64,000 bases of DNA from Azolla caroliniana (taxonomy: Eukaryota > Plantae > Polypodiophyta), in assembly GCA_043228905.1 (NCBI GenBank), contig JBHGNT010000016.1, positions 18,600,001 through 18,664,000 of the forward strand, read 5' to 3'. How positions within the stretch are numbered: position 1 is the stretch's first letter; the number at the start of each line of letters is the position of its first letter. Positions 1 to 64,000 of the stretch are shown here, in pieces. Below the pieces are notes generated by a model, which saw only the letters and a program-made list of their open reading frames with translations, was not told the DNA's origin and did no database searches. Made by a program: the position numbers and the translations under genes.

Positions 1-73
1 TGAGGACAAACCCAGATTCACTTGTTCAACTTTGTCACAGTCTTATTTCCCGCACCAACCAACCTCAGATACA

Positions 74-76
<3 letters not shown>

Positions 77-115
<39 letters not shown>
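77..115. repeat. (CT)n microsatellite
   Basis: Pure TC dinucleotide run. Confidence 0.95.
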
Positions 116-117
<2 letters not shown>

Positions 118-1132
118 ATCTATTTATTTATCTCTCTCTAAGCAAAGCTTTCGTCCACTGTGCATGGCAATTGAATATCAAGACCACTGATGCCTTGGGA
201 TTTTCTTGCTCGAATTCAAGATACACAAGGAGAAGTTGTTTACGGACAACAATACAGCCATAGAAGCTCATACCTTTCTTTAGACCCATCACTCCTACTC
301 ATGCTACAAGTCACGCAAGGGTCACACAAATGAGTCCCAAGCAGGACATTGCAAAGGTGTTACAATAGATCAGGCAATGGCAAATTGTCGTGCACATAGG
401 CCTGACTTCATGGACCATGATCTCACCACCCCTTTCATCGACAGAGAAAGGCCATTATCTCCCACCATTACAGGTGCTTCCCTCACTTCTGAAACTTCTC
501 CATTCTGGATCGAACTAAGCTAGAGATATTTCAAAGACAAAAATGATCTATCTGTCATATCACTTTTCTCATTTGACAAACATTAATTAAGATTATTGAG
601 GAGTTCCTACAGGGTTTTAAGTCTAGATTCCAAAAAAAGATCACATCAATAATCATTTCCGACACGACTTTTCAATCATCTACTCACTACAGAACCAAAC
701 TCGTGGAAGATCCAAACAGAAAAACCTATCAACAACCATAGTCTTCCACATTTCCACTTTCACATTGTCTTGCTTTTCTACCCTTTTTATAAATTCCTGC
801 CCCAACCACCAAACCCAACTGGAGAGAGTGCTCTCTCTGACGATTGTTTGATACCATAGGTTTTATGATAATATATGATCAGGCATGAGCATGAGCATAG
901 AGCCCTTCTAATCTGTCTTGTCTACTGTAATTATTATTCATTTGTTTCATTTTCGTTTTCCTCAGAGAGAGAGGGACTTTAAATCAGTTTTCCGTGCAGT
1001 GTTAATCGATCAATCGGCTCCTTTCAATTTCTTTTCCCTTTCATCTGTTTCAGCATTGTAACTAATCATCCGTTGCCGTTTCCCCAGACTGACAGACACA
1101 GTAGTACAGAAAGAGCGGAGGGATTATCATAC

Positions 1133-1208
1133 CTAGGACAGGTCCACGTCCAGCTTCGTCGATGCCGAGGAGGCATGGTTGGGAAGCCCAGGAGACAGCC
1201 ACCGCCAT
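1133..1208 (-). CDS. RNASEH2A: Ribonuclease H2 subunit A, coding exon 1 (gene continues leftwards; exon 2 not found in window)
   Basis: Minus strand reads MAVAVSWASQPCLLGIDEAGRGPVL-G, then a GT donor (GTATGA), phase 1. GIDEAGRGPVLG is the RNase HII/H2A catalytic motif, and WASQPC resembles the plant H2A N-terminus. Too short for the ORF track. Confidence 0.92.
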
Positions 1209-1282
1209 CGCTCCTCTCTGTCTCTGTCTCTGTCTCTGTCTCTCACTGTGTAGAAATTTGAATGAACGAATCTACACTGTAT

Positions 1283-1836
1283 AGCGATGGGCACGGTTTG
1301 AACCGAAACCGAACCGTTTATATAAATGAATCAAAAGGTCTTAAATGAATCCAAAACACATACAAAGCTTTTTGAATGAATCTAAAACACATAAAAAAAG
1401 CATTTGAATGAATGAATCCTACACATTGCGATGGGCACGGTTCGGTTTGTTTTTAAGGCAAAGAAACCGAACCGTTTATATAAAACAAAAACCAAACCAA
1501 ACCGTTTAGGGAAAAGTTGAAACCAAACGGAACCATGTAATAAAAAATTTAAACCTAACCATTTAAATCAAACTAATTAAACATTTAAATAAACAAAAAT
1601 ACATTAAATTATATAAGCATTTAAGTTAAATTTATTAAATCAATAAATAAACCATTAAATTAACTAAATCGATAAAAACCCATTAAATTAATAAACTATT
1701 AAGCTAAAAACAAAGTTAACTAAAAACCTTTAAACCAAAACCGAACCGTTTATCGAAAAATCCAAACCATTAAATTTTTTTGGAACCATTAAACCATGGC
1801 TTAACGGTTCGGTTCAGTTTGAGCTGAAACCGTGCA
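1283..1836. mobile_element. Non-autonomous AT-rich DNA-transposon-like (MITE-like) element with AACCGAACCG subterminal repeats
   Basis: GCGATGGGCACGGTT at 1284 and again at 1428; inverted AAACCGTGC at ~1827-1835; many AACCG/AACCA motifs; no ORF. Confidence 0.55.
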
Positions 1837-2224
1837 AAAGCTTTTGAATGAATGAATACACGCATGGAGATAGATAGATAGATAGAGAGAGAGTGTGTCT
1901 CACTGTAGCGGGCTTGTCTTCAACACGATTTCGGAGGTATTCAGTTCCCCCACTCTGGAGCCTTGGCTGTTTGCGAAATTTAACCGTCTTGGATGAGAGG
2001 AGGAACGGTTGAGCTGCCGCGTAAATTGACTTCCTCCTAGAGCGCACCTCGCATTCCGCATAAGGTTGGTTTCTTCCCGCACACCTCACATGCGAAAAAG
2101 GCCTTCGCTTTTGAACCCAAATCACCAGATACATTTACTATCAACTTTCTTGGATTGGGGTGCGACATCTTGCTATGCCTCCGGTTGGGTTCTAACTGAG
2201 TGCCTAGAATTAACTCCATGTTAA

Positions 2225-2312
2225 TGTAGCACCAAAATCATATCCTTCACCTCAACCGTCAGACAACAACTTCTTTGGTTGGTTGAGGTGAAGGATATGA
2301 TTTAGTCCTACA
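2225..2312. repeat. Inverted repeat (perfect core of ~22 bp, 23-nt loop)
   Basis: AATCATATCCTTCACCTCAACC ... GGTTGAGGTGAAGGATATGATT, extending imperfectly to TGTAG/CTACA. Confidence 0.9.
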
Positions 2313-2912
2313 CGCGTAAATCCAATCATTGGGCACATATAAATGTGGGGTAGAAACTTTAGCTGAAATGTCACACAACATATAAACGAGTTGATATAAT
2401 CAAGGAAACTTTACCACTTAGGATTGAGTTCATGCAAAGACAACCAACTCCAAAAGCTTTTTCAACAAACCACTTGTGTATCCATGTTACATGAATGGTC
2501 AAGTTGTTTTTTATACGTAAATTGTCCCTTAGTGTTGACTAGGTGTACATCGTGGCCTTCCCCACATGCATGTTTGGGAGCTTAGATGAAGGGCAACACG
2601 AGGATTAGGGTTTAGGTCAACTAGAGAGAGAGAGTTTGAGTGAGAGACAAAGGGGGAGAGAGAGAGAGAGAGAGAGATGCACGTTGTCTTGGGTATAGAG
2701 AGTGTACCACATTTTTTATTTTTAGATATTTATGTATATACAAGTAAAAAATGTGCTACGAGTGCATTTTCACTCGTGCACTAATAAAAGGCACGATGGC
2801 CCTTTATTCCCAACAACCTCCCACCTAAAGGCAGTGTGTCGTGAGAAAAAAGAAAGAAAGAAAGAAAAAAGTCAGCTAAGTCCAAGTATGTACAAAGCTG
2901 AACTACATACAT

Positions 2913-4028
2913 CTATCCAACTCCCATCATTTGTCGGCAATGAGCAAATCGCTCAGCTGGAAGACCCTTCGTGAGAAGATCTGCAGGATTATTATTTGTA
3001 TGTACTTTGACAAGCTCAATGTTCTTGTTGTCAAGTACATCTCTGATGAAGTGATACTTCACCTGTATGTGCTTCGTCTTTGCATGAAAGACGAGATTCT
3101 GAGCTAGCATGATAGCACTCTGACTATCACAATGAAGAATAGGTAACTTTGTATTGCCAATATCTCTCACTAGATATGAAAGCCATGAAGCCTCCTTGCA
3201 TGCCTCAGTGGCAACAACATACTTTGCCTCTGTAGTAGACAATGCAACACACTTTTGTAGTTTGGAGATCCAAGAGACCGCTCCTCCAATGAAAAACACA
3301 TACCCAGAAGTAGACTTTCTGCAGTCTGCGTGACCAGTATAGTCCGCATCTGTAAAACCAACGACATATGCCTTTTGATTTCCAAAGCAAATGCAACACA
3401 CTTTTGTAGTTTGGAGATCCAAGAGACCGCTCCTCCAATGAAAAACACATACCCAAAAGTAGACTTTCTGCAGTCTGCGTGACCAGTATAGTCTGCATCT
3501 GTAAAACCAACGACATATGTCTTTTGATTTCCAAAGCAAATGCACAAGTCCTTTGTGCCTTTGAGGTATCTCATAATGCCTTTCACCGCTTCCCAATGCT
3601 TTTTGTTGGGATTTTTCATGTACCTACTAACCATTCCCATTGCAAAAGCAATATCAGGGCGTGTAGCAACCATCACATATATCAAATTGCCAACAATTGA
3701 AGAATATGGAACCTTAGCCATTTCAACCTTCTCATCATCAGATGTAGGGTTGTCTTCTGCATTGAGTTTCAAATATGGAGGCAATGGAACCCCAATTGTC
3801 CCCCCCCCCCCCCCCCCCACCACCATATTGAAACGCTGCAAAACCTTAGACATATACTCTTGTTGAGATAGAAAGAGTAACCCTTTCGACCGGTTTTGGA
3901 GTATTCGCATGCCAAGGATGTGATTTGCATCACCAAGATAATTCATATCAAAGCTACCATGAAGGCTTTGCTTCAATGAATTCAAGGCATGAACATCCTT
4001 GCCAACCATCAACATATCATCAACATAC
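2913..4028 (-). pseudogene. Copia C1 RT C-terminus/RNase H, frameshifted, with 149-bp tandem duplication (3241-3540)
   Basis: ATRPDIAFA, GFTDADY..CRKSTSGYVF (twice), LHCDSQSAI, KTKHIQVKYHFIR, NPADLLTK. Confidence 0.9.
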
Positions 4029-4292
4029 TGTCAGGAATAGTACTAAAACAGAGATGGAATTAGTACTAAGAAGAGTAGTACTATTAGTACTAAGAGGACG
4101 GGACTGCGTAAGATTCCCGAGAGAGAGGAAGTGAGAAGAGGAGAGAGAGAGAAATAGGATGATGACAGCAGCTCTTATATTATATGAAAGATAAGTACAA
4201 ATCGACTAAGAGGCTTAAGACTGGTGTTGAACCAATTTGGTTCAAAACAATGCCTTGTGCCTCCTTTTATAGTGTTTTTAGGAAATAATCTT

Positions 4293-4310
4293 GAAGCTTC
4301 TAGAATGTTC
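4293..4310. promoter_or_regulatory. Heat-shock element in LTR of A (second copy 9521-9538)
   Basis: GAAgcTTCtaGAAtgTTC, four perfect alternating nGAAn units ~20 bp upstream of TATAAAAG (element orientation). Confidence 0.75.
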
Positions 4311-4386
4311 CAGAGAGATCTGGAATATACATCAATTTTCTATGATAAAGTATAAATGAAAATAATATCCTACAAAATACAATTCC

Positions 4387-4445
4387 TAATCTAATGGTAA
4401 GAGCTCGACCCATGTAGCATAAAGTCATGGGTTCGAGTCTTGCCA
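4387..4445 (+). promoter_or_regulatory. tRNA-like A-box/B-box cassette in LTR of A (second copy 9615-9673)
   Basis: TAATCTAATGG, 34 nt, then TTCGAGTC, ending GCCA; spacing equals tRNA positions 20-53. Confidence 0.6.
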
Positions 4446-4461
4446 TGACACTATCTCCCCC

Positions 4462-7400
4462 TTAAAGACGACGAGTGGAACGAGTCGGCGCTAACTGCGG
4501 ACCGGGTTTGTCCGGATACTTTCGGTGGAAATCAACAAGAAGATCTTGTGCATTGGCAACATTCTCGACGGGTTCCCAAGTACGTTCGCTCGGACTATAA
4601 CCGAGCCAATCGACCAAGTAATAAAGTTTGTTGCGAACAAGTTTGGAATCGAGGATGGCAGCAACTTCATACTCCGGGCCGTCGTCCAACTCCAGCGGGG
4701 GCGGCGGTGGTGTCACACGATCGGGAATGGTGTTTGCTTTATAAGGTTCAAGAAGAGAACAATGGAAAACCGGATGTATCTGAAGCTGCGGAGGGAGATC
4801 CAGGCGGAAGGTGACATCATTAATCTTCCCCGTAATACGGAAAGGACCGAGTCGTCGATAATCCAATTTGTCGCACGGTCGAGTAGTCTTGATGTGACGA
4901 CGTAAGAGCCATACTCGATCTTCGATGGCAAAAGAGGAGGGAATCCGATGTCGATCCGCATAAGTCTTCTGTGTGTGTTGAGCATGACGAAGGTGAGTAG
5001 AGAGATCCATCTGGATCTTGCGTAGCCTCTCCAAATGGTCCTCGGCACGAGGGTTGGTAGGTAGCTCCGGAGTGTCGATCACCGACCAGCGAGGATGGAA
5101 ACCGGTATAAGCGAGAAATGGGGAGACCCGAGTCGAGGAATGAATAGCATTATTATACGCAAACTCCGCAAAGTGGAGAATCTCGGCCCAATCGTCCTGT
5201 TGATAACTCAGGAAACACCGGAGATATTGCTCCAACGTTTGGTTTGTTCGTTCCGCCTGTCCGTCAGTTTGAGGATGGTAGCCAGAGGAGAGGTTGCAGG
5301 AGACCTTGAGCATCCTGAAGAGATGCTGCCAAAATTTGGAGACAAATTGCGGGCCTCGGTCACTGATAATACTGTCTGGTAGGCCATGATGCCGAAATAC
5401 CTCCCGCATAACAAGAGCGGCGGTTTCCTCGCTAGTGATGGCTTTAGTACATGGCACAAAATGTGCCATCTTCGTATATCGATCGACGACGGTTAGGATA
5501 GCATCGAACCCCTTTGAGACCGGCAGATCTGTAATAAAATCAAGACAAATAGACTGCCATGGCTTACTTGGAATTGGTAAAGGTTCCAACAAGCCATATG
5601 GATGGTGTCGTGGCATCTTTGCTCGGCAGCAAGCATCACAGGTCCGAACGTAATCGTCGACAAAACGGCGCATGTGGGGCCACCAAAAAGATCGCTGCAC
5701 TAACTCCAACGTCTTGGTACTACCGAAATGTCCCGCCGTATGGGTGTCGTGACAATGTTGGACGATTTGAAGGCGACAGGAGCAATCGGGGACATATACG
5801 CGCTTTTTAAAGAATAACAACCCATCATGATATTCGAATTGTCGGTAGTCAATACCTGGTTGTTGAGACTGAGAACAGGATGCCCGAGAAGTATCAATGT
5901 GCGCCAGGATGTCTTGAGCAAAACTATCCGTCTTCAAGGTTGCACGTATGTCATCGGTAATCCGTGAATCCATCGGGGTGTGAAAAATCTGCGTCGTGTG
6001 CAATCGTGTTGGTCCCAAGATTACTTGCTTTTGATTATCAAATGTTGCGTCACCAGGACGAGGTGCAAGATATGAACGCCGTGATAGTGCATCTGCTTTT
6101 CCTTGCTGCTTCCCCGGTCGATATGTGATTTCGAAGTTGAAACGCGTGAGGAATTGCGCCCACCGAGCTTGCCGTCGATTTAGTACGCGAGCGTTCTGAA
6201 AATAAGCAAGATTTTTATGATCGCTAAAGACGATGACCTGATGTGGAGAGCCCTCTAAGAAATGCCGCCATTGTACAAATGAATCCACGATGGCTAATAA
6301 CTCCTTGTCATGTATTTCGTAGTTGATTTCTGCGACATTGAATTTGCGCGAATGGAAAGCCACCGGATGCAACTCTTCTTTATCGCCTTGTTGAGAAAGG
6401 ATGCTACCGAGGGCGAAATCTGATGCGTCGGCCTCCATGATGAATGGTTTGCTTGTATCCACATGAGCTAGAATCGGTGCTGATGTAAAGGCTTTCTTAA
6501 GATGCCGAAAAGCCATATCTGCTTCGATGGACCAGAGAAATGCTTGGCCCTTCTTCGTAAGTTGTGTGAGAGGTAAAATAATCTTCGAGTAATCCTGTAT
6601 AAACTTACGGTAGAAGTTAGCAAAGCCTAGAAAACATTGTACATCTCGTACCGACCGTGGAATTTGCCACTCTAGTACAGTTTGGATTTTAGCTGGATCC
6701 ATGGCGATGCCCTTTGAGGAGATGACGTAGCCTAGAAATTCCACTTGCTTGCAGTCAAAGCTACATTTCTCTAGCTTGGCATAAAGACCATTCTCGCGGA
6801 GTCGCTTTAGTACTAATAGTACATGAGAATCGTGCTCTTCCTGGGTCTTCGAATAAATCAACAGATCATCCAGATAAATGATCAAACAGATATCCAAGAG
6901 GTCTCTGAATATATCATTTGCCATGTGTTGGAAGACTGCGGGTGCATTGGTTAGGCCAAACGGCATAACAGTATACTCGAAATGCCCATACCGCGTGCGA
7001 AAAGCGGTCTTCCACTCATCTCCCGGTCGGATCCGCACGAGATTATACGCTCCTCGTAGGTCGATTTTAGTAAAAAACTTGGCACCATTAACTCGCTCTA
7101 AAAGACTTGATATAAGAGGAAGTGCATACCTATTCCGGATGGTGACTTTATTCAATCCGCGGTAATCAACAACAAGACGAAGTGAGCCATCTTTCTTCTT
7201 GACAAAGAAGATGGGTGCACCGGCCGGAGATTTCGAATGACGGATGAACCCGCTTGCCAAGTTCTCCTCTATGTAGGCTCGAAGGACTTCTAACTCGGTG
7301 GGTGACAAGTTGTAAATTGGTCCCCATGGTGGCTCGGTTCCTGGTTGTAAATCGATGGGACAGTCATAGGGACGGTGATGAGGAAGGGTACCGGCTTTTA

Positions 7401-8043
7401 CCTTGTCAAATACATCGGCATAAGGATGATATTTTGCCGGAAGTTGTATTGAGGAGTCCTTCTTAATAGTGCTAGAAGGATGTACTGATATGGCAAATAG
7501 GAACATTGCCTCCTTGGGTCCTTCTTCGCGTAGTTGATGGAGTGAAATGGTCGAAACTCGGTGAGTTGATTCTTGGGGTGGTCGATATCGGACTTCTCTT
7601 GTTCTCCAATCTATGGCTGGATTATGTAATTCAAGCCAAGGTAATCCTAGGACAATGGGATGCTCTGGACTACTAATTATATTAAATGATATTATACACA
7701 CAAAACTACCTAGGACAACTTGAATGGGTTCTGATTCTTCTACAATATTCCCGGAAGCAATGGGACGACCATCAATGACCACTACAGATGCGGGACAAGG
7801 AAGTTTTCTTAAGGATATCTGAGAAGCTTGGGCAAAATTTCGATCCATGAAACAGGAATTAGCTCCGGAATCTAAAAGTGCTAGGACGGGTACTGGGGGA
7901 GTACTTTTAGTACTAACAATGACTTGGGCTAGGAACACATTGCTAACTTGCTTGGAAGGAATGGAACCACTAATGGGCTGTACAGATCTAGGGCTGCTGT
8001 CCAACCAAATGGCTCCTATTTTGGCTGGACTCAATCGTTTAAC
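4462..8043 (-). CDS. pol: Pol (protease-RT-RNase H-integrase-chromodomain), expressed by -1 frameshift from gag
   Basis: LLDSGA, YLDD, ADASD, HHCC zinc finger, SDRGPQF, GPF, chromodomain YEVAAILDSK..YYLVDWLGY..TWEP; 1190-codon open frame. Confidence 0.95.
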   Translation of the reverse strand, partial: VKRLSPAKIGAIWLDSSPRSVQPISGSIPSKQVSNVFLAQVIVSTKSTPPVPVLALLDSGANSCFMDRNFAQASQISLRKLPCPASVVVIDGRPIASGNIVEESEPIQVVLGSFVCIISFNIISSPEHPIVLGLPWLELHNPAIDWRTREVRYRPPQESTHRVSTISLHQLREEGPKEAMFLFAISVHPSSTIKKDSSIQLPAKYHPYADVFDKVKAGTLPHHRPYDCPIDLQPGTEPPWGPIYNLSPTELEVLRAYIEENLASGFIRHSKSPAGAPIFFVKKKDGSLRLVVDYRGLNKVTIRNRYALPLISSLLERVNGAKFFTKIDLRGAYNLVRIRPGDEWKTAFRTRYGHFEYTVMPFGLTNAPAVFQHMANDIFRDLLDICLIIYLDDLLIYSKTQEEHDSHVLLVLKRLRENGLYAKLEKCSFDCKQVEFLGYVISSKGIAMDPAKIQTVLEWQIPRSVRDVQCFLGFANFYRKFIQDYSKIILPLTQLTKKGQAFLWSIEADMAFRHLKKAFTSAPILAHVDTSKPFIMEADASDFALGSILSQQGDKEELHPVAFHSRKFNVAEINYEIHDKELLAIVDSFVQWRHFLEGSPHQVIVFSDHKNLAYFQNARVLNRRQARWAQFLTRFNFEITYRPGKQQGKADALSRRSYLAPRPGDATFDNQKQVILGPTRLHTTQIFHTPMDSRITDDIRATLKTDSFAQDILAHIDTSRASCSQSQQPGIDYRQFEYHDGLLFFKKRVYVPDCSCRLQIVQHCHDTHTAGHFGSTKTLELVQRSFWWPHMRRFVDDYVRTCDACCRAKMPRHHPYGLLEPLPIPSKPWQSICLDFITDLPVSKGFDAILTVVDRYTKMAHFVPCTKAITSEETAALVMREVFRHHGLPDSIISDRGPQFVSKFWQHLFRMLKVSCNLSSGYHPQTDGQAERTNQTLEQYLRCFLSYQQDDWAEILHFAEFAYNNAIHSSTRVSPFLAYTGFHPRWSVIDTPELPTNPRAEDHLERLRKIQMDLSTHLRHAQHTQKTYADRHRIPSSFAIEDRVWLLRRHIKTTRPCDKLDYRRLGPFRITGKINDVTFRLDLPPQLQIHPVFHCSLLEPYKANTIPDRVTPPPPPLELDDGPEYEVAAILDSKLVRNKLYYLVDWLGYSPSERTWEPVENVANAQDLLVDFHRKYPDKPGPQLAPTRSTRRL

Positions 8044-9188
8044 TCTTCATCTAATTGACTAAGGATTTCAAATTTATTTGAGATACTTGGGCTATTAGTA
8101 CTATGAATACTATCTGACACTCTATTAGTACTATTAATACTATCAGACACTCCAAAGGGAAGAATTGACTCGGGTTTAGTACAGGCGACGATTTGATTTA
8201 CCTGTCTTCTTGGCCTATGGGGACAATTGATGGCGATATGTCCTGGTCCACCGCAATAAAGACATAATCGATTGGCACGTCGTTGTTGCTTTTCTTCTTC
8301 CGATAACGGGCCGCGTCGACGCATGGTATCGATCTCCATCGGTGTCGAAGTATTTGCTTGAGGTGTGTCTCGTGCAAACGGTTTAGCCGCGACTGCGGCG
8401 TAAGTGGGCTCTGGCCTCGAGCGTGGTATCTGTAATTGACGTTCTGAACGCCGTTCAAAAAGGCGGTTGTCACATCGAACTGCTCGACTTATTGCCTCCG
8501 TAAGAGACTTTGGTTCTTCGGGGAAAGTTAGAAGTAGATCTTTGACATCGTTTCGCAAGCCATAGCGAAACTGCTCCATTAGTGCTTGATCATCCCAGGG
8601 TATATCTGAAGCAAGTAGGCGGAAATCCGCCGCGTAGGCAGAGGCTGGACGATCGCCTTGACGCAATCGCCGGATCTTGTTGATCGCCGTCCTGATGCTG
8701 TCGGTGTCTCCAAAGCAGGCTTTAAACTCACCAATAAAATCTTCAAAATTATTAAGTAAGGGTGATTGTTTTTCTAGAAGCGGAGCAAACCATGCCAAGG
8801 CTGAGCCGCTAAGTAGCGTGCCTATTAGGCCGACTCGAGATGCATCAGTGGGATATCGGGAAGGATGCATCTGGATGACTAAGCGTACCTGATTAAGGAA
8901 TCCCCGGAATTGCGAACGCGTTCCATCAAATTTCACAGGAAGTCCAATCTTGGGCTCTTTATGAAATCCTTGGGGACTGGATCCTTGTTGTTGCAACGCT
9001 GCTTCGAGTTGTTGTACCCGTAACGCTAACTCCCCATGTTGTTGTTGCGTTTGTTGTTTTTCTAGAGCGATTTGTTGCAGATCCCCTATCAGCCGTTGGT
9101 TTTCTTGTTCCAGGGCAACAAACTTTTCTTTTAGGCACTGTAACTCGGAGAAAACGGATTGGTATTCTTGGGCGCTAACAGTAGCCAT
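8031..9188 (-). CDS. gag: Gag (coiled coil, capsid, CCHC knuckle)
   Basis: 385 aa; PVKFDGTR..F, LSGSALAW, LRQG..ASAYAADF, CLYCGGPGHIAINC. Confidence 0.95.
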   Translation of the reverse strand: MATVSAQEYQSVFSELQCLKEKFVALEQENQRLIGDLQQIALEKQQTQQQHGELALRVQQLEAALQQQGSSPQGFHKEPKIGLPVKFDGTRSQFRGFLNQVRLVIQMHPSRYPTDASRVGLIGTLLSGSALAWFAPLLEKQSPLLNNFEDFIGEFKACFGDTDSIRTAINKIRRLRQGDRPASAYAADFRLLASDIPWDDQALMEQFRYGLRNDVKDLLLTFPEEPKSLTEAISRAVRCDNRLFERRSERQLQIPRSRPEPTYAAVAAKPFARDTPQANTSTPMEIDTMRRRGPLSEEEKQQRRANRLCLYCGGPGHIAINCPHRPRRQVNQIVACTKPESILPFGVSDSINSTNRVSDSIHSTNSPSISNKFEILSQLDEELND

Positions 9189-9242
9189 AGTATAGGGGAA
9201 AGGGTAGGAGGATGAGGGAGAGTGACAAGTAGGCTAGAGGAA

Positions 9243-9254
9243 AAATTGGTTCAA
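9243..9254 (-). promoter_or_regulatory. Self-priming PBS of A (TTGAACCAATTT)
   Basis: No TGG start; exactly complementary to AAATTGGTTCAA at 9466-9455, 33 nt after TATA. Confidence 0.85.
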
Positions 9255-12034
9255 ACTGTCAGGAATAGTACTAAAACAGAGATGGAATTAGTACTAAGAA
9301 GAGTAGTACTATTAGTACTAAGAGGACGGGACTGCGTAAGATTCCCGAGAGAGAGGAAGTGAGAAGAGGAGAGAGAGAGAAATAGGATGATGACAGCAGC
9401 TCTTATATTATATGAAAGATAAGTACAAATCGACTAAGAGGCTTAAGACTGGTGTTGAACCAATTTGGTTCAAAACAATGCCTTGTGCCTCCTTTTATAG
9501 TGTTTTTAGGAAATAATCTTGAAGCTTCTAGAATGTTCCAGAGAGATCTGGAATATACATCAATTTTCTATGATAAAGTATAAATGAAAATAATATCCTA
9601 CAAAATACAATTCCTAATCTAATGGTAAGAGCTCGACCCATGTAGCATAAAGTCATGGGTTCGAGTCTTGCCATGACACATACAAAACCAGGATAATCAG
9701 GCTACCATCTCCTGCCTTCTTGGTGTACAAGCAGTGGTCCACTTGACTTCTATGAAAACCTTGAGAATGTATCAAATTCATGATACCATTCTCTTGGTGC
9801 TTGTTTCAACCCATACAAACTCCTTTTGAGCTTACAAACTATATTCTCTTTGCCTTTAGCCACAAAACCTTCATGCTGCTGCATATATATGTCTTCATGC
9901 AGATCGCCATGTAAAAAGGCGGTCTTCACATTCATCTGTATGAGCTCCATTTCCCATCACCAAAGTTTGTGTGAAATCCATCATCATCTAGTTGTCCTGT
10001 GCTAATCAAGCTCTTCTTGAGCTGAGGTACATGCCATACATGCTGAAGTGTGAAAGCAGAACCATGCTGAAACTGTAATTGCACAGTGCCAATACCTACA
10101 ATTTCACATGCATAGTTGTCCCCAAGATGGGCAACACCATGTCGACCCCCTGTGTAATTTGAAAACCACTCACGATGAGGGGTGAATTGAAAAGAAGCAC
10201 CGGAATTGAGTATCCAAGTGTGCATGTCACCATCCGTATTTGCAAGTAAAGCATGTTCTCTATGGCATGAAGAGACAAAGAGTACATCATTTCCACTATC
10301 ACTATCATGAATGACTACATTCACCTCTTCAATTTTAGCATTGCCTTTCCTTGATTGAATGTCTCTCTTTTCTTCTATGAAATCATCTATCTTCTTGCCC
10401 TTTCCTTTCTCTTTCTTCCATTTGAAACAATCACATTTAAAGTGACCCTTTTTGCCACAATGATGGCATTCTACATCTTTACCACGTGATTTACTATGGC
10501 CATAACTATCAGATTTGCCTCTCTATTGTGACCTACCCCTCATATGCAATGCACTAGAGGGCTTATTGGATGCATTTTTTTGCCGACTCATCTCTTCCAT
10601 GAGTAGAGAACTCTCTACATCAGCATAAAGAAGCATCACATTTGAATTGCTCATAGAAGTCCTGAAAGTATCCCAACTTTTTTGGCAAGGTGCAAAGTAA
10701 AAACGTGGCCTTAAACTCATCTTCAATGATAAATTTCAAGGCAACCAGCTGGCTGAAAATGAAATTGAACTCACTTAGGTGAGTGGACATGGGTGTGCCC
10801 TCTGTCATGCGCAAATCCATAAGTTTCTTAAGCCAATAAACTTTGCTAGCCGCCGTATTCTAGGCATACAGTTCCTCTAGTCTAGTCCATATAGAATCTA
10901 GGAAGAGTCCAAACCTTCAATATTAAACATCAAGGCATCAGAAATTGACAACTCAATAGTCGAGTGTGCAAGGTCGTTCAACTCTTGCCAATCATCTTGG
11001 TCTATATCTATAGGCTTTACCCCTTTGACCTTAATAGGCTTTGCATGCTTCTTCTACAATCGGATGTTGTAACACTGCTTTTTCCATAACGCAAAGTTAT
11101 GTGCACTCTCAAGCTTCCTAATGTGCATAAGGTGGCTACTGTCACTGATGCTAGTCATGATTTCTTAGCCCAAACAGAGGACCAAACCTGCTTTGCAGAA
11201 AACGTGACCCGCTCTACAAAATAAAAGACATGTTTTGCAGAAAAAACGTGACTTGCTTTCAGAAAACCCTAAACCCTGCTCTGATACCAGTTTGAACGGC
11301 AACATGAGGATAGGGTTTAGGTCAGTCAAACAGGGAGAGAGTTTGAGTGAGAGAGAAAGGGGGGGGGGGGGGGGGGGGGGGAGAGAGAGAGATTGTCTTG
11401 GGTACAAAGAGTGTACCACTTTTTTGGTTTTTAGATATTATGTATATAGAAGTCAAAAATGTGCTACGAGTGCGTTCACACTTGTGCACTAATAAAAGGC
11501 ACGATGACCCTTTATTCCCAACACTTAGAGCCATCCAATTGGCAACTTATAACCAAAAACACAATCACGAATCATAACTGTTGTTGTTTCTAGAAATCTT
11601 GAAAATAGGTCCACTTAACTAAATCTGCAAAATATATAGCATTTAATTGTCATCAAAATGGCCTATATACATACATCTTTGACATGTAAACCATATAGGA
11701 TCAATGACAAGCCAAAGTGAGACAAAAGTCGATCTTGGTGGTTGCGCCATCTATCGTTTATTTGAGGTATTCACTTAAAGATTTGGCCATATCACTCGAT
11801 GATTGAATTTTTAACCATAAAAAAACTAGTAAATTAATTGAATCATACATAAATATGAGGAAATATGGCCTTATACACAAGTGATTGCCACACACATCAA
11901 CATATTAAGATATTTCAAGATGAAACTTTCAAGTGAAATTAATATATCCATGGGTGCCACTAGGCACAAATACATGTTTAATCTTACTTATATTTGAGGT
12001 TGTATCACCTCAACATGCTCATAGTAGACATATA

Positions 12035-13258
12035 AGTTGAATATGGGTTTCTAATGGTCATATTCACACTGTCCCTTAGACAAACTAGGTTTACGACAAT
12101 TCTATAAATATGTCAAAGGGCAGTTTCCCTAGCTTAGTTAGTATATAACTGACTTTGTAACCTAGCTCATAACGTTGTTGCCTCCATTTGTTGTAACTCA
12201 GAGTTTGAATAATACAGTTACATATTGTGTGCCTTTTTGTTTCTTCTCTCTCTCTCTCTCTCTCTCTCATTCTGTCTCCTTGATCTTGCTTTACTATGCT
12301 AACTTGGTGATCTTCTAAGCATAGATGTTGTTCTTGTTTCCATACTGATGGTCTCAGACTCCAACATCTAGTATCAGAGCTCGAGGTTATTCAACTTGCT
12401 ACCGGCCGCCATCTGTTTTCAACAACATTCTTGCCCTTGTCTTCCTAAAGACCTTGAGTTCAAGATCTCATCATGAGAAGAGAAAGACAACTGAAGATTT
12501 GCACTCTACTGAGCTAGATCACCCTTAAGGTAAGCCAGTTGGTTGTACCTTGCTTCTGCGATTGCGGCCGCTTAGAGTGGAATCTCTATCAAATCAACTG
12601 CGATCGTGCTTTACCAAGTTAGACACTGTCTACTCGTTTGTCATAACCACTCAAAGCAGATCCAACCTTAGGAGCAACCTCATCTGTGCTTCACTCGGCT
12701 AGAAGAAATCTGGGAATAATTGTTTAAATCTATTCCTCCAATCATCGTAGTCACTTGAACAAAGATCGACTTGAAAAGAAGGCATAAAATTTGTGATCAG
12801 CCTTTAAAAATTGGTATTCGAAACTTATTTGGCATATAGTTGTGCTCAACTCGACTAAGCAATATTCGGGAAGACCAGTCGGTTCTGTCCCTCCACCCGT
12901 TGTAGCCACTTGGAGCAACCTCACCATCCAATAGTCATTCGAAACCCAATCGGCAAACTCATGTCCAAATCCGGCTAGAACGAATTTGGGTGAGCTAGTC
13001 AGTTGCATCCTATCAATGTTCATAGCCAATTCTAGATAGAATCTCCCAAGGTCGACATAGATGGCATCAACATCCGACTCATCAGAAATGCATCGAACTT
13101 CAACTTCGGGAAGGAGCAGATGCAAGACTATCTAATAGTCAAAGGTCAGATCGACCCAATCGAGACAGAAAATGCCCCAGAAGGATTCAAGACGAATGAG
13201 TGGACAATACTTGATAGAATTGTCTGAGCCACCATTCTGATGCACTTGTCGGAGTTGG
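12035..13258 (+). mobile_element. Copia C0: 5' LTR, PBS and gag start, truncated
   Basis: LTR ~12035-12366, homologous to LTRs of C2; PBS TAGTATCAGAGC 12369-12380; gag remnant MQDYLIVKGQIDP. Confidence 0.8.
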
Positions 13259-14061
13259 TAGTACTAAAACCTTGGATTTAGTAACCTAATCATTTTGGTG
13301 GCCCCATATGCGATGATTTGTCGATGCCTATGTTCAAACATGTGATACATGCTGCAGAGCAAAGATGCCCCGACATCATCTGTATGGTTTATTGGAGCCA
13401 TTACCAATTCAAGCAAGCCATGGCAATCTACTTCTTTGGATTTTATCACAGATCTTCCGAATTCTAAGGGCGTCAATGCTATCTTAACAGTGGTTGATCG
13501 ATATACTATAATGACACATTTCTTGCCCTGCACTAACGAGATCACTAGTGAAGACACCACAAGTATCATTATGTGTGAATTTTTTCGGCACCATGGTCTT
13601 CCCGACACCATCATCAGTGATCACGGAACTCAATTCATATCTAAATTTTGGAAGCATCTCTTCACAATGCTCAAGGTCACATGCAACCTCTCTATTGTGA
13701 ACTAAGGCCGTCAATGCAGAACATACACTTTGAGATGAAGATCACCAAGAGTACAAATGAATGCAAGATCGAATAATAGAATGCGAGAGAGGGAGAGATC
13801 AAGAGGCACACAATACAATTTTTTTTCTATGGTTACAATACAATGGAGGCAACAACTCTCTTACAATAGCAACAACCTTATGTACTAGGTTACAAAGCCC
13901 GTTATATACTAACTGAGCTAGGGCAACTGCCCTTTGACATATTTACATAAATGTCCTAAATCTAGTTTGTCCAAGGGAACAATGTGAATATGGCCATTAT
14001 ATGCCCATATTCGACACTCCCCCATAATGGGCGTATACAACAAAAAATTTGTAAAAAGAAT

Positions 14062-16985
14062 TGTTGAGATATCAAGCTCAACTAAGTTTAGCCATTTAGT
14101 TAACCACGTAACTTAGTAGTTACCTAGATAGAATCTAGTTAGTGTGTTGACCTTTTAAACCCTTAAATAGGATCTTGTACTTGTACATAAGTGGGGATAC
14201 ATTCTAGATCCTCCACTACCATGTATATTTTATATAGGACTTACATCCTTGTACCTATATTCTACTCACAGATGTGCACCCTGCACATGAGTTGTATAAA
14301 TACCTCATTGTGGGTATTTTTGTAACTTGATGCTTATTAATATAGAGAAAGGTCTGTGTATGTGTGTGTATGGCAATCTTGGTGAGGGAAAACCCTTCTT
14401 CGTTCTTCAACCTTCAATCAATGTTATTCGTTGAAGAGAACCACATCCGAAGCAAGACCAAGACATCGAAAGGACAAATGTTCTTCTCAAATTTGGATGG
14501 TGGTCGAGGATGAGGTCGACGCGGTAGAAGAGGTCGATTCAGCCCATCTCACAAAGGGAACTCAAACCTTCGACAAGAAGACAGAAGCCATCGAGGAACC
14601 TTCGGAAGAAGGGGGAGCTTCCATGCCGAACAAGGTCGGTAAACATGGCCCATTACTTGCAACTTTTGTGGGAAGGTTGGCCACTACGAAGAGGAGTGCC
14701 GAAAGAGAAGAAGAGAGTCGGCTTCCACAAGCCGACAACTCACAAACTATGTCACCAACTCCGAATAGGATGACTATGGTGGACTATTCATAATGAGACA
14801 TAGAGTGAACTCTATGTTAGCCTCTGATTCCACAAGCACCTCCAACTCGAAAGACATGTGGTTCGTCGACTCCAGCACCTCACATCATATGACGTCACAC
14901 CAATAGTGGTTTCATGATTTAAGAACACCGGATCGACCTGGCTACATAGAGATGGGAGACGACACCACACATCCCATTTGGCACATCGACAACGTTCCAT
15001 TCGGTAAAGACGGCAACAACAATTGCCTCAAGAATGTATTGCACGTGCCTACAATAACAAAGAATTTGGTCTTGGTAGGCCAAATCGTGGAGCAAGGAAT
15101 GCAAGTTCATTTCAACAACGAATGATGCTTTATAGAAAAAGATGGCTGACTCATAGCTAGGGGATGGAGAGAAGGCCGAATGTTCATCCTCAATTTGAAT
15201 GAAGTGAAATCGGCCATGTATGCCAAAGGTCTCAAAACCGAGATGAACATCGAGTTGTGGCACAAGAGAATTGGCCACATCAACCTCCCACGGCTCCGAG
15301 CTATGCAATCAAAGGGAGTCATCATCGAACTTCCGGCCTTTGAGTTGAAACGAGTTGACCGAGTATGCGAAGCATGTCAACTCAACAAACAACATCAACT
15401 CCCATTCCTGAAGGAGAGCTACATAAGCAAAGGCCTCCTTGACGTCATACATTCGGATGTATGGGGATCGACTCAAACGCCGACGATCAGCAGATGCCGA
15501 TACTACGTCACCTTCATCGATGACTACTCACGTTACACGTGGATCTTCCCGATAAAGAAGAAGAGTAAAATGCTCTCCCACTTTCAAAAGCTCAAGAACC
15601 AAGTCGAGAAAGAAACCAGTCGGCACATTTGATGCCTACACTCGGATGGAGACAAGGAGTACTTCTTGGATGAATTCATCTCCTACCTCCAAGGTGAAGG
15701 CATTCAGAGAGAATTTTTGTACCGACACACACCCCAACAAAATGGAGTAGCCGAAAGGAAGAATCAACATATACTCGAGGTAACATGTGCCATGATGCAT
15801 GAGAAGCACATGCCGAACTTCTATTGGGCCGAAGCGGCATCCGCAACTGTCTATCTCGTGAACCGGTGCACCACCAATGGAGTGCATGAGCTAACCCCAT
15901 AAAAGCTCCTCGCTGGAAGGAAGCTGATGTTGTCGCACCTCAAAGTGTTCGGAAGCATTGTGAATGTACGCATCCCAAACGAAAAACGACAGAAGCTTGA
16001 CGCGAAGTCGGAGAAATGTATCCTCATAGGATACTTGCCCGAGAAAAGGGGGTACAAGTGCTTCGACCTGAGTGGTTCGGGTAAGACGGGATGTGGTTTT
16101 CGACGAATCGGCATCATGGTATGAGCCCGATTCAGCTCCATTCGACCTGACTGAGGAAGAGTTAAATGTCAACTCGGATGACGATATTCAGCCAAGTCCT
16201 CTACCAAGTCCTCTACCAAAGGACAGTCCAAGCTCTACCGAGATTAGTGGACCACATGAACCTTCATGCGACCAAATCACGTCGCGGCCAAGTTTGAAAT
16301 TGGACAAAGGCAAAGGTAAGATGCCCGAATACGAAGTCGACCACCCCGACAATAGTGATTCGGATGTGTCAGCTCGCTCACTAGACAATGAGTTTGGTGT
16401 ACCCATTATGCGGGGACCCAGAGTACCAAATGTGCTCACATTGGCAAACAAAAAACTTCGACGCTCATCTAGAGAGAAGAACCTGGTCACTCAGTTCGAC
16501 TACAAAGAGTATATGGCCCATCACTATGCCTTCGCGATGAAGGGGGTGGCCGAACAAGAGCTCGAAAGCTTTATAGAAGTGGCTCGTGGCCACTTAGGGA
16601 TGGAAGCCATGGATGACGAGATGCAAGCACTTGGCCGTCGACCATCTAACACTACAAGCCTTCGTCACACGCTTGAGGGGGAGGAACCGAGACTGCCACG
16701 AAAATGCCGACGTCCAAAGTCGAACAAAAGCCGACATCGAAAGCCAGACAACGCCGAAAACAAAACCGGATGTCAAACGCCTCACACTTGAGCTTGAGGG
16801 GGCGTGTTGAGATATCAAGCTCAACTAAGTTTAGTCATTTAGTTAACCATGTAACTTAGTAATTACGTAGATAGAATCTAAATAGGATCTTGTACTTGTA
16901 CGTAAGTGGGGATACATTGTAGATCCTCCACTACCAAGTGTATTTAATATATGACTTCCATCCTTGTACCTATATTCTACTCACA
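14062..16985 (+). mobile_element. Copia C3 nested in C2; gag and RT largely deleted
   Basis: LTR start TGTTGAGATATCAAGCTCAAC at 14062 and 16805; PPT TTGAGGGGGCG; WHKRIGH, IHSDVWG, FIDDYSR, TPQQNGVAERKN. Confidence 0.88.
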
Positions 16986-18149
16986 CACACAAATCACATA
17001 ATCTTCCACTGCTTTATTAATACTCACATAATTAGACCCTAATTAACCCTAGTTAATTATCTAATTATTAACAAGAATAAATAAGATTATACAAAGTTAT
17101 CAAACATATCGGCTTTGTTTGAATCGGCAAAATCCGAGAACAAAAGGCCGAGTCAGCCGGGGTCGGAAGAACTGAAGTTGAGCTTCAAATTGTCAACGTC
17201 GATTGTTCGAGAACGTACTGAATGTCTGACTCAATCAGACTGATTCTTCTCTACGCCCATTTGATGCTGAAGGGATCAGAATTGATCCGTCAAAAGGCAC
17301 TTGGTCATCCCATCTGCGACATTATTGGCTGTAGATATCTTCTCGAGGCTGATTTTCCCTAAAATGACCTAGTCCTGAACAAAGTGATATCAAACTTCGA
17401 TATGCTTGGAGGCGTTGTGATGAACCGGATTTTTCGATAGAGCAACAACACCCTAACTATCGTTGTAGATAACTGGAGCCGAGTCAGAGTCGACTTGTCG
17501 AAACATGTGCGGCAGCTGACCGAACCATAAAGCCTCTTTCTCCGCATCGGACGTGGTTACGTATACGGCCTTGATTGTTGATGTGGTAGTGCACTCCTGA
17601 AGTTTTGATTTCCACAAGATTGCTCCATTGCTGAATTTGAATCAATATCCGGTTGACTTTCGACTATCCACACAACCCGCAAAGTCTGAGTCGATATAAC
17701 CGACTATGCCTGATGTATCATTCGGGCCAAACAGGATGGCATAATATTTTGTGCCCACAAGGTATCTGGACACATGCTTAACTACATTACGATGCGATCA
17801 GCCAGGATTGTGCATAAATCTATTGACGACTCCGACGGTGTGAGCAATGTCAAGCCATGTCGTGACCATCGCGTACATCAAGGAGCCGACTGTCGGTGCA
17901 TACGGTACCGACTTCATAACTTCCCCCCTCCGGACCGGATGTCGGGCAGTCTCAACGTTCGTAGGGTCGAAGTAGATTTGGCTGAATGCATGTTGAAGCG
18001 TTCTAAGACACGTCCAATATAGTCAGATTGAGATATTTCCTGGACCTTGGTTCAAATTTGTGGCGGTCGTCTTTCAGTATGAGGGCGTATGCCTCGCACC
18101 CAAAAATCTTTAGCTTGTTGTAATTCGGCTTACTGCTGGTCCATAATTC

Positions 18150-18723
18150 TGTTAGGATCGTGATCAGCCACAACCGGTTCTACTTTGAACGTTCGGGTGC
18201 AAAGAATCGAGATAGATAGTGCACAAACAGAAAAAACGAGAAGGCAGAAAAGCCAAGTACAGAGACACAAGATCTTTTATGTGGAAAACTCGAAAGGGAA
18301 AAACCATGGGGATTCACAAACCCCGAGAAATAGAATCACTATAATCGAGAGGAAATAGAACAATGAGAATCTCAAGGCAACGACCTATGAGTTCTCCTTC
18401 GTCATATCGGCGGTTGCAGAGTTACGCACACTCTTACACACTCTCTCTCTATCCTACTACTTACAGAGGCAATAACCTTCTCTAACTATACAACAATGAT
18501 CAACAACCTCGTTATAAAATTTGGCCTAGTTGTATTTATACATATTTATACAACCTTTGGGCTATTTACATACATAACCCACTAGGGGCACATTTAGACT
18601 ATTTACATATATGGTCTCCCAAATCGATCCTTCAATTTCGATTTCGATTTCAGAATTACGCATTGGTTCCATCCGATTCGGCTCGTACTCTTCTTCACAT
18701 TCGGAGGGACATGTTTTCCCAAC
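18150..18723 (-). mobile_element. Probable solo LTR (Copia-type) inside C2
   Basis: TGTTAGGA...TTCCCAAC interrupts the C2 integrase remnant; TSD unclear. Confidence 0.6.
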
Positions 18724-19115
18724 TAATTTCCCCAACTAATTTCTGAGGTATTCGAAGTCCTAAAGCCCTACTCAACGACATATTGATTACGTGTACTGAC
18801 GTAAGTAGGGCCTCTACCTAGAAGCCATCCGGTAGTCCGGAGAGTTGGAGCATGGACACTACGCATTCTTGAATTGTCCGATTCATTTGTTCGGCAATTC
18901 CATTCTGAAGCGTTTTTGGTTTTGATGGGGTCGATTTGCCCCTTGACTATCAGATAGTCTTGCATTTGCTCCTTCCTGAAGTTGAAGTTCGATCCATCAA
19001 ACTTCCGTAGACTCATCTCTGATGAGATGGATGTTGATGCCATATTTGTCGGCTTGTTAGACTTTGTTCGGAGTTGACTACAAGCGGTGTAGAGATGCAA
19101 CCGATTGGCTCACCC

Positions 19116-19559
19116 TGTCATGGACACACCAAGCGCATACTAAGACGGAGCATGGATGATGAGGCTATGACAGAGCGATGACACGAGGAACTTAAGATGG
19201 GGAATGACACAAGAGCATAAAGATAGAGATGAAGATCAAGGAGAGAGGATGGGCGAAATGGGAATACTAGATTGATATGTCCATGACTGGCGTTGTTCAC
19301 CTTGAATTCCTTCAAGGTGAACTCAACTATTTATACTAAGTGGCATGCATACCTGTTGCACGCATGTGATACAATAGAGCATGTAGGCAGTAGGTACGCA
19401 TGCATGTGCCAAGTGTAAATAATACAAGGGAGAAATTATGCACATGATGCTAGCTAAAACCTACAATGAGGAAGTATATACATGATTATATGCTAGATGT
19501 GTGGTTAACGCATAACACTCGATTATAACATGGTCATGTCAAGAGTTCGAATCTTGACA
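19116..19559 (-). mobile_element. Solo LTR of the chromovirus lineage
   Basis: 444 bp, TGTCA..TGACA, TSD CACCC; shares R-region motif CAACGCCAGTC and the terminal B box GAGTTCGAATC. Confidence 0.85.
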
Positions 19560-21535
19560 CACCCGATATTGTTCTAGTCGGATTCAAACACGAGTCGAAT
19601 CGGCTTGTTATTGGACAATTGAATCTGTCGATTTGATTCCGATGTTGATCATAGATTTTGTGCCGATTATCTAGGTCGATCCTGATTCGGGTGACTGCAA
19701 TGATGAGAGGGACGGAGCCGACTGGTCCTCCCAAATGTCGTTCGGTCGAATGAAGCACGGATAGGGGTTGTTCCCTGGAGCTGGATCTGCTTTGAGATGT
19801 TACAACAAATGAGTAGATAGTGTCTAAACTGGTAAAGCATGATCGAGGCCAATTTGATAGAGATTCCACTCTGAGTGGCTTCATTCACAGAAGCAAGGTA
19901 TTGTTGGTTGGCTTACCTTAAGAATGATCTAGCTTGGTGGAGTGCAAATCTTCTATTCTTTTTCTCTTTTCAAGATGAGATCTTGAACTTAGGTTCTTCA
20001 AGGGAGACGAAGCAAGAATGCTAATGAAGACTGATGACAGATGGAAGCGAGTTGAAGAACCTCTGCTCTGATACAAGATGTTGTGAACTAAGGCCGTCAG
20101 TGCCGAGCATCAACACCACTTTGAGATGAAGATCACCAAGTGTACAAATGAACGCAAGATCGAAGAACAGAATGAGAGAGAGGGAGAGATCAAGAGGCAT
20201 TTTATTCAATGGTTACAATACTGTAACAATGGAGGCAACAATTCTCTTACAATATCAACAACCTTATGACCTAGGTTACAAAGCCTGTAATATACTAATT
20301 GAGCTAGGGCAACTGCCCTTTGACATATTTACATAAATGTGCTACACCTAGTTTGTCCAAGGGAACAATGTGAATACGACCATTATATGCCCATATTTGA
20401 CACTCTCTTCTGGCTACCATCCCCAAATGGATGGACAAGCAGAATGTAGAAATCAAACGCTAGAGCAATATCTTTGGTGTTTCATAAGCTATCAACAAGA
20501 TGATTGGGCAGATATATTACACTTTGCCGAATTTGCATATAATAAATTTATCCACTCCTCTATTAAGGTGACACCATTCTATGTGTATATAGGCGATCTT
20601 CCTCGTTGGTGTTTATTTGAAAATCTCGAATTACCCACGAATTCTAGTGCACAGGATCATTTGGAGTGACTACGCAAGATTTAGGCAGAACTGTCTAACC
20701 ATCTACATCAAGCCCAACAAACATAGAAGGACTATGCAGATTGTCATTGGCGTCCATCTTGTTTCGATATTGGAGATTGAGTATGACTATTACGACGGCA
20801 AGAAAAGAAAACCCGATCATGTGCCAAATTGGATTATCAAAGGCTAGGCCTTTTTATTATTAACAGAAAAATCAATGATGTCACATTTCGTCTTGATCTA
20901 CCTTCGCAATTACGGATACATCCGGTATTTTATAGTTCTCTCCTAGAACCATGTCAGAAAACCTCTATTCCAAATTGTACTACACCACCATCTCCAATTG
21001 AACTTGACGACGGACCTGAGTACGAAGTTGTTGCCATCCTCGATTCCAAGATAGTTCGTAATAAGCTCTACTATTTGGTGTATTGGTTAGGATATAGTCC
21101 AAGTGATCGTACTTGGGAACTAGTCGAGAATGTGGCAAATGCTTGAGCACTTCTTGAGGATTTCCATCGATAGTATCCAGATAAACCAGGTCCTCAGTCA
21201 AAGATGTCTCGTAAAACTTGTTGTTCAAAAGGGGGGGATAGTGTCACGATATGGCCCCAAAAAGAATTGAACCTGTGACCGTATGTTTCACAAGTTGATA
21301 CCATTAGGATAACAATTGTAATATAAAATATATTCTTTTCATTACAGAAAATTCATGTATATTCTAGATTACTTCGGAACATTCTAGAAAATTCGGGAAT
21401 ACTCTTGATAATACTATAAATAGAGGCATATGGCACTAATCAGAACCAATTCAGTTCAACGCTTATCTTAAGCCTATTAGCTATCCTTGTACTCTTTTTA
21501 TATAATATACTTCTTTGTTATCATACTTCTCTCTT

Positions 21536-21601
<66 letters not shown>

Positions 21602-21638
21602 GGACTAATCCTCTCAGTCTCTAGTACTACTCTTGACA

Positions 21639-22427
21639 AGAGGTGGTCGGCTCTTTCTCCCTCATCTTCATATTGAACAATTGCCGAATTAGGACAAGTT
21701 TTGACAAGCTCAACTTCTTTTCATATACAAATTGTAACTTCTCCCATATGGCGAATGCAGTCATCTCTTTGGCCATACTGATGTAGACATTTTCGGCCAG
21801 GTGCATTTTGATGGTCAACGTCGCAATTTCGTCGAGTGATCACCATTCTTCTGTTGCCATCACTGTCAGCTTGCTGTTGTCCCAAATCGCCTGTATCTGC
21901 CGTTTGATGATTAGCATGTCCTACATCATTTCCTTCCATAAGGCAAAGTTTTTGCCGTCGAACTTTCTGATTTCACAACTTCTGTTGGATGTTGAAGCCA
22001 TTACTCTTATGGAGGTATTGATCGGCCTAGTCCTTTCCTTCAAAAAACTTTTCCTCTTCTTATACTGACGATGCTTGTCTCCAAGATCGCTCTAATACCA
22101 GTTGATGACATTAGATGTGTCTAGTAAACTGTTATATTTGAGGTTGGTCGACTCGTTAGGAAGTGTGTGTAGATCTTCATGATGAGAAACAAGCAAGAAT
22201 AGTTTAAGAGTGAGATGGTGTTCTGTCTTGTTACAAAGTATATACAAAAAGAAAAATGCAGAGAGACGGTAACACAGAGATAAGCACAGAGAGAGATTGT
22301 ATTATTCATTCAACCATACTATACAAGGAGAAAGTTTCTCCTAGTTATACAAGAGGGAACCAAGCCCTAACTACAGGGAGTGTTCACAGTAGAATACAAT
22401 GGTCGGATTAGAAGTTTTACTCCAACA
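21639..22427 (-). mobile_element. Copia fragment: 5' LTR, PBS, gag start
   Basis: LTR 22103-22427; PBS TGGTATTAGAGC 22089-22100; gag MASTS..IRKFDGKNFALWKEMM. Confidence 0.85.
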
Positions 22428-24622
22428 GTAAGAAGGAGAAGGCTAGTTATATTTGGACCAAGTTGGAAAGGGGAAGCTTCATGCGGATGAAGCTTATGAA
22501 GCCGAATGAAGAATTGAAACAATGACAAGTTGGAATGACCCTATGGATGAGAAAACAAGTCTTGTGAAGACATATGTCAAAATTACGAAGTTATTGTTGA
22601 AGAGAAGAGGAAAAAACCAAATGAGCAAGTGGGCCCTTTGAAGAAGCATGATAAGAGAGAAGTTGTTCGAAGAACGAAAGAATTGTCATTGGCTTAGATG
22701 AAAAACCAAAAAGGGAAAGAAAGAATGGGCCTGGCATTCAAGCTTCGGTCAAAGATAGAACAAACCACCAACTTGAAGCGTGTGATGGAAGAAAGGATTT
22801 TGGATAGTCGAGTGGAATTCACATTAAGGGAAATTCTTAGTATTGTCAAAAAGGAGTTCCTTGATGTCATCATCAATGTAATGAAGAGGAAGAGGCAATC
22901 CACCAATGAAGACGGGCCAAAACATATAAATGTGTCATCGAGTGCTATCACAACTAAGGATCTAGAAATAGAAAAGGAATATCTTGATTGTCATTATACA
23001 AGGGCACACTAGCTTGCTAGAGGTACAATTGAAACCCCAGTTCAAATCAGAGATTTGAAGGAACTAATGGTGGTATTAATCAATCATGGCTTGGAAATCA
23101 ATCTTATGTCCCTTGAATTCTATCAAAAAGGACGATGACTGATCAACCTAAGCATGGATGGAAGAACTTCATAGATCTTGCCCTAATGTGAAAGTCAAGA
23201 TTGGTGATGCTGAAATAGACCAACACTTTTTTGTACAAGAATCGATGTCTCCCCCCGTCATCCTTGGAGAACCATATATCACAATAGCTCGGATGGAAAC
23301 AAAGGTGCTTGACAACAGTTTGGCATATGCTCGAGTTTGAAGTCAAGATGGATCGAGTTCGGTTCAATTTCTCATTGTGAGACTGAACCATGAGTGTAAT
23401 AGGGATAGACTTAGGAGTGAATCTAGGGAGGATTTTTAATTCAATCTATTAAGGAGAGGCACAACAATAGTTCGGGACATTTAGGTTTGTCCCTAAATCG
23501 ATGTAATAAAAGTTTTTATCTGATTAATAAAGGAAGATGTTGGTTTTATGAAATGGGATGTGCAAATTTGAAGATATTAAAAAAGAAAATGTAGAAGTAA
23601 GAAATTTAGAAAAACATCTAAAAGAAAATGGGGTTATGGAAAAAGAAAAAATAATAACTTGGGCCATGGAAGTAATTTTGTTCTATGACACTCTTGGGGA
23701 AATAGAGAGTGTCATTGAATCAAATCTTCCTAGAAATAAAATAATTTTGATCAACTCTATCTCTTTATACACTGCCATTGACGAATACGAGCAAAGTGTT
23801 GCAGCAGAAAAGGTCAAAGTGAATACAAAATATAAGATCCTTACATTAGAGGCATGATAGATCCTTACATTAGGGATCCAAGAGTAATAGGTCGCAACTT
23901 CATCAACGAAACACGAGGGAAACTCCAAGTTGGTGGGGGTGGGTTCCTACTTCTTGAAAACGGGTCAAAGTTTTGAGAAATGTTGGAAAGATGTGGGAAA
24001 GCTTTTGCCTTTTTTCCACAATAGGTAGGATGTGTGGACCCTACCCTTGTGGAACCAATAATCACATTTACAATACTCTATATGCCATGGAAAGCCAATT
24101 CTAGTTTTGAAGACACATATTCTGAAACTAATAGACCTATTGAAGGAGAAAGTTAAGATGGGAATCCCAAAACCATGCAATGCACCATACTAAAATAGCT
24201 GGTTCACAATATCGAAGAAGAATGGGACATTGTGATTCATTCAAGATCTTCAATCAATAAACAAAGTTATCATTCGTAATGTTGGGATCAGACCTAGTGT
24301 TGATAAATTTGCTAAAGCCTTTGCGGGAAAGTTGATTTACTCAATCGGAGACCTCTATTCTGGGTATGACCAATTCCAAATGTCTCTAGATAGTCCAGAT
24401 ATCACTACAATGTGAACTCCCATTGGATTAGTACAATTTGCACATTGCCAAAAGGGCCAACTAACTCGGTGGGTCACATCATGAATGTAATGAATAAAGT
24501 ATTGAGAGATTGCATCCCGGACATTACAATTCCTTTCCTTGACGATATTCCGATAAAAGGGTGCTCAGAGTTAGAGAGAGAAGAATCCTTAGATCAAGAT
24601 GAATGCATGCACTTTGTTTCAG
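22428..24622 (+). pseudogene. Non-chromovirus Ty3/Gypsy E: gag-protease-RT remnant
   Basis: Homologous to F/H/I: IDQHFFVQE, VILGEPY, GDLYSGYDQFQ, LPKGPTNSV, PFLDDIPIKG; many stops. Confidence 0.85.
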
Positions 24623-25490
24623 ATGTTATGTTTTTATGGTTTTTGGTTATTTCCATAAATGTCTCAAAATTTTGTCAAACCACCCCCATAGAGCTCATAA
24701 TTCTATTTCATTTCCTTACCTGATCAGATAAACTTTGCATGTATACGATGTGGAACAATTGTTGGTATTATTTTTTGGATCAAATAGTAGAATATACTTT
24801 ATTTCTTATATTTTGGTATGATTGTATAGTGATACAATTCATGTTCTTTGTATGGATATTAGATTATTATGTGATTTTATTCAATGACATGCAAACATTC
24901 TTACATAGACAAGATATTCACCATGTACATTAATAGTGTCTATACATGCTAATGGTGTTTCTATCAAGATCTTATCTTGTAATTAGCTCTTTGAAATCCT
25001 TGTATTGTGAATCATAACTTGGTATTGCCCATCTTAGGTTTTCTCCAAAGAAAGTGATACTATGTAATAGTTCAAACGGACTCAAATGGACTTCCTTCCT
25101 ATGAAAAAACACCATCGAGTATGCTTTGCATAACTTAGCCAATTTACTTTAGTTAAAGATATGAACATATTTAACCATTTCAATGCAAGAGATAAGACAT
25201 TAGCTTCCCAAATTCACATACATGTTAATAATGAATACACAATTTATCCCTAGGGATTATATATTCCACTCTTGATTCACAACTTTTCGTCCTAATCATT
25301 CTTCTATGTAATTCAAAACACTATCAAGCTTTAAAATTTGGCAAGAAAATTGTTTCTCGTTTGCAATTTTGTTAAACTCATAACACGAGTTGTCGACATA
25401 ATCTATGAGTTCATTTCTAAAGCATTGTTCGATAGAGATAGATGAGGATCTAATAACTTACTTGACTATTAGTTTCAAGTACAACACTAA

Positions 25491-26509
25491 ACTGGGCCGG
25501 ACTTTTCAACTGCAGCTAGACGGCCCCTTACGCAACAACTAGCGTACATTGGGCATCCCTGACGAGGTGCTCATTACCTTTTGGAAGGGTCTCTGGCGTC
25601 TCCACATGTCGGAAAAGATAAAGTTTTTTTGGTGGCAAATCGGTCATAATGTGGTTCCCGTTGGCGAATGGCTAGGTAAACGTGGTGGCCCATTAGGCTG
25701 CCCACTTTGCCATTCACTTATTGAGACTTTGAGGCATTGTCTGTGGGATTGCCCTCAAGCTCAAAAGGTATGGGGATAGAGTGACTCACCTCCTTGCGGC
25801 ATGTGAAGTGGAAGGAGCAACATTGTGGAGTGTTGCGACATGGCTTGATCACTTCGTTGATAGGTGGACGAACGCCCTCAATGTGGATAGTTGGTGCTAG
25901 GTATGCATGAGAGGCAAAATCGCCAAGATTTGATTTGAGAGAGGCTTGCAGTCTGCATCCCCTAGGTTCCCGGACATTTGGATGCTGATCACAGGCTTCA
26001 CCCCGTGGTATGTATGGAAAGCGTGTTGCCTAAAGGTCTTTCAGGATCTAGTGCGCCCCCCCGAAGGAAGTGATAATGGACATATGGTTTGTGTTGATCA
26101 ACTGCTTACGAGGGCAATTGGACAAGGTTTGCAGCCATTCCAATGACGTGGTTACTGCTCGTTTGTGCTTTTGGCAGAAATGGCGAAACACGCCTATGGT
26201 GGCACAAGGAGGAAGTGGCCCGAGGTGGAACTACCAGCCCCCATGCTAGCTGTTGCCGGCTCACTTACCACCCTCCCTTCGATGTCAACCCTAGGAGGTG
26301 TCTCGTACTAGCCATCACTGAAGGGCACCGTTTTTAGCTATAGGTACTTACATTAAGTAGTCAGTCCGAAAGGCGATGTAACTAGTCTCATTTTCTTGAA
26401 CCTGATTGGAGGGAGATTCCCCGTTCTATGTATAAGCCTCCTTTTACAGTCTCTTTGTAATAATCCTTCCTAACTAATGGGAAAGTAGCTTCATTTTGGA
26501 AAAAAAAAA
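25491..26509 (+). mobile_element. L1-type LINE 3' fragment (zf-RVT) with poly(A)
   Basis: KIKFFWWQ..CPLC..ETLRHCLWDCPQAQKVW; A10 tail at ~26500. Confidence 0.8.
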
Positions 26510-28379
26510 CCCACATTTCTTGCATTTTCCTAGAACATGTGATAAGCTAGTTTTTTTTCTCCACAAGGTTAATATATGTATCATTTTCATATTTATGTCG
26601 AAATGTTGGTGAGTTTTACTTTAAATTTTTAATATTTTCATTCATTGAACTTAGTATTTTTTGGATTTTATCAATCCTTAAAACAAATTCTAGAACCTCG
26701 ACAATATTTAGAAATGGTTCGTTGGTTGGAACTTCAATTCTTTAAAGAAATAATAATACTGAATATAAAGAAACTAAGATTTCTCGTGGCAATCATACAC
26801 AAATCAAGGCAATAAAATGCAAATCATGCAAAGAAATTTGATTAAACTTTGAATGTGCTTTTATAAGACAATTTTTTGTAAAATTTCCATTGTGAATATA
26901 TTGAAAGGTTTTGAGTAAGTTGGACATTGTCATTTTGAACTACATATTGATATGTGAGCTCATTTTTTATTTTATTATGAAAGTATATTGAATATTAATA
27001 TGACAAAACGAATTAGAATGTTAACTCTTGCCCTTGCCGCTAATTGCTAGCTTGTCCTCAACTCTCCGCTTTATTGTATGTTGTGAATCATACTAATGAT
27101 GAGCAATGTAACAAGAGATTAAGGAAAAGAATGGGTTTAAGGCGTTTAACCACACCAACTACCCCTAAGTGAAGGACATCAAACAAACATAAAATACCAT
27201 CGATGTCCTGTACAACTAAATATTACCTTATGTTATAGCTTAGTAGTTGAATAATGAATCTAAAGAAGATAGTGTAGCCTCACCAATAGAGTCTCAACAA
27301 CATCTTAGGATGTGACATGTCTATAAGGAAGGGGTTAGCTTAGTTCCCGTTATATAGCCCCACACCTAAGGCCTCCAAACTATTACATCGTACACATCCT
27401 TATGGCTTCATTCCATGTCTAGGATATTTGGTTTCCCACTTATCTTGCCATTAAACCATTAAAAGTAGCTTTAGAATTGCTCCTTGAGGTCATGCTATAA
27501 TACATATGGTAGCTATTGTTAAGTACAACTCCAACTCATTAACCTCTTAATAATCACCCATATTAATCATAATTCCATTCAACCATAGTTTAAATTAATT
27601 ATGAATGTTACAACATAAACTCTAAATAAATTTAGAAGGTTTTGTTAAAATAGTTATGCAAATTTTCTTAAGAACTATGGACATTTTCATTCTAAGGTTT
27701 GCATATGTAAGTACCCCTCATTTGTAATTCATCAAAAACATTCACAAATAAGAGATAATCAGTCACATGGAGTTTGTTTTTTAGAAAACATTGTTCGTTG
27801 ACATTGATCGATGTGAAAGGAAAGAGTAGTTCGTGCAATCAATTGCTTCCTAATACACTTATCAATGTCCAAGATGTCTCTCTCCTCCCTATTGCAAAAC
27901 ACCATAATCTATAATGATCTAAAAAGTAGAAGCATGTCAATCAAGTTTTATTCCCTACAAAGAGTGTACAAAGTACATATTGAAAGTAAGGAAATTGCAT
28001 CAAAATCGCTTCCCCAAGGCCAAATTTGGGAAATTGGGGGCTTATTGTAGAAAATTCAAAAATTCAAATTTTTTTCATCCAACAAGGTAAAGACATCTAG
28101 AAGTGGTTTTCAATGTGGCATGTTGAAGCATATTTGGATGTTGCATATAATAAAAAACAAAGGAACATGAGAACATGAGTTCTTGTTTTACTTGGCCATA
28201 TTGGAAGACCTCCTCATGAGTTCTTGTTTTAAAATTGCATTAAAATTAAATACTTGGAAAACTATTCAAGTGGTTGGCGTATGCTGAAGCTCAAATCCAG
28301 GTGTCCACGTTGAAGTGAGTGAGGTATGTTGTTCACTATTATTGGTTAGCTAGGCATTGAGCAAAGAAAGAGAATTTGT

Positions 28380-28900
28380 GATATACGCTTCCCTCAATGT
28401 ACTAGAGAAAATGTGTGACTTTTGAAGGCCTTGCATATGAGAATATGAGGCATGATTTCCAAGAATTCCTTTGAGGTTGTACTGGCTTTCAATAACTCCT
28501 AAAAATGACAGAACCGTTGCCTTTGACACTAAGAATACTTTTTGCTCATTTACTCTACACAAAACCAAACTCATGGATGATACCATATTGATGAGAAAAA
28601 TAGCTTAGTTTTCCAAGAATTTTTATCTAGCTTTTGATGATTTTTTTATTATGTTCTACCATTTAAAATCCCCACATACATTTTTTGGGACAATGCTTGA
28701 TAATGTGTGTTACTCATGTGCAGAGGTGCCTCATGTTTCTCTCCTCAATAGAAGTTGATATATCATCTCTCTCCTTAATGTCACTCTCTCATGTAGGTTA
28801 TTAAATCATAATCATGATCATCTCTGACGGAATTTTGTTAGAGGTCCAATCATTATCGAAAGAACCCCACTTGCCCAAAAAATAAATTTATATACAAATT
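28380..28900 (-). pseudogene. Possible very old hAT transposase fossil
   Basis: Frameshifted pieces FWASGVLSIMIGPLTK, LHERV..EMI, APLHM, TFSLVH*GKR occur in the order of the hAT motifs FW..PL.K, LYE.M..E.I, PLH, WSTF..IH.K.R. Confidence 0.25.
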
Positions 28901-29356
28901 TTATCAATGTAATGATGACTATTTGGCAAACACAAACAAATGTGAGACATTGAGCATCTAATCATGTATTGAAATAATTTGGGAACGATGAGATCGCCCT
29001 CATTTGATGGATAATATATGGATCCCACTACATGAACCTTATTTGGATAGTGTCCAATTGGTTGGCCATATATGGATCCCACTACATGCACTCGAAGAAA
29101 AAATTCCATACTTGGCTTGGTAAAATTTGGAATTCCGAAAAACTTAGATAATCACAAACTAACACGGCCTTTTTATAACCTTTATAGTATAAGTGGAGAG
29201 AAGGTGATGGAGTATCTACGAGATGCTTTTATGCATGATTTCCTTATAAATTTAATGTATGTAAAGATTTATAATTATAAATTTGTGCTCATTAAAATGT
29301 TTAAAATGATCCTACATCTTATTAGTAAGATCATTGAAGAGTTCTCTTTTTTGAGA

Positions 29357-29850
29357 ATCTTAAATAAAAGATAAATGCACACATATATATCGAGATCTAT
29401 ATGAGACTCTATTGGTCATAGAAAAAATTACAAGGGGACAAGTTCGATGGTCAATTGTATATGGTTTATGTATATATAGATTATCTATAAAGAGAAAACA
29501 TACATTATACATAAACACATAGGTATATTGCGCACTCACACACAACTTTGTTGGTGAGGTTCTTTGTGCATTCAACTTGTACATTCCGTAGTGTTATTTT
29601 GTTATCTTAAATAAAAGATAAATGCACACATATATATCGAGATCTATATGAGACTCTATTGGTCATAGAAAAAATTACAAGGGGACAAGTTCGATGGTCA
29701 ATTGTATATGGTTTATGTATATATAGATTATCTATAAAGAGAAAACATACATTATACATAAACACATAGGTATATTGCGCACTCACACACAACTTTGTTG
29801 GTGAGGTTCTTTGTGCATTCAACTTGTACATTCCGTAGTGTTATTTTGTT
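29357..29850. repeat. Perfect 247-bp tandem duplication
   Basis: 29357-29603 = 29604-29850; identical 74-aa ORFs in the track. Confidence 0.95.
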
Positions 29851-30646
29851 TGTGCATTTAGCCCTTACATGATGCAGTGTTGTCATTAGTACAAAATAGT
29901 GAGCTTTGAACTCTAGTAGGTTAATCAATTTAGTTATCACTAGGATATAGCCTGATTGAGAAACAGATTATTATATTACATGTTAGAGAAAGTAAAATAA
30001 AATTACATATGGAAATATGATGATGATGTATTATCAAAGGACCACCAAGATGATAGTATGTTTCAAAGCTGGAAAGGAATTAAAAGACCGAATTCTCCTC
30101 ATATGTGTAGAAAGAGGGAAACTGTGTTGCTTGTTTCTAGTTTGCAAGTGATTCCTAGAGCACAAGGTTTCCTCTTACTAACTCTTGAATGTTGTTAGTG
30201 GTTGATGAACTCTCTAATGGTGTCAGTGGGAACCATGCCCTTACATAGAGATACACAACATATTCAAGAGGAAAATGTACCTCCTACTCAAAATCTCATG
30301 GCTCAAACGTGCACATGGAATCAATTTGATATAGAGACAATGTAACTTCTCGAAATTATCACATTGAAAACGATCTCTTTCCTCTCAATAAATATGGAGA
30401 CAAGGTAACTTCTCGAAATTCTCACTTCACCCACTTGAGACAAACAAGAACACACACACACACACACCCCCTCTCTCTCAAGTGTATTTTTGTATTAAAA
30501 CAATCAGACGGATACAAACCCCCATTGTTACCCTTACTACACTAATGAGGGTCTTATTTCAAGGTAAAAAAACTAATATATACAATGATAAGTGGTAGAA
30601 AGGCAATTGCTCTTGGGACAAGATGTTCTTAGATCTTAATTGCAAA

Positions 30647-31393
30647 TCTTGGACTAAAAAGTTTTACTCCACCCAATTGTATTCGTAGTGTGAACACTCT
30701 GATAGTTAGGGCTTAGTTACCCTAATTATAAAAGAGAGAAATTGTCTCTTGTAAATAAGTTTGACGGGATTTATAATAATATTTGTAAAAGAAATCATCT
30801 TCATCAAAACTCATAATATTGATCTGACAAATGTTCAATATGAAGATGAAGGAGTCGAAGCCAACAACCTCTCACATCAACACCTTTAACAGGGTGTCAG
30901 CGGAACTCTCCTCCCAAGGGTTGAAATTTGAAGAAGAAATCAAAGCCCTTGCGCTTCTCTCAAGGCTACTAACGAGTTGGGAAGTATTCTGCACCACATT
31001 CACGAATAGCTCCCTGAAGTTGACGTTGGACGAAGCTATTGGAATGATATTATCTGAAGACATCCAACGAAGATCAATGGGACAGTGCAAAAGCCCGCTT
31101 TCGACTAATACGGCTCAGAGAACCAACCGAAGCTAGAGCTGGCCAAGGAGGACGAATGACTGACAATGGCCGAAGTCACGCATTGGCAAGCCGAGCGCCT
31201 TCTACACACATTGTAGAAAAGCTTGCCATAACATTGCTGACTGCTGGTCAGTCAAGAAGGAAATGAACGCAAATTCAATCAGAATTCAAGATCGTTTGAT
31301 TCAAATCACTCCCAAATCAACAACCAAGTCAACGTTGCCAAATCTCGATCGGGAGAAGTCCTCTCGCTAGAGGGATTGATGGCCGAAAGATCC
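30647..31393 (+). mobile_element. Copia fragment (partial LTR and gag), same family as 21639-22427 and G
   Basis: LTR-like TTGTATTCGTAGTGTGAACACTC..TAGTTAGGGCTT; gag FNMKMKE..TTSHINTFNRV..KALALL. Confidence 0.8.
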
Positions 31394-31705
31394 TCGTTGA
31401 GTGATCAAGCTCAACATGGGCCGGATCGGCTGAATAAGCCGGAAGCCAGATCGGAGAACCGGATCGGTGAGTAGATCCGTGCAGAGTCGGCAGGCCGTTA
31501 GATGCCTACGATCCTAGATTACTAGGAAGTTATATTCCTAGGAATTAGTGTTAGTATCTCAGTTATGAGCATTGAAGTACTTTTCAGTACTTCTAGCTAT
31601 CCTTTATGGACTTGTATAAAAGTGCTCACTAATCACAGTTGTATGTACAGAGTGTTATTTTGAAATCAAGATTTTTGTATTTTGCTCTCTTTGTCTCTCC
31701 CGCGT
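31394..31705 (+). mobile_element. LTR fragment related to the C3 LTR
   Basis: Begins (C)GTTGAGTGATCAAGCTCAAC, like TGTTGAGATATCAAGCTCAAC. Confidence 0.5.
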
Positions 31706-34700
31706 TGTCGTGAAGGATTCTGGCCATAAGAGGAAAGGGGAGACAGATGTGCATGAATAAGGGTGTGCAAAGGGGCACATGAATGAGGCCTTATGTAAAT
31801 ATTATAAGACTAATAAGTACTAGGAAATATGATGTGGATGGGTACTTGAATACCCCACAAAACGAGAGAAACAAAACGTGTGTAAGATATGATCTGAGAA
31901 AATCGAGGGGAATTCTTTGACAGAAAACGACTATCTTTAACAGTTAATGTAACACCGATCCCTTCTCCTTGAACCTATAAAAGGGGAGGGGAGAAACCGT
32001 TGTCGTGAGGATTCACGGCCACAGTGCAAAAACCAGGATTGTTGGTGACGTTGGCGGAGTGCACCGTGTGCACTCACTCTTGTAAAAGATGTACAAAGAT
32101 AGAGGGCGCCCTTAAGGCGCCGAATACGAATAGAATAATATTGGGAGTATTTATCCCACATTGTAACGTCCTTCCCTACTTGGACTATAAAAGGAATGGA
32201 GGGTCCCTTATAAAGGGGTTGCCCATTTTTTAGTTAGGAGGGTATACCAATTAGGTCCAGGGTATGGTGGCTTTTCTCTTCTTTCTTTCTTTCTTTCTTA
32301 CTTACTTTCTTTAGGGTTTCAACTAGGTCTTCTTCTTCGTCATCACGTGGGTTGAATCTTCGTGTCTGTTTAGGGTTTAGTCCGGTTATGAGCACGCATG
32401 TCCTAAGGGGTTTTCGCTCTCGCTCTGTCTCTTGTGCAAGACCCTGCTCATCGCGACGAGCTTGAGAGCTCCTAGATCGGCGGCTTGGCAACAAACCCTT
32501 GTTGTAACCTAATCTGCCTCAGTCTGGCTCGAAGCCAGAGTTGTATTTTGTTGTCTTGTACGAATATATGTATAAACTTCTGTGTGTGTTTTCTGAGCAA
32601 AGCGTTGGTGTTCTGTTCAGCATGTGTTAGGTGTTTTTGAGTGTCGGGTCTCAGAGCGCTATCCTGGGCCCCTCTTTGTCTGCCTTCGGTTCAGTGTGTC
32701 GGGGTTTTGCTCTTCCCAGTGTATATGTGTGTGTGTGTGCGTGCGTGCATGTGAGCACGGTGAACCGGACCGTAGTCCGCGTACTTATTATTATGCGTAT
32801 AAATATATATACTTAATTTTATCGGGCCTTCCATAAATACGGCTATGAAGGACCAACGGGTGCGTGTACACGCGTGCTCTCCCTCTACGCGTCCTAATTG
32901 TATTCCGGGATGCGTCTGGATCGGTTGTCTCCAGGTCGCATTCGGAACCGCTCTAGCTGGTGTCTCGACGACATATCCGACTCTGGAGAACTCGACCTTC
33001 CGGAAACCCATCTCTCCCCGGTCCAAGACCCTAGTGATCCTGCCCAGATCTGACACGTACCGGCGGATTTCCGTGACAACGTTCATGGGTTTCTTGTTGT
33101 GATGTTGTGAGGCCTCTCTTTCGCGATGGAAGCCTGTGTGCTCCCGATCCGAGGCTCACTAGATTCTCTGCGCGTGTGTGTGTACAGCGTGAAGCTTTGT
33201 TGCCAGACGAGCCCGGTTGTACTTATACTATTATAAGTTAATAAACTATTTGTTGTTTTCGGAGTTTCCTAGGTCTTTCGGATTTTTCCTATATTCTCGT
33301 CTTTGCTCCTTCTCATTTGTGTGTGCATACCTGAGTGCACTAACCCTTGGGCTCATTGTGCGTTATCCGATGGCAGTTCTAGAATAGTGTATGTGTCCGA
33401 GCCCTTCCGCTCATCATCTGGCATACGAAGACTGGGCCGCGCTCTGGCGAAGTTATCTGGAAATGATCCGGATAATCTCTCTCACACTTCTCTTACTAGC
33501 TCCTTAGTCTGACACCGCGGTGGTCCTGCCCCGTTTCAACACATACTCGCGGATACTCGTGACATCTTTGGTGAAGCCAACGTGAAAGGGGCGGCAAAGG
33601 AGTCCAAAATGAGGGGAAGCGAACTTGCGGAGGCAATGGCGGTGGTTGTCAACCGCCTAGTGAATGCGTGGGAAAGCACAGGTGGCCTCGAAAGGACCAT
33701 AGAAACGATAGTTGGCATGGTAGGAAAACTTAATGGGAAAGATGTGACAAGTTATCTGGAGGCCTATAAGGCTGAAATGCTGATGCGGGACATCCTGGAG
33801 GATAGATGGCTGTCCGGATCCCTGTGGGTCGTCACACCAAGCATGCATGCGAAAATGCTCGAGGTTCAAGCTGACTCTCAGAACTAGTCGGAGTTCGAGG
33901 ATGGCTCCTCGAGAGGTACAGCTTCGATGACTCGCTTTGGTTGTCGAAGAGGGAGTTCATGGAGTGCGTCAAGAGGCCCGAAAAAGGGATGAATACGTCG
34001 GTGCTCCTCTAGGAGTTTGAAAAAAGATTCGCTTGACTCTCAGTGTTAGACCAGACCGTGCTCGATATGAGCAAGGCCCTATTATTTATCAAGTTAGTCG
34101 ATCCACTTGAGTGACAAAAGGTTGGTCTCCTCTTGGAGACGGATGAAGGGCTCATGGCCGATTGGGCCATGGTCAAAAGGTTTGTAGCTGTTTCGACAAA
34201 CGGTGCGAATGGAACGACGCAGGGTCGTCGACGACCGGCTCGATTGTCGGGAAGAGGTCGAGAGAGATTACGACTCGGTCAGAAGAGACAAGAAGGTGGC
34301 CCGAGTCGGGCATGGTTCCGACCAATGTGGTCGAGGGACCATCCAGGGGCATGACTCTAGAAGAGGTGAGGAAGATGGTGCATGATCTCTAGATTGCGCA
34401 GGCTCAAAGGGAAGGGGGTGGTCAATCGGGCGATCGAGGTGCATGTGGTACAACGTTGTTGGCCACATCTGGAGAGTGCGTCAACTTCGCCGAAGCACTT
34501 AAGAACAATGTTGTATACCTATGGAATGGTTGGGTACACACGAGAGAGACCCAGAGGCCCCTAGAAATAAACACCGTCCAAGGCGGGATGAAAGGGATGA
34601 TGGAGGAGGTTGCAGCGAAACAGGTTGAGACCGTTCACTACTCGGCGTCGGGAGGGATCCAGGTAGGCGGAGAGAAGGGCATTGGCTCTAGAACTGACAC

Positions 34701-37700
34701 CGGATTTTGGCCGATGGTGCTTGAAGGCTTCACCGGGAAGAAGCTAAAGAAGGAGGAGGCGGACCTCATGGAGAGGTGGGTATGGGAGGTCACCAGATGG
34801 GACGATCCGGTAGAAGAGAAAACCGGCTCCGTGAAGGCCACGTGCTAGAAGTACAAGGTTCTAGTGGAGGACAAACAACTCGGAAAGGCTGGAGGGACCA
34901 ATCTTTTGAACCGGTACGACACTTGAAGCAGCCCAAGGAAGTCTGATGTCGATTCGGCTAACCGACAGGAGAAAGAGAAGATGAAGTTCCTGAGCTTCTG
35001 GCTGAGCTTGGAGATTGAGAAGACAACATACCTACAGAAGGTCTTAGAGGAGCGGATCTTTGAAAGCCAGGTGGAACTCTCGTTAAGGGAAGTGTTGGGC
35101 ATCGGCAAGAAGGAGTTCCACGATTCGATCATAGACCTGGTAAAGAGGAAGTGGCTCTCGACAAAGCCAGAGGTAGAGAATTCGGTCGAGGTAAAGGCGA
35201 CCCATATCGATGAGGTGGTGGTAGAGGACGAATTTGCTGACAACCGGCCTGCATTGGGTGAGGGCTATGATGGAGATACCGGTCCGGATCGGTGACGTGA
35301 TGGAGCCAATAGTAGCCTTGATCGACCATGGATCGGAGATAAACCTAATGTCCATGGACTTTTATAAAAAGGGCAAATGGCCGATCAACATGAAGCACAG
35401 ATGGAAGATATGTGTGGTGACCTGCGCTATAGAAGAGCTTCATGGAGCATGCTCGAGCGTCCAGGTGAAGGTCGGTGATTTCGAGATTGACCAACATTTC
35501 TTCGTGCAGGAGACGTCCTCGTGTCCGGTCATACTCGGTGAAGCTTACATCACGGCGGCTCATATGGAGAGCAAAGTGTTGGACAACAGTTTCGTCTATG
35601 CATAGGTGAAGAGCCAAGACGGTCGACACTGTATCCAGTTTTTGATTGTTCGGCCGAACCACGAGCGGAATCGGGACTCCCTCGGCATCGAGTGCCGAGA
35701 GGATTTTTAGAGAGGGCTATCAAGGTGTGGGGCCGCGATAGTCCGGACAGCCACCAGAAACCCCAGACTTATATTTTAGATAGGACTTTTTGGGTCTCCA
35801 GTAATGGAGGGTGTACCATAACTGACATCGGTGGCCAGGAGAAAAGACAGGTCAAAGGGCGCTTGAAGGCATGCGGAGCCTTGGGCCCTGACAACGAGAT
35901 CATTGGCATCGTGGAGGCGATCTCATTTGACAACACCCTCGAGAAGATAGGGAGGGTGATCAAAGGAGGCATGAGTGGAGTCCGGACGGTACTGGTCAAT
36001 ACCGTTGGGATGTACGAGGTCATCACGGACTTCAGAAGGATGGTTGAGTTGGGTCGAACTACTTGAGTTGACAAGAAATACAAGACTGTGGACCGGACGG
36101 TGATGCCAATCACAACACCCTTACCAGAGGAGAGCTAGGAGTGAATGACGGGGGTCGCGACCGACCCGAGTCTAGAAGATCCGTCCGACATAGGGCACCG
36201 GTTCACCGATGAGACATTGTGGAAGCTAAAGATCGGTGGGGGTGGCTTTTTACTACCAGTAGAGGAAGAAGAATTTCGGAGAATGCTCGAAAGGCATGGG
36301 AAAGCCTTCGAATTCTCGTTGGGGGAGATTGGGTGTGTTGAAACAACCATCGTCGAATTGATGGTGATATTCACGATACCACATGTACCATGGAGCTTGA
36401 AGCCAATTCTAGTTCGAAGAGCTCACATCCTGAAGCTGATGGAGCTACTCAAGGAGAAAATCGATATGGGGATCCTCGAACCGTCGAGTGCCCCTTATTC
36501 GAATTGGTGGTTCACAGTACCGAAGAAGAATGGCACCTTGCGCTTCATTCAAGACCTACAACCGGTCAACAAGGTGACCATTCGAAATGCAGGAGTCAGT
36601 TGGACAACTGATGAGTTTGTAGAGGCCTTCGCCGGAAGGTCTATCTACTTAGTTGGAGACTTGTACTCCGAGTATGATCAGTTCCAACTAGCTATCGAAA
36701 GCAGGGACATCGCAACGATGTAGACCCCTCTTGGCTTAGTTCGGATGTGTACCCTACCTCAAGGAGGCACGAATTTGGTGGCACACATGGTAAACAAGAT
36801 GAATAAGGTGCTGAGGGATTGTATCCCGGATATCACCATGGCATTCTTGGACAACATCCCGATAAAGGGGTGTTTGGAGGAAACGGAGGACGAATCAGTC
36901 GGGGAGGACCGATGTCGAAAATTCACAGCTGACCACATCGCCGACCACATCGCGACTTGCCTTCTTGGGAGAGAAATCGTCTTTTCGGCAGTCGGAGGTC
37001 ATGGTGTTCGGGTACCTATGCGGACCGTATGGTTGGAAACCGTCTCTAACAAAGGTAGAAGCCATTTCGGCCATGAAGGACGAATGCAGGTGACCTCTGA
37101 GGTTCAGCTATTCTTAGGGGCCTGTGCCTTCTACCACATCTGGATCCCACACTATGTGCATATTTTTGAGCTACTTTACGGCTTGCCAAAGAAGGGGCAG
37201 ATATTTGAGTGGCGAGAAGAGCACTTAGAGGCGGTTCGAAGACTAAAGGGAATGCTAACGGCATCACCGACTCTTCAGAAAGCCGTGTACACAAAGGAAT
37301 CTTCAATTTTCATCACGGTCGACACGAGCCCGACCGGAGTCGGAGGGTAATCAACCAGGAGGATGAAGGCGGAACAAGATTCGCCATCCGGTTCAGAGTG
37401 AATGTACTTAGTGAGCGGCAGTGAGGATATGCCCAAGTCAAGCGAGAACTTTGGGGTATTGTTTCGGCAGTCAAGAACAACAAAGATTAATTAATCGGGG
37501 TATAAGTGATAATCGAGATGGACTGCCTCTCGATTCTCGGGATGGTGTCTGGATGCACGGCTCTAGACCAGACAATGCTCAAGTGGATGGCATACATTAA
37601 GTCCCTTAATTCGGAGATATGGCACATCTCTGGAAAGGATAATGCCATGGTTGACATGCTATCGAGGTCGCAGTACAAAAACGAAGACGACATGGTATTG

Positions 37701-37830
37701 GAAGAGGAAGAAGTCGGCGTGGACTTCTTCAAATCGGCTCAATTGTCGGCGAACGGGCAAACCACATGAGGAAGACTACGATGGGGAGTAGCTTTGGATC
37801 GAACGGTTCCTGAGTTTGATGACAATGGAC
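31706..37830 (+). mobile_element. Non-chromovirus Ty3/Gypsy F: 5' LTR plus decayed gag-pol, 3'-truncated
   Basis: LTR 31706-33564 (TGTCGTGA..CGTGACA); LIDHGSEINL protease; GDLYSEYDQFQL, AFLDNIPIKG, ITVDTSPTG. Confidence 0.88.
32001..33078 (+). mobile_element. Solo LTR nested inside the F 5' LTR
   Basis: TGTCGTGAGGATTC...CCGTGACA; same termini type as host LTR; flanks ACCGT/ACGTT imperfect. Confidence 0.65.
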
Positions 37831-38880
37831 ATGTCATTGCTCCACTATCCTATTTTGTATCATTTGATGTGCCAATATTTTCTTCCGAAAGAACTTGATT
37901 GTTCGTTGTAGCAGCTATCTCCATCGGTGTTGATGTGTCAATAGAGAAGTAGAAAAAGTTTGAAAGCTGAAATTCTAGCTCCATGTTACGATGTTTCTTC
38001 CCCTCAAGTATAAATACCTACATAGCTCCAACTTTGTCACTTTGCAATTCTTCTGTCCTTTCGACATTTTCCATCTTCATGTCGCTTATATCACTGCTAG
38101 GACAATTACGATCTACACCTTGTTACTGTTTTGCATCATTTACATATCAAATAGATTGTTTTTAGTGTGGATCTTTTGTCTATCTATGTTTCCTCTTTCA
38201 CCATTGTTGTGAAGTTATTGCTTCACGATGTCAAAACAATGTCAAAAATCTATAGAAATAAATTTCCCATATGGAGCTTGTGGCGAGGAGCATATGGACA
38301 TTTTCGGTTCTTGAATCGGAGTTCAAGAGCCCAAGATACAAGCTTCGGAAGGATTAATGCTACTCGGGACACAAATGTAATTATGTCGAAAGGGGAAGTC
38401 AAAACTAAATGAGGGCTATTTCTATAATTTCTCAAATGTACAACTACAAAATTGAATTTGTAGAATCAATAAATAAAATAATAGTTCTTCTTGAGGGGCG
38501 GTAAGATATGGTGGCATCCGAAGAAATGGAATGGCTCACCACTCTAGGTGGTGACAAGGAAAGAGGACCGGTAGGAGCTTCTGTCGGAATTTCATGAGAG
38601 TCCCTGGTCCGGACATCGAGGGATGTGGGCGACATTCGAGAAGTTGAAGGAGAGGTACTAGTGGCTAGGGATGTACAAGGGTGTACACCAGTTCGTGACG
38701 ATATGCGAGAGTTGCCAAGTGCATTCCATAATTCGGCACCGAGATGAGTGTTGGTGTCAGGAACTCTATTAAGGCAGAGAAGGAATTAGTACTAAAAGAA
38801 GGATTAGTACTATTGTCGGGGAATAGTACTAAGACAGAGAAGGATTAGTACTATGAGAGGTGTCGAACTTTGAGAGAAGG

Positions 38881-38931
<51 letters not shown>

Positions 38932-39050
38932 TGATGCGAAAGATATATGTATTATATGAAGGAAGATATACAACAGTGGTTAGAAGGCTTAAGACTGGCG
39001 TTGAACCGATTTGGTTCGAACTAATGCCTTGCGCCTCCTTTTATAGTGTC

Positions 39051-39083
39051 TTCAGGAATACTCCTGAAGTTTCTAGAATGTTC
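39051..39083. promoter_or_regulatory. Heat-shock element array in LTR of B (second copy 44361-44393)
   Basis: TTCagGAAtaCTCctGAAgtTTCtaGAAtgTTC: seven in-phase units, one mismatch. Confidence 0.75.
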
Positions 39084-39157
39084 CAGAGAAATCTGGAATA
39101 TACATCAATTTCCTAATAAAACCTAAATGAAAATAATATCCTTCAAATTACAATTCA

Positions 39158-39210
39158 TAACCTAATGGTAAAGTCTCGACCCGTGTAACAAAAGGTTATG
39201 GGTTCGAGTC
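39158..39210 (+). promoter_or_regulatory. tRNA-like A/B-box cassette in LTR of B (second copy 44468-44520)
   Basis: TAACCTAATGG, 34 nt, TTCGAGTC. Confidence 0.6.
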
Positions 39211-39213
39211 TAG

Positions 39214-42200
39214 TTATGACACTATCCCCCCTTTAAAACGACGAGTTCCACGAGTCGTTTTGGATTGAGGACCCGGTTTCTCGGGATATCGTCGATGGAA
39301 GTCTTCTAGAAGAGCACGAGCATTGGTCACATTCTCGATCGGTTCCCAAGTACGCTCGCTGGGACTATATCCTAGCCAATCGACTAGATAGTAGAGCTTG
39401 TTGCGAACAATCTTGGAATCGAGGATGGCAGCGACCTCATACTCAGGTCCATCTTCGAGCTCGATAGGAGGTGGTGGTTGTATAGTACGTCCTGGGATAG
39501 TGCTCTCGTGATAGGGTTCGAGGAGAGAACTATGAAACACCGGATGTATCCGAAGTTGCGGAGGTAGCTCGAGACGAAAAGCGACATCATTAATCTTCCC
39601 GATAATACGGAAAGGACCTAATCGCCGATAATCCAACTTCTCACATGGGCGAGTAGTCTTGATGTGTCGTCGTAGCAGCCACACCCGATCTCCAATGTTA
39701 AAACTGGATGGAAGTCGATGACGATCTGCGTAGTCCTTGTGTGATTGTTGAGCTTGCTGGAGTTGAGTAGATAAATCCGCTTGTATCTTGCGTAACCGCT
39801 CCAAACGATCCTCCGCGCAAGGATTTGTGGACACTTCTGGGGTTTCAAGGACACACCACCGGGGATGATATCCTGTATAAGCGTAGAATGGCGTGACTTT
39901 AGTCGATGCGTGGATAGCGTTATTATAGGCAAATTCGGCGAACTGAAGAATATCTGCCCAGTCATTCTGATGATAGTTGAGAAAGCACCGCAGATACTGC
40001 TCCAGTGTTTGATTTGTTCGTTCGGCTTGACCGTCGGTTTGTGGGTGGTAGCCGGAGGAGAGGTTACAAGTGACCTTCAGCATTTTAAAAAGGTGCTTCC
40101 AGAATTTTGACACAAACTGGGGTCCACGATCGCTGATGATATTATCAGGGAGTCCATGATGCCGACATACTTCCCGCATGACAATTTCGGCGGTGTCTTC
40201 ACTAGATATTTCTTTAGTACATGGTAAGAAATGAGCCATCTTCGTATATCGATCCACCACTGTGAGAATCGCACTGAATCCCTTAGAGACTGGAAGATCT
40301 GTAATGAAGTCAAGAGCAATGGATTGCCATGGCTTGCTTGGAATTGGTAATGGTTCTAATAAACCATATGGATGATGTCTTGGCATTTTCGCTCTGCAGC
40401 ATGTATCGCAAGTCCGAACAAAATCTTCGACAAATTGTCGCATACGGGGCCACCAGAATGATCGTTGTACTAAATCTAATGTTTTAGTACTACCAAAATG
40501 TCCTGCTGTATATGTGTCATGGCAGTTTTGTACTACTCGAAGGCGGCAAGAACCATTAGGAACATACAAAAGTTCTTTAAAGAAGAGTAATCCATCACAG
40601 TATTTGAATTGCCGATAATCCGTACCTGGTGATTGTGATTGTGAACATGACGCTCGAGAGGGGTCAATTTGTGCTAGTATAGCTTGGGCGAAAGCGTCAG
40701 TCTTCAAGTCCTCACGTATAGTATTGGTAATGTCGGAATCCACGGGCATGTCAAAGACCTGTGCTGCTTGCAGTCGTGCTGGACCCAAGATTACTTGCTT
40801 CTGGTTATCGAAAGCTGGCTCACCGGGACGTGGTGTTAGATACGAACGCCGTGATAATGCATCTGCCTTCCCTTGGTGCTTCCCCGGACGATATGTAATT
40901 TTGAAGTCGAAGCGTGTGAGGAAGTGGGCCCACCGAGCTTGACGTCGATTCAGTACACGAGCATCTTGAAAGTAGGCAAGGTTCTTGTGGTCACTGAATA
41001 CAGTGACCTGATGAGGAGATCCCTCCAGGAAATGCCTCCATTGCATAAAAGAATCAACTATTGCTAATAGCTCTTTATCATGAATTTCGTAGTTGATTTC
41101 GGCGGCGTCAAACTTACGGGAGTGGAAAGCCACAGGATGTAGCTTCTCGTCGTTACCTTGTTGTGACAGAATGCTCCCCAATGCGAAATCCGATGCGTCA
41201 GCTTCGATAATGAATGGTTTTTCCGGATCCACATGACCTAAAATTGGAGCTGATGTAAACGCCTTCTTAAGACTCTCGAAAGCCATGTCCGTCTCTTTAG
41301 ACCAGATGAATGATTGTCCCTTCCTGGTGAGCTGTGTGAGAGGCAGCACAATTTTTGAGTAATTTTGTATGAACTTCCGGTAAAAATTTGCAAAGCCTAG
41401 GAAGCATTGCACATCCCGCACCGAACGCGGAGTGTGCCATTCTATCACCGTTTTGACCTTGGCTGGGTCCATAGATATGCCTTCTGAGGAGATGACATAG
41501 CCGAGAAACTCCACTTGGTTGCACCCGAAACTACATTTCTCTAACTTTGCATACAGACCATGTTCTCGAAGTCGTTTTAGTACTAATAGTACATGAGAAT
41601 CATGTTCTTCTTGGGTCTTTGAATAAACCAGTAGATCATCCAAATAGATGATCAAAAAATCATCCAAGAGATCTCGAAATATATCATTCGCCATGTGCTG
41701 GAAGACTGCCGGCGCATTAGTGAGTCCGAACGGCATGACCGTATACTCGAAGTGCCCATATCTGGTGCGAAACGCGGTCTTCCATTCATCTCCTGGTCGG
41801 ATCCGTACGAGGTTATAGGCTCCTCGTAAGTCGATCTTCGTGAAGAACCTAGCACCGTTGATCCGTTCTAAAAGACTTGAGATAAGGGGAAGAGCATACC
41901 TATTTCTTACTGTGACCTTATTCAAGCCACGGTAATCTACAACGAGTCGAAGCGAGCCATCTTTTTTCTTGACGAAGAAAATGGGTGCGCCGGCTGGAGA
42001 TTTCGAATGCCGAATGAAACCGTTCTCCAAATTCTCCTCTATATAGGCTCGAAGGACTTCTAGCTCGGTTGGTGACAAATTGTAGATCGGCCCCCATGGC
42101 GGCTCTTTTCCCGGTTGTAAGTCGATGGCGCAATCGTACGGCCGATGATGAGGAAGTGTGTTGGTTTGTACTTTATCGAACACATCAGCATACTGATGAT

Positions 42201-42810
42201 ACTTCTCGGGAAGTTGAACGGTGGACTCCTCTTTGGTGGTGCTGGAGGGTTGTACTGATATTGCGAAGAGAAACATTTCCTCCTTGCGCCCTTCCTCACG
42301 CAACTGACGTAGCGAAATGGTTGCAACCTTCTGGGTAGATCCTTGGGTTTGTCGCAACTGGATTTCCCTTGTCCTCCAATCTATGTCTGGGTTATGTAAC
42401 TCGAACCATGGTAATCCTAAAACTATGGGATGTTCTGGAATACTAATAATATTAAATGATACTACACATGTTAAGTTATCTAGGACAATATTAACGGGTT
42501 CCGACTCTTCTATGATATTACCAGAAGCAATGGGACGACCATCAATGACTACTACTGAGGCTGGACATGGGAGCTTTCTGAGAGATATCTGATGAGCTCG
42601 GGCAAAATTCCTATCCATGAAGCAAGAATTAGCTCCGGAATCTAGAAGGGCTAAGGTATGTACTGGAGGGGTACTTTTAGTACTAACTGCTACTTGGGCT
42701 ACGAACACATCACTAACTTGCTTAGAGGGAATGGAACCACTAATGGGCTGCACAGATCTAGGGCTGTCCAACCAAACGGCTCCTATTTTGGCTGGACTTA
42801 GTCGTTTAAC
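39214..42810 (-). CDS. pol: Pol (PR-RT-RH-INT-chromodomain), -1 frameshift product
   Basis: LLDSGA, YLDD, ADASD, SDRGPQF, chromodomain; uninterrupted frame. Confidence 0.95.
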   Translation of the reverse strand, partial: VKRLSPAKIGAVWLDSPRSVQPISGSIPSKQVSDVFVAQVAVSTKSTPPVHTLALLDSGANSCFMDRNFARAHQISLRKLPCPASVVVIDGRPIASGNIIEESEPVNIVLDNLTCVVSFNIISIPEHPIVLGLPWFELHNPDIDWRTREIQLRQTQGSTQKVATISLRQLREEGRKEEMFLFAISVQPSSTTKEESTVQLPEKYHQYADVFDKVQTNTLPHHRPYDCAIDLQPGKEPPWGPIYNLSPTELEVLRAYIEENLENGFIRHSKSPAGAPIFFVKKKDGSLRLVVDYRGLNKVTVRNRYALPLISSLLERINGARFFTKIDLRGAYNLVRIRPGDEWKTAFRTRYGHFEYTVMPFGLTNAPAVFQHMANDIFRDLLDDFLIIYLDDLLVYSKTQEEHDSHVLLVLKRLREHGLYAKLEKCSFGCNQVEFLGYVISSEGISMDPAKVKTVIEWHTPRSVRDVQCFLGFANFYRKFIQNYSKIVLPLTQLTRKGQSFIWSKETDMAFESLKKAFTSAPILGHVDPEKPFIIEADASDFALGSILSQQGNDEKLHPVAFHSRKFDAAEINYEIHDKELLAIVDSFMQWRHFLEGSPHQVTVFSDHKNLAYFQDARVLNRRQARWAHFLTRFDFKITYRPGKHQGKADALSRRSYLTPRPGEPAFDNQKQVILGPARLQAAQVFDMPVDSDITNTIREDLKTDAFAQAILAQIDPSRASCSQSQSPGTDYRQFKYCDGLLFFKELLYVPNGSCRLRVVQNCHDTYTAGHFGSTKTLDLVQRSFWWPRMRQFVEDFVRTCDTCCRAKMPRHHPYGLLEPLPIPSKPWQSIALDFITDLPVSKGFSAILTVVDRYTKMAHFLPCTKEISSEDTAEIVMREVCRHHGLPDNIISDRGPQFVSKFWKHLFKMLKVTCNLSSGYHPQTDGQAERTNQTLEQYLRCFLNYHQNDWADILQFAEFAYNNAIHASTKVTPFYAYTGYHPRWCVLETPEVSTNPCAEDRLERLRKIQADLSTQLQQAQQSHKDYADRHRLPSSFNIGDRVWLLRRHIKTTRPCEKLDYRRLGPFRIIGKINDVAFRLELPPQLRIHPVFHSSLLEPYHESTIPGRTIQPPPPIELEDGPEYEVAAILDSKIVRNKLYYLVDWLGYSPSERTWEPIENVTNARALLEDFHRRYPEKPGPQSKTTRGTRRFKGGIVS

Positions 42811-43967
42811 TCTTCTTCTAATTGGCTAAGGATATCAAATTTGTTTGCGAGATTCGGACTATTAGTACTATTAGGACTATTATGACTATGAGGACTATCA
42901 GAGATTCCTACTGAAATAGACTCGGGTTTAGTATAGTCAGAACTAACAACGACTTGGTTTACCTGCCTTCTTGGTCTATGGGGACAGTTTATCGCGATAT
43001 GCCCTGGTCCACCGCAATAAAGGCATAATCGGTTTGTTCGGCGTCGTTGCTTTTCCTCCTCCGATAGCGGCCCACGACGACGTGTAGTGTCAATTTCCAT
43101 TGGAGTTGGAGTACTTACTGGAGGCGCATTATGTGACTCCCTTTGAAAAGGTTTCGCTACCACTGAGGCATAGGTAGGCTCGGATCTTGCCCTCGGCATC
43201 TGAAATTGTCGTTCCGAACGTCGCTCGAAGAGGCGGTTGTCACATCTGACCGCTCGACTGATTGCTTCTGTTAATGATTTTGGCTCTTCAGGGAAAGTCA
43301 AGAGTAAATCCTTGACATCGTTGCGTAGACCATAGCGGAACTGCTCCATCAATGCTTGATCATCCCAGGGGATATCGGCGGCGAGTAGGCGGAAATCTGC
43401 AGCATATGCGGAGGCTGGACGGTCACCTTGGCGTAATCGCCGGATTTTATTGATTGCAGTCCTTATGCTGTCAGTATCTCCAAAACATGCTTTAAACTCA
43501 CTTATGAATTCTTCAAAATTATTTAGTACTGGAGATTCCTTTTCTAGTAGCGGAGCGAACCATGCTAATGCTGAGCCATTTAACAACGTGCCTACTAAAC
43601 CCACTCGTGATGCATCGGTGGGATATCGGGACGGATGCATTTGAATAACTAACCGTACCTGGTTAAGAAACCCTCTAAACTGCGATCGCGTTCCATCGAA
43701 CTTCGTGGGAAGGCCAATCTTGGGTTCTTTATGAATCCCTTGTGCTCCGTGCCCTTGTTGTTGCATTGCTACGATGGTTGCTTCGAGTTGTTGCACGCGT
43801 AACGCAAGTTCCCCATGCTGTTGTTGCGTTTGCTGCTTTTCTAAGGAAATTTGCTGAAGATCCCCCAACAAGCGTTGATTTTCTTGTTCCAAAGCATGAA
43901 ACTTCTCTTTCAAGCATTGAAATTCCGAGAAAACGGATTGATACTCTTCAGCGCTAACGGTGGCCAT
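42798..43967 (-). CDS. gag: Gag
   Basis: 389 aa, close paralog of gag A, CLYCGGPGHIAINC. Confidence 0.95.
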   Translation of the reverse strand: MATVSAEEYQSVFSEFQCLKEKFHALEQENQRLLGDLQQISLEKQQTQQQHGELALRVQQLEATIVAMQQQGHGAQGIHKEPKIGLPTKFDGTRSQFRGFLNQVRLVIQMHPSRYPTDASRVGLVGTLLNGSALAWFAPLLEKESPVLNNFEEFISEFKACFGDTDSIRTAINKIRRLRQGDRPASAYAADFRLLAADIPWDDQALMEQFRYGLRNDVKDLLLTFPEEPKSLTEAISRAVRCDNRLFERRSERQFQMPRARSEPTYASVVAKPFQRESHNAPPVSTPTPMEIDTTRRRGPLSEEEKQRRRTNRLCLYCGGPGHIAINCPHRPRRQVNQVVVSSDYTKPESISVGISDSPHSHNSPNSTNSPNLANKFDILSQLEEELND

Positions 43968-44056
43968 GGGATGAAGGAAAAGGGGAATAAGAGACTAATA
44001 GGAAAGGAGGGAGACAGAAGGAAGAGGGAGAGAAAAGACCAGACAGGCACCGAGGG

Positions 44057-44068
44057 AAATCGGTTCAA
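44057..44068 (-). promoter_or_regulatory. Self-priming PBS of B (TTGAACCGATTT)
   Basis: Complementary to AAATCGGTTCAA at 44322-44311, 33 nt after TATA. Confidence 0.85.
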
Positions 44069-44196
44069 ACTGTCAGGAACTCTATTAAGGCAGAGAAGGA
44101 ATTAGTACTAAAAGAAGGATTAGTACTATTGTCGGGGAATAGTACTAAGACAGAGAAGGATTAGTACTATGAGAGGTGTCGAACTTTGAGAGAAGG

Positions 44197-44241
<45 letters not shown>

Positions 44242-47200
44242 TGATGCGAAAGATATATGTATTATATGAAGGAAGATATACAACAGTGGTTAGAAGGCTT
44301 AAGACTGGCGTTGAACCGATTTGGTTCGAACTAATGCCTTGCGCCTCCTTTTATAGTGTCTTCAGGAATACTCCTGAAGTTTCTAGAATGTTCCAGAGAA
44401 ATCTGGAATATACATCAATTTCCTAATAAAACCTAAATGAAAATAATATCCTTCAAATTACAATTCATAACCTAATGGTAAAGTCTCGACCCGTGTAACA
44501 AAAGGTTATGGGTTCGAGTCTAGTTATGACAGTTGGCATAAAAGGCCGACTCCTTCCACTTTGTATCCTAGTGTGAACTCGTCCATATAGTTAGGGCTTA
44601 GTATATAATCGATAACCTAACGTTGTAAAGAGTGTGCTTCTTGATCATTTTGGTAACAAGTCTTTGAGTTGAGAGAGAGAGAACAAAAATAGAGAGAGCT
44701 TCCGTTAAAGCGTCATCTATGTGTTTATATCTTTTTGCCTTCCTTCTGTGTTGTTTGCTGAGCATAACCGACAGATCCTCACATATGTTCCCGCGCATAT
44801 TTGTCCTTCCCCTAGTATCAGAGCGATCCGTAGCTTGGTGGCAACAAACAACAAAAAGAAAAGGCTGAAAGGAAAAAGACCAGGTTAGCAAATCTCACTT
44901 TGAAAAGAATCATGGCATCAACATCTGGTACAGGAGTTAGGATCCGAAAATTCGACGGGAAAAACTTTGCCCTATGGAAGGAGATGATGCAGGATGTACT
45001 GATTATTTGAAGACAGGTCGAGGCCATTCGACACACCGAAAAGCCTGCTTCAATGTCAACCGATGAGTGGAGATCAATGGAAAAAATCTCACGCTCCACC
45101 ATTTGAATGCACCTAGTAAAAAATTTCTACTTCAGCATGGCAAAAGAGACACCAACGTTCTCACTATGGGAGAAGCTACAAGCCGTGTATGACAAAAAGT
45201 CCTCATCTTCAAAATTGATCTTGATCAAACAACTGTTCAACATGAAGATGAGAGAGACCGATACGGCTACCTCTCACATCAACACCTTCAGCCGGGTGTT
45301 GTTAGAACTCTCTTCACAAGGGATCATTTTTGAAGAAGAAGTGAAAGCCCTTGCCCTCCTATCGAGCTTACCGATGAGTTGGGAGGTATTCTGCACGACA
45401 TACACCAATAGCTGACCGATCCTAAACTTGGATGAGACGATCGGCCAAGTCCTCACCGAGGACATTCAGTGAAAATCGATGGGACTTACCATCGATAAAT
45501 CGGCAAAAGCCCATCACTCGACCGAGTTGTTCGACTGACATTGTTGAACGAGAGAACAAGCCGATAGAACCGGTCGGAATACCAACCGATCAAAAACAAG
45601 GGGAGACTAACAATAGTCGAAGTCGAGAACAGGCCGATTAGGCGAATTCTGCACATATTGTAGAAAATGTGGCCACAATGTTTCCGACATTGGTCGATCA
45701 AGATGAAAGAGAGTGGTCGACGATTTGAGCGAAATTGAGGCCAACCTGATTCGAACCACTCTCCAGTTGGAAACCAAATCAACCTTGCTGACTCCCGATC
45801 AGGACAAATCCTCTCCTTAGAGGATTCAATGATTGGAGAAGTCCTATACTGTGCACAAGATGCACACACGTGGTTACTGGATTCCGGAGCCACATTCCAT
45901 GTGACCCCCAACATTGAATGGTTTTCGAACTATTCAGTTGGCGCCAACGGCACAGTCTGACTAGGCAATGGGCAGGAGTGCAAATTTGCAGGAACCAGAG
46001 AGGTTCCCATCTGATTGCCCAATGGCAACATGATCACCCTGCACCAACTCAAGCACGCACCCGATCTGAAAAGGAGTCTAGTCTCCATCGGTATGTTAGT
46101 CGAAGATGAGTACCGAACGAGTGTAAGTGAGTCGATATGGATGATCAACCAGGGTTTTGTTAGAATTGGGAATGGACACAAGTACAATAACCGAGGACAC
46201 AAGTCTTCACCGAGGACATTAGGCGAAAATCAATGGACTTACCATCGATGAACGAGTCATTTGACCGACATAGTAGAACGAGAGAACAAGTCGACAAAAC
46301 CAGTTTGAATACCAACCGATAAAAAACGAGGGGCCGATCAGGCGAATTCTGCACACACTGCAGAAAAGCTAGCCACAATGTTTCTGACAGTTGATCGATC
46401 AAGAGTAAAGAGAGTGGTCGGAGATCCGAGCGAAATCGAGGCCGACCCGACTCAGACCACTCTCTAGTAGGCAACCAAATCAACATTGTTGACTCCCGAT
46501 CAGGAGAAATTGTCTCCTTAGAGGATTCAATGATCGAAGAAGTTCTATATTGTGAACAAGATGCACACACATGGTTACTGAATTCCAGAGCCACATTCCA
46601 TGTGACCCCCAACATTGAATGGTTTTTGAACTATTCAGTCAACGCCAACGGCACAATCCGACTAGGCAATGGGCAGGAGTGTAGAATCGCAGGGACCGGA
46701 GAGGTTCCCATCTGATTGCCCAATGGCAACATGATCACCCTACACCAAGTCAGGCACATACCTGATTTGAAAAGGAGTCTGGTCTCCATAGGCATGTTAG
46801 CCGAAGAAGGGTATTGAATGACTCTAAGTGAGTCGATATCGATGATCAACCGGGGAAATCTCAGAATTGGGAGTGGACACAAGTACAATAACTTATACCC
46901 ATTAATGGTGATCAATCCAGAAGGGGCCGTGAACGTAGCCAAAAAGACCAACCCAAACTTATGGAATGGCCGACTCGGCCATATATCTCAAGCCAGACTC
47001 GATTGGCTGATGGCGGTTGGTTACATCCCTAAACTCCAAGCAAAGACAGACTTCTGCGAGCATTGTCGATACAGGAAACAGACCCGATTTCACACACTCT
47101 CCACTACGAGACGGTACATAAGGCCATAGAGCTCGTGCACAAATATATATGTGGGCCCATGCTAGAGCGATCACTAGGAGGCTCCCGGTACTTCATCACC

Positions 47201-47988
47201 TTTGTAGATGATTGTACACGGAAGGTCAGGGCCTACTCGATTAGGTCCAAAGACGAAGCACTTGAGGTCTTCACTCCGTGGACATCTAAAGTGGAGAACC
47301 AGTGACGACACAAAGTGACGACACTCCGATCCGACAACGAAGGCGAATATACCTCCAAATCCTTCAAGGAGTACCTGTCTAACAAAGGGATCCAGCATCA
47401 AAAGACCGTTCCTTACACACCCATGCAGAATGGAGTGGTAGAACGGATCAACCGAATGATCCAGGAGAGAGTGACAACAATGCTCCAACAAGCTGGATTG
47501 AAGCTGGAGTTCTGGGTTGAGGCATTGCAGACAACAGTATACTTGATAACTTGATAAATCTATCACCGTCGAAAGCAATCAGGCTCGAAGTGCCATAGGC
47601 ATTATGGGCAAGCAAACAGCCGACCTACGATAGGCTCCGTGTATTCGGATGCGAAGCCTACGCGTTCATCCCTGGGGAGAAAAGGACCAAGTTGGCACCC
47701 CATGCGACGAAATGCATGTGTCTCGGTTATGGAACCGATGGGGACTTTGGCTACCAGTTATGGGACCCTGAGAACCGGAAACTAATCTGAAGTAGTGATG
47801 TAGTCTTCAATGAAGACTCTATCTTCTCTCAGTGCAGAAAATAGTTGGTAAGAAGGTATCCTTCGAAGTCGACACAAATGTCGTAGAAGGACCATCCCAC
47901 CAAGACGAATCAGAGATTCGACAAACAATCGGACTTGACCAAGCTGAAAACATACCTACCGACTCCGACCGTCCCCAGGCGCAAACCG

Positions 47989-48633
47989 TGTATAGCGTGT
48001 GTAAACCGGCCCTTACACGTGGGCACGCCGTTTGTTGTACAATAGATAGGTAGGCACAAGGACAGATCCTAGGTAGCAATATTCTATAAGGAGAATCGAG
48101 GAGTATCTCTGTCCGAAAGGACAGAGAATTAATGTGATGTAAACGGGTAAGACGGCCTCCCTCCTTGAGCTATAAAAGAGAGGGAGACGGGGGAGAAAAG
48201 GGCATCGCGCGCTAGAGGGGACGAAGTGTTGTCGGACTGGGACCGAGCTCTTCTCCTCTGTCGTTCTCCATAAGATTTCTTTGCGCAGGTTCTCGAGAGG
48301 CTGATTTTGCTCCGTGGAACGTCGTGTGCTTCCGGCAGAATCTCCATCTTGCTCCCCTGTATGGGTGGGTGATCAGGCGTCGACACCCGTCTCGCCGACC
48401 TGTTCGGCTGTAACCGTCCAAGTCATCTGCATACATATATTTATATACACGTTCTTATACTCTACCTCCTGCCCAACTTGTGTCTCTTGTGTTGATCGGG
48501 CTGCGTTCCCGCGCGCTTCTTTGTCTATCCGTGTGTGAGCGTGTCTCTCTCTCTCTCTCTCTCTCTCTTCTCACCTATTCCTCAGTCCAAGACCCCAGTG
48601 GTCCCGCCTTGTTCTCCACGCACGCGCGTAACA
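47989..48633 (+). mobile_element. Solo LTR (non-chromovirus Gypsy type) inside Copia G
   Basis: TG..TAACA, TATA at ~48171, U5 motif AGTCCAAGACCCCAGTGGTCC shared with F and I LTRs; TSD unclear. Confidence 0.65.
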
Positions 48634-49317
48634 ACGCGACACCGAATCGGTAGGAGGTCCACTAGTCGATCTCAAAGACAAAACCATCAAAGATAGAGCC
48701 GATTCGACAAGAGTCGAATAAAGCAAAGTCAAAATGATACAATTTGGCAATAGACTCGAGTCGACAATTTCACGGGGGAGAAAGTCGTGACACCACTGAA
48801 ATCCCAGCATGGGAGTGGGTCACCTAACAAGACTCCTGAGACAAACGGTTCAACAAATACCGATCAACCAGAAGAGCTGATCGAAGAATCCGAACCTCTT
48901 ATCTCGTCACCCAAGAGATTTGGATGAGCTCGAAGGCCGACAGAGGTCTACCAACCTGGCCTTGACTACAGCAACTACACCGATGCAGGCGAACCAAGCA
49001 CTTATGAAGAAGCTACAAGCCATGAAATCTGAAATGAACTCGATTCACAAGAATTAGACATGGGAGCTGGTTGAACTACCAGTTGGAAGAAAGTAGCTAG
49101 CTTGCAAATGGGTTTTCCAATACAAATATGTATCTAACTTAGAGAAACCCAAGTACAGAGCTCGGCTTGTCGCGAAAGGTTTCAAACAAGAACACGGGGT
49201 TGCCTACGATGAGATATTCTCATGAGTAGTCAAGATGACCACCTTCCGACTCCTACTAGGAGCTATAGCAACAGAAGACATGGAGCTCGAGAAAATGGAG
49301 GTAAAGACGGCATTCCT

Positions 49318-52300
49318 AGACAAAGATACTGCTCCAGCGTTTGATTTGTTCGTTCTGCTTGGCTGTCTGTTTGCGGGTGGTAGCCGGAGGAGAGGTTACA
49401 AGTGACCTTGAGCATTTTAAAGAGGTGCTTCCAGAATTTCGAGACGAACTGGGGTCCACGGTCGCTGATGATACTATCGGAGAGGCTTCACTGGAGATTT
49501 CCTTAGTACATGGCAGGAAATGGGCCATCTTCATATATCAATCTACTACTGTCAAGATCGCATCGAATCCCCTAGAAACTAGAAGATTTGTGATGAAATC
49601 TAGAGCAATGAATTGCCACGGCTTGCTTGGAATTGGTAATGGTTCTAATAAACCATATGGATGATGCCTTGGCATTTTTTCTCTGCAACATGTATCACAA
49701 GTTTGGACAAAATCTTCGACAAATCGTCGCATATGGGGCCACCAAAATGATCATTGTACTAAATCTAATGTTTTAGTACTACCAAAATGCCCGGTTGTAT
49801 ATGTGTCATGATAGTTTTGGACTACTTGAAGGCGACAAGAACCATTAGGAACATACAAGAGTTTCTTAAAGAATAGTAATCCATCATGACATTCGAATTG
49901 TCGATAGTTCGTACTTGGTTGTTACGACTGTGAACAAGATTTTCAAGAGGGATCAATTTGTGCGAGAATGGCTTGGGCGAAAGCATCTGTCTTCAAGTCC
50001 TCCCGTATGGTATCGATAACGTGGGAATCTAATGGCATACCAAAGACTTGTGTTGCTTGCAGTTGTGCCGGTCCCAGGATTACTTGCTTTTGGTTCTCGA
50101 AAGCTGGCTCGCCGGGACGCAATGCTAGATACGAGCGTCGTGATAATGCATCTACCTTACCTTGGCTCTTTCTCGAACGATATGAAATTTTGAAGTCGAA
50201 ATGAGTGAGGAATTGGGCCCACCGAGCTTGACGTCGATTTAACACACGAGCATTCTGAAAGCAGGCAAGGTTTTTATGATCACTGAATACGGTGACTTGA
50301 TGAGAAGATCCCTCTAGAAAATTCTTCCATTGCGTAAAAGAGTCCACTATTGCTAATAGCTCATTATCATGAATTTCATAGTTGATTTCGGCGGCGGCAA
50401 ACTAGTGTGAGTGGAAAGCCACAAGTTGTAGCTTTTCAAGATCACCTTGTTGTGACAGAATGCTACCCTAGGTGAATTTGATGCGTCAGCCTCAATGATG
50501 AATGGTTTTTCCGGATCAACATGAGCTAGAATAGGAGCTGATGTAAATGCCTTCTTAAGAATCTCAAAAGCCATGTCCGCATCTTCAGACCAAACGAACA
50601 ATTGTCCCTTCCTGGTAAGCTCTGTGAGAGGCAGAACAAGCTTTGAGTAATCCTGTATAAATTTGCGGTAGAAATTGGCAAATCCTAAAAAACATTGCAC
50701 ATCTCCCAACGACCATGGAGTCTGCCATTCTACCATCATTTTGACCTTAGTTGGATCCATGGAGATGCCTTCCGGGGAGATGACATAGCCTAGAAATTCC
50801 ACCTGGCACTCGAAGCTACATTTTTCTAGTTTTGCATAAAGACCATGTTCTCAAAGCTGTTTTAGTACTAACAATACATGAGAATCATGCTCTTCTTGGG
50901 TCTTCGAATAAACCAGTAGATCATCCAAATAGATGATCAAACAAACATCCAAGAGATCTCAGAATATATCATTTGCCATGTGTTGGAAGACTGTTGGTGC
51001 ATTAGTGAGACCGAATGGCATGACCGAATACTCAAAGTGCCCATATTTGGTGCGGAACGCGGTCTTCCATTCATCTCCTAGTCGGATCCGTACAAGGTTA
51101 TGTGCTCCTCGTAAGTCGATCTTTGTGAAGAACCTTGCACCATTGATCCGTTCTAAAAGACTTGAGATAAGGGGAAGTGCATACCTATTCCTGATGGTGA
51201 CCTTATTCAAGCCGCGATAGTCTATGACGAGACGAAGTGATCCATCCTTTTTCTTGGCGAAGAAAATGGGTGCGCCGGTTGAAGATTTCGAACGTCGAAT
51301 GAAACCGTTTGCCAAATTCTCCTCTATATAGGCTCGAAGGACTTCTAGCTCGATTGGTGACAAATTGTAGATTGGTCCCCATGGTGGCTCTTTTCCCGGT
51401 AGTAAATTGATGGGGCAATCATACGGTTGGTGGTGAGGAAGAGTATTTGCTTGTACCTTATTGAACACATCGGCATATTGATGGTACTTCTCTAGAAGTT
51501 GAATTGTGGATTCCTCTTTAGTAGTGTTGGAAGGTTTTACTGATACCGCGAAGACAAACATTGCTTCCTTGTGTCCTTCCTCACGCAATTGATGTAGCGA
51601 AATGGTTGCAATTCTTATGAGTAGATCCTCGGATTTGTCGATACCGGATTTCTCTTGTTCTCCAATCTATGTCTAGGTTATGTAATTCGAACCACGGTAA
51701 CTCCAAGACAATTGGATGATCTGGACTACTAATTATATTAAATGATACTACACACACCAAGGTATCTAGGACAACTTGAATCAGCTCTGATTCCTCTATG
51801 ATTTTTCCGGAAGCAATGGGACAACCATCAATAACTACTACAGATGCTAGGCAAGAAAGTTTTCTTAGGGATGTCTGATGAGCTTGGGCAAAATTCCAAT
51901 CCATGAAGCAAGAGTTGGCTCCAAAATCTAAGAGTGTTAAGACATGTACTGGAGGAGTACTTTTAGTACTAACCATTACTTGTGCTAAGAACACATTGCT
52001 AACTTCCTTAGAGGAAATGGAACCACTAATGAGCTGCACAGATCTAGGGTTGTCCAACCAAATGGCTCCTATTTTGGCTAGACTTAACCGTTTAACTCTT
52101 CTTCTAGTTGACTAAGGATTTCAAATTTGTTTGAAAGGCTTGGGCTATTAGGACTATCAGACACACCTAAAGAAATAGACTCGAGTTTAGTACTATTAGT
52201 ACTAGCGGTTATTTGATTTACCTACCTTCTTAGCCGATGGGGCAGTTCACTGCAATATGCCATGGTCCACCGCAATAAAGACATAATCAATTTGCTCGGC

Positions 52301-52556
52301 GTCACTGCTTTTCTTCTTTCAATAGGGGTCCGCGACAACATGTGGTGTCAATTTCCATTAGAGTCAGAGTATTTGTTGGAGACGTATTAAATGACTCCCT
52401 TGGGAAAGACTTTGCTACAATTGACGCGTAGGTGGGCTCCGATCTTGCCCTCAGCATTTCAAACTTACGTTATAAACGTCGTTCGAAGAGGCGGTTATCG
52501 CATCGTACTGCGTGACTGATTGCTTCTGTCAATGACTTTGGTTCTTCGGGGAACGT
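49318..52556 (-). pseudogene. Chromovirus C: decayed gag-pol, truncated at both ends
   Basis: Colinear with A/B from late gag to integrase, with stops and frameshifts. Confidence 0.92.
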
Positions 52557-52850
52557 TGTCGGGGTAGTTGTGGTTTGTCCGGCGAAGTCGCAGGGACTAA
52601 GGTTAAAGGGAGTTGACCAAACTTTTATAAGGCTTTGCGCACAAATGTTAGGAAGATTAAGGATAAGAAGAATAAGAGTTTAAAGTAATGTGTGAGAGAG
52701 AGATGAGCATAGATAAAAGATAGAGAGAATGTATGATTTAAGAAGAAAGAGTATAAGATATGAACATGATTTATATTAAAATAAGAAAACTAGTTTTTAC
52801 CAACATTACAATGCATTATAACAAGATGAACCCTTTCTCTACCGACTCTT

Positions 52851-52904
52851 GATTTGAACCCTTGACTCGAACTTGGAAACACGAGCCTCTTCACCAACAA
52901 GCTA
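52851..52904 (-). promoter_or_regulatory. Second, oppositely oriented tRNA-like cassette in H LTR
   Basis: Minus strand TAGCTTGTTGG, 35 nt, TTCAAATC. Confidence 0.55.
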
Positions 52905-53175
52905 ACTTGTTTATTTCATTAATTATGTTCTAACTTTCTCTTGAATCCCCTTTTATTTTCCTTTCCCCTCTTTTTATAAGTATTGTCATGCATATGGTAA
53001 TGTGTAAGAGCATGGCATGCATGTAATGCATAAGTTACATGTGATGCATGATCGCCATTTGGCGCACATGCATTACATGTGATGCATGATAGCCATCATG
53101 CTCATTTGAGCTCCCATGTATGAAAATATATATGGGATAAGTATAATGATGGATATAACCCTAAAACAAATAACC

Positions 53176-53232
53176 TAGCTTAGTGGTGTATGCTTTGTCC
53201 TTGATATACAAGGTTGAGGGTTCAAGTCCCTC
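53176..53232 (+). promoter_or_regulatory. tRNA-like cassette in H LTR (consensus A box, perfect T arm)
   Basis: TAGCTTAGTGG, 34 nt to TTC; T arm GAGGG-TTCAAGT-CCCTC. Confidence 0.7.
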
Positions 53233-56200
53233 AATTTTACTTAATACAATATTTAAGTTTATTCTTATATAGTGAAGCACATTCTTGAACCCTTGCCCCC
53301 ATCATTGTTTCTGAATCAATATCCTGATTTCTTTGTTGCGTCTTCCCCTCAAGTATAAAAAACTGTGAATTCATTCCATTCTATCCATATCTAACAAATC
53401 ATTACAATCCACCGATCCGTTTGGTTGATTGGATAGACGAAGTAATCTATTAATTAATGTTTTTTTGTCAAACTTTTATTTGCTTTTATTGAATTGAGCC
53501 TTTCTGAATTTTTTTTATTAAAAACTAAATTAGGATGGAAGTTTGGTTATTCCCCTGATAATCAGATATCCTATTTCTTCCCCATTTTATATTTTTCAAA
53601 TATCGGATATGCGTTTGAGACGGGTGAACAACTCACTTTACCAAAACCAATGGATACTACTAGTGATAGAACCAACCATTTTTTCATCCAGTTATTCGTA
53701 ATTCTTCTTCGCATAGATCTATGATTGTTGCCAAGTCTCCACCCAAACGGATCCTCACCAATGTTTGCGTTACTCAAGCCGACATTCTCAATCCTTTCTG
53801 TCCCATCTAATTCATTGAGGAAATATGTGGCCTTATCTGTTATTTTCCTAACTTCATAAGGTCCAAACCATCTTTTTCTGAACTTCCGAATAGTACTGTA
53901 TTGATTATCTAGGCTACTATCATATACTAATACCCAGTCTCCCTCTTGCACCTTCCTTGGTCGTATTCTTTTTATCTTGTCAAATATGTCCTTATTCTTG
54001 ATTCTTGCCTCTTTCAATCTAGTAGCAACTTTTTCTATGTCTTTTGTCTTGGATTGATGTTGTCGTATCCGAATAGCAAGTAAATCTTCCCTACTCATTT
54101 CTGATTCCCAAGGCAACACAACCCATGTAGTTATCTTTTCTTCAATTGGCATTATCGGCTTCTGTCCTGTGATTAATTCTGCAAGCATATATCCAGTAAT
54201 AGTGTTATGAGTTGTCTTATCAGCCCATAGTGCATAGGGTAAGACTTTTGGCCAATCACTGACTCGTCCTTTACATGCCTTTGCTAAAGCTTTGACTATT
54301 GGCCCATGTCCCCTTTCTATCTTTCCATTAGCTTCCGTATTGTATGTCGTTGTTAAAGATAGCCTAATCCCTATTTTGTCGAAAAAATATTGAGCTTCTA
54401 CAAAATTGAACTCTCCCCTATCTGCTACTATCTTCCCGATACATCCATATCTATAAACAATGTCCTCCAAGATGAATTGACATACTCCTAATGTCCCTTT
54501 TGTTCGCAATGCACGTCCTTCCACTTGATTTGTTAGATCTTCTCTTGCAAGAACCAAGTATATCTTTTGTCCTACTCCAAGTGGCATTGTTACCAAATCT
54601 ATCATCCACTTGTAATGCACCCCCGGTGAGTATGTTGGGTGTAATTCATCACAAAATTTTACATTTGAATAATATTGACAACTGGGACAAGTTTCCACAT
54701 ACTTTTTTATTTGCTCATAGTATCGAGGCCACCAAAACCGTTCTTTAATCTTACTGAAAGTGGCCCACACTCCTCGATGACCGGCCCATTCTTTGTCATG
54801 CAGCTCTCTGATTATCTCCTTTCTTTGCCCTTCAGAACCTATTACTCTTTGTGGGTTTCCAGTCTTGGTTTTCGGATGTCCCCATAGATATCCTTCATGC
54901 AGGAAGAACTTATGGGCTTTCTTGCAAAACTGTGCAAACTCTTTTCCAGATCGACCTTTGTACTTGTCAAGGGTTTGTAGGTATTTCCCTATTTCCTTGA
55001 ATTCTTCTTCATACTCCTCTTCTAGAAACTGCATTCCTCCTTCCCGGGTAATGCTTGTGGTAAGGACTGTTTGTTCTTTGTCCTCATCGTCCGAGTCTGG
55101 AATCTCCTCTTCCTCATACCTTGCTCTTGATAACATATCTGCTACTTCATTTCTATTCCCAAAGATATGTCGAACTTCAGGGTTGACTGATCTAATATAG
55201 ATACACCATCTTAACATGTCTTGATTTGGAATATCACAATTAGCTATGATACCAAGAATAGGCAAACAATCTGTTTCTATTATTACTTCAGCACCAATTA
55301 AGTAATCTCTATCTGTCTTAACTGTTGTTACTACCCCCCATAACTCTTTTTGACCTATGCATATTTTCTTTGTTCACCACTAAGAACCTTCGCTCCGAAT
55401 CGGATTGGATACCTTTCTTCCCCATCTTGTTGGCTTATCACCCATCCAACTCCAATGGGATTGGAGTCTACTGTGAGATATATGGGCCGGGTGTAGTCAG
55501 GTTGCTTTAATGGTGGAGCTTGTGCCAAGTAACACTTCAATTTCCTCATTGCCTCCGAATGCTCTTCACTCCATTCAAATGTTTCTCCTTTTCTTAGGAG
55601 TCTGTATAAAGATTCAGATAAATGGGCATAATGCGGAATCCATCTACAGTAAAAAACACATACCCCCAGAAACCTTCATACTTCGGAGACGGATGTACAT
55701 TCCTCTTGCATGTTTTGAATTGCATTGACCTTGGTGGGGGATGGATTTCTCCCATACGGGCCACACAGATGACCAACTATTAATATCTCTTTTGCCCCAA
55801 ATATTGATTTCGCCCCTGATAAGGTCAAATGCACTTCTTCCATCCTTGATAGTATCTTCTCACAATCCTTGATATGGTCGGCAACGAATTGTCAGCAACC
55901 ATCTTCATCCAATTCCTCATTCTTCTCTTCCTCCTTGCATCCCTTGATTGGAACATCATCTAAAAAAGGCATTGTAATATGAGGAATAAAATCACGAAGT
56001 ACCTTGTTCATTCCATTCATCATATGCGCCACTGAGTTGGTCGCTCCTTGCGGCAAGGTACACATCTGTACTAACCCTATAGGTGTCTTGATAGAAGTAA
56101 TATCTCGACTTTTGATATCAAGTTGAAATTGATCATACCTAGAATAAAGGTCTCCCATTGAATATATAGCTCTTCATGCAAATATCTCAGCAAACTCATC

Positions 56201-56397
56201 CACAATTGGTCCTACTCCCAAGTTTCGGATTGTTACCTTATTCACGGGTTGCATATCTTGGATAAATCGGAGCCGTCCATCTTTCTTTAACACAGTGAAC
56301 CGTCGACTCGAGTAAGGTGCATTCGATGGTTCCAAGATACCCACCCTTATCTTTTCTTTCAAAAGTTCTAATAGTTGAGGGATTCTAGCCCTAGCGC

Positions 56398-59300
56398 CTT
56401 CACGGTTGAGACCCGGAAGAAACTTCGGATCAGTGGAGGTGGGTTTCTCACAAAATGAAGAAGAACGGTTTCGTGAGATATTGGAGCAGCATGGACGAGC
56501 ATTTGCATTCACATCCAAAGAGATAGGGTGTGCTGACCCGAAGATAGTGGAACCGATGGTGATCTTCACGATTGATCATGTGTCGTGGAACCTGAAGCCG
56601 ATTCCGGTGCCACAGGCGCATATTCCGAAAATCATTGACTTGCTCAAGGAGAAGGTGGCGATGGGGATTCTAGAGCCATCCAACGCTCCATACTCAAATT
56701 GATGGTTTACGGTTCCGAAGAAGAATGGGTCACTCCGATTTATTCAAGATTTGCAACCGGTGAACAAGGTCACGATCCGGAACTCTGGAGTCAGTTCGAT
56801 AGTGGACGAATTTGCGGAAGTGTTTGCCGGTCGCGCGATATACTCCATCGGAGACCTATACTCCGAGTATGACCAATTCCAACTAGCCGTGGAGAGCCGA
56901 GACATCACTACCATGCGAACACCGATAGGATTGGTCTGGATGTGCACGCTACCACAAGGCACGACGAACTCGGTCGCACATATGATGAATGCGATGAACA
57001 AGGTGCTCCGGGACTGCATTCTGGAGATAACGATGTCATTCCTAGATGACATTCTGATAAAAGGATGTGCGATGGAAGAAAAAGATGAGACTATGGATGA
57101 TCAGGGATGCCGAAAGTTCGTAGTCGACCATATTCGTGATTGCGAGAAAGTGTTACAGAAGTTAGAAGATGTGCACCTAACATTCTCCGGAGAGAAATCG
57201 GCATTCGGACAAGAAGAGATATTGGTAGTCGGACATCTACGTGGGCCCTACGGCCGAAGACCGTCGCCAGTTAAGATTGATGTGATTCAAGCTATGAAAG
57301 AAATATGCGAGTCACAATCCGAAGTCCGTAGATTTCTTGGGGCATGTGCATTCTATCACATATGGATTCCGCACTATGCACACATTGCGGATCCACTCTA
57401 TCACTTGTTGCGGAAGGGGAAGAAGTTTGAATGGAAACCGAAACATACCAAAGTCGTGAAGAAGCTCAAGAAATCACTACAGAGGGCAGAAGCATTTAAG
57501 AAGCCGAACTATGACCGACCGATTATAGTAACGGTTGATACAAGTCGAACCGGGATCGGATGGGTCATCAATCAAGCCGATTCGGATGGTTCACGATATC
57601 CAATCTGATTTGGAGCAAAGGTTCTCAACGAAAGGCAACGCGGATATGCACAAGTTAAAAGAGAATTATGGGGAGTTGTGTCGGCAATAAAATCATATCG
57701 AGATTACTTAATTGGAGCCGAAGTAGTGATCGAAACGGATTGTCTTCCAATACTCTGTATGATGCGGTGTTGCACGATACCGGATGTGTCTATGCTAAGA
57801 TGGATTGCATATGTAAAGTCGCTTAATCCAAAGATATGACACATCTCCGGAAAAGATAACGCGGTAGTGGATATGCTATCAAGGGCACGGTTCAGAGACG
57901 ACATAGCCGAATCCGATAATGAAGAAGTTTCCGAAAATTACTTTACTTCGGAGCACATATGCCGGGTGAACGAAATCCGAGAATTCCGGGTAGAAGAATA
58001 CGAGGGAGAAAGTTTGTTGATCGGGAAAGTGCTACAAGAAATCGAGGAAGCATCGGACAATAAAAAAAAGAGAGTCGAGATCCGAAATAAGAAGCGGCAA
58101 CTCCAAAAGTTTTTCTTGAACAATGGATTAATTTGGAGGGAACCGAAAAGACCGAATGGTATACCACTATGGGTAGTCGGAATAAAAGAGCAACAAAACT
58201 GAATAATGTCTGAATTTCACGAATTCGATTGGGCTGGACATTGGGGAACATGGGCAACATTCGCGAAGATCAAACGAAAATATTGGTGGAAGAATATGTA
58301 CAAAGATGCAACGGAGTTCACGGAAAGCTATGAGAAATGTCAAATCTACTCCGGACTTCGACACCGAGATGAATTACATTCGATATTCTCACCGACAATC
58401 AACTTCAAATGGATGGTGGACATTGTGGCCATGCCAACCGGGATCGGACAAAAGAAGTACTTGGTGTTAGCCCGAGAAGATCTAACAAACCAAGTAGAAG
58501 GACGGGCACTACGGAGGAAAACACATTCCGCGGTATGCCAATTTCTCTTGGAAGAATTGTTCTGCAGGTACGGGTGTGTTGGACAAGTGGTTGCAGATCG
58601 GGGAGAACTTGACATTGATAAAGCTAGGGAATTCTTTGTTAGACATGGAGTACGATTAACACTAACCACGGCATACAATCCGGAAGCCAACGGGAAGGTC
58701 GAACAAGGACATAGTCCAATCGTCAAAGCAGTTGCAAAAGCATGTGATGGAAGGATTGGCCGCAGATGCTTCCATATGCACTATGGGTGGATCGCACGAC
58801 GCATAGTTTGGTGACCAGTTATATGCCAGCCGAACTTATGACCGGACAAGCACCGGTAATTCCGACGGAAACCACAATTGCAACATGGATAGTGCTATCG
58901 TGGAAGGAAGAATTGAGCCGGGAAGAACTAGTAGCAGTCCGGATACGATAACTAGAGGGAAGACCGGAAGACATAGCGGAAGCAACACGCCGACAATAGG
59001 AAGCGCGATTCCGGAACAAAGGTCGATTCGACACAAAGCATCGACTACGACCACAAAAGATTGAAGAAGGAGATTGGGTGATCGGTCTATGACAGTAGTT
59101 TGGATCATCAACATACAACGATACGAAAGTTTGCTAAAAGGTGGTTCGGGCCATACGAGGTTCGGAATGTTTTCGACAACAGAACTTACCGACTATGCGA
59201 GTTGGATGGAACAGTACTACAGGTCCTATAGCGGGGAAACGGGTGAAGATTTTCAAGAAGCGGACTGACGACGAACCTTATGTAAGCTTAAACAAGACCA

Positions 59301-59926
59301 ACAACAAGGAGCAATCGGACAAAGATCGCGGTGATGCGGAAAACGAAGAAAGTGGACTACAATTGATAATCGACATAAGGGGAGAATCGGAGAGTGCTAC
59401 GAATGAAGGCAAATAACAAGCATCGGGAACTTCGGCACATGCCAGAGGATGTGCGGGTTCGGAGGGGGTGAGTGTCGTAGTGTATTTCGTACACTACATG
59501 AAAAACGTATATAGTATTCGGTACATACTCGAGTTAAAAGAAAAGTTATGTGATAGAAAGCTAATCGTGCACATGTAGTGTGCATGAAAACTAAAGTTAG
59601 AAAAAGCATGATGCTTGCATGTGATAAACTTAGACTCTTCCATCACTATATAAGGAAGAGAGAAAGATATATATGGGGTTGATTTTTTATAAGGGTTGAT
59701 TAATATAAGATATTCGTGGGATTCACGATTTTGCCATCTACTTCTCTCTTACAATCTAAGTATCAATTAATACACTATACTCGTGGGATTCACGAGTTTC
59801 ATATCTTCATCTTGCAATCTATTCATAACAAGCTAACCTTATCTCATATTCTTCTTTCTCCTAGTCCAAAACCCCAGTGGTTCCCACCCGACTCACACAA
59901 ACGATCCTGCGCCGAAAGGCACGACA
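56398..59926 (+). mobile_element. Non-chromovirus Ty3/Gypsy I: RT-RH-INT and 3' LTR
   Basis: GDLYSEYDQFQL, SFLDDILIKG, VTVDTS, ADRGE; PPT GGAGGGGGTGAG; LTR 59473-59926 TGTCGT..ACGACA. Confidence 0.9.
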
Positions 59927-60870
59927 CCGTCCTACTGCCTTCGCAACGGCTGCGTCCGCCTTGTCCGGAAGGCCGACTAGCTCCGAGTCTCCATAATCGA
60001 ACCGTGTGCTAGATTTCTCCTCCTCTTCGACATTCACCTACAGAGCCTCGAACGCTTCCCGGACCAGGGCCTCGACATCGATTTTTGCTGAATCGTCTCG
60101 TCGCACGTTCACTTCCTGGCACCTGCTATGATGGCATGCCGTCGCACGTCATCTTCCCCTTTCCTTTCGCGGGCCGCTCCTCATCCAGCCGTCGGCATAC
60201 CCATTCGACTTTCGACCAGTCATCGGTAAGGCCATTCGCTCTATCATCATCTTCTAGTTAGATTATGAAGGCCATCCGTTTATTCCGGTCGATCGACTTC
60301 CCGAACATCAGAACCTTATCCACCCCCACCCGTCTTAGTTTTCGCTACGGGAGCCAAGCAAAGCGCCGCCCGAACTCTAGGAACGCCTTCATTGCGCCCC
60401 GGTGGGTCTTCGCCGATGCAACCCACTAGTCGAAGTTGCACCGTCCATTTCCACGTTGGACTTCCAAGTAGAGTGGGACTTTCTCCCTGTTGAAACGGCC
60501 GACTCATTCGACCACATACCTGACCGCTTGTTGTGCCGCTTCTCATCTCATTGTCACTCGTCCGAACTCCATCACCACTTCGGCCACCATCTCCGCAAAG
60601 TCATCGTCTTCCAACTCCATCCTCCCTTGCCGCCCTTTCACGTCGGTTTCACCAAAGATGTCACAGAAATCCCCGGGTACGTGTTAGATCTAGGGCGGGA
60701 CCATCGAGGTCTTGGACCTGAGAGAGACGGAGCATAGAGGGTTGAGTTCACCATTTCCAGCAACCGGCTAGAACACCGATCAGAGTGTTTCGGGATACGT
60801 ACCGGAAGCAACCGAATGAGAGAGAGAAAAGAACATGTTACCCGGCCGGCAAAGGAGTTAAAGACCAAAA
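59927..60870 (-). pseudogene. gag remnant J of the same non-chromovirus lineage
   Basis: VGRFNREKVPLYLE matches F gag VGKLNGKDVTSYLE. Confidence 0.6.
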
Positions 60871-62622
60871 TGTGAAAGGGATAGTTATTCGAAATCTATT
60901 TTAATTAAGTAGAATAGATTATAATTATGTAGTGACCGGACAGACTGGAATCGGTATGCCGATCCGGATCCGGACCGGTTCCGAACAGGTGCCGGTTGGC
61001 ACCGTTTTGTACGCAGCACCGGTGACCTATATAAAGTCCCGGTTACAATGTAAAACTTTAACTGAGAATTAATATAAGCTTCTTGTTTTATCTTCACGTA
61101 TTGATTACCGTTCTGTATTAATTGTTATATCTTACGCGTGTATTAAGTGAATGCCTTATTGCTAAGTAGCCAATTAAGTCGGATTAATCGTTGTGTCTTA
61201 AGTTATCTCACCGTAACACCCCTTTGGTGAAGTGTCTTCCGGAGACACCCTGTGTTAGGCCATTATCCGGCCCTAAGGATTAACACAGTTTTTGGCGACC
61301 ACGATTCCTGCACAATCGCAGTGAACAACGGTAGGAATGGATGACGCGACCAACAAACGACCCGGTTACGGTGCGAGCAAGGAGGCTTGCTGAACGGCTA
61401 AGGAAGCGAGAGGCTTTCCAGCAAGCGGCAGAAGAAATCAGAGCGGATCGCTCATTTTCCAAGGAGATCCGGAGAGTGGCCAAGGAGTCGCTTCGGCTAC
61501 CACAAAACGACTACCCAGACGAAGGAAGCAGCCTCCGGGACGCGGAATCCCTTCTCCAGGCATTGGCAATGGGCGAAGGCGAATCCGAAGCATTTTCGGC
61601 ATTTGAATCGGGTTTGGACGGGGAATACAGCACGCAGACAAACTACCGCAACAGTAACGACACCCTAGATGGACCAGAGGATGAGGAGTCGGAAACTTGG
61701 CCGACACCGGAACCAAAATTGACAACGTTGGAACCTCCGGCACCAAAGGTCGAGCACACTCCGGAACCAGAACCAGAAGTCGAGGACGAGAGACCTCCGA
61801 CATCGGAAGTCGTGGAGGAGAGACCTCCGACGCCGACAAAGGAAGGGGAAAGACCACCAACACCACCAAGCCGCGTACCAACACCAGATGACGATATGTC
61901 GTTCCAATATCCCAGATAACGGGATGATCTGGACATGGAAGCCCATGTCCATGCGTTTCAGCAGACCTAGGAGGCGAACCATGTGTCCCAACGCTTAAAT
62001 GCAGTCGAAGAGGAACACTCAAAAAGGGCAGAGTTCGGCATGACCTTGGAGGGACCGGCCGCCAGATGGCACCGAACACAAAATCCCAGCACCATCCCCA
62101 CGTTTGAAACATTAAAGACAAAAATTTTGCATTTCTTTCACAAGGAGATGGACCAATGGGAAATGGTAGGCTTATTTTACAATATCCGGCAAGAACCAAC
62201 GGAGAACATTCAACAATTTGTCATCCGGTTCCAGCGGATCCACAGTCAGCTCAGCCGGACACCACTGGAGGAAGAAACAAAGGCCATATTCTTAGCAGCC
62301 CTCCGGGAACCCTTACGTACGGTCTGCACAGTTATTGATTTCCGCACCAGCAGCATAGATCAAGTGATCGACCGAGTTCGGGAAATGGAAACCTCAAGTT
62401 CATGGCTAACCATAGGCGCACTTCAGCGTGCACTACCAACGGAAGAGGACCTCCGTTTCCGGCAAGCAATTCAATGTACGACATGCCTAAATGCCGGACA
62501 TTTGACGTTGGAATGCACCATGCGTTCCCAATGCTTGCTCTGCCACTCCAGAAGTCACACAATGGAACGGTGGGAGTATAACTTGTTAAATCGGCAAGCA
62601 CCACCGGTCTGGCAAATTGAAC
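60871..62622 (+). mobile_element. Ty3/Gypsy K: 5' LTR, tRNA-type PBS, gag with stops; interrupted by L
   Basis: LTR 60871-~61287; PBS TGGCGACCACG 61293-61303 (tRNA-Arg-like); retrotransposon-gag LEGPAARW, IRQEPTENIQQFVIRF; two CCHC knuckles. Confidence 0.8.
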
Positions 62623-62784
62623 TGTCATGAACACATGACCATTATGGCGTCACCCGGACTTGAACCTCGAACCTTGTAATCCATACTTGAAAACCTCAAC
62701 CATTAAGATAGCTTATTGTTATATGAAACAATATAACAAAGCTACTTCTTGAATTACATTGATTATTGTAAAAACTCTAGATTT

Positions 62785-62848
62785 TTCTAGAATGTTCTAG
62801 AATGTCCTAGAGCATTCTAGGTCTAGAACATTCTAGAACATTCTAGAA
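62785..62848. promoter_or_regulatory. Expanded heat-shock element array in L LTR
   Basis: TTCtaGAAtgTTCtaGAA...GAAcaTTCtaGAAcaTTCtaGAA upstream of TATAAAT (62874). Confidence 0.8.
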
Positions 62849-63082
62849 ATCTCTAAGATATTCTATAGGAACCTATAAATAAGGGCATACGTGTATTCTC
62901 AAATCAATTCGAATCAACACCAGTCTTTAGATCTCATTACATATCTTGTATCCATTCTCTTTCTTTCTCTATCTTATACATCCATTCTTCTCTTAGTATT
63001 TGGTTCCTTTCTTCTCGTGTTCTCTAATATCCTTCTTCCATCACTCTATCTTTTATCCTTGGTTCTGACAGTTTGATTCGAA

Positions 63083-63143
<61 letters not shown>

Positions 63144-63146
<3 letters not shown>

Positions 63147-63803
63147 AGATCCAAAAGACGCATAAAAGCAAAATTTTGTGTTCCGGTTGGATGCAAGATA
63201 TAGAAAAATGGTTTGGTAGATGGGATGCGAGACACTTGCTTCATGATGCATCATTAGATTCCTCTGTAAATGAGGCATTTTTGCAACGCCAATGTATCAT
63301 GACATGGGACAAATGTGGAGGCTCACGCTTCACACATTATACTACACATGTTGCACCTAACTACAAAACCATATTCTTCGCGGAAAGGGGAAATCGTACA
63401 CATCCATACATGTTAGAGCCCATACCGTTATCTGCCATTCGAACCATTGCTTCCATGCGACTTAGCTCACATGCATTGCGATGTGAAACAGGGCGTTGGG
63501 GTACAAGTGATGAGAGTGGTCGGCTATGCACACTTTGCCCTAAACAAGTTCGCGAGTCTGAGTATCACACTTTGATACAATGCTCTGCCTTTGATCATAT
63601 TCGACCATGCTTTCCACATCTCTTCGATCGAGCCCAATCTTTGCATGAATTCCTCTCACAACCACAATGTGCACTCTCGATTGCAACATTCATTGGTAAA
63701 GTTCTTGAACATCGAGAGTCACTACTCACTTTCACACGTATCACGTGAAATGTAATATTTTTGGTCTCATAGGTCATATTTGATCTCCGAAGACGATAAT
63801 ATA

Positions 63804-63832
<29 letters not shown>
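63144..63832 (+). mobile_element. 5'-truncated non-LTR retrotransposon (RTEX-like ORF2 C-terminus) with (TATC)n tail
   Basis: Open 190-aa frame with MRLSSHALRCETGRW..RLCTLC..ESEYHTLIQCSAF; tetranucleotide tail; candidate TSD TCTCAT. Confidence 0.75.
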
Positions 63833-63835
<3 letters not shown>

Positions 63836-63863
63836 CATCCTCCTTTGTAACCATCCTGAAACC

Positions 63864-64000
63864 ATGGCTGCCATTAACTCAGAAGAATATCTCACCCTTG
63901 TGGCAGAAATGGAGAACCTTAAATCCAAGTTCGCATCTCTTGAAGTAGAGAATCAACATCTACTTGGGGATCTACAAAAGGTTACTATAGAGAAGCAACA
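63864..64000 (+). CDS. gag: Gag N-terminus of chromovirus L (partial)
   Basis: MAAINSEEYLTLVAEMENLKSKFASLEVENQHLLGDLQ aligns to MATVSAEEYQ..LKEKFHALEQENQRLLGDLQ. Confidence 0.85.
   Translation, partial: MAAINSEEYLTLVAEMENLKSKFASLEVENQHLLGDLQKVTIEKQ

What the first reader, a model, noticed from the sequence alone, without database searches (positions are those of the whole stretch)
4387..4445. Antisense tRNA-like Pol III cassette conserved at the 5' end of every chromovirus LTR
Seen: all five chromovirus LTR types carry an A-box-like and a B-box-like motif within ~90 bp of the LTR 5' end, always antisense to gag-pol. A: TAATCTAATGG-34nt-TTCGAGTC..CCA. B (39158-39210): TAACCTAATGG-34-TTCGAGTC. 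L (62710-62656): TATCTTAATGG-35-TTCAAGTCC. D (21311-21264): TATCCTAATGG-29-TTCAATTC. Solo LTR (~19494-19553): TAGATGTGTGG-41-TTCGAATC. The boxes, and in three cases tRNA spacing (34-35 nt), persist while the sequence between them diverges. Known: Cassandra TRIMs carry 5S Pol III promoters in their LTRs, and TFIIIC-bound B boxes can act as chromatin barriers. Inference: these elements carry their own TFIIIC/Pol III site. It could insulate the LTR promoter in the heterochromatin they insert into, or make antisense RNA into pol from the 3' LTR. I do not know of a description of this in Tcn1-like elements, but cannot search the literature.
Basis: partly seen in the sequence, partly recalled or inferred. 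Interest (0 to 1): 0.85.

Follow-up and report, generated by a model that had tools for sequence, protein, structure and literature searches.

The report
Retrotransposons carry a backwards tRNA promoter
Two groups of jumping genes, likely from mosses, keep a back-to-front copy of a tRNA gene's two promoter boxes at the outer edge of their terminal repeats while the DNA around the boxes has diverged, so the boxes likely bind the RNA polymerase III machinery and would help keep the element's own promoter open inside silenced chromatin.

Summary
Confirmed and extended. Young self-priming Tcn1-like chromoviruses (host likely a moss) carry an antisense A-box/B-box unit in the first ~100 nt of U3: five chromovirus LTR types in the window, a sixth unassigned segment, and ten related metagenome loci. 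Across 15 types the boxes stay 80-89% identical and the tRNA variable loop 69%, while spacer and flanks sit at 33-36%, like saturated synonymous sites (35%). G19-T54 spacing is tRNA-like in 12 of 15. It is not a tRNA (cloverleaf lost), not the attachment site, and not explained by the hairpin (2 of 15). It is not universal: sister lineages, RLG1 and SM-Tcn1 lack it. No terminator is conserved, so a DNA-level role (TFIIIC/TFIIIB site shielding the Pol II promoter) fits better than a defined antisense RNA. Binding and function are untested, and no usable RNA data were available. Closest known: Helenus/Cassandra TRIMs (non-autonomous, promoter thought to drive the element). This scan noted tRNA-type boxes in fungal LTRs on other DNA before (e1-10420520, e1-9852194), but not this family.

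The parts
4387..4397 (+). A box (tRNA positions 8-19) in the 3' LTR of element A, antisense to gag-pol
   Evidence: 1 mismatch to TRGYNNARYGG; 62-87% of laid depth in four runs has 4389 A>G, which removes the mismatch
4422..4426 (+). tRNA-type variable loop, positions 44-48
   Evidence: G46 in 13 of 15 and T47 in 15 of 15 types; 97-99% of laid depth has 4423 A>G
4431..4439 (+). B box core GTTCGAGTC (positions 53-61)
   Evidence: exact match to GTTCRANYC; six core positions 89% identical over 105 pairs
4330..4379 (+). A/T-rich 50 nt upstream of the unit; inferred TFIIIB landing zone, lying between the unit and the Pol II promoter
   Evidence: 82% A/T here; higher than the rest of U3 in 14 of 14 LTRs, mean 0.78 vs 0.61
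4394..4446 (+). Subfamily-specific hairpin overlapping both boxes (A and B only)
   Evidence: z -5.46 in A, -3.30 in B, -1.88 to +1.38 in the other 13
4029..4450 (-). 3' LTR of element A (TG...CA, 422 nt); Pol II TATA at about 4266-4271, self-primer motif 4226-4238
   Evidence: identical to the 5' LTR at 422 of 422 positions, TSD CATAC
4451..4466 (-). Polypurine tract of element A
4462..8046 (-). pol ORF of A: protease, RT, RNase H, integrase, SH3, chromodomain
   Evidence: chromodomain aromatic residues Y/W/Y present (cage positions recalled)
8031..9233 (-). gag ORF of A (stop to stop)
9245..9256 (-). Self-priming primer-binding site of A, 12-nt complement of the LTR start-site motif
   Evidence: 9-12 nt complements with matching changes in 7 of 7 elements tested
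9257..9678 (-). 5' LTR of element A; A/B unit at 9615-9667 (+) points out of the element
39158..39210 (+). A/B unit in the 3' LTR (38755-39221) of element B
   Evidence: LTRs differ only in CT-repeat length, TSD GTTGG
44468..44520 (+). A/B unit in the 5' LTR (44071-44531) of element B
21264..21311 (-). A/B unit (spacer 5 nt short) in the 3' LTR (21242-21638) of truncated element D
62657..62710 (-). A/B unit in the 5' LTR (62623-63070) of element L
19494..19553 (+). A/B unit (weak A box, spacer 7 nt long) in a solo LTR 19116-19559 of the second chromovirus group
   Evidence: TSD CACCC; LTR similar to L052, L008, L046, L068
53176..53228 (+). Sixth A/B unit, both boxes perfect, in an LTR-like segment 52646-53248 of unassigned family
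   Evidence: shares a 26-nt U3 stretch with L003; no TSD found

Best explanation
Two groups of self-priming Tcn1-like chromoviruses, likely of mosses, keep a tRNA-derived A-box/B-box unit back to front at the outer edge of U3, which likely binds TFIIIC and TFIIIB and would act in cis as a heterochromatin barrier and nucleosome-poor zone for the LTR's own Pol II promoter. Shown: the unit, its orientation, its tRNA spacing and variable loop, its selective conservation, the A/T-rich zone upstream, loss of the cloverleaf, and no fixed terminator. Inferred: tRNA or SINE origin by capture into a 3' LTR and copying to both LTRs; factor binding; barrier effect. In the 5' LTR the unit sits between the host flank and the TATA box (85-185 nt further in), with any Pol III transcription directed away from the element, so it cannot make the genomic RNA and does not run into the Pol II promoter. 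About 0.85 that it is a maintained Pol III-factor site; about 0.45 for the whole mechanism.
For: Boxes 80% (A, 3' half) and 89% (B) identical vs spacer 35%, upstream 36%, downstream 33% over 105 pairs of 15 types; 79/94 vs 31/35/33% after thinning to 11 types. Four-fold sites of the linked pol are saturated, mean 0.35 over 66 pairs of 12 families, where the B box is 0.84. G19-T54 = 34-35 nt in 12 of 15. Motif-blind scan of U3 starts: antisense match with at most 2 mismatches in 9 of 56 (4 of 51 outside the window), sense 0 of 56, shuffles 0.7%. A/T-rich upstream in 14 of 14, as in plant tRNA genes (PMC11700998, passages). Among thousands of contigs laid on LTR A the common differences move towards the tRNA consensus and positions 15-20 show no substitution at 3% or more. 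Elements are young and intact and have a chromodomain, a domain linked to heterochromatin targeting (PMC7466625, passages). tDNA barriers need A box, TATA, TFIIIC and Pol III but not a given orientation (PMC2040200, passages).
Against: No binding, chromatin or strand-specific RNA data. The unit is dispensable for Tcn1 success: absent from L008, the L009-L026 types, and by eye from RLG1 and SM-Tcn1. The A box is poor in 5 of 15 types (2-3 mismatches) and the B box is decayed in L038. Box identities are anchored on the motifs, so partly circular; one search is the blind test, and 5 of its 9 hits are the window's own. If U3 was swapped between families it is younger than pol and the four-fold benchmark overstates the case (A vs B spacer 0.82, four-fold 0.42). 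All ten carrier loci come from one accession block, so few hosts may be sampled. Barrier activity of Pol III sites is shown in yeasts; I found no plant demonstration in my searches.
Confidence: 0.45

Rival explanations
1. The unit is a working Pol III promoter whose RNA matters: from the 3' LTR it would make antisense RNA across U3, the PPT and the end of pol, limiting or timing transposition (or a small hairpin RNA in the A/B subfamily).
For: Both boxes, spacing and A/T-rich upstream are kept. Strong hairpin on the antisense strand in A and B, with two G-U pairs in B that hold only on that strand.
Against: First T4 lies inside the LTR in 5 of 15 types, is over 100 nt away in 4 and absent within 600 nt in A and L046; no shared fold in 13 of 15; the 5' LTR copy would transcribe variable host flank.
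Confidence: 0.2
2. A captured tRNA/SINE relic decaying as a passenger, spread recently between families by U3 exchange.
For: Below tRNA thresholds; patchy, two groups; imperfect boxes in some types; T and D stems still partly paired, 65% and 62% vs 41% chance.
Against: Decay is not uniform: boxes 80-89% vs interleaved spacer 35% in the same 60 nt, which does not depend on the pol benchmark; family-majority letters are nearer the consensus.
Confidence: 0.12
3. The motif serves reverse transcription or integration (integrase attachment site or cDNA-end hairpin) and only resembles a promoter.
For: Lies within 100 nt of the cDNA end; B box 14 nt from the end in L052 and the solo LTR; hairpin in A and B.
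Against: T54 sits 14-57 nt from the LTR end while the A-B distance stays fixed; hairpin in 2 of 15; relatives integrate without it.
Confidence: 0.08
4. A landing pad or decoy for tRNA-targeting elements, or for self-targeted insertion (lead from note e1-10420520).
For: Pol III sites are known targets of Ty3-type elements (search listings).
Against: 0 of 5 insertion boundaries examined in the window lie within 1.7 kb of another element's unit.
Confidence: 0.07
5. TFIIIC-only site (B-box/ETC type) or binding site for a Pol II factor, working as an enhancer or nuclear-positioning signal without Pol III.
For: B box better kept than A box; three types of group 2 have weak or shifted A boxes; B-box barriers without Pol III exist (PMC2040200).
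Against: A box with tRNA spacing and A/T-rich upstream retained in most types.
Confidence: 0.08

Closest known systems
Helenus TRIMs (TRIMp3; Kojima 2024, PMC10886601; parts 1-4 of 6 read, figures and supplements not seen)
   Same: tRNA-derived sequence inside LTRs, conserved around boxes A and B, unlikely to give a functional tRNA; function unvalidated.
   Different: Helenus is non-coding, 311-1263 bp, tRNA-primed, and its boxes are proposed to drive the element's own RNA; the paper argues autonomous partners must use Pol II. Here the elements are autonomous 5.6-5.8 kb chromoviruses, self-primed, with a TATA promoter, and the unit faces away from gag-pol. The paper does say that 'not a few LTRs' in Repbase resemble part of a tRNA, without describing the non-TRIM cases in the parts read.
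Cassandra and Ajax TRIMs (5S-derived; as described in PMC10886601)
   Same: Pol III internal promoter carried in LTRs of plant or animal retroelements.
   Different: Type-1 (5S) promoter, non-autonomous, produces the element transcript.
Plant Tcn1 chromoviruses: RLG1 of Physcomitrium patens, SM-Tcn1 of Selaginella (PMC6317226, PMC7466625, PMC2864245; passages, plus SM-Tcn1 supplement whole and 400 nt of RLG1)
   Same: gag + pol with chromodomain, ~420-460 nt LTRs, 5-bp TSD, predicted self-priming; SM-Tcn1 RT and start-site motif closely resemble element A by eye.
   Different: Neither shows the antisense A/B unit by eye; the passages read do not mention one.
tDNA heterochromatin barrier at S. 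pombe cen1 (PMC2040200, passages)
   Same: A box, B box and upstream TATA/AT zone next to heterochromatin; orientation-independent. This is what the unit is proposed to work like.
   Different: A host tRNA gene with tested function; here a mobile, non-coding relic with no test.
BLV Pol III miRNA cluster (PMC12498455, passages)
   Same: Degenerate type-2 A/B boxes inside an autonomous retroelement genome.
   Different: Internal, with terminators and defined hairpin products; here in U3, antisense, no conserved terminator or fold.

Membership tests
Type-2 (tRNA-type) Pol III promoter | B box GTTCRANYC | tested here: met
   exact in 10 of 15 types by the printed cores, one mismatch in 4, decayed in 1; consensus recalled, consistent with PMC10886601
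Type-2 (tRNA-type) Pol III promoter | A box TRGYNNARYGG upstream at tRNA spacing | tested here: met
   0-1 mismatch in 10 of 15, 2-3 in 5; G19-T54 34-35 nt in 12 of 15
Type-2 (tRNA-type) Pol III promoter | A/T-rich upstream region, CAA initiator (plants) | tested here: inconclusive
   A/T-rich in 14 of 14; CAA within 20 nt of the A box in 7 of 14, no null computed
Type-2 (tRNA-type) Pol III promoter | Downstream oligo(T) terminator | tested here: not met
   T4 inside the LTR in 5 of 15; none in 600 nt for A and L046
Type-2 (tRNA-type) Pol III promoter | TFIIIC/TFIIIB/Pol III binding and transcription | not testable with these tools
   no raw RNA reads or ChIP data
tRNA gene | Cloverleaf with acceptor and anticodon stems | tested here: not met
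   acceptor 32%, anticodon 36% paired vs 41% chance; ARAGORN 0 genes in the window and 12 loci; Rfam below threshold
Helenus / TRIMp3 | tRNA-derived boxes in the LTR | tested here: met
Helenus / TRIMp3 | Short, non-coding, non-autonomous element | tested here: not met
   A and B encode full gag and pol
Helenus / TRIMp3 | Promoter placed to transcribe the element; tRNA primer site | tested here: not met
   antisense in all carriers; self-priming PBS. Helenus orientation is inferred from the text, figures not seen
Plant Tcn1 chromovirus | Chromodomain with aromatic cage on integrase | tested here: met
   PF00385 E 7e-13; Y/W/Y present (positions recalled)
Plant Tcn1 chromovirus | Self-priming PBS, no tRNA PBS | tested here: met
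   7 of 7 elements tested
Plant Tcn1 chromovirus | Clusters with reference Tcn1 in an RT-RH-INT tree | tested here: inconclusive
   no reference sequence in my trees; likeness to SM-Tcn1 judged by eye only
tDNA/TFIIIC chromatin barrier | Blocks heterochromatin spread in a reporter assay | not testable with these tools
   needs bench work

The most novel reading that the evidence does not exclude
Heterochromatin-targeting autonomous retrotransposons have domesticated a tRNA promoter as a portable, outward-facing Pol III barrier, so that every new insertion brings its own shield for its Pol II promoter; the module has spread across at least two chromovirus lineages in the same hosts and may have parallels in fungal and seed-plant LTRs.
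Probability: 0.4. Interest if true: 0.8.

Novelty: new variant of a known kind. Interest (0 to 1): 0.58.

Why it matters
How elements that insert into heterochromatin stay transcribed is an open question. A conserved, mutable 9-nt B box beside the LTR promoter, present in some lineages and absent in close sisters, makes one answer directly testable. It would also extend Pol III promoters in LTRs from non-coding TRIMs to autonomous elements, in an orientation that cannot make the element's RNA, and would scatter many potential TFIIIC sites through the host genome.

Tried and rejected
No whole genome is held, so no genome-wide LTR alignment. No RNA holder listed. In run X23 (RNA is a guess) one 116-nt contig at depth 2.8 forms a closed loop over the unit only: too weak to count. 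One search lists no difference right of 4414 although one search shows 4423 A>G in the same run X18, so its blanks over the B box are not used; one search showed 40 of 153 rows. Viral contigs: no close relatives; 5 and 10 distant loci, model R1 finds nothing in L086-L097; PPT+LTR+B-box patterns gave 2 chance phage-like matches. ESM Atlas unavailable. First idea that the 53176 unit belongs to the non-chromovirus element E was dropped: E's ORF diverges from its relative F before that segment and the segment resembles L002/L003 U3. tRNA isotype of origin not assignable. One origin versus two: not resolved (p-AU 0.18, quick tree; careful tree unfinished). One search left out 31 of 85 loci with no LTR start found (including carriers L012, L068) and 3 under 100 nt (including carrier L038). 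Distances printed for L003, L012, L046 were mis-hits; values are used. Literature: ten searches found no description of an antisense A/B unit in autonomous chromovirus LTRs; Repbase entries, subscription papers, the REXdb sequence files (too large) and five DOC supplements could not be seen and may bear on novelty.

Full report
Context. The window is a nest of LTR retrotransposons. Element A (4029-9678, minus strand) and element B (38755-44531, minus strand) are intact Ty3/gypsy elements with gag and a pol carrying protease, RT, RNase H, integrase, SH3 and chromodomain. A's LTRs are identical at 422 of 422 positions, B's differ only in a CT repeat, and both have 5-bp target-site duplications, so they are young. 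Their primer sites are complementary to a motif just downstream of the LTR TATA box, with matching changes in 7 of 7 elements tested: self-priming, as predicted for plant Tcn1 (PMC6317226, passages). I infer a moss or similar non-seed plant: plant Tcn1 is reported only from mosses and club-mosses, the element occurs in leaf metagenomes and in runs of several coded organisms, and earlier unchecked notes on this genome say the same. Tcn1 membership rests on these features and on likeness to SM-Tcn1 by eye, not on a tree with references.

Observation. Two Copia LTR pairs and two non-chromovirus gypsy LTRs in the window have no hit in that scan or with a profile of the unit.

Relatives. An alignment of SH3-chromodomain regions fetched the best 80 of 548 confirmed metagenome stretches and 5 viral-collection loci. 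Ten loci carry the unit at the same place and in the same orientation: L001-L004, L012, L038 (B box decayed), L046, L052, L068 and L051 (A side lost by rearrangement). A test blind to the motif took 150 nt after PPT+TG: 56 sequences qualified (51 loci of 85, plus 5 from the window); 9 had an antisense match with at most 2 mismatches (4 of the 51 loci), none had a sense match, and 0.7% of 840 mononucleotide shuffles did. Carriers form two groups in quick trees: A, B, D, L038, L001-L004, L012 (support 94; 9 of 9 with a readable LTR; L005 is cut 20 nt into the LTR) and L046, L052, L068 (95), whose sisters L008 and L010/L013/L014/L017 lack it (similar). One origin is not rejected (p-AU 0.18). The window's solo LTR resembles the second group, so both groups share a host. 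All ten carrier contigs come from one accession block and may represent few host species. By eye, the SM-Tcn1 LTR and the first 400 nt of the RLG1 transcript, which begin at an LTR-like end, lack the unit. It is lineage-restricted, not a Tcn1 hallmark.

Selection. Over 105 pairs of 15 LTR types, identity is 0.80 for the 3' half of the A box, 0.89 for six B-box positions and 0.69 for the variable loop, against 0.35 for the spacer between them, 0.36 upstream and 0.33 downstream; thinning to 11 types changes little. These columns are anchored on the motifs, so the box figures are partly circular, but the G19-T54 distance is 34-35 nt in 12 of 15 and G46/T47 fall in register in 13 and 15 of 15. Four-fold sites of the neighbouring pol average 0.35 over 66 pairs of 12 families. 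Against this benchmark: close pairs have U3 more alike than four-fold sites (A vs B spacer 0.82, four-fold 0.42), so U3 may be constrained overall or exchanged. Laying public contigs on LTR A (2250-4106 contigs per run in four runs) shows that most depth has 4389 A>G (62-87%) and 4423 A>G (97-99%), both towards the tRNA consensus, 9 of 17 positions upstream (4370-4386) vary at 3% or more while 4394-4400 show no substitution. B-side blanks in these tables are not used (see Tried and rejected).

What it is not. Not a tRNA: acceptor and anticodon stems pair at 32% and 36% against 41% by chance; D and T stems at 62% and 65%, partly because box positions pair; ARAGORN and Rfam do not call it. Not the attachment site: T54 lies 14-57 nt from the LTR end. 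Not the hairpin: significant in A (z -5.46) and B (-3.30) only, -1.88 to +1.38 in the other 13. No conserved product: the first T4 is inside the LTR in 5 of 15, and absent for 600 nt in A and L046. The 50 nt upstream are more A/T-rich than the rest of U3 in 14 of 14 (0.78 vs 0.61; nine non-carriers 0.43-0.67 at a comparable position), the pattern reported for plant tRNA genes (PMC11700998, passages).

Mechanism. What is kept is what the Pol III factors read in DNA (boxes, spacing, A/T-rich upstream); what is lost is what an RNA product would need (fold, terminator). I therefore favour a cis-acting DNA site. Inferred steps: a tRNA gene or tRNA-SINE was captured backwards into a 3' LTR and copied to both; TFIIIC binds the boxes and places TFIIIB on the A/T-rich zone; in the 5' LTR this complex sits between the flank and the TATA box and faces outward; it would hinder heterochromatin spreading and keep the Pol II promoter open. 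This fits a chromodomain element (RLG1 is proposed to target heterochromatin; PMC7466625, passages) and the S. pombe tDNA barrier, which needs A box, TATA and Pol III but no set orientation (PMC2040200, passages). None of these steps is shown; no usable RNA data were found. Odds: maintained Pol III-factor site about 0.85; barrier/promoter-shield 0.45; antisense RNA 0.2; relic 0.12; cDNA-level role 0.08; TFIIIC-only or Pol II factor site 0.08; landing pad 0.07 (0 of 5 insertion boundaries within 1.7 kb of another unit).

Comparison and novelty. Pol III promoters in LTRs are known from Cassandra, Ajax and Helenus; Helenus has tRNA-derived boxes, but is short, non-coding and thought to be transcribed from them, and its author argues that autonomous partners use Pol II (PMC10886601, parts 1-4 of 6). 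The present unit fails Helenus membership on autonomy, priming and orientation. Ten literature searches found no account of it; the Helenus paper notes that many Repbase LTRs resemble tRNA parts, so it may be recorded there, and REXdb and other supplements could not be opened. PMC2864245 (passages), PMC12498455 and PMC13578239 were searched by passage only. The scan's own notes list tRNA-type boxes in fungal LTRs elsewhere and nothing by sequence for this LTR. Verdict: real, selectively conserved, a new variant of a known kind with an untested but sharply testable function; interest 0.58.

Noticed in passing
window 52646-53248: LTR-like segment of unassigned family (TG...CA on minus strand, no TSD found) with a perfect + strand A/B unit and a second, oppositely oriented tRNA-like unit at about 52904-52850 on the minus strand (A box 2 mismatches, B core exact).
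   Followed up: partly
L085 4834-4890 and 5002-5056: A different chromovirus (seed-plant Tekay/Del-like by recalled features) has two A/B units in tandem in U3, in SENSE orientation; profile R1, not trained on it, hits one at E 1.7e-6. Its relatives L083 and L084 lack them.
   Followed up: partly
window 4285-4325 and equivalent U3 regions of B, D, L and L004: Arrays of nTTCnnGAAn between the A/T-rich zone and the TATA box (3-8 half-site pairs), resembling heat-shock elements (recalled); absent from most other carriers.
   Followed up: no
SM-Tcn1, supplement of PMC2864245: By eye the sequence after the 5' LTR is complementary over about 14 nt to the LTR start-site motif, i.e. self-priming, although that paper reported none; PMC6317226 later predicted self-priming for the clade.
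   Followed up: partly
window 4399-4448, run X23: A single 116-nt contig (depth 2.8, RNA status a guess) forms a closed loop covering only the unit and its upstream; could be a tandem copy, a ligation artefact or a discrete molecule.
   Followed up: no
window 4226-4238 and equivalents: The self-primer motif itself contains a B-box-like GGTTCAAC/TTCGAATC word in several families; in B it gives a weak extra A/B scan hit at 38969-39023. Probably coincidence.
   Followed up: no
window 53574-56434, 56643-59213, 36200-38750: Non-chromovirus Ty3/gypsy elements (E, F, G) nested with the chromoviruses; F's 3' LTR and the LTR at about 60900-61330 lack the unit.
   Followed up: partly
window 29357-29850: Exact 247-nt tandem duplication; may be an assembly artefact or a recent duplication.
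   Followed up: no
P0029: A close pol homologue (74% over RT-RH) carries an extra dUTPase-family Pfam hit, PF00692.
   Followed up: no

What the first reader, a model, noticed from the sequence alone, without database searches (positions are those of the whole stretch)
52851..53232. An unrelated Gypsy lineage has the same cassette, as a divergent pair bracketing its promoter
Seen: the H LTR (non-chromovirus) has a near-textbook tRNA head, TAGCTTAGTGG..GAGGG-TTCAAGT-CCCTC, ~50 bp from the LTR 5' end and antisense, the same placement as in the chromoviruses. A second cassette lies on the other strand (52904-52851). Together they flank the CATG-rich U3 and the TATA box (~52970-52980). Inference: convergent capture or LTR module exchange between lineages; the paired outward-facing B boxes resemble an insulated promoter.
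Basis: partly seen in the sequence, partly recalled or inferred. Interest (0 to 1): 0.7.

Follow-up and report, generated by a model that had tools for sequence, protein, structure and literature searches.

The report
tRNA promoter boxes in Gypsy LTRs
The end repeats of a protein-coding jumping gene from a non-seed plant carry two back-to-back remnants of tRNA genes, one of them also found at the same spot in a very distant group of jumping genes, and these remnants likely work as docking sites for the tRNA-gene factor TFIIIC that would help keep the element's own promoter open.

Summary
Both cassettes are real. Cassette 1 (53176-53232, antisense) has perfect A and B boxes; cassette 2 (52904-52851, sense) is weaker but beyond chance. 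They lie in the 3' LTR of a Phygy-like non-chromovirus Gypsy. Two related contigs and family contigs in 6 of 8 sequencing runs laid (5 species labels) carry them, so they are family features. No consistent TSD or tail marks a fresh SINE, and they are not tRNA genes. Corrections: this LTR copy is cut at 53288 by plastid-like filler; relatives carry cassette 1 twice in tandem; cassette 2 lies 74 nt downstream of TATA, inside the predicted transcript, and its A box is decayed in one relative. An antisense cassette sits near the LTR start in all 4 chromovirus families here and one solo LTR, but not in 3 other Phygy-like LTRs or 10 outgroup chromoviruses. Transfer from a chromovirus LTR is slightly favoured, not shown. 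Likely role (untested): TFIIIC binding; a neutral relic remains possible. Closest known: Helenus/Cassandra, which are non-coding. The scan notes I saw held no report of this cassette, only tRNA relics elsewhere in Gypsy elements of other genomes.

The parts
52557..53288 (-). 3' LTR of element H, ending ...CGACA, truncated at its 5' end
   Evidence: 83% identity over 630 nt to the 5' LTR of L001 and 85% to its 3' LTR; depth step near 53290 and loose ends at 52553-52557
53176..53232 (+). Cassette 1: tRNA-derived head, antisense to the element; A box 53176-53186, B box 53219-53228, T4 run 53235-53238; no acceptor stem
53165..53288 (-). U3 unit holding cassette 1; two tandem copies (spacing 136 and 134 nt) in relatives L001 and L002
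   Evidence: back-joints 53280/53288 to 53163/53172
52851..52904 (-). Cassette 2: degenerate tRNA-derived head, sense to the element, in the predicted R region; A box 52904-52894, B box 52860-52851
   Evidence: depth peak
52971..52978 (-). TATA box of the LTR (predicted Pol II promoter), kept in L001 and L002
52990..53125 (.). CATG-rich U3 with an imperfect palindrome at 53037-53080; the most deeply covered part of the LTR in the runs
52553..52556 (.). ACGT flank next to the LTR end, fits the Phygy NCGN target; chromovirus gag continues beyond it; the other side is not in the window
53289..53795 (.). Foreign filler standing where relatives have the integrase end, PPT and LTR start; 53597-53753 resembles the 5' end of plastid petA
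   Evidence: absent from L001 and L002; flat high depth from few contigs and loose ends; cytochrome f hit E 0.72
53796..56394 (-). RT-RNase H-integrase remnant of H (broken copy)
   Evidence: 93% nt identity to L001
9615..9667 (+). Comparator: antisense cassette in chromovirus LTR (twin at 4387-4439)
44468..44520 (+). Comparator: antisense cassette in second chromovirus family LTR (twin at 39158-39210)
21264..21311 (-). Comparator: antisense cassette in third chromovirus family LTR
62657..62710 (-). Comparator: antisense cassette in fourth chromovirus family LTR; closest match to H cassette 1 (73% over 64 nt)
19494..19553 (+). Comparator: weaker antisense cassette at the very start of a solo LTR (19117-19559, 5-bp TSD), probably chromovirus-type

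Best explanation
The LTRs of this protein-coding, Phygy-like Gypsy family carry inherited tRNA-derived A-box/B-box modules, antisense at the start of U3 and sense just inside the predicted transcript, which likely act as DNA binding sites for TFIIIC and would help keep the LTR's Pol II promoter open in repeat-dense chromatin. Shown: presence, spacing, family-wide inheritance, tandem duplication of the antisense module, no tRNA fold under selection, no fresh-SINE hallmarks, and the same antisense module in chromovirus LTRs of this genome. Inferred: (a) a tRNA or tRNA-SINE head entered an LTR once and was then copied to both LTRs at each replication; (b) the H lineage gained it after splitting from the other Phygy-like families, more likely (about 55:45) by recombination with a chromovirus LTR than by separate capture; (c) TFIIIC binds, with the antisense orientation sending any Pol III away from the Pol II start; (d) this gives a barrier or open-chromatin effect like yeast tDNA barriers.
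For: A-to-B spacing is 43 nt in 5 of 5 H-family cassette-1 units and 44 in 3 of 3 cassette-2 copies. Across the 5 chromovirus-type LTRs mean pairwise identity is 0.83 in the B box and 0.70 in the A box against 0.52 between the boxes and 0.47-0.61 in flanks, in families whose proteins are only 53-83% identical to the reference family. All 4 chromovirus LTR families with coding sequence in the window have the module, so they were not picked by it. L002 (LTR 71% identical to H) keeps the spacing and the B-box core of cassette 2 while the interior falls to 45-55%. Contig depth at 80% likeness peaks over cassette 2 in 6 of 6 covering runs: 2.4-4.3 times the neighbouring spacer, and 3104-3375 against 231-413 in X12; it centres on the B box. 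No covariation supports a tRNA fold (454 of 500 shuffles pair as well), pointing to a DNA-level element. The B box stays canonical in the family at 62623, whose self-priming site has changed, and in H, which uses a tRNA-Trp-type PBS. tDNA A/B boxes act as barriers in yeast (PMC7990762, passages).
Against: No binding, chromatin or transcription data were obtained. Inside the H family the boxes of cassette 1 are only slightly more conserved (A 0.83, B 0.81) than the interior (0.75) and flanks (0.68-0.72), and 4 of 5 units have a mismatch in the A box and 3 of 5 in the B box, as drift would give. Cassette 2's A box has 4 mismatches in L002. Three other Phygy-like LTRs, one further Gypsy LTR, three Copia LTR stretches and 10 of 10 outgroup chromoviruses do without it. 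Cassette 2 would put TFIIIB near the Pol II start, which could hinder rather than shield it (inference). Only 2 relatives were read as sequence, both metagenome contigs that may be collapsed copies; depth sums are no copy counts. The yeast review says barrier function seems to need the full Pol III apparatus, which decayed A boxes may not assemble.
Confidence: 0.4

Rival explanations
1. Neutral relic: old tRNA-SINE heads fell into an ancestral LTR, were fixed by replication and now drift without function.
For: Small box-versus-flank contrast within the H family and mismatches in most units; absence from sister Phygy-like LTRs; Kojima reports that 'not a few' Repbase LTRs hold tRNA-like pieces and proposes SINE insertion as the origin of Helenus. 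Old TSDs and tails would have decayed.
Against: Boxes outlast all surrounding sequence across chromovirus families whose LTRs barely align; fixed spacing; B-box-centred depth peak over cassette 2 in 5 species labels; the same strand and LTR end in 6 families.
Confidence: 0.25
2. The cassettes are active Pol III genes making short RNAs (about 70-110 nt, antisense for cassette 1) that tune or decoy silencing of the element.
For: A T run of 4 or more follows within 35 nt in 5 of 5 H-family cassette-1 units, against a chance of 0.26 per 45-nt window (units not independent). AT-rich DNA and often a CAA lie just upstream, as in plant tRNA genes (PMC13437025, passages).
Against: 4 of the 5 chromovirus-type LTRs have no T run between cassette and LTR end. 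No conserved RNA fold. The A box, needed for initiation, decays first in cassette 2.
Confidence: 0.15
3. The inverted boxes work as RNA: the U3 copy and the R copy pair in the genomic RNA and bring its ends together for strand transfer, like Ty1 CYC5/CYC3.
For: The two B-box arms are complementary over 9 nt in H, 10 and 8 nt in L001 and 7 nt in L002. CYC5/CYC3 pairing is described for Ty1 (PMC7969010, passages). B-box-centred conservation fits this too.
Against: Two B boxes on opposite strands are complementary by definition. No compensatory change was seen. In the chromoviruses the U3 box matches the transcript's 5' end over only 5 nt, yet box, A box and spacing are kept, which pairing does not explain.
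Confidence: 0.15
4. Cassette 1 is a second docking site for the primer tRNA, like the tRNA-like stretch reported in HIV-1 U3 (recalled; primary paper not seen).
For: The element RNA's U3 is complementary to a tRNA-like sequence.
Against: The family PBS is of tRNA-Trp type and the T-stem strand it implies differs from the cassette's; the chromoviruses that share the cassette are self-priming, with 12-nt PBS-LTR complementarity in 3 of 3 tested.
Confidence: 0.04

Closest known systems
Helenus / TRIMp3 (Kojima 2024, PMC10886601; main-text parts 1-4 of 6, figure legends and supplement passages seen)
   Same: tRNA-derived A and B boxes inside LTRs, tRNA fold not kept, not used as primer, proposed origin from a SINE or tRNA insertion.
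   Different: Helenus is non-coding and 311-1263 bp; the three Helenus LTRs shown carry one sense cassette, thought to drive the element's RNA. Here the elements code gag and pol (about 7 kb), keep a TATA box, and the main cassette is antisense, duplicated, and paired with a sense one. The paper expects autonomous partners to use Pol II promoters and not to share LTR sequence of this kind.
Cassandra and Ajax TRIMs (as described in PMC10886601; PMC10853983 and PMC7215508 seen only as search listings)
   Same: Pol III promoter module fixed in both LTRs of an LTR element; Cassandra occurs in ferns and seed plants.
   Different: 5S-derived, non-autonomous, promoter makes the element's RNA.
Phygy non-chromoviruses (Neumann et al. 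2019, PMC6317226; passages and supplement rows seen)
   Same: tRNA-Trp PBS, NCGN target, no extra domain, coding region fills the internal part.
   Different: No tRNA-like LTR module is mentioned ('tRNA-like' 0 occurrences in the main text); three other Phygy-like LTRs in the window lack it.
tDNA / TFIIIC chromatin barriers of yeast (review PMC7990762, passages seen)
   Same: A/B boxes next to silent chromatin; the proposed mode of action.
   Different: Host loci, shown by experiment; here carried by a mobile element and untested.
Ty1 CYC5/CYC3 cyclization sequences (PMC7969010, passages seen)
   Same: Complementary short sequences near both ends of an LTR-element RNA.
   Different: Not tRNA-promoter-like; the pairing here is shorter and shows no covariation.

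Membership tests
Helenus (TRIMp3) | tRNA-like A and B boxes inside the LTR | tested here: met
Helenus (TRIMp3) | Non-autonomous, short (about 1.3 kb at most), no coding sequence | tested here: not met
   L001 has 710-aa and 1158-aa open frames between PBS and PPT
Helenus (TRIMp3) | Cassette in sense, able to drive the element's RNA | tested here: not met
   Cassette 1 is antisense; cassette 2 is sense but a T4 run follows within 13-96 nt in 3 of 3 copies
Helenus (TRIMp3) | Pol III transcription | not testable with these tools
   only contigs could be laid
tRNA-SINE insertion (recent) | Target-site duplication and A-rich or simple-repeat tail | tested here: not met
   Longest flanking direct repeats are 7-11 nt, AT-rich, different in every copy, absent in 5 of 14; an A6 run in 1 of 14
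tRNA-SINE insertion (recent) | Dispersed copies outside LTRs with a shared body | tested here: inconclusive
   All profile hits with E below 1 in 130 kb (window plus 12 loci) lie in LTRs; no genome was held
tRNA gene | Cloverleaf with acceptor stem, above curated score, covarying stems | tested here: not met
   ARAGORN 0; Rfam 22.1 below 29, model positions 8-63 only; no covariation
Phygy non-chromovirus | tRNA-Trp PBS | tested here: met
   L001 PBS matches the tRNA-Trp-type PBS printed; Phygy 81% Trp
Phygy non-chromovirus | 4-bp NCGN target-site duplication | tested here: inconclusive
   ACGT on the one side present; other end not in the window
Phygy non-chromovirus | No chromodomain, no extra domain or extra ORF; coding fills the internal part | tested here: met
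   and Pfam lists of the closest homologs
Phygy non-chromovirus | Size 7656-9968 bp | tested here: inconclusive
   about 7.3 kb by adding L001's internal part and two two-unit LTRs
Phygy non-chromovirus | Phylogenetic placement with REXdb Phygy references | not testable with these tools
   no reference set held; nearest named homologs are from Riccia sorocarpa, best 61-62%
Tcn1-type chromovirus (comparator elements) | Chromodomain and self-priming PBS | tested here: met
   Chromo E 2e-14 in the 39214-42825 frame; 12-nt PBS-LTR complementarity in 3 of 3; clade placement by tree not tested
tDNA/TFIIIC barrier | TFIIIC occupancy and blocking of silencing | not testable with these tools
   needs ChIP and reporter assays

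The most novel reading that the evidence does not exclude
Autonomous Gypsy retrotransposons of non-seed plants carry their own portable TFIIIC boundary: a tRNA-promoter module that passed from chromovirus LTRs into a non-chromovirus lineage (pol 24% identical), was then duplicated and supplemented by a second module, and lets these elements stay transcribable inside heterochromatic nests.
Probability: 0.2. Interest if true: 0.78.

Novelty: new variant of a known kind. Interest (0 to 1): 0.52.

Why it matters
tRNA-derived promoters in LTRs are described for gene-less mini-elements, where they are thought to make the element's RNA. Here they sit in full coding elements of two deeply split Gypsy lineages, mostly on the wrong strand for that job. 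If they bind TFIIIC, abundant retrotransposons would scatter many Pol III-factor sites through a plant genome and bring their own shield against silencing, and LTR modules would be shown to cross between Gypsy lineages. The claim is directly testable by ChIP and reporter assays. Such LTRs could also inflate tRNA-gene counts in repeat-rich non-seed plants (a lead only).

Tried and rejected
No host genome was held, so no genome-wide LTR census, SINE search or comparison with host tRNAs was possible. Scans of viral contigs with the H integrase and of prokaryote genomes and a 20-nt LTR motif in viral contigs found nothing. No RNA holder was listed; of three runs guessed to be RNA, X15 laid nothing, X18 one contig outside the cassettes, and X17 is flagged as probably DNA: no evidence on expression either way. 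Rejected: (1) my first reading that 53290-53305 is the PPT; relatives show another PPT and the stretch belongs to the filler. (2) The chromoviruses also have a divergent pair: their second GGTTCAA is the self-priming site. (3) The H LTR is a captured whole chromovirus LTR: its only specific match to chromovirus LTRs is the cassette. (4) Cassette 2 is an inverted copy of cassette 1: box-fixed shuffle p 0.09-0.98 in 7 tests, not supported. (5) A self-priming-like site at 17196 was a Copia internal stretch, not an LTR. NCBIfam gave nothing for the filler. The Azolla genome paper says nothing on tRNA-like repeats. Ten literature searches listed no paper on tRNA-derived boxes in LTRs of autonomous plant Gypsy elements; the library lacks most subscription papers and Repbase Reports, and supplements other than those of PMC10886601 and PMC6317226 were not searched.

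Full report
Setting. The window is a nest of plant LTR retrotransposons. No host genome was held. The host is a non-seed land plant by inference: the nearest named homologs of the H-family pol are from the liverwort Riccia sorocarpa at up to 61-62% over most of the length; unchecked scan notes say fern or moss.

Element H. H lies on the minus strand: RT to integrase at 56394-53796, then filler, then an LTR at 53288-52557 that ends in CGACA and abuts a chromovirus gag. A metagenome scan returned 2 loci out of 394 pattern matches. L001 is 93% identical to H in pol, has gag and pol frames of 710 and 1158 aa, a tRNA-Trp-type PBS, a G-rich PPT and LTR ends TGTCG and CGACA. L002 is more distant (81% aa; LTR 71%). 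The PBS, the NCGN flank and the lack of extra domains fit Phygy; no tree against references was possible. Pol is 24% identical to the chromovirus pol.

The window copy is broken. 53289-53795 is missing from both relatives. Its depth is flat and comes from very few contigs; contigs leaving it at 53597 continue in frame into a cytochrome f-like peptide (read by eye), and the piece itself hits cytochrome f weakly (E 0.72). It is most likely plastid DNA that filled a deletion.

Cassette 1. 53176-53232 has perfect A and B boxes 43 nt apart, scores 22.1 bits on Rfam tRNA over model positions 8-63, and lacks an acceptor stem. No shuffle of 3000 gave a pair with fewer than 2 mismatches. Both relatives carry it twice, in tandem units 136 and 134 nt apart; all 5 units keep the 43-nt spacing, with 0-1 mismatch per box. 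Stems do not covary in the 4 gap-free units tested. Mean identity among units is 0.83 (A), 0.75 (interior), 0.81 (B), 0.68 and 0.72 (flanks), a small contrast.

Cassette 2. 52904-52851 has a perfect B box and a 2-mismatch A box; 2 of 3000 shuffles reach that. L001 has 1 mismatch; L002 has 4 in the A box and 1 in the B box, with spacing 44 kept in all three. It starts 74 nt downstream of TATA. In three chromovirus LTRs the self-priming site, which marks the RNA 5' end, lies 32-33 nt after TATA, so by analogy cassette 2 is inside the transcript.

Family-wide presence. Eight runs were laid; 6 cover both cassettes (5 species labels, 4 studies), 1 laid nothing and 1 laid a single contig elsewhere. 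Depth over cassette 2 exceeds the neighbouring spacer in all 6 (2.4-4.3 times; about tenfold in X12), highest at the B box. Joints that skip a cassette exist, each from 1-2 contigs at depth under 70 against hundreds to thousands, many with unknown letters between; 15 of 65 and 15 of 17 joints were shown. Loose ends before 53233 are variant cassettes that keep the B box. Depth here means likeness among contigs, not copy number.

Not a fresh SINE. No shared TSD or tail flanks 14 cassettes, and every profile hit with E below 1 in 130 kb lies in an LTR. An ancient SINE origin stays open.

Distribution. An antisense A/B cassette ends 6-34 nt from the LTR start in 4 of 4 chromovirus families with coding sequence and in one solo LTR of probable chromovirus type. 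Across these five, B box 0.83 and A box 0.70 stand against 0.52 inside and 0.47-0.61 outside. It is absent (4 or more mismatches) from 3 other Phygy-like LTRs, 1 other Gypsy LTR and 3 Copia LTR stretches, and from 10 of 10 circularly assembled outgroup chromoviruses of unknown host. The chromoviruses have no cassette 2.

Exchange or convergence. The only specific H-to-chromovirus LTR match is cassette 1 against the family at 62623 (73% over 64 nt). A chromovirus profile finds H at E 2.4e-4, and an H profile finds that family at E 3.5e-3. With boxes held fixed, 8 of 25 cassette-1 comparisons fall below p 0.02 and 9 below 0.05, all against two families (units not independent, no correction). Part of this could be generic tRNA likeness. 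The upstream flank alone gives 4 of 15 below p 0.05. Since sister Phygy-like families lack the module, and one of them shares the PPT and first 30 LTR bases with L001, H gained it late; a chromovirus donor is slightly favoured. No tree test was run, so direction is not shown.

How it likely works. Shown: inheritance, fixed spacing, B-box-centred conservation, no RNA fold. Inferred: TFIIIC binds the boxes as DNA. The antisense module, 198 nt upstream of TATA, would send any Pol III outward and could hold off silencing from the flank, as tDNA barriers do in yeast. I put this at 0.40, a neutral relic at 0.25, short Pol III RNAs at 0.15, U3-R RNA pairing at 0.15 (9-10 nt complementarity) and primer docking at 0.04.

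Relation to known systems. It resembles Helenus and Cassandra in content but fails membership: coding, long, mainly antisense. Kojima notes that other Repbase LTRs hold tRNA-like pieces without describing them, so such pieces in LTRs are not unheard of. Ten searches listed no description of this arrangement. Papers seen: PMC10886601 parts 1-4 of 6, legends and supplement passages; PMC6317226 passages and supplement rows; passages of PMC2864245, PMC7990762, PMC7969010, PMC13437025, PMC13578239, PMC6786969, PMC3286476; all others as listings only. The A/B-box consensus and the HIV-1 comparison are recalled.

Verdict. A real, family-wide feature and a new variant of a known kind. The insulated-promoter reading is plausible and testable but unproven. 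Interest 0.52.

Noticed in passing
window 9256-9680, 44071-44531, 62623-63070: Three chromovirus families have a PBS with 12-nt complementarity to an LTR site 32-33 nt after TATA, changing in step between families: Tf1/Sushi-type self-priming with covariation.
   Followed up: yes
window 53289-53795: Plastid-like filler with a petA 5' fragment fused in frame to the integrase remnant, giving the odd tail of the 600-aa frame.
   Followed up: partly
window 53037-53080: Imperfect CATG-rich palindrome with far higher contig depth than the rest of the LTR and loose ends into other sequences, so shared by other repeat families; CATGCA resembles the RY motif of B3 factors (recalled). The solo LTR at 19117-19559 is also CATG-rich.
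   Followed up: partly
L001 451-520: An inverted chromovirus 5' end (gag, leader, last 60 nt of LTR) joins the H-family LTR right at the edge of the cassette-1 A box; a real chimera or an assembly artefact.
   Followed up: no
window 9622-9678: The cassette of this chromovirus family and the LTR terminus form a strong hairpin (-29 kcal/mol, z -5.5); z -3.2 in the family at 44461-44532.
   Followed up: no
window 56394-56400: H and a second Phygy-like element meet head to head at RT, both lacking their 5' halves.
   Followed up: no
window 63083-63830: A fragment with a 200-aa frame and no Pfam hit, preceded by a long CT repeat, sits between PBS and gag of the chromovirus at 62623; it looks like a LINE end (recalled resemblance).
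   Followed up: no
window 29357-29850: Perfect tandem duplication of 247 nt.
   Followed up: no
window 37996-38014 and 53341-53359: A 19-nt exact match between the plastid-like filler and a stretch inside another Phygy-like remnant; perhaps a second organellar piece.
   Followed up: no
literature, PMC13578239: The fern Azolla is credited with over 7500 tRNA genes, ascribed to duplication and repeats; LTR-borne tRNA-like cassettes might contribute.
   Followed up: no

Follow-up and report, generated by a model that had tools for sequence, protein, structure and literature searches.

Introduction

Several LTR retrotransposons respond to heat, and the fungal element MAGGY of Magnaporthe reportedly moves or is activated at raised temperature. 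In the Brassicaceae, the Ty1/copia families ONSEN/COPIA78, TERESTRA, COPIA37 and ROMANIAT5 carry at least four adjacent nGAAn units in their LTRs; heat induction has been shown for these seed-plant families, as has HSFA2 binding for ONSEN, and their arrays arose by duplication of short motifs, with gain and loss within a lineage (PMC5059998). Ty3/gypsy elements may be wired similarly. In the flatworm Macrostomum lignano, the LTRs of Ty3/Mdg4 families contain canonical heat-shock elements (HSEs) upstream of the start, and both heat induction and the requirement for the HSE have been demonstrated there (PMC12801592). In Cryptococcus, Tcn12 and TCN3 move or are activated at raised temperature and bear putative HSEs in their LTRs (PMC9942834, PMC12810828). 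Other heat-responsive Gypsy elements are PHRE1/2 of bamboo (PMC8656106) and RLG2 of moss. The heat-activated Gypsy is already known in kind, having been validated in the flatworm and proposed for the Cryptococcus elements (PMC12801592, PMC9942834, PMC12810828).

Elements of the Tcn1 type have been found in mosses and club-mosses; their chromodomain has an aromatic cage and self-priming has been predicted for them (PMC6317226). Here, we describe HSE arrays in LTRs of Tcn1-like chromoviruses, named A, B, D and L, from a 64-kb stretch of DNA (hereafter, the window). Judged by this type of element, their host is probably a moss. Their arrays are perfect and multi-unit, whereas the Tcn12 site is of the imperfect step type and the action of HSF on it is putative (PMC9942834, PMC12810828). 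As in the ONSEN-type elements, at least three adjacent alternating nGAAn units lie in the LTR, upstream of both the TATA box and the predicted start, and arrays appear to be gained and lost within the lineage. In contrast to ONSEN, the lineage is a self-priming Ty3/gypsy chromovirus with a putative heat response, and its sister families have another array in the same slot. Our search of the open literature, which leaves subscription journals largely outside, found no report of HSE arrays in plant Tcn1 LTRs, nor of an exchange of HSE and ABA-type motifs in one LTR slot.

Results

Chromoviruses of the window

The window holds nested plant LTR retrotransposons, and their features relevant to this study are collected in Table 1. 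Elements A and B each have an unbroken gag frame and an unbroken frame for PR-RT-RH-INT-chromodomain, as recognised by Pfam domains, and in the chromodomain alignment Tyr/Phe, Trp and Tyr are retained at the places expected for the aromatic cage. The two LTRs of A are identical (422/422) and the element is flanked by the target-site duplication GTATG; those of B are identical over 461 nt except for a 6-nt TC slip, with CCAAC as the duplication. The original prediction held two copies to be young enough to be active. Their identical LTRs do show recent insertion, but such identity does not show present activity. More broken copies of the A/B lineage are nested among other elements at 49324-52557 (minus strand), 13255-13692 and 20403-21246 (both plus strand). 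It should also be noted that 29357-29850 is an exact 247-nt tandem duplication, possibly an assembly artefact.

Table 1. Positions of the elements, arrays and promoter features within the 64-kb window
Feature	Position	Strand	Remarks
A, full-length chromovirus	4029..9678	-	LTRs 4029-4450 and 9257-9678; gag and PR-RT-RH-INT-chromodomain frames
A arrays, four-unit	4292-4311, 9520-9539	-	Perfect over the whole length
A TATA boxes	4266-4272, 9494-9500	-	
B, full-length chromovirus	38755..44531	-	LTRs 38755-39221 and 44071-44531
B arrays, seven-unit with one mismatch	39050-39084, 44360-44394	-	Perfect arrays at 39065-39084 and 44375-44394
D, 3' LTR of a decayed chromovirus copy	21242..21638	+	Five-unit array, perfect, 21376-21400; TATA 21414-21420
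gag of unrelated host element, target of the L insertion, not part of L	61971..62622	+	Pfam Retrotrans_gag
L, 5' LTR (TGTCA...TGACA) of Tcn1-like chromovirus	62623..63070	+	Self-priming site and A-like gag downstream
Antisense tRNA-type Pol III promoter pair	62656..62710	-	A box 62699-62710; B box 62656-62666; 44 nt apart
L distal HSE block, seven units	62784..62818	+	Four perfect in a row (62784-62803); two units with one mismatch each
L proximal HSE block, five perfect units	62825..62849	+	GAA 28, 38 and 48 nt before TATA
L TATA box, CTATAAA	62873..62879	+	Same place in all complete U3 regions
L predicted RNA 5' end and 12-nt self-primer	62906..62917	+	32 nt past the T of TATA; perfect complement of the post-LTR site
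L primer-binding site, complementary to the element's own 5' end	63073..63084	+	Tf1-type self-priming (inferred)
Insertion of ~690 nt in the (TC)n leader of L	63142..63835	+	Likely LINE 3' fragment, (TATC)n tail
L gag start, continuing beyond the window end	63864..64000	+	A-like; L010-like

The LTR of L is followed by the self-priming site, a (TC)n leader with the ~690-nt insertion and an A-like gag from 63864, which shares 50% identity with residues 13-60 of the A gag. A related locus, L010, resembles L at 86% in the LTR, at 86% of DNA identity in the gag start, and in an array with the same break; beyond its gag, L010 encodes a pol with chromodomain, and it is free of the leader insertion. 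By this comparison L is a chromovirus, because L010 combines the same LTR, array and gag start with such a pol. The present copy of L is interrupted by the insertion in its leader.

Moreover, the placement of L was examined with contigs from four public runs, which are of uncertain kind and informative for presence and for LTR ends. Other contigs have loose ends at 62623 and at 63070; those that belong to the host element extend past 62622 with different letters. The gag at 61971-62622 gave no match to the A or B gag. Its assignment to L and a reading of L as a 3' LTR are ruled out by this lack of match, by the layout of L010 and by the contig junctions.

The insertion at 63142-63835 had no Pfam match; it is likely a LINE, judged from its C-terminal Cys/His motif and its tail. 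The same likely LINE occurs in three places (the window, L019:1279-1373 and L043:1302-1739), and in the window and L019 it lies directly behind a (TC)n stretch in the LTR or leader of a chromovirus, which suggests a LINE that targets microsatellites.

As for class, the order PR-RT-RH-INT with a C-terminal chromodomain was found by Pfam in A and B and, for L, through its relatives L010 and L046. With RVT_1, integrase in last position and a chromodomain, these elements are not Ty1/copia and hence not members of ONSEN/COPIA78; nor are they short non-coding TRIMs, given the gag and pol of A, B and L010. The RT core of A has 96 of 108 residues in common with that of SM-Tcn1 of Selaginella, as counted by eye. 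The elements fit a Tcn1-like assignment by domain order, chromodomain cage and self-priming, the trees described below being built without named Tcn1 references. SM-Tcn1 has the same layout as L, and its R start and primer site are almost those of L; it differs in carrying another tandem repeat in the slot before TATA and shows no perfect three-unit HSE by eye (PMC2864245). Its authors reported no priming site; read by eye, 12 nt at the R start are complementary to the sequence behind the 5' LTR, as in L (PMC2864245).

Perfect HSE arrays in four LTRs

Perfect alternating nGAAn/nTTCn arrays of at least three units occur at seven places in the window, and each lies within an LTR of A, B, D or L (Table 1). 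Their longest perfect runs comprise 4, 4, 5 and 5 units, respectively. In 30 dinucleotide shuffles of the window, 1.4 three-unit placements were expected against 16 observed, and 0.03 four-unit placements against 9 observed; when each U3 was shuffled, none of 2000 shuffles reached four units. The originally predicted arrays of A (four units), B (seven with one mismatch) and D (five), upstream of TATA, were re-found with the same counts. L had been described as one run of about 12 units and turned out to consist of a seven-unit and a five-unit block, 6 nt apart and out of register, the array as a whole spanning 25-90 nt ahead of TATA.

The LTRs had also been called four divergent ones. Arrays are indeed present in all four, but they are not independent, as the U3 regions are homologous: identity is 0.86 for A-B, 0.69 for A-D, 0.72 for B-D and 0.56-0.59 for L to A, B or D. 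A 13-nt core, GAACATTCTAGAA, is identical at 13/13 positions among A, B, D and L. Judged from the sequences, the four arrays are one inherited element with one origin, because the LTRs are homologous and the core is identical letter for letter; LTR homology rules out four independent gains.

Related loci and the content of the slot

Relatives were searched in metagenome contigs by the C-terminus of pol, so that the choice of loci was independent of the LTR. The 80 listed among 331 confirmed matches correspond to 77 loci, 34 of which gave a complete U3 (a contig end, a broken LTR or a differing frame accounts for the other 43). A search of IMG/VR gave 87 pattern matches and no confirmed relative. 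Together with the four LTRs of the window, the 34 U3 regions form 18 families at 85% identity. HSE sites are confined to the U3 regions of LTRs. Across the related loci, 92 HSE sites were counted in 25.9 kb behind the pol ends vs. 27 in 199.8 kb upstream, the majority of the latter in 5' LTRs.

Perfect HSE arrays precede TATA in 11 of the 18 families and a decayed HSE in one (L059), while the remaining six have alternative repeats in the slot. The repeated motif is GCCAAGTGGC, GCCAAATGGC or GCCACGTGGC and the spacers are rich in CATGC, which gives G-box/ACTT-like and RY-like motifs. The two types exclude each other: a G-box-like motif was found in 0/11 HSE families and an HSE in 0/6 alternative families. 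The alternative pattern was defined after the sequences had been viewed, which makes its shuffle counts generous, and the RY hexamer alone exceeds shuffles in just one of the six families. On the opposite strand, CCAAGTGG matches the ACTT-core element of moss, which depends on ABI3, at 8/10 bases. In Physcomitrium, ABRE plus RY is a known ABI3 input (PMC5601040). By this likeness of motifs, the alternative cassette is likely of the ABA/ABI3 type.

Four further observations concern the slot. The 3' LTR of L014 has an HSE array together with RY-like motifs, the array being shifted away from TATA, and is a possible intermediate. L055, L057, L058 and L064 are chromoviruses more distantly related, in which pol and the 3' LTR seem to be separated by an additional reading frame; HSE-like arrays stand at the very 5' end of their LTRs, not at the pre-TATA slot. 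The 3' LTRs of L066, L068-L070, L072, L075 and L077 belong to a further clade, whose U3 has GGACTTTTCCC-like repeats and which may represent a third cassette type. Finally, a non-chromovirus Gypsy LTR of the window (~52646-53396, minus strand) bears a pre-TATA 18-nt G-box-like plus RY-like motif (~53046-53063), the same as in alternative-type chromovirus LTRs; the cassette may be common to several lineages.

Promoter geometry, predicted self-priming and antisense boxes

For the minus-strand elements A and B, the arrays stand upstream of CTATAAA when read in the element's own sense. In A, B, D and L alike, TATA follows the end of the last three-unit site at a distance of 15-25 nt. In 13 of 15 readable cases, a stretch inside the LTR is perfectly complementary to the 12 nt that follow the 5' LTR; this complement comes in four versions, in which changes on one side are matched on the other, and from it we infer self-priming of the Tf1 type. 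The RNA start predicted by the self-primer lies 32-33 nt after the T of CTATAAA, the usual spacing in plants. The array would thus occupy the position of an activator site, since the start is predicted by the self-primer, evidence that is independent of the array. Moreover, the distance of the proximal GAA from TATA is 8 mod 10 nt in 9/11 HSE family representatives, which belong to two pol clades; common ancestry in the absence of indels may account for this register.

The 5' edge of the LTR holds a second conserved feature. Within the first 90 nt of U3, antisense A and B boxes, scored with tRNA-type consensus patterns, are spaced by 43-44 nt in 17 of 18 family representatives, and for 15 of 18 no more than 3 of 200 shuffles matched or exceeded the best pair. 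In the LTRs A, B, D and L and in the related loci, both boxes are conserved while the bases between them drift. Rfam gave no tRNA match in L and ARAGORN no tRNA gene in the 64-kb window. The LTR at ~52646-53396 contains an antisense tRNA-like stretch as well (53176-53232), with an Rfam tRNA match of 22 bits (E 0.018) that stays under the gathering score. The boxes recall Helenus/TRIMp3, in which a tRNA-like Pol III promoter sequence lies inside the LTR; that element is non-coding and its Pol III promoter is proposed to make the template RNA (PMC10886601). The A/B/D/L lineage differs in its antisense boxes, coding capacity and TATA promoter. One guess is that the boxes, which may be a Pol III or TFIIIC element, act as a TFIIIC boundary shielding the promoter in heterochromatin.

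History of the slot

To follow the slot along the phylogeny of pol, rows of at least 560 residues with a scored LTR were retained, giving a tree of 24 rows and 963 columns; an earlier, shorter tree had 48 rows, with 19 representatives lacking a scored LTR left out. Slot labels were assigned from the LTRs before the trees were built, and the shorter tree was viewed before the topology tests. HSE families fall in two pol clades, one of which groups with six alternative-type rows; two weaker alternative-type rows, L050 and L052, stand outside both HSE clades. A single clade for all HSE rows was rejected (AU p = 0.0075), as was one for all eight alternative rows (p = 1e-7). The six inner alternative rows form a weakly supported group (70/62), their monophyly being neither shown nor rejected. 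The pol tree requires at least two slot switches.

The slots of the two HSE clades have a similarity of 0.68 to each other vs. 0.54-0.55 to the alternative type; in the same comparison between groups, the flanking LTR parts are too short to show recombination. The trees were built on metagenome contigs of multi-copy families, which are possibly chimeric and could then blur this history; each pairing recurs in several contigs from separate assemblies. The simplest reading of these trees would be one old HSE cassette, replaced once in a sub-lineage by the likely ABA/ABI3-type cassette, plus one change at the base of the group.

Structure of the array

The arrays are best read as an HSF-responsive promoter of a Ty3/Gypsy chromovirus, and we regard this reading as probable. 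The original prediction had assumed that variable positions differ between families while GAA/TTC is kept. This fails in the core, where GAACATTCTAGAA is the same in A, B, D and L, and among 10 family representatives several spacer positions are conserved 10/10, equal to or above the GAA/TTC bases. Spacer variation as a sign of selection is ruled out by this conservation.

Conserved spacers are also what a plain tandem repeat would give. The array could be a palindromic 10-nt repeat with a TTCTAGAA core, grown by slippage in a repeat-prone U3 slot, whose likeness to an HSE is accidental. Consistent with this, the near-identical LTRs of L007 and L012 differ by whole 10-nt units, L and L046 differ by 26 nt within the array, and a further, different tandem repeat fills this slot in SM-Tcn1 of Selaginella (PMC2864245). 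However, two pol clades retain the core in register with TATA, despite a U3 identity as low as that of L to A, B and D. In the short arrays of A, B and D, with 4-5 perfect units, a 10-nt duplication is not visible, and a perfect array of whatever origin is what HSF binds. We hold an accidental likeness to be improbable.

The most invariant stretch of the array is an 8-nt palindrome with a TA spacer, the TTC-nn-GAA spacer being TA in 29/36 dyads, as it is in the TTCTAGAA core of plant HSF motifs. Another host factor recognising TTCTAGAA, or a structural signal of the LTR unrelated to stress, might account for such a palindrome. Yet the 5-nt alternation goes on past it into head-to-head dyads with varied spacers (CA 16, TA 6, TG 4, others 5; n = 31), and sister families replicate without the repeat, which shows that the repeat is not needed for the retrotransposon cycle. 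This explanation appears very improbable, and we retain the HSF-responsive promoter.

Discussion

The motif, its position and the predicted start suggest the following sequence of events. Trimers of a host HSF would bind the four- and five-unit blocks of the LTR U3 and, once bound, would drive Pol II from the TATA box 25 nt downstream, in heat or in a related protein-damaging stress. The RNA would start 32 nt after TATA, and its first 12 nt would fold onto the site behind the LTR and prime reverse transcription as in Tf1. The array would lengthen and shorten by slippage of its 10-nt unit, and in six sister families its slot is filled by the G-box/ACTT-like and RY-like repeats. Precedents exist for the central step: targets of bryophyte HSFA1 bear GAAnnTTC (PMC9516188), and in Macrostomum mutation of the HSE abolished the heat response (PMC12801592).

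HSFs may also bind the array without heat activation, through repression by class B HSFs, through action in drying, oxidative stress or development, or through silencing by the host. Depending on context, HSFB proteins are repressors or co-activators (PMC9516188). Furthermore, of six HSE-bearing LTR families in Macrostomum, four were strongly heat induced, all four Ty3 ones included, and two were not, so that an HSE is not sufficient there (PMC12801592). The moss chromovirus RLG1 of Physcomitrium patens was even reported to be heat-repressed (PMC7466625). By eye, however, the first 400 nt of RLG1 show G-boxes and no perfect three-unit HSE, and it was dropped as a direct counter-example. Moreover, four or more perfect units form the strongest class in ONSEN-type LTRs, and among plant LTRs activation is strongest from four-unit arrays beside TATA (PMC5059998). 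We give binding without heat activation a minor, though not negligible, chance, and continue to favour a heat-responsive promoter.

RLG1 also bears on the alternative cassette. A perfect G-box lies just before its TATA, and ABA did not raise its expression (15-22 vs 22-26 in BCD protonema; PMC7466625, its Table 1). A reading from motifs can therefore fail, because a pre-TATA G-box was here accompanied by no rise with ABA.

The exchangeable slot is the newer part of our findings, and it is likely that these elements trade one host stress signal for another. A wider model, which we put forward tentatively and consider possible rather than probable, would view the LTR as a modular promoter chassis, with an antisense tRNA-type (TFIIIC) boundary at the 5' edge, a slot whose stress enhancer can be exchanged, a TATA box that stays fixed, and the self-primer. 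By swapping the slot, sister families would split the heat (HSF) and ABA/ABI3 drying signals between them.

If the HSF reading is true, heat-wired LTR elements would extend from crucifer Copia and flatworm Ty3 families to a young and abundant chromovirus lineage of a non-seed plant. This lineage would offer matched natural promoters, with a common frame, TATA box and start site and one differing slot of heat or ABA type, and these would allow the switching of stress input to be tested directly by exchange of cassettes. It could likewise be tested whether solo LTRs confer responses to heat or drying on the genes of their hosts, plants for which heating and drying out are routine.
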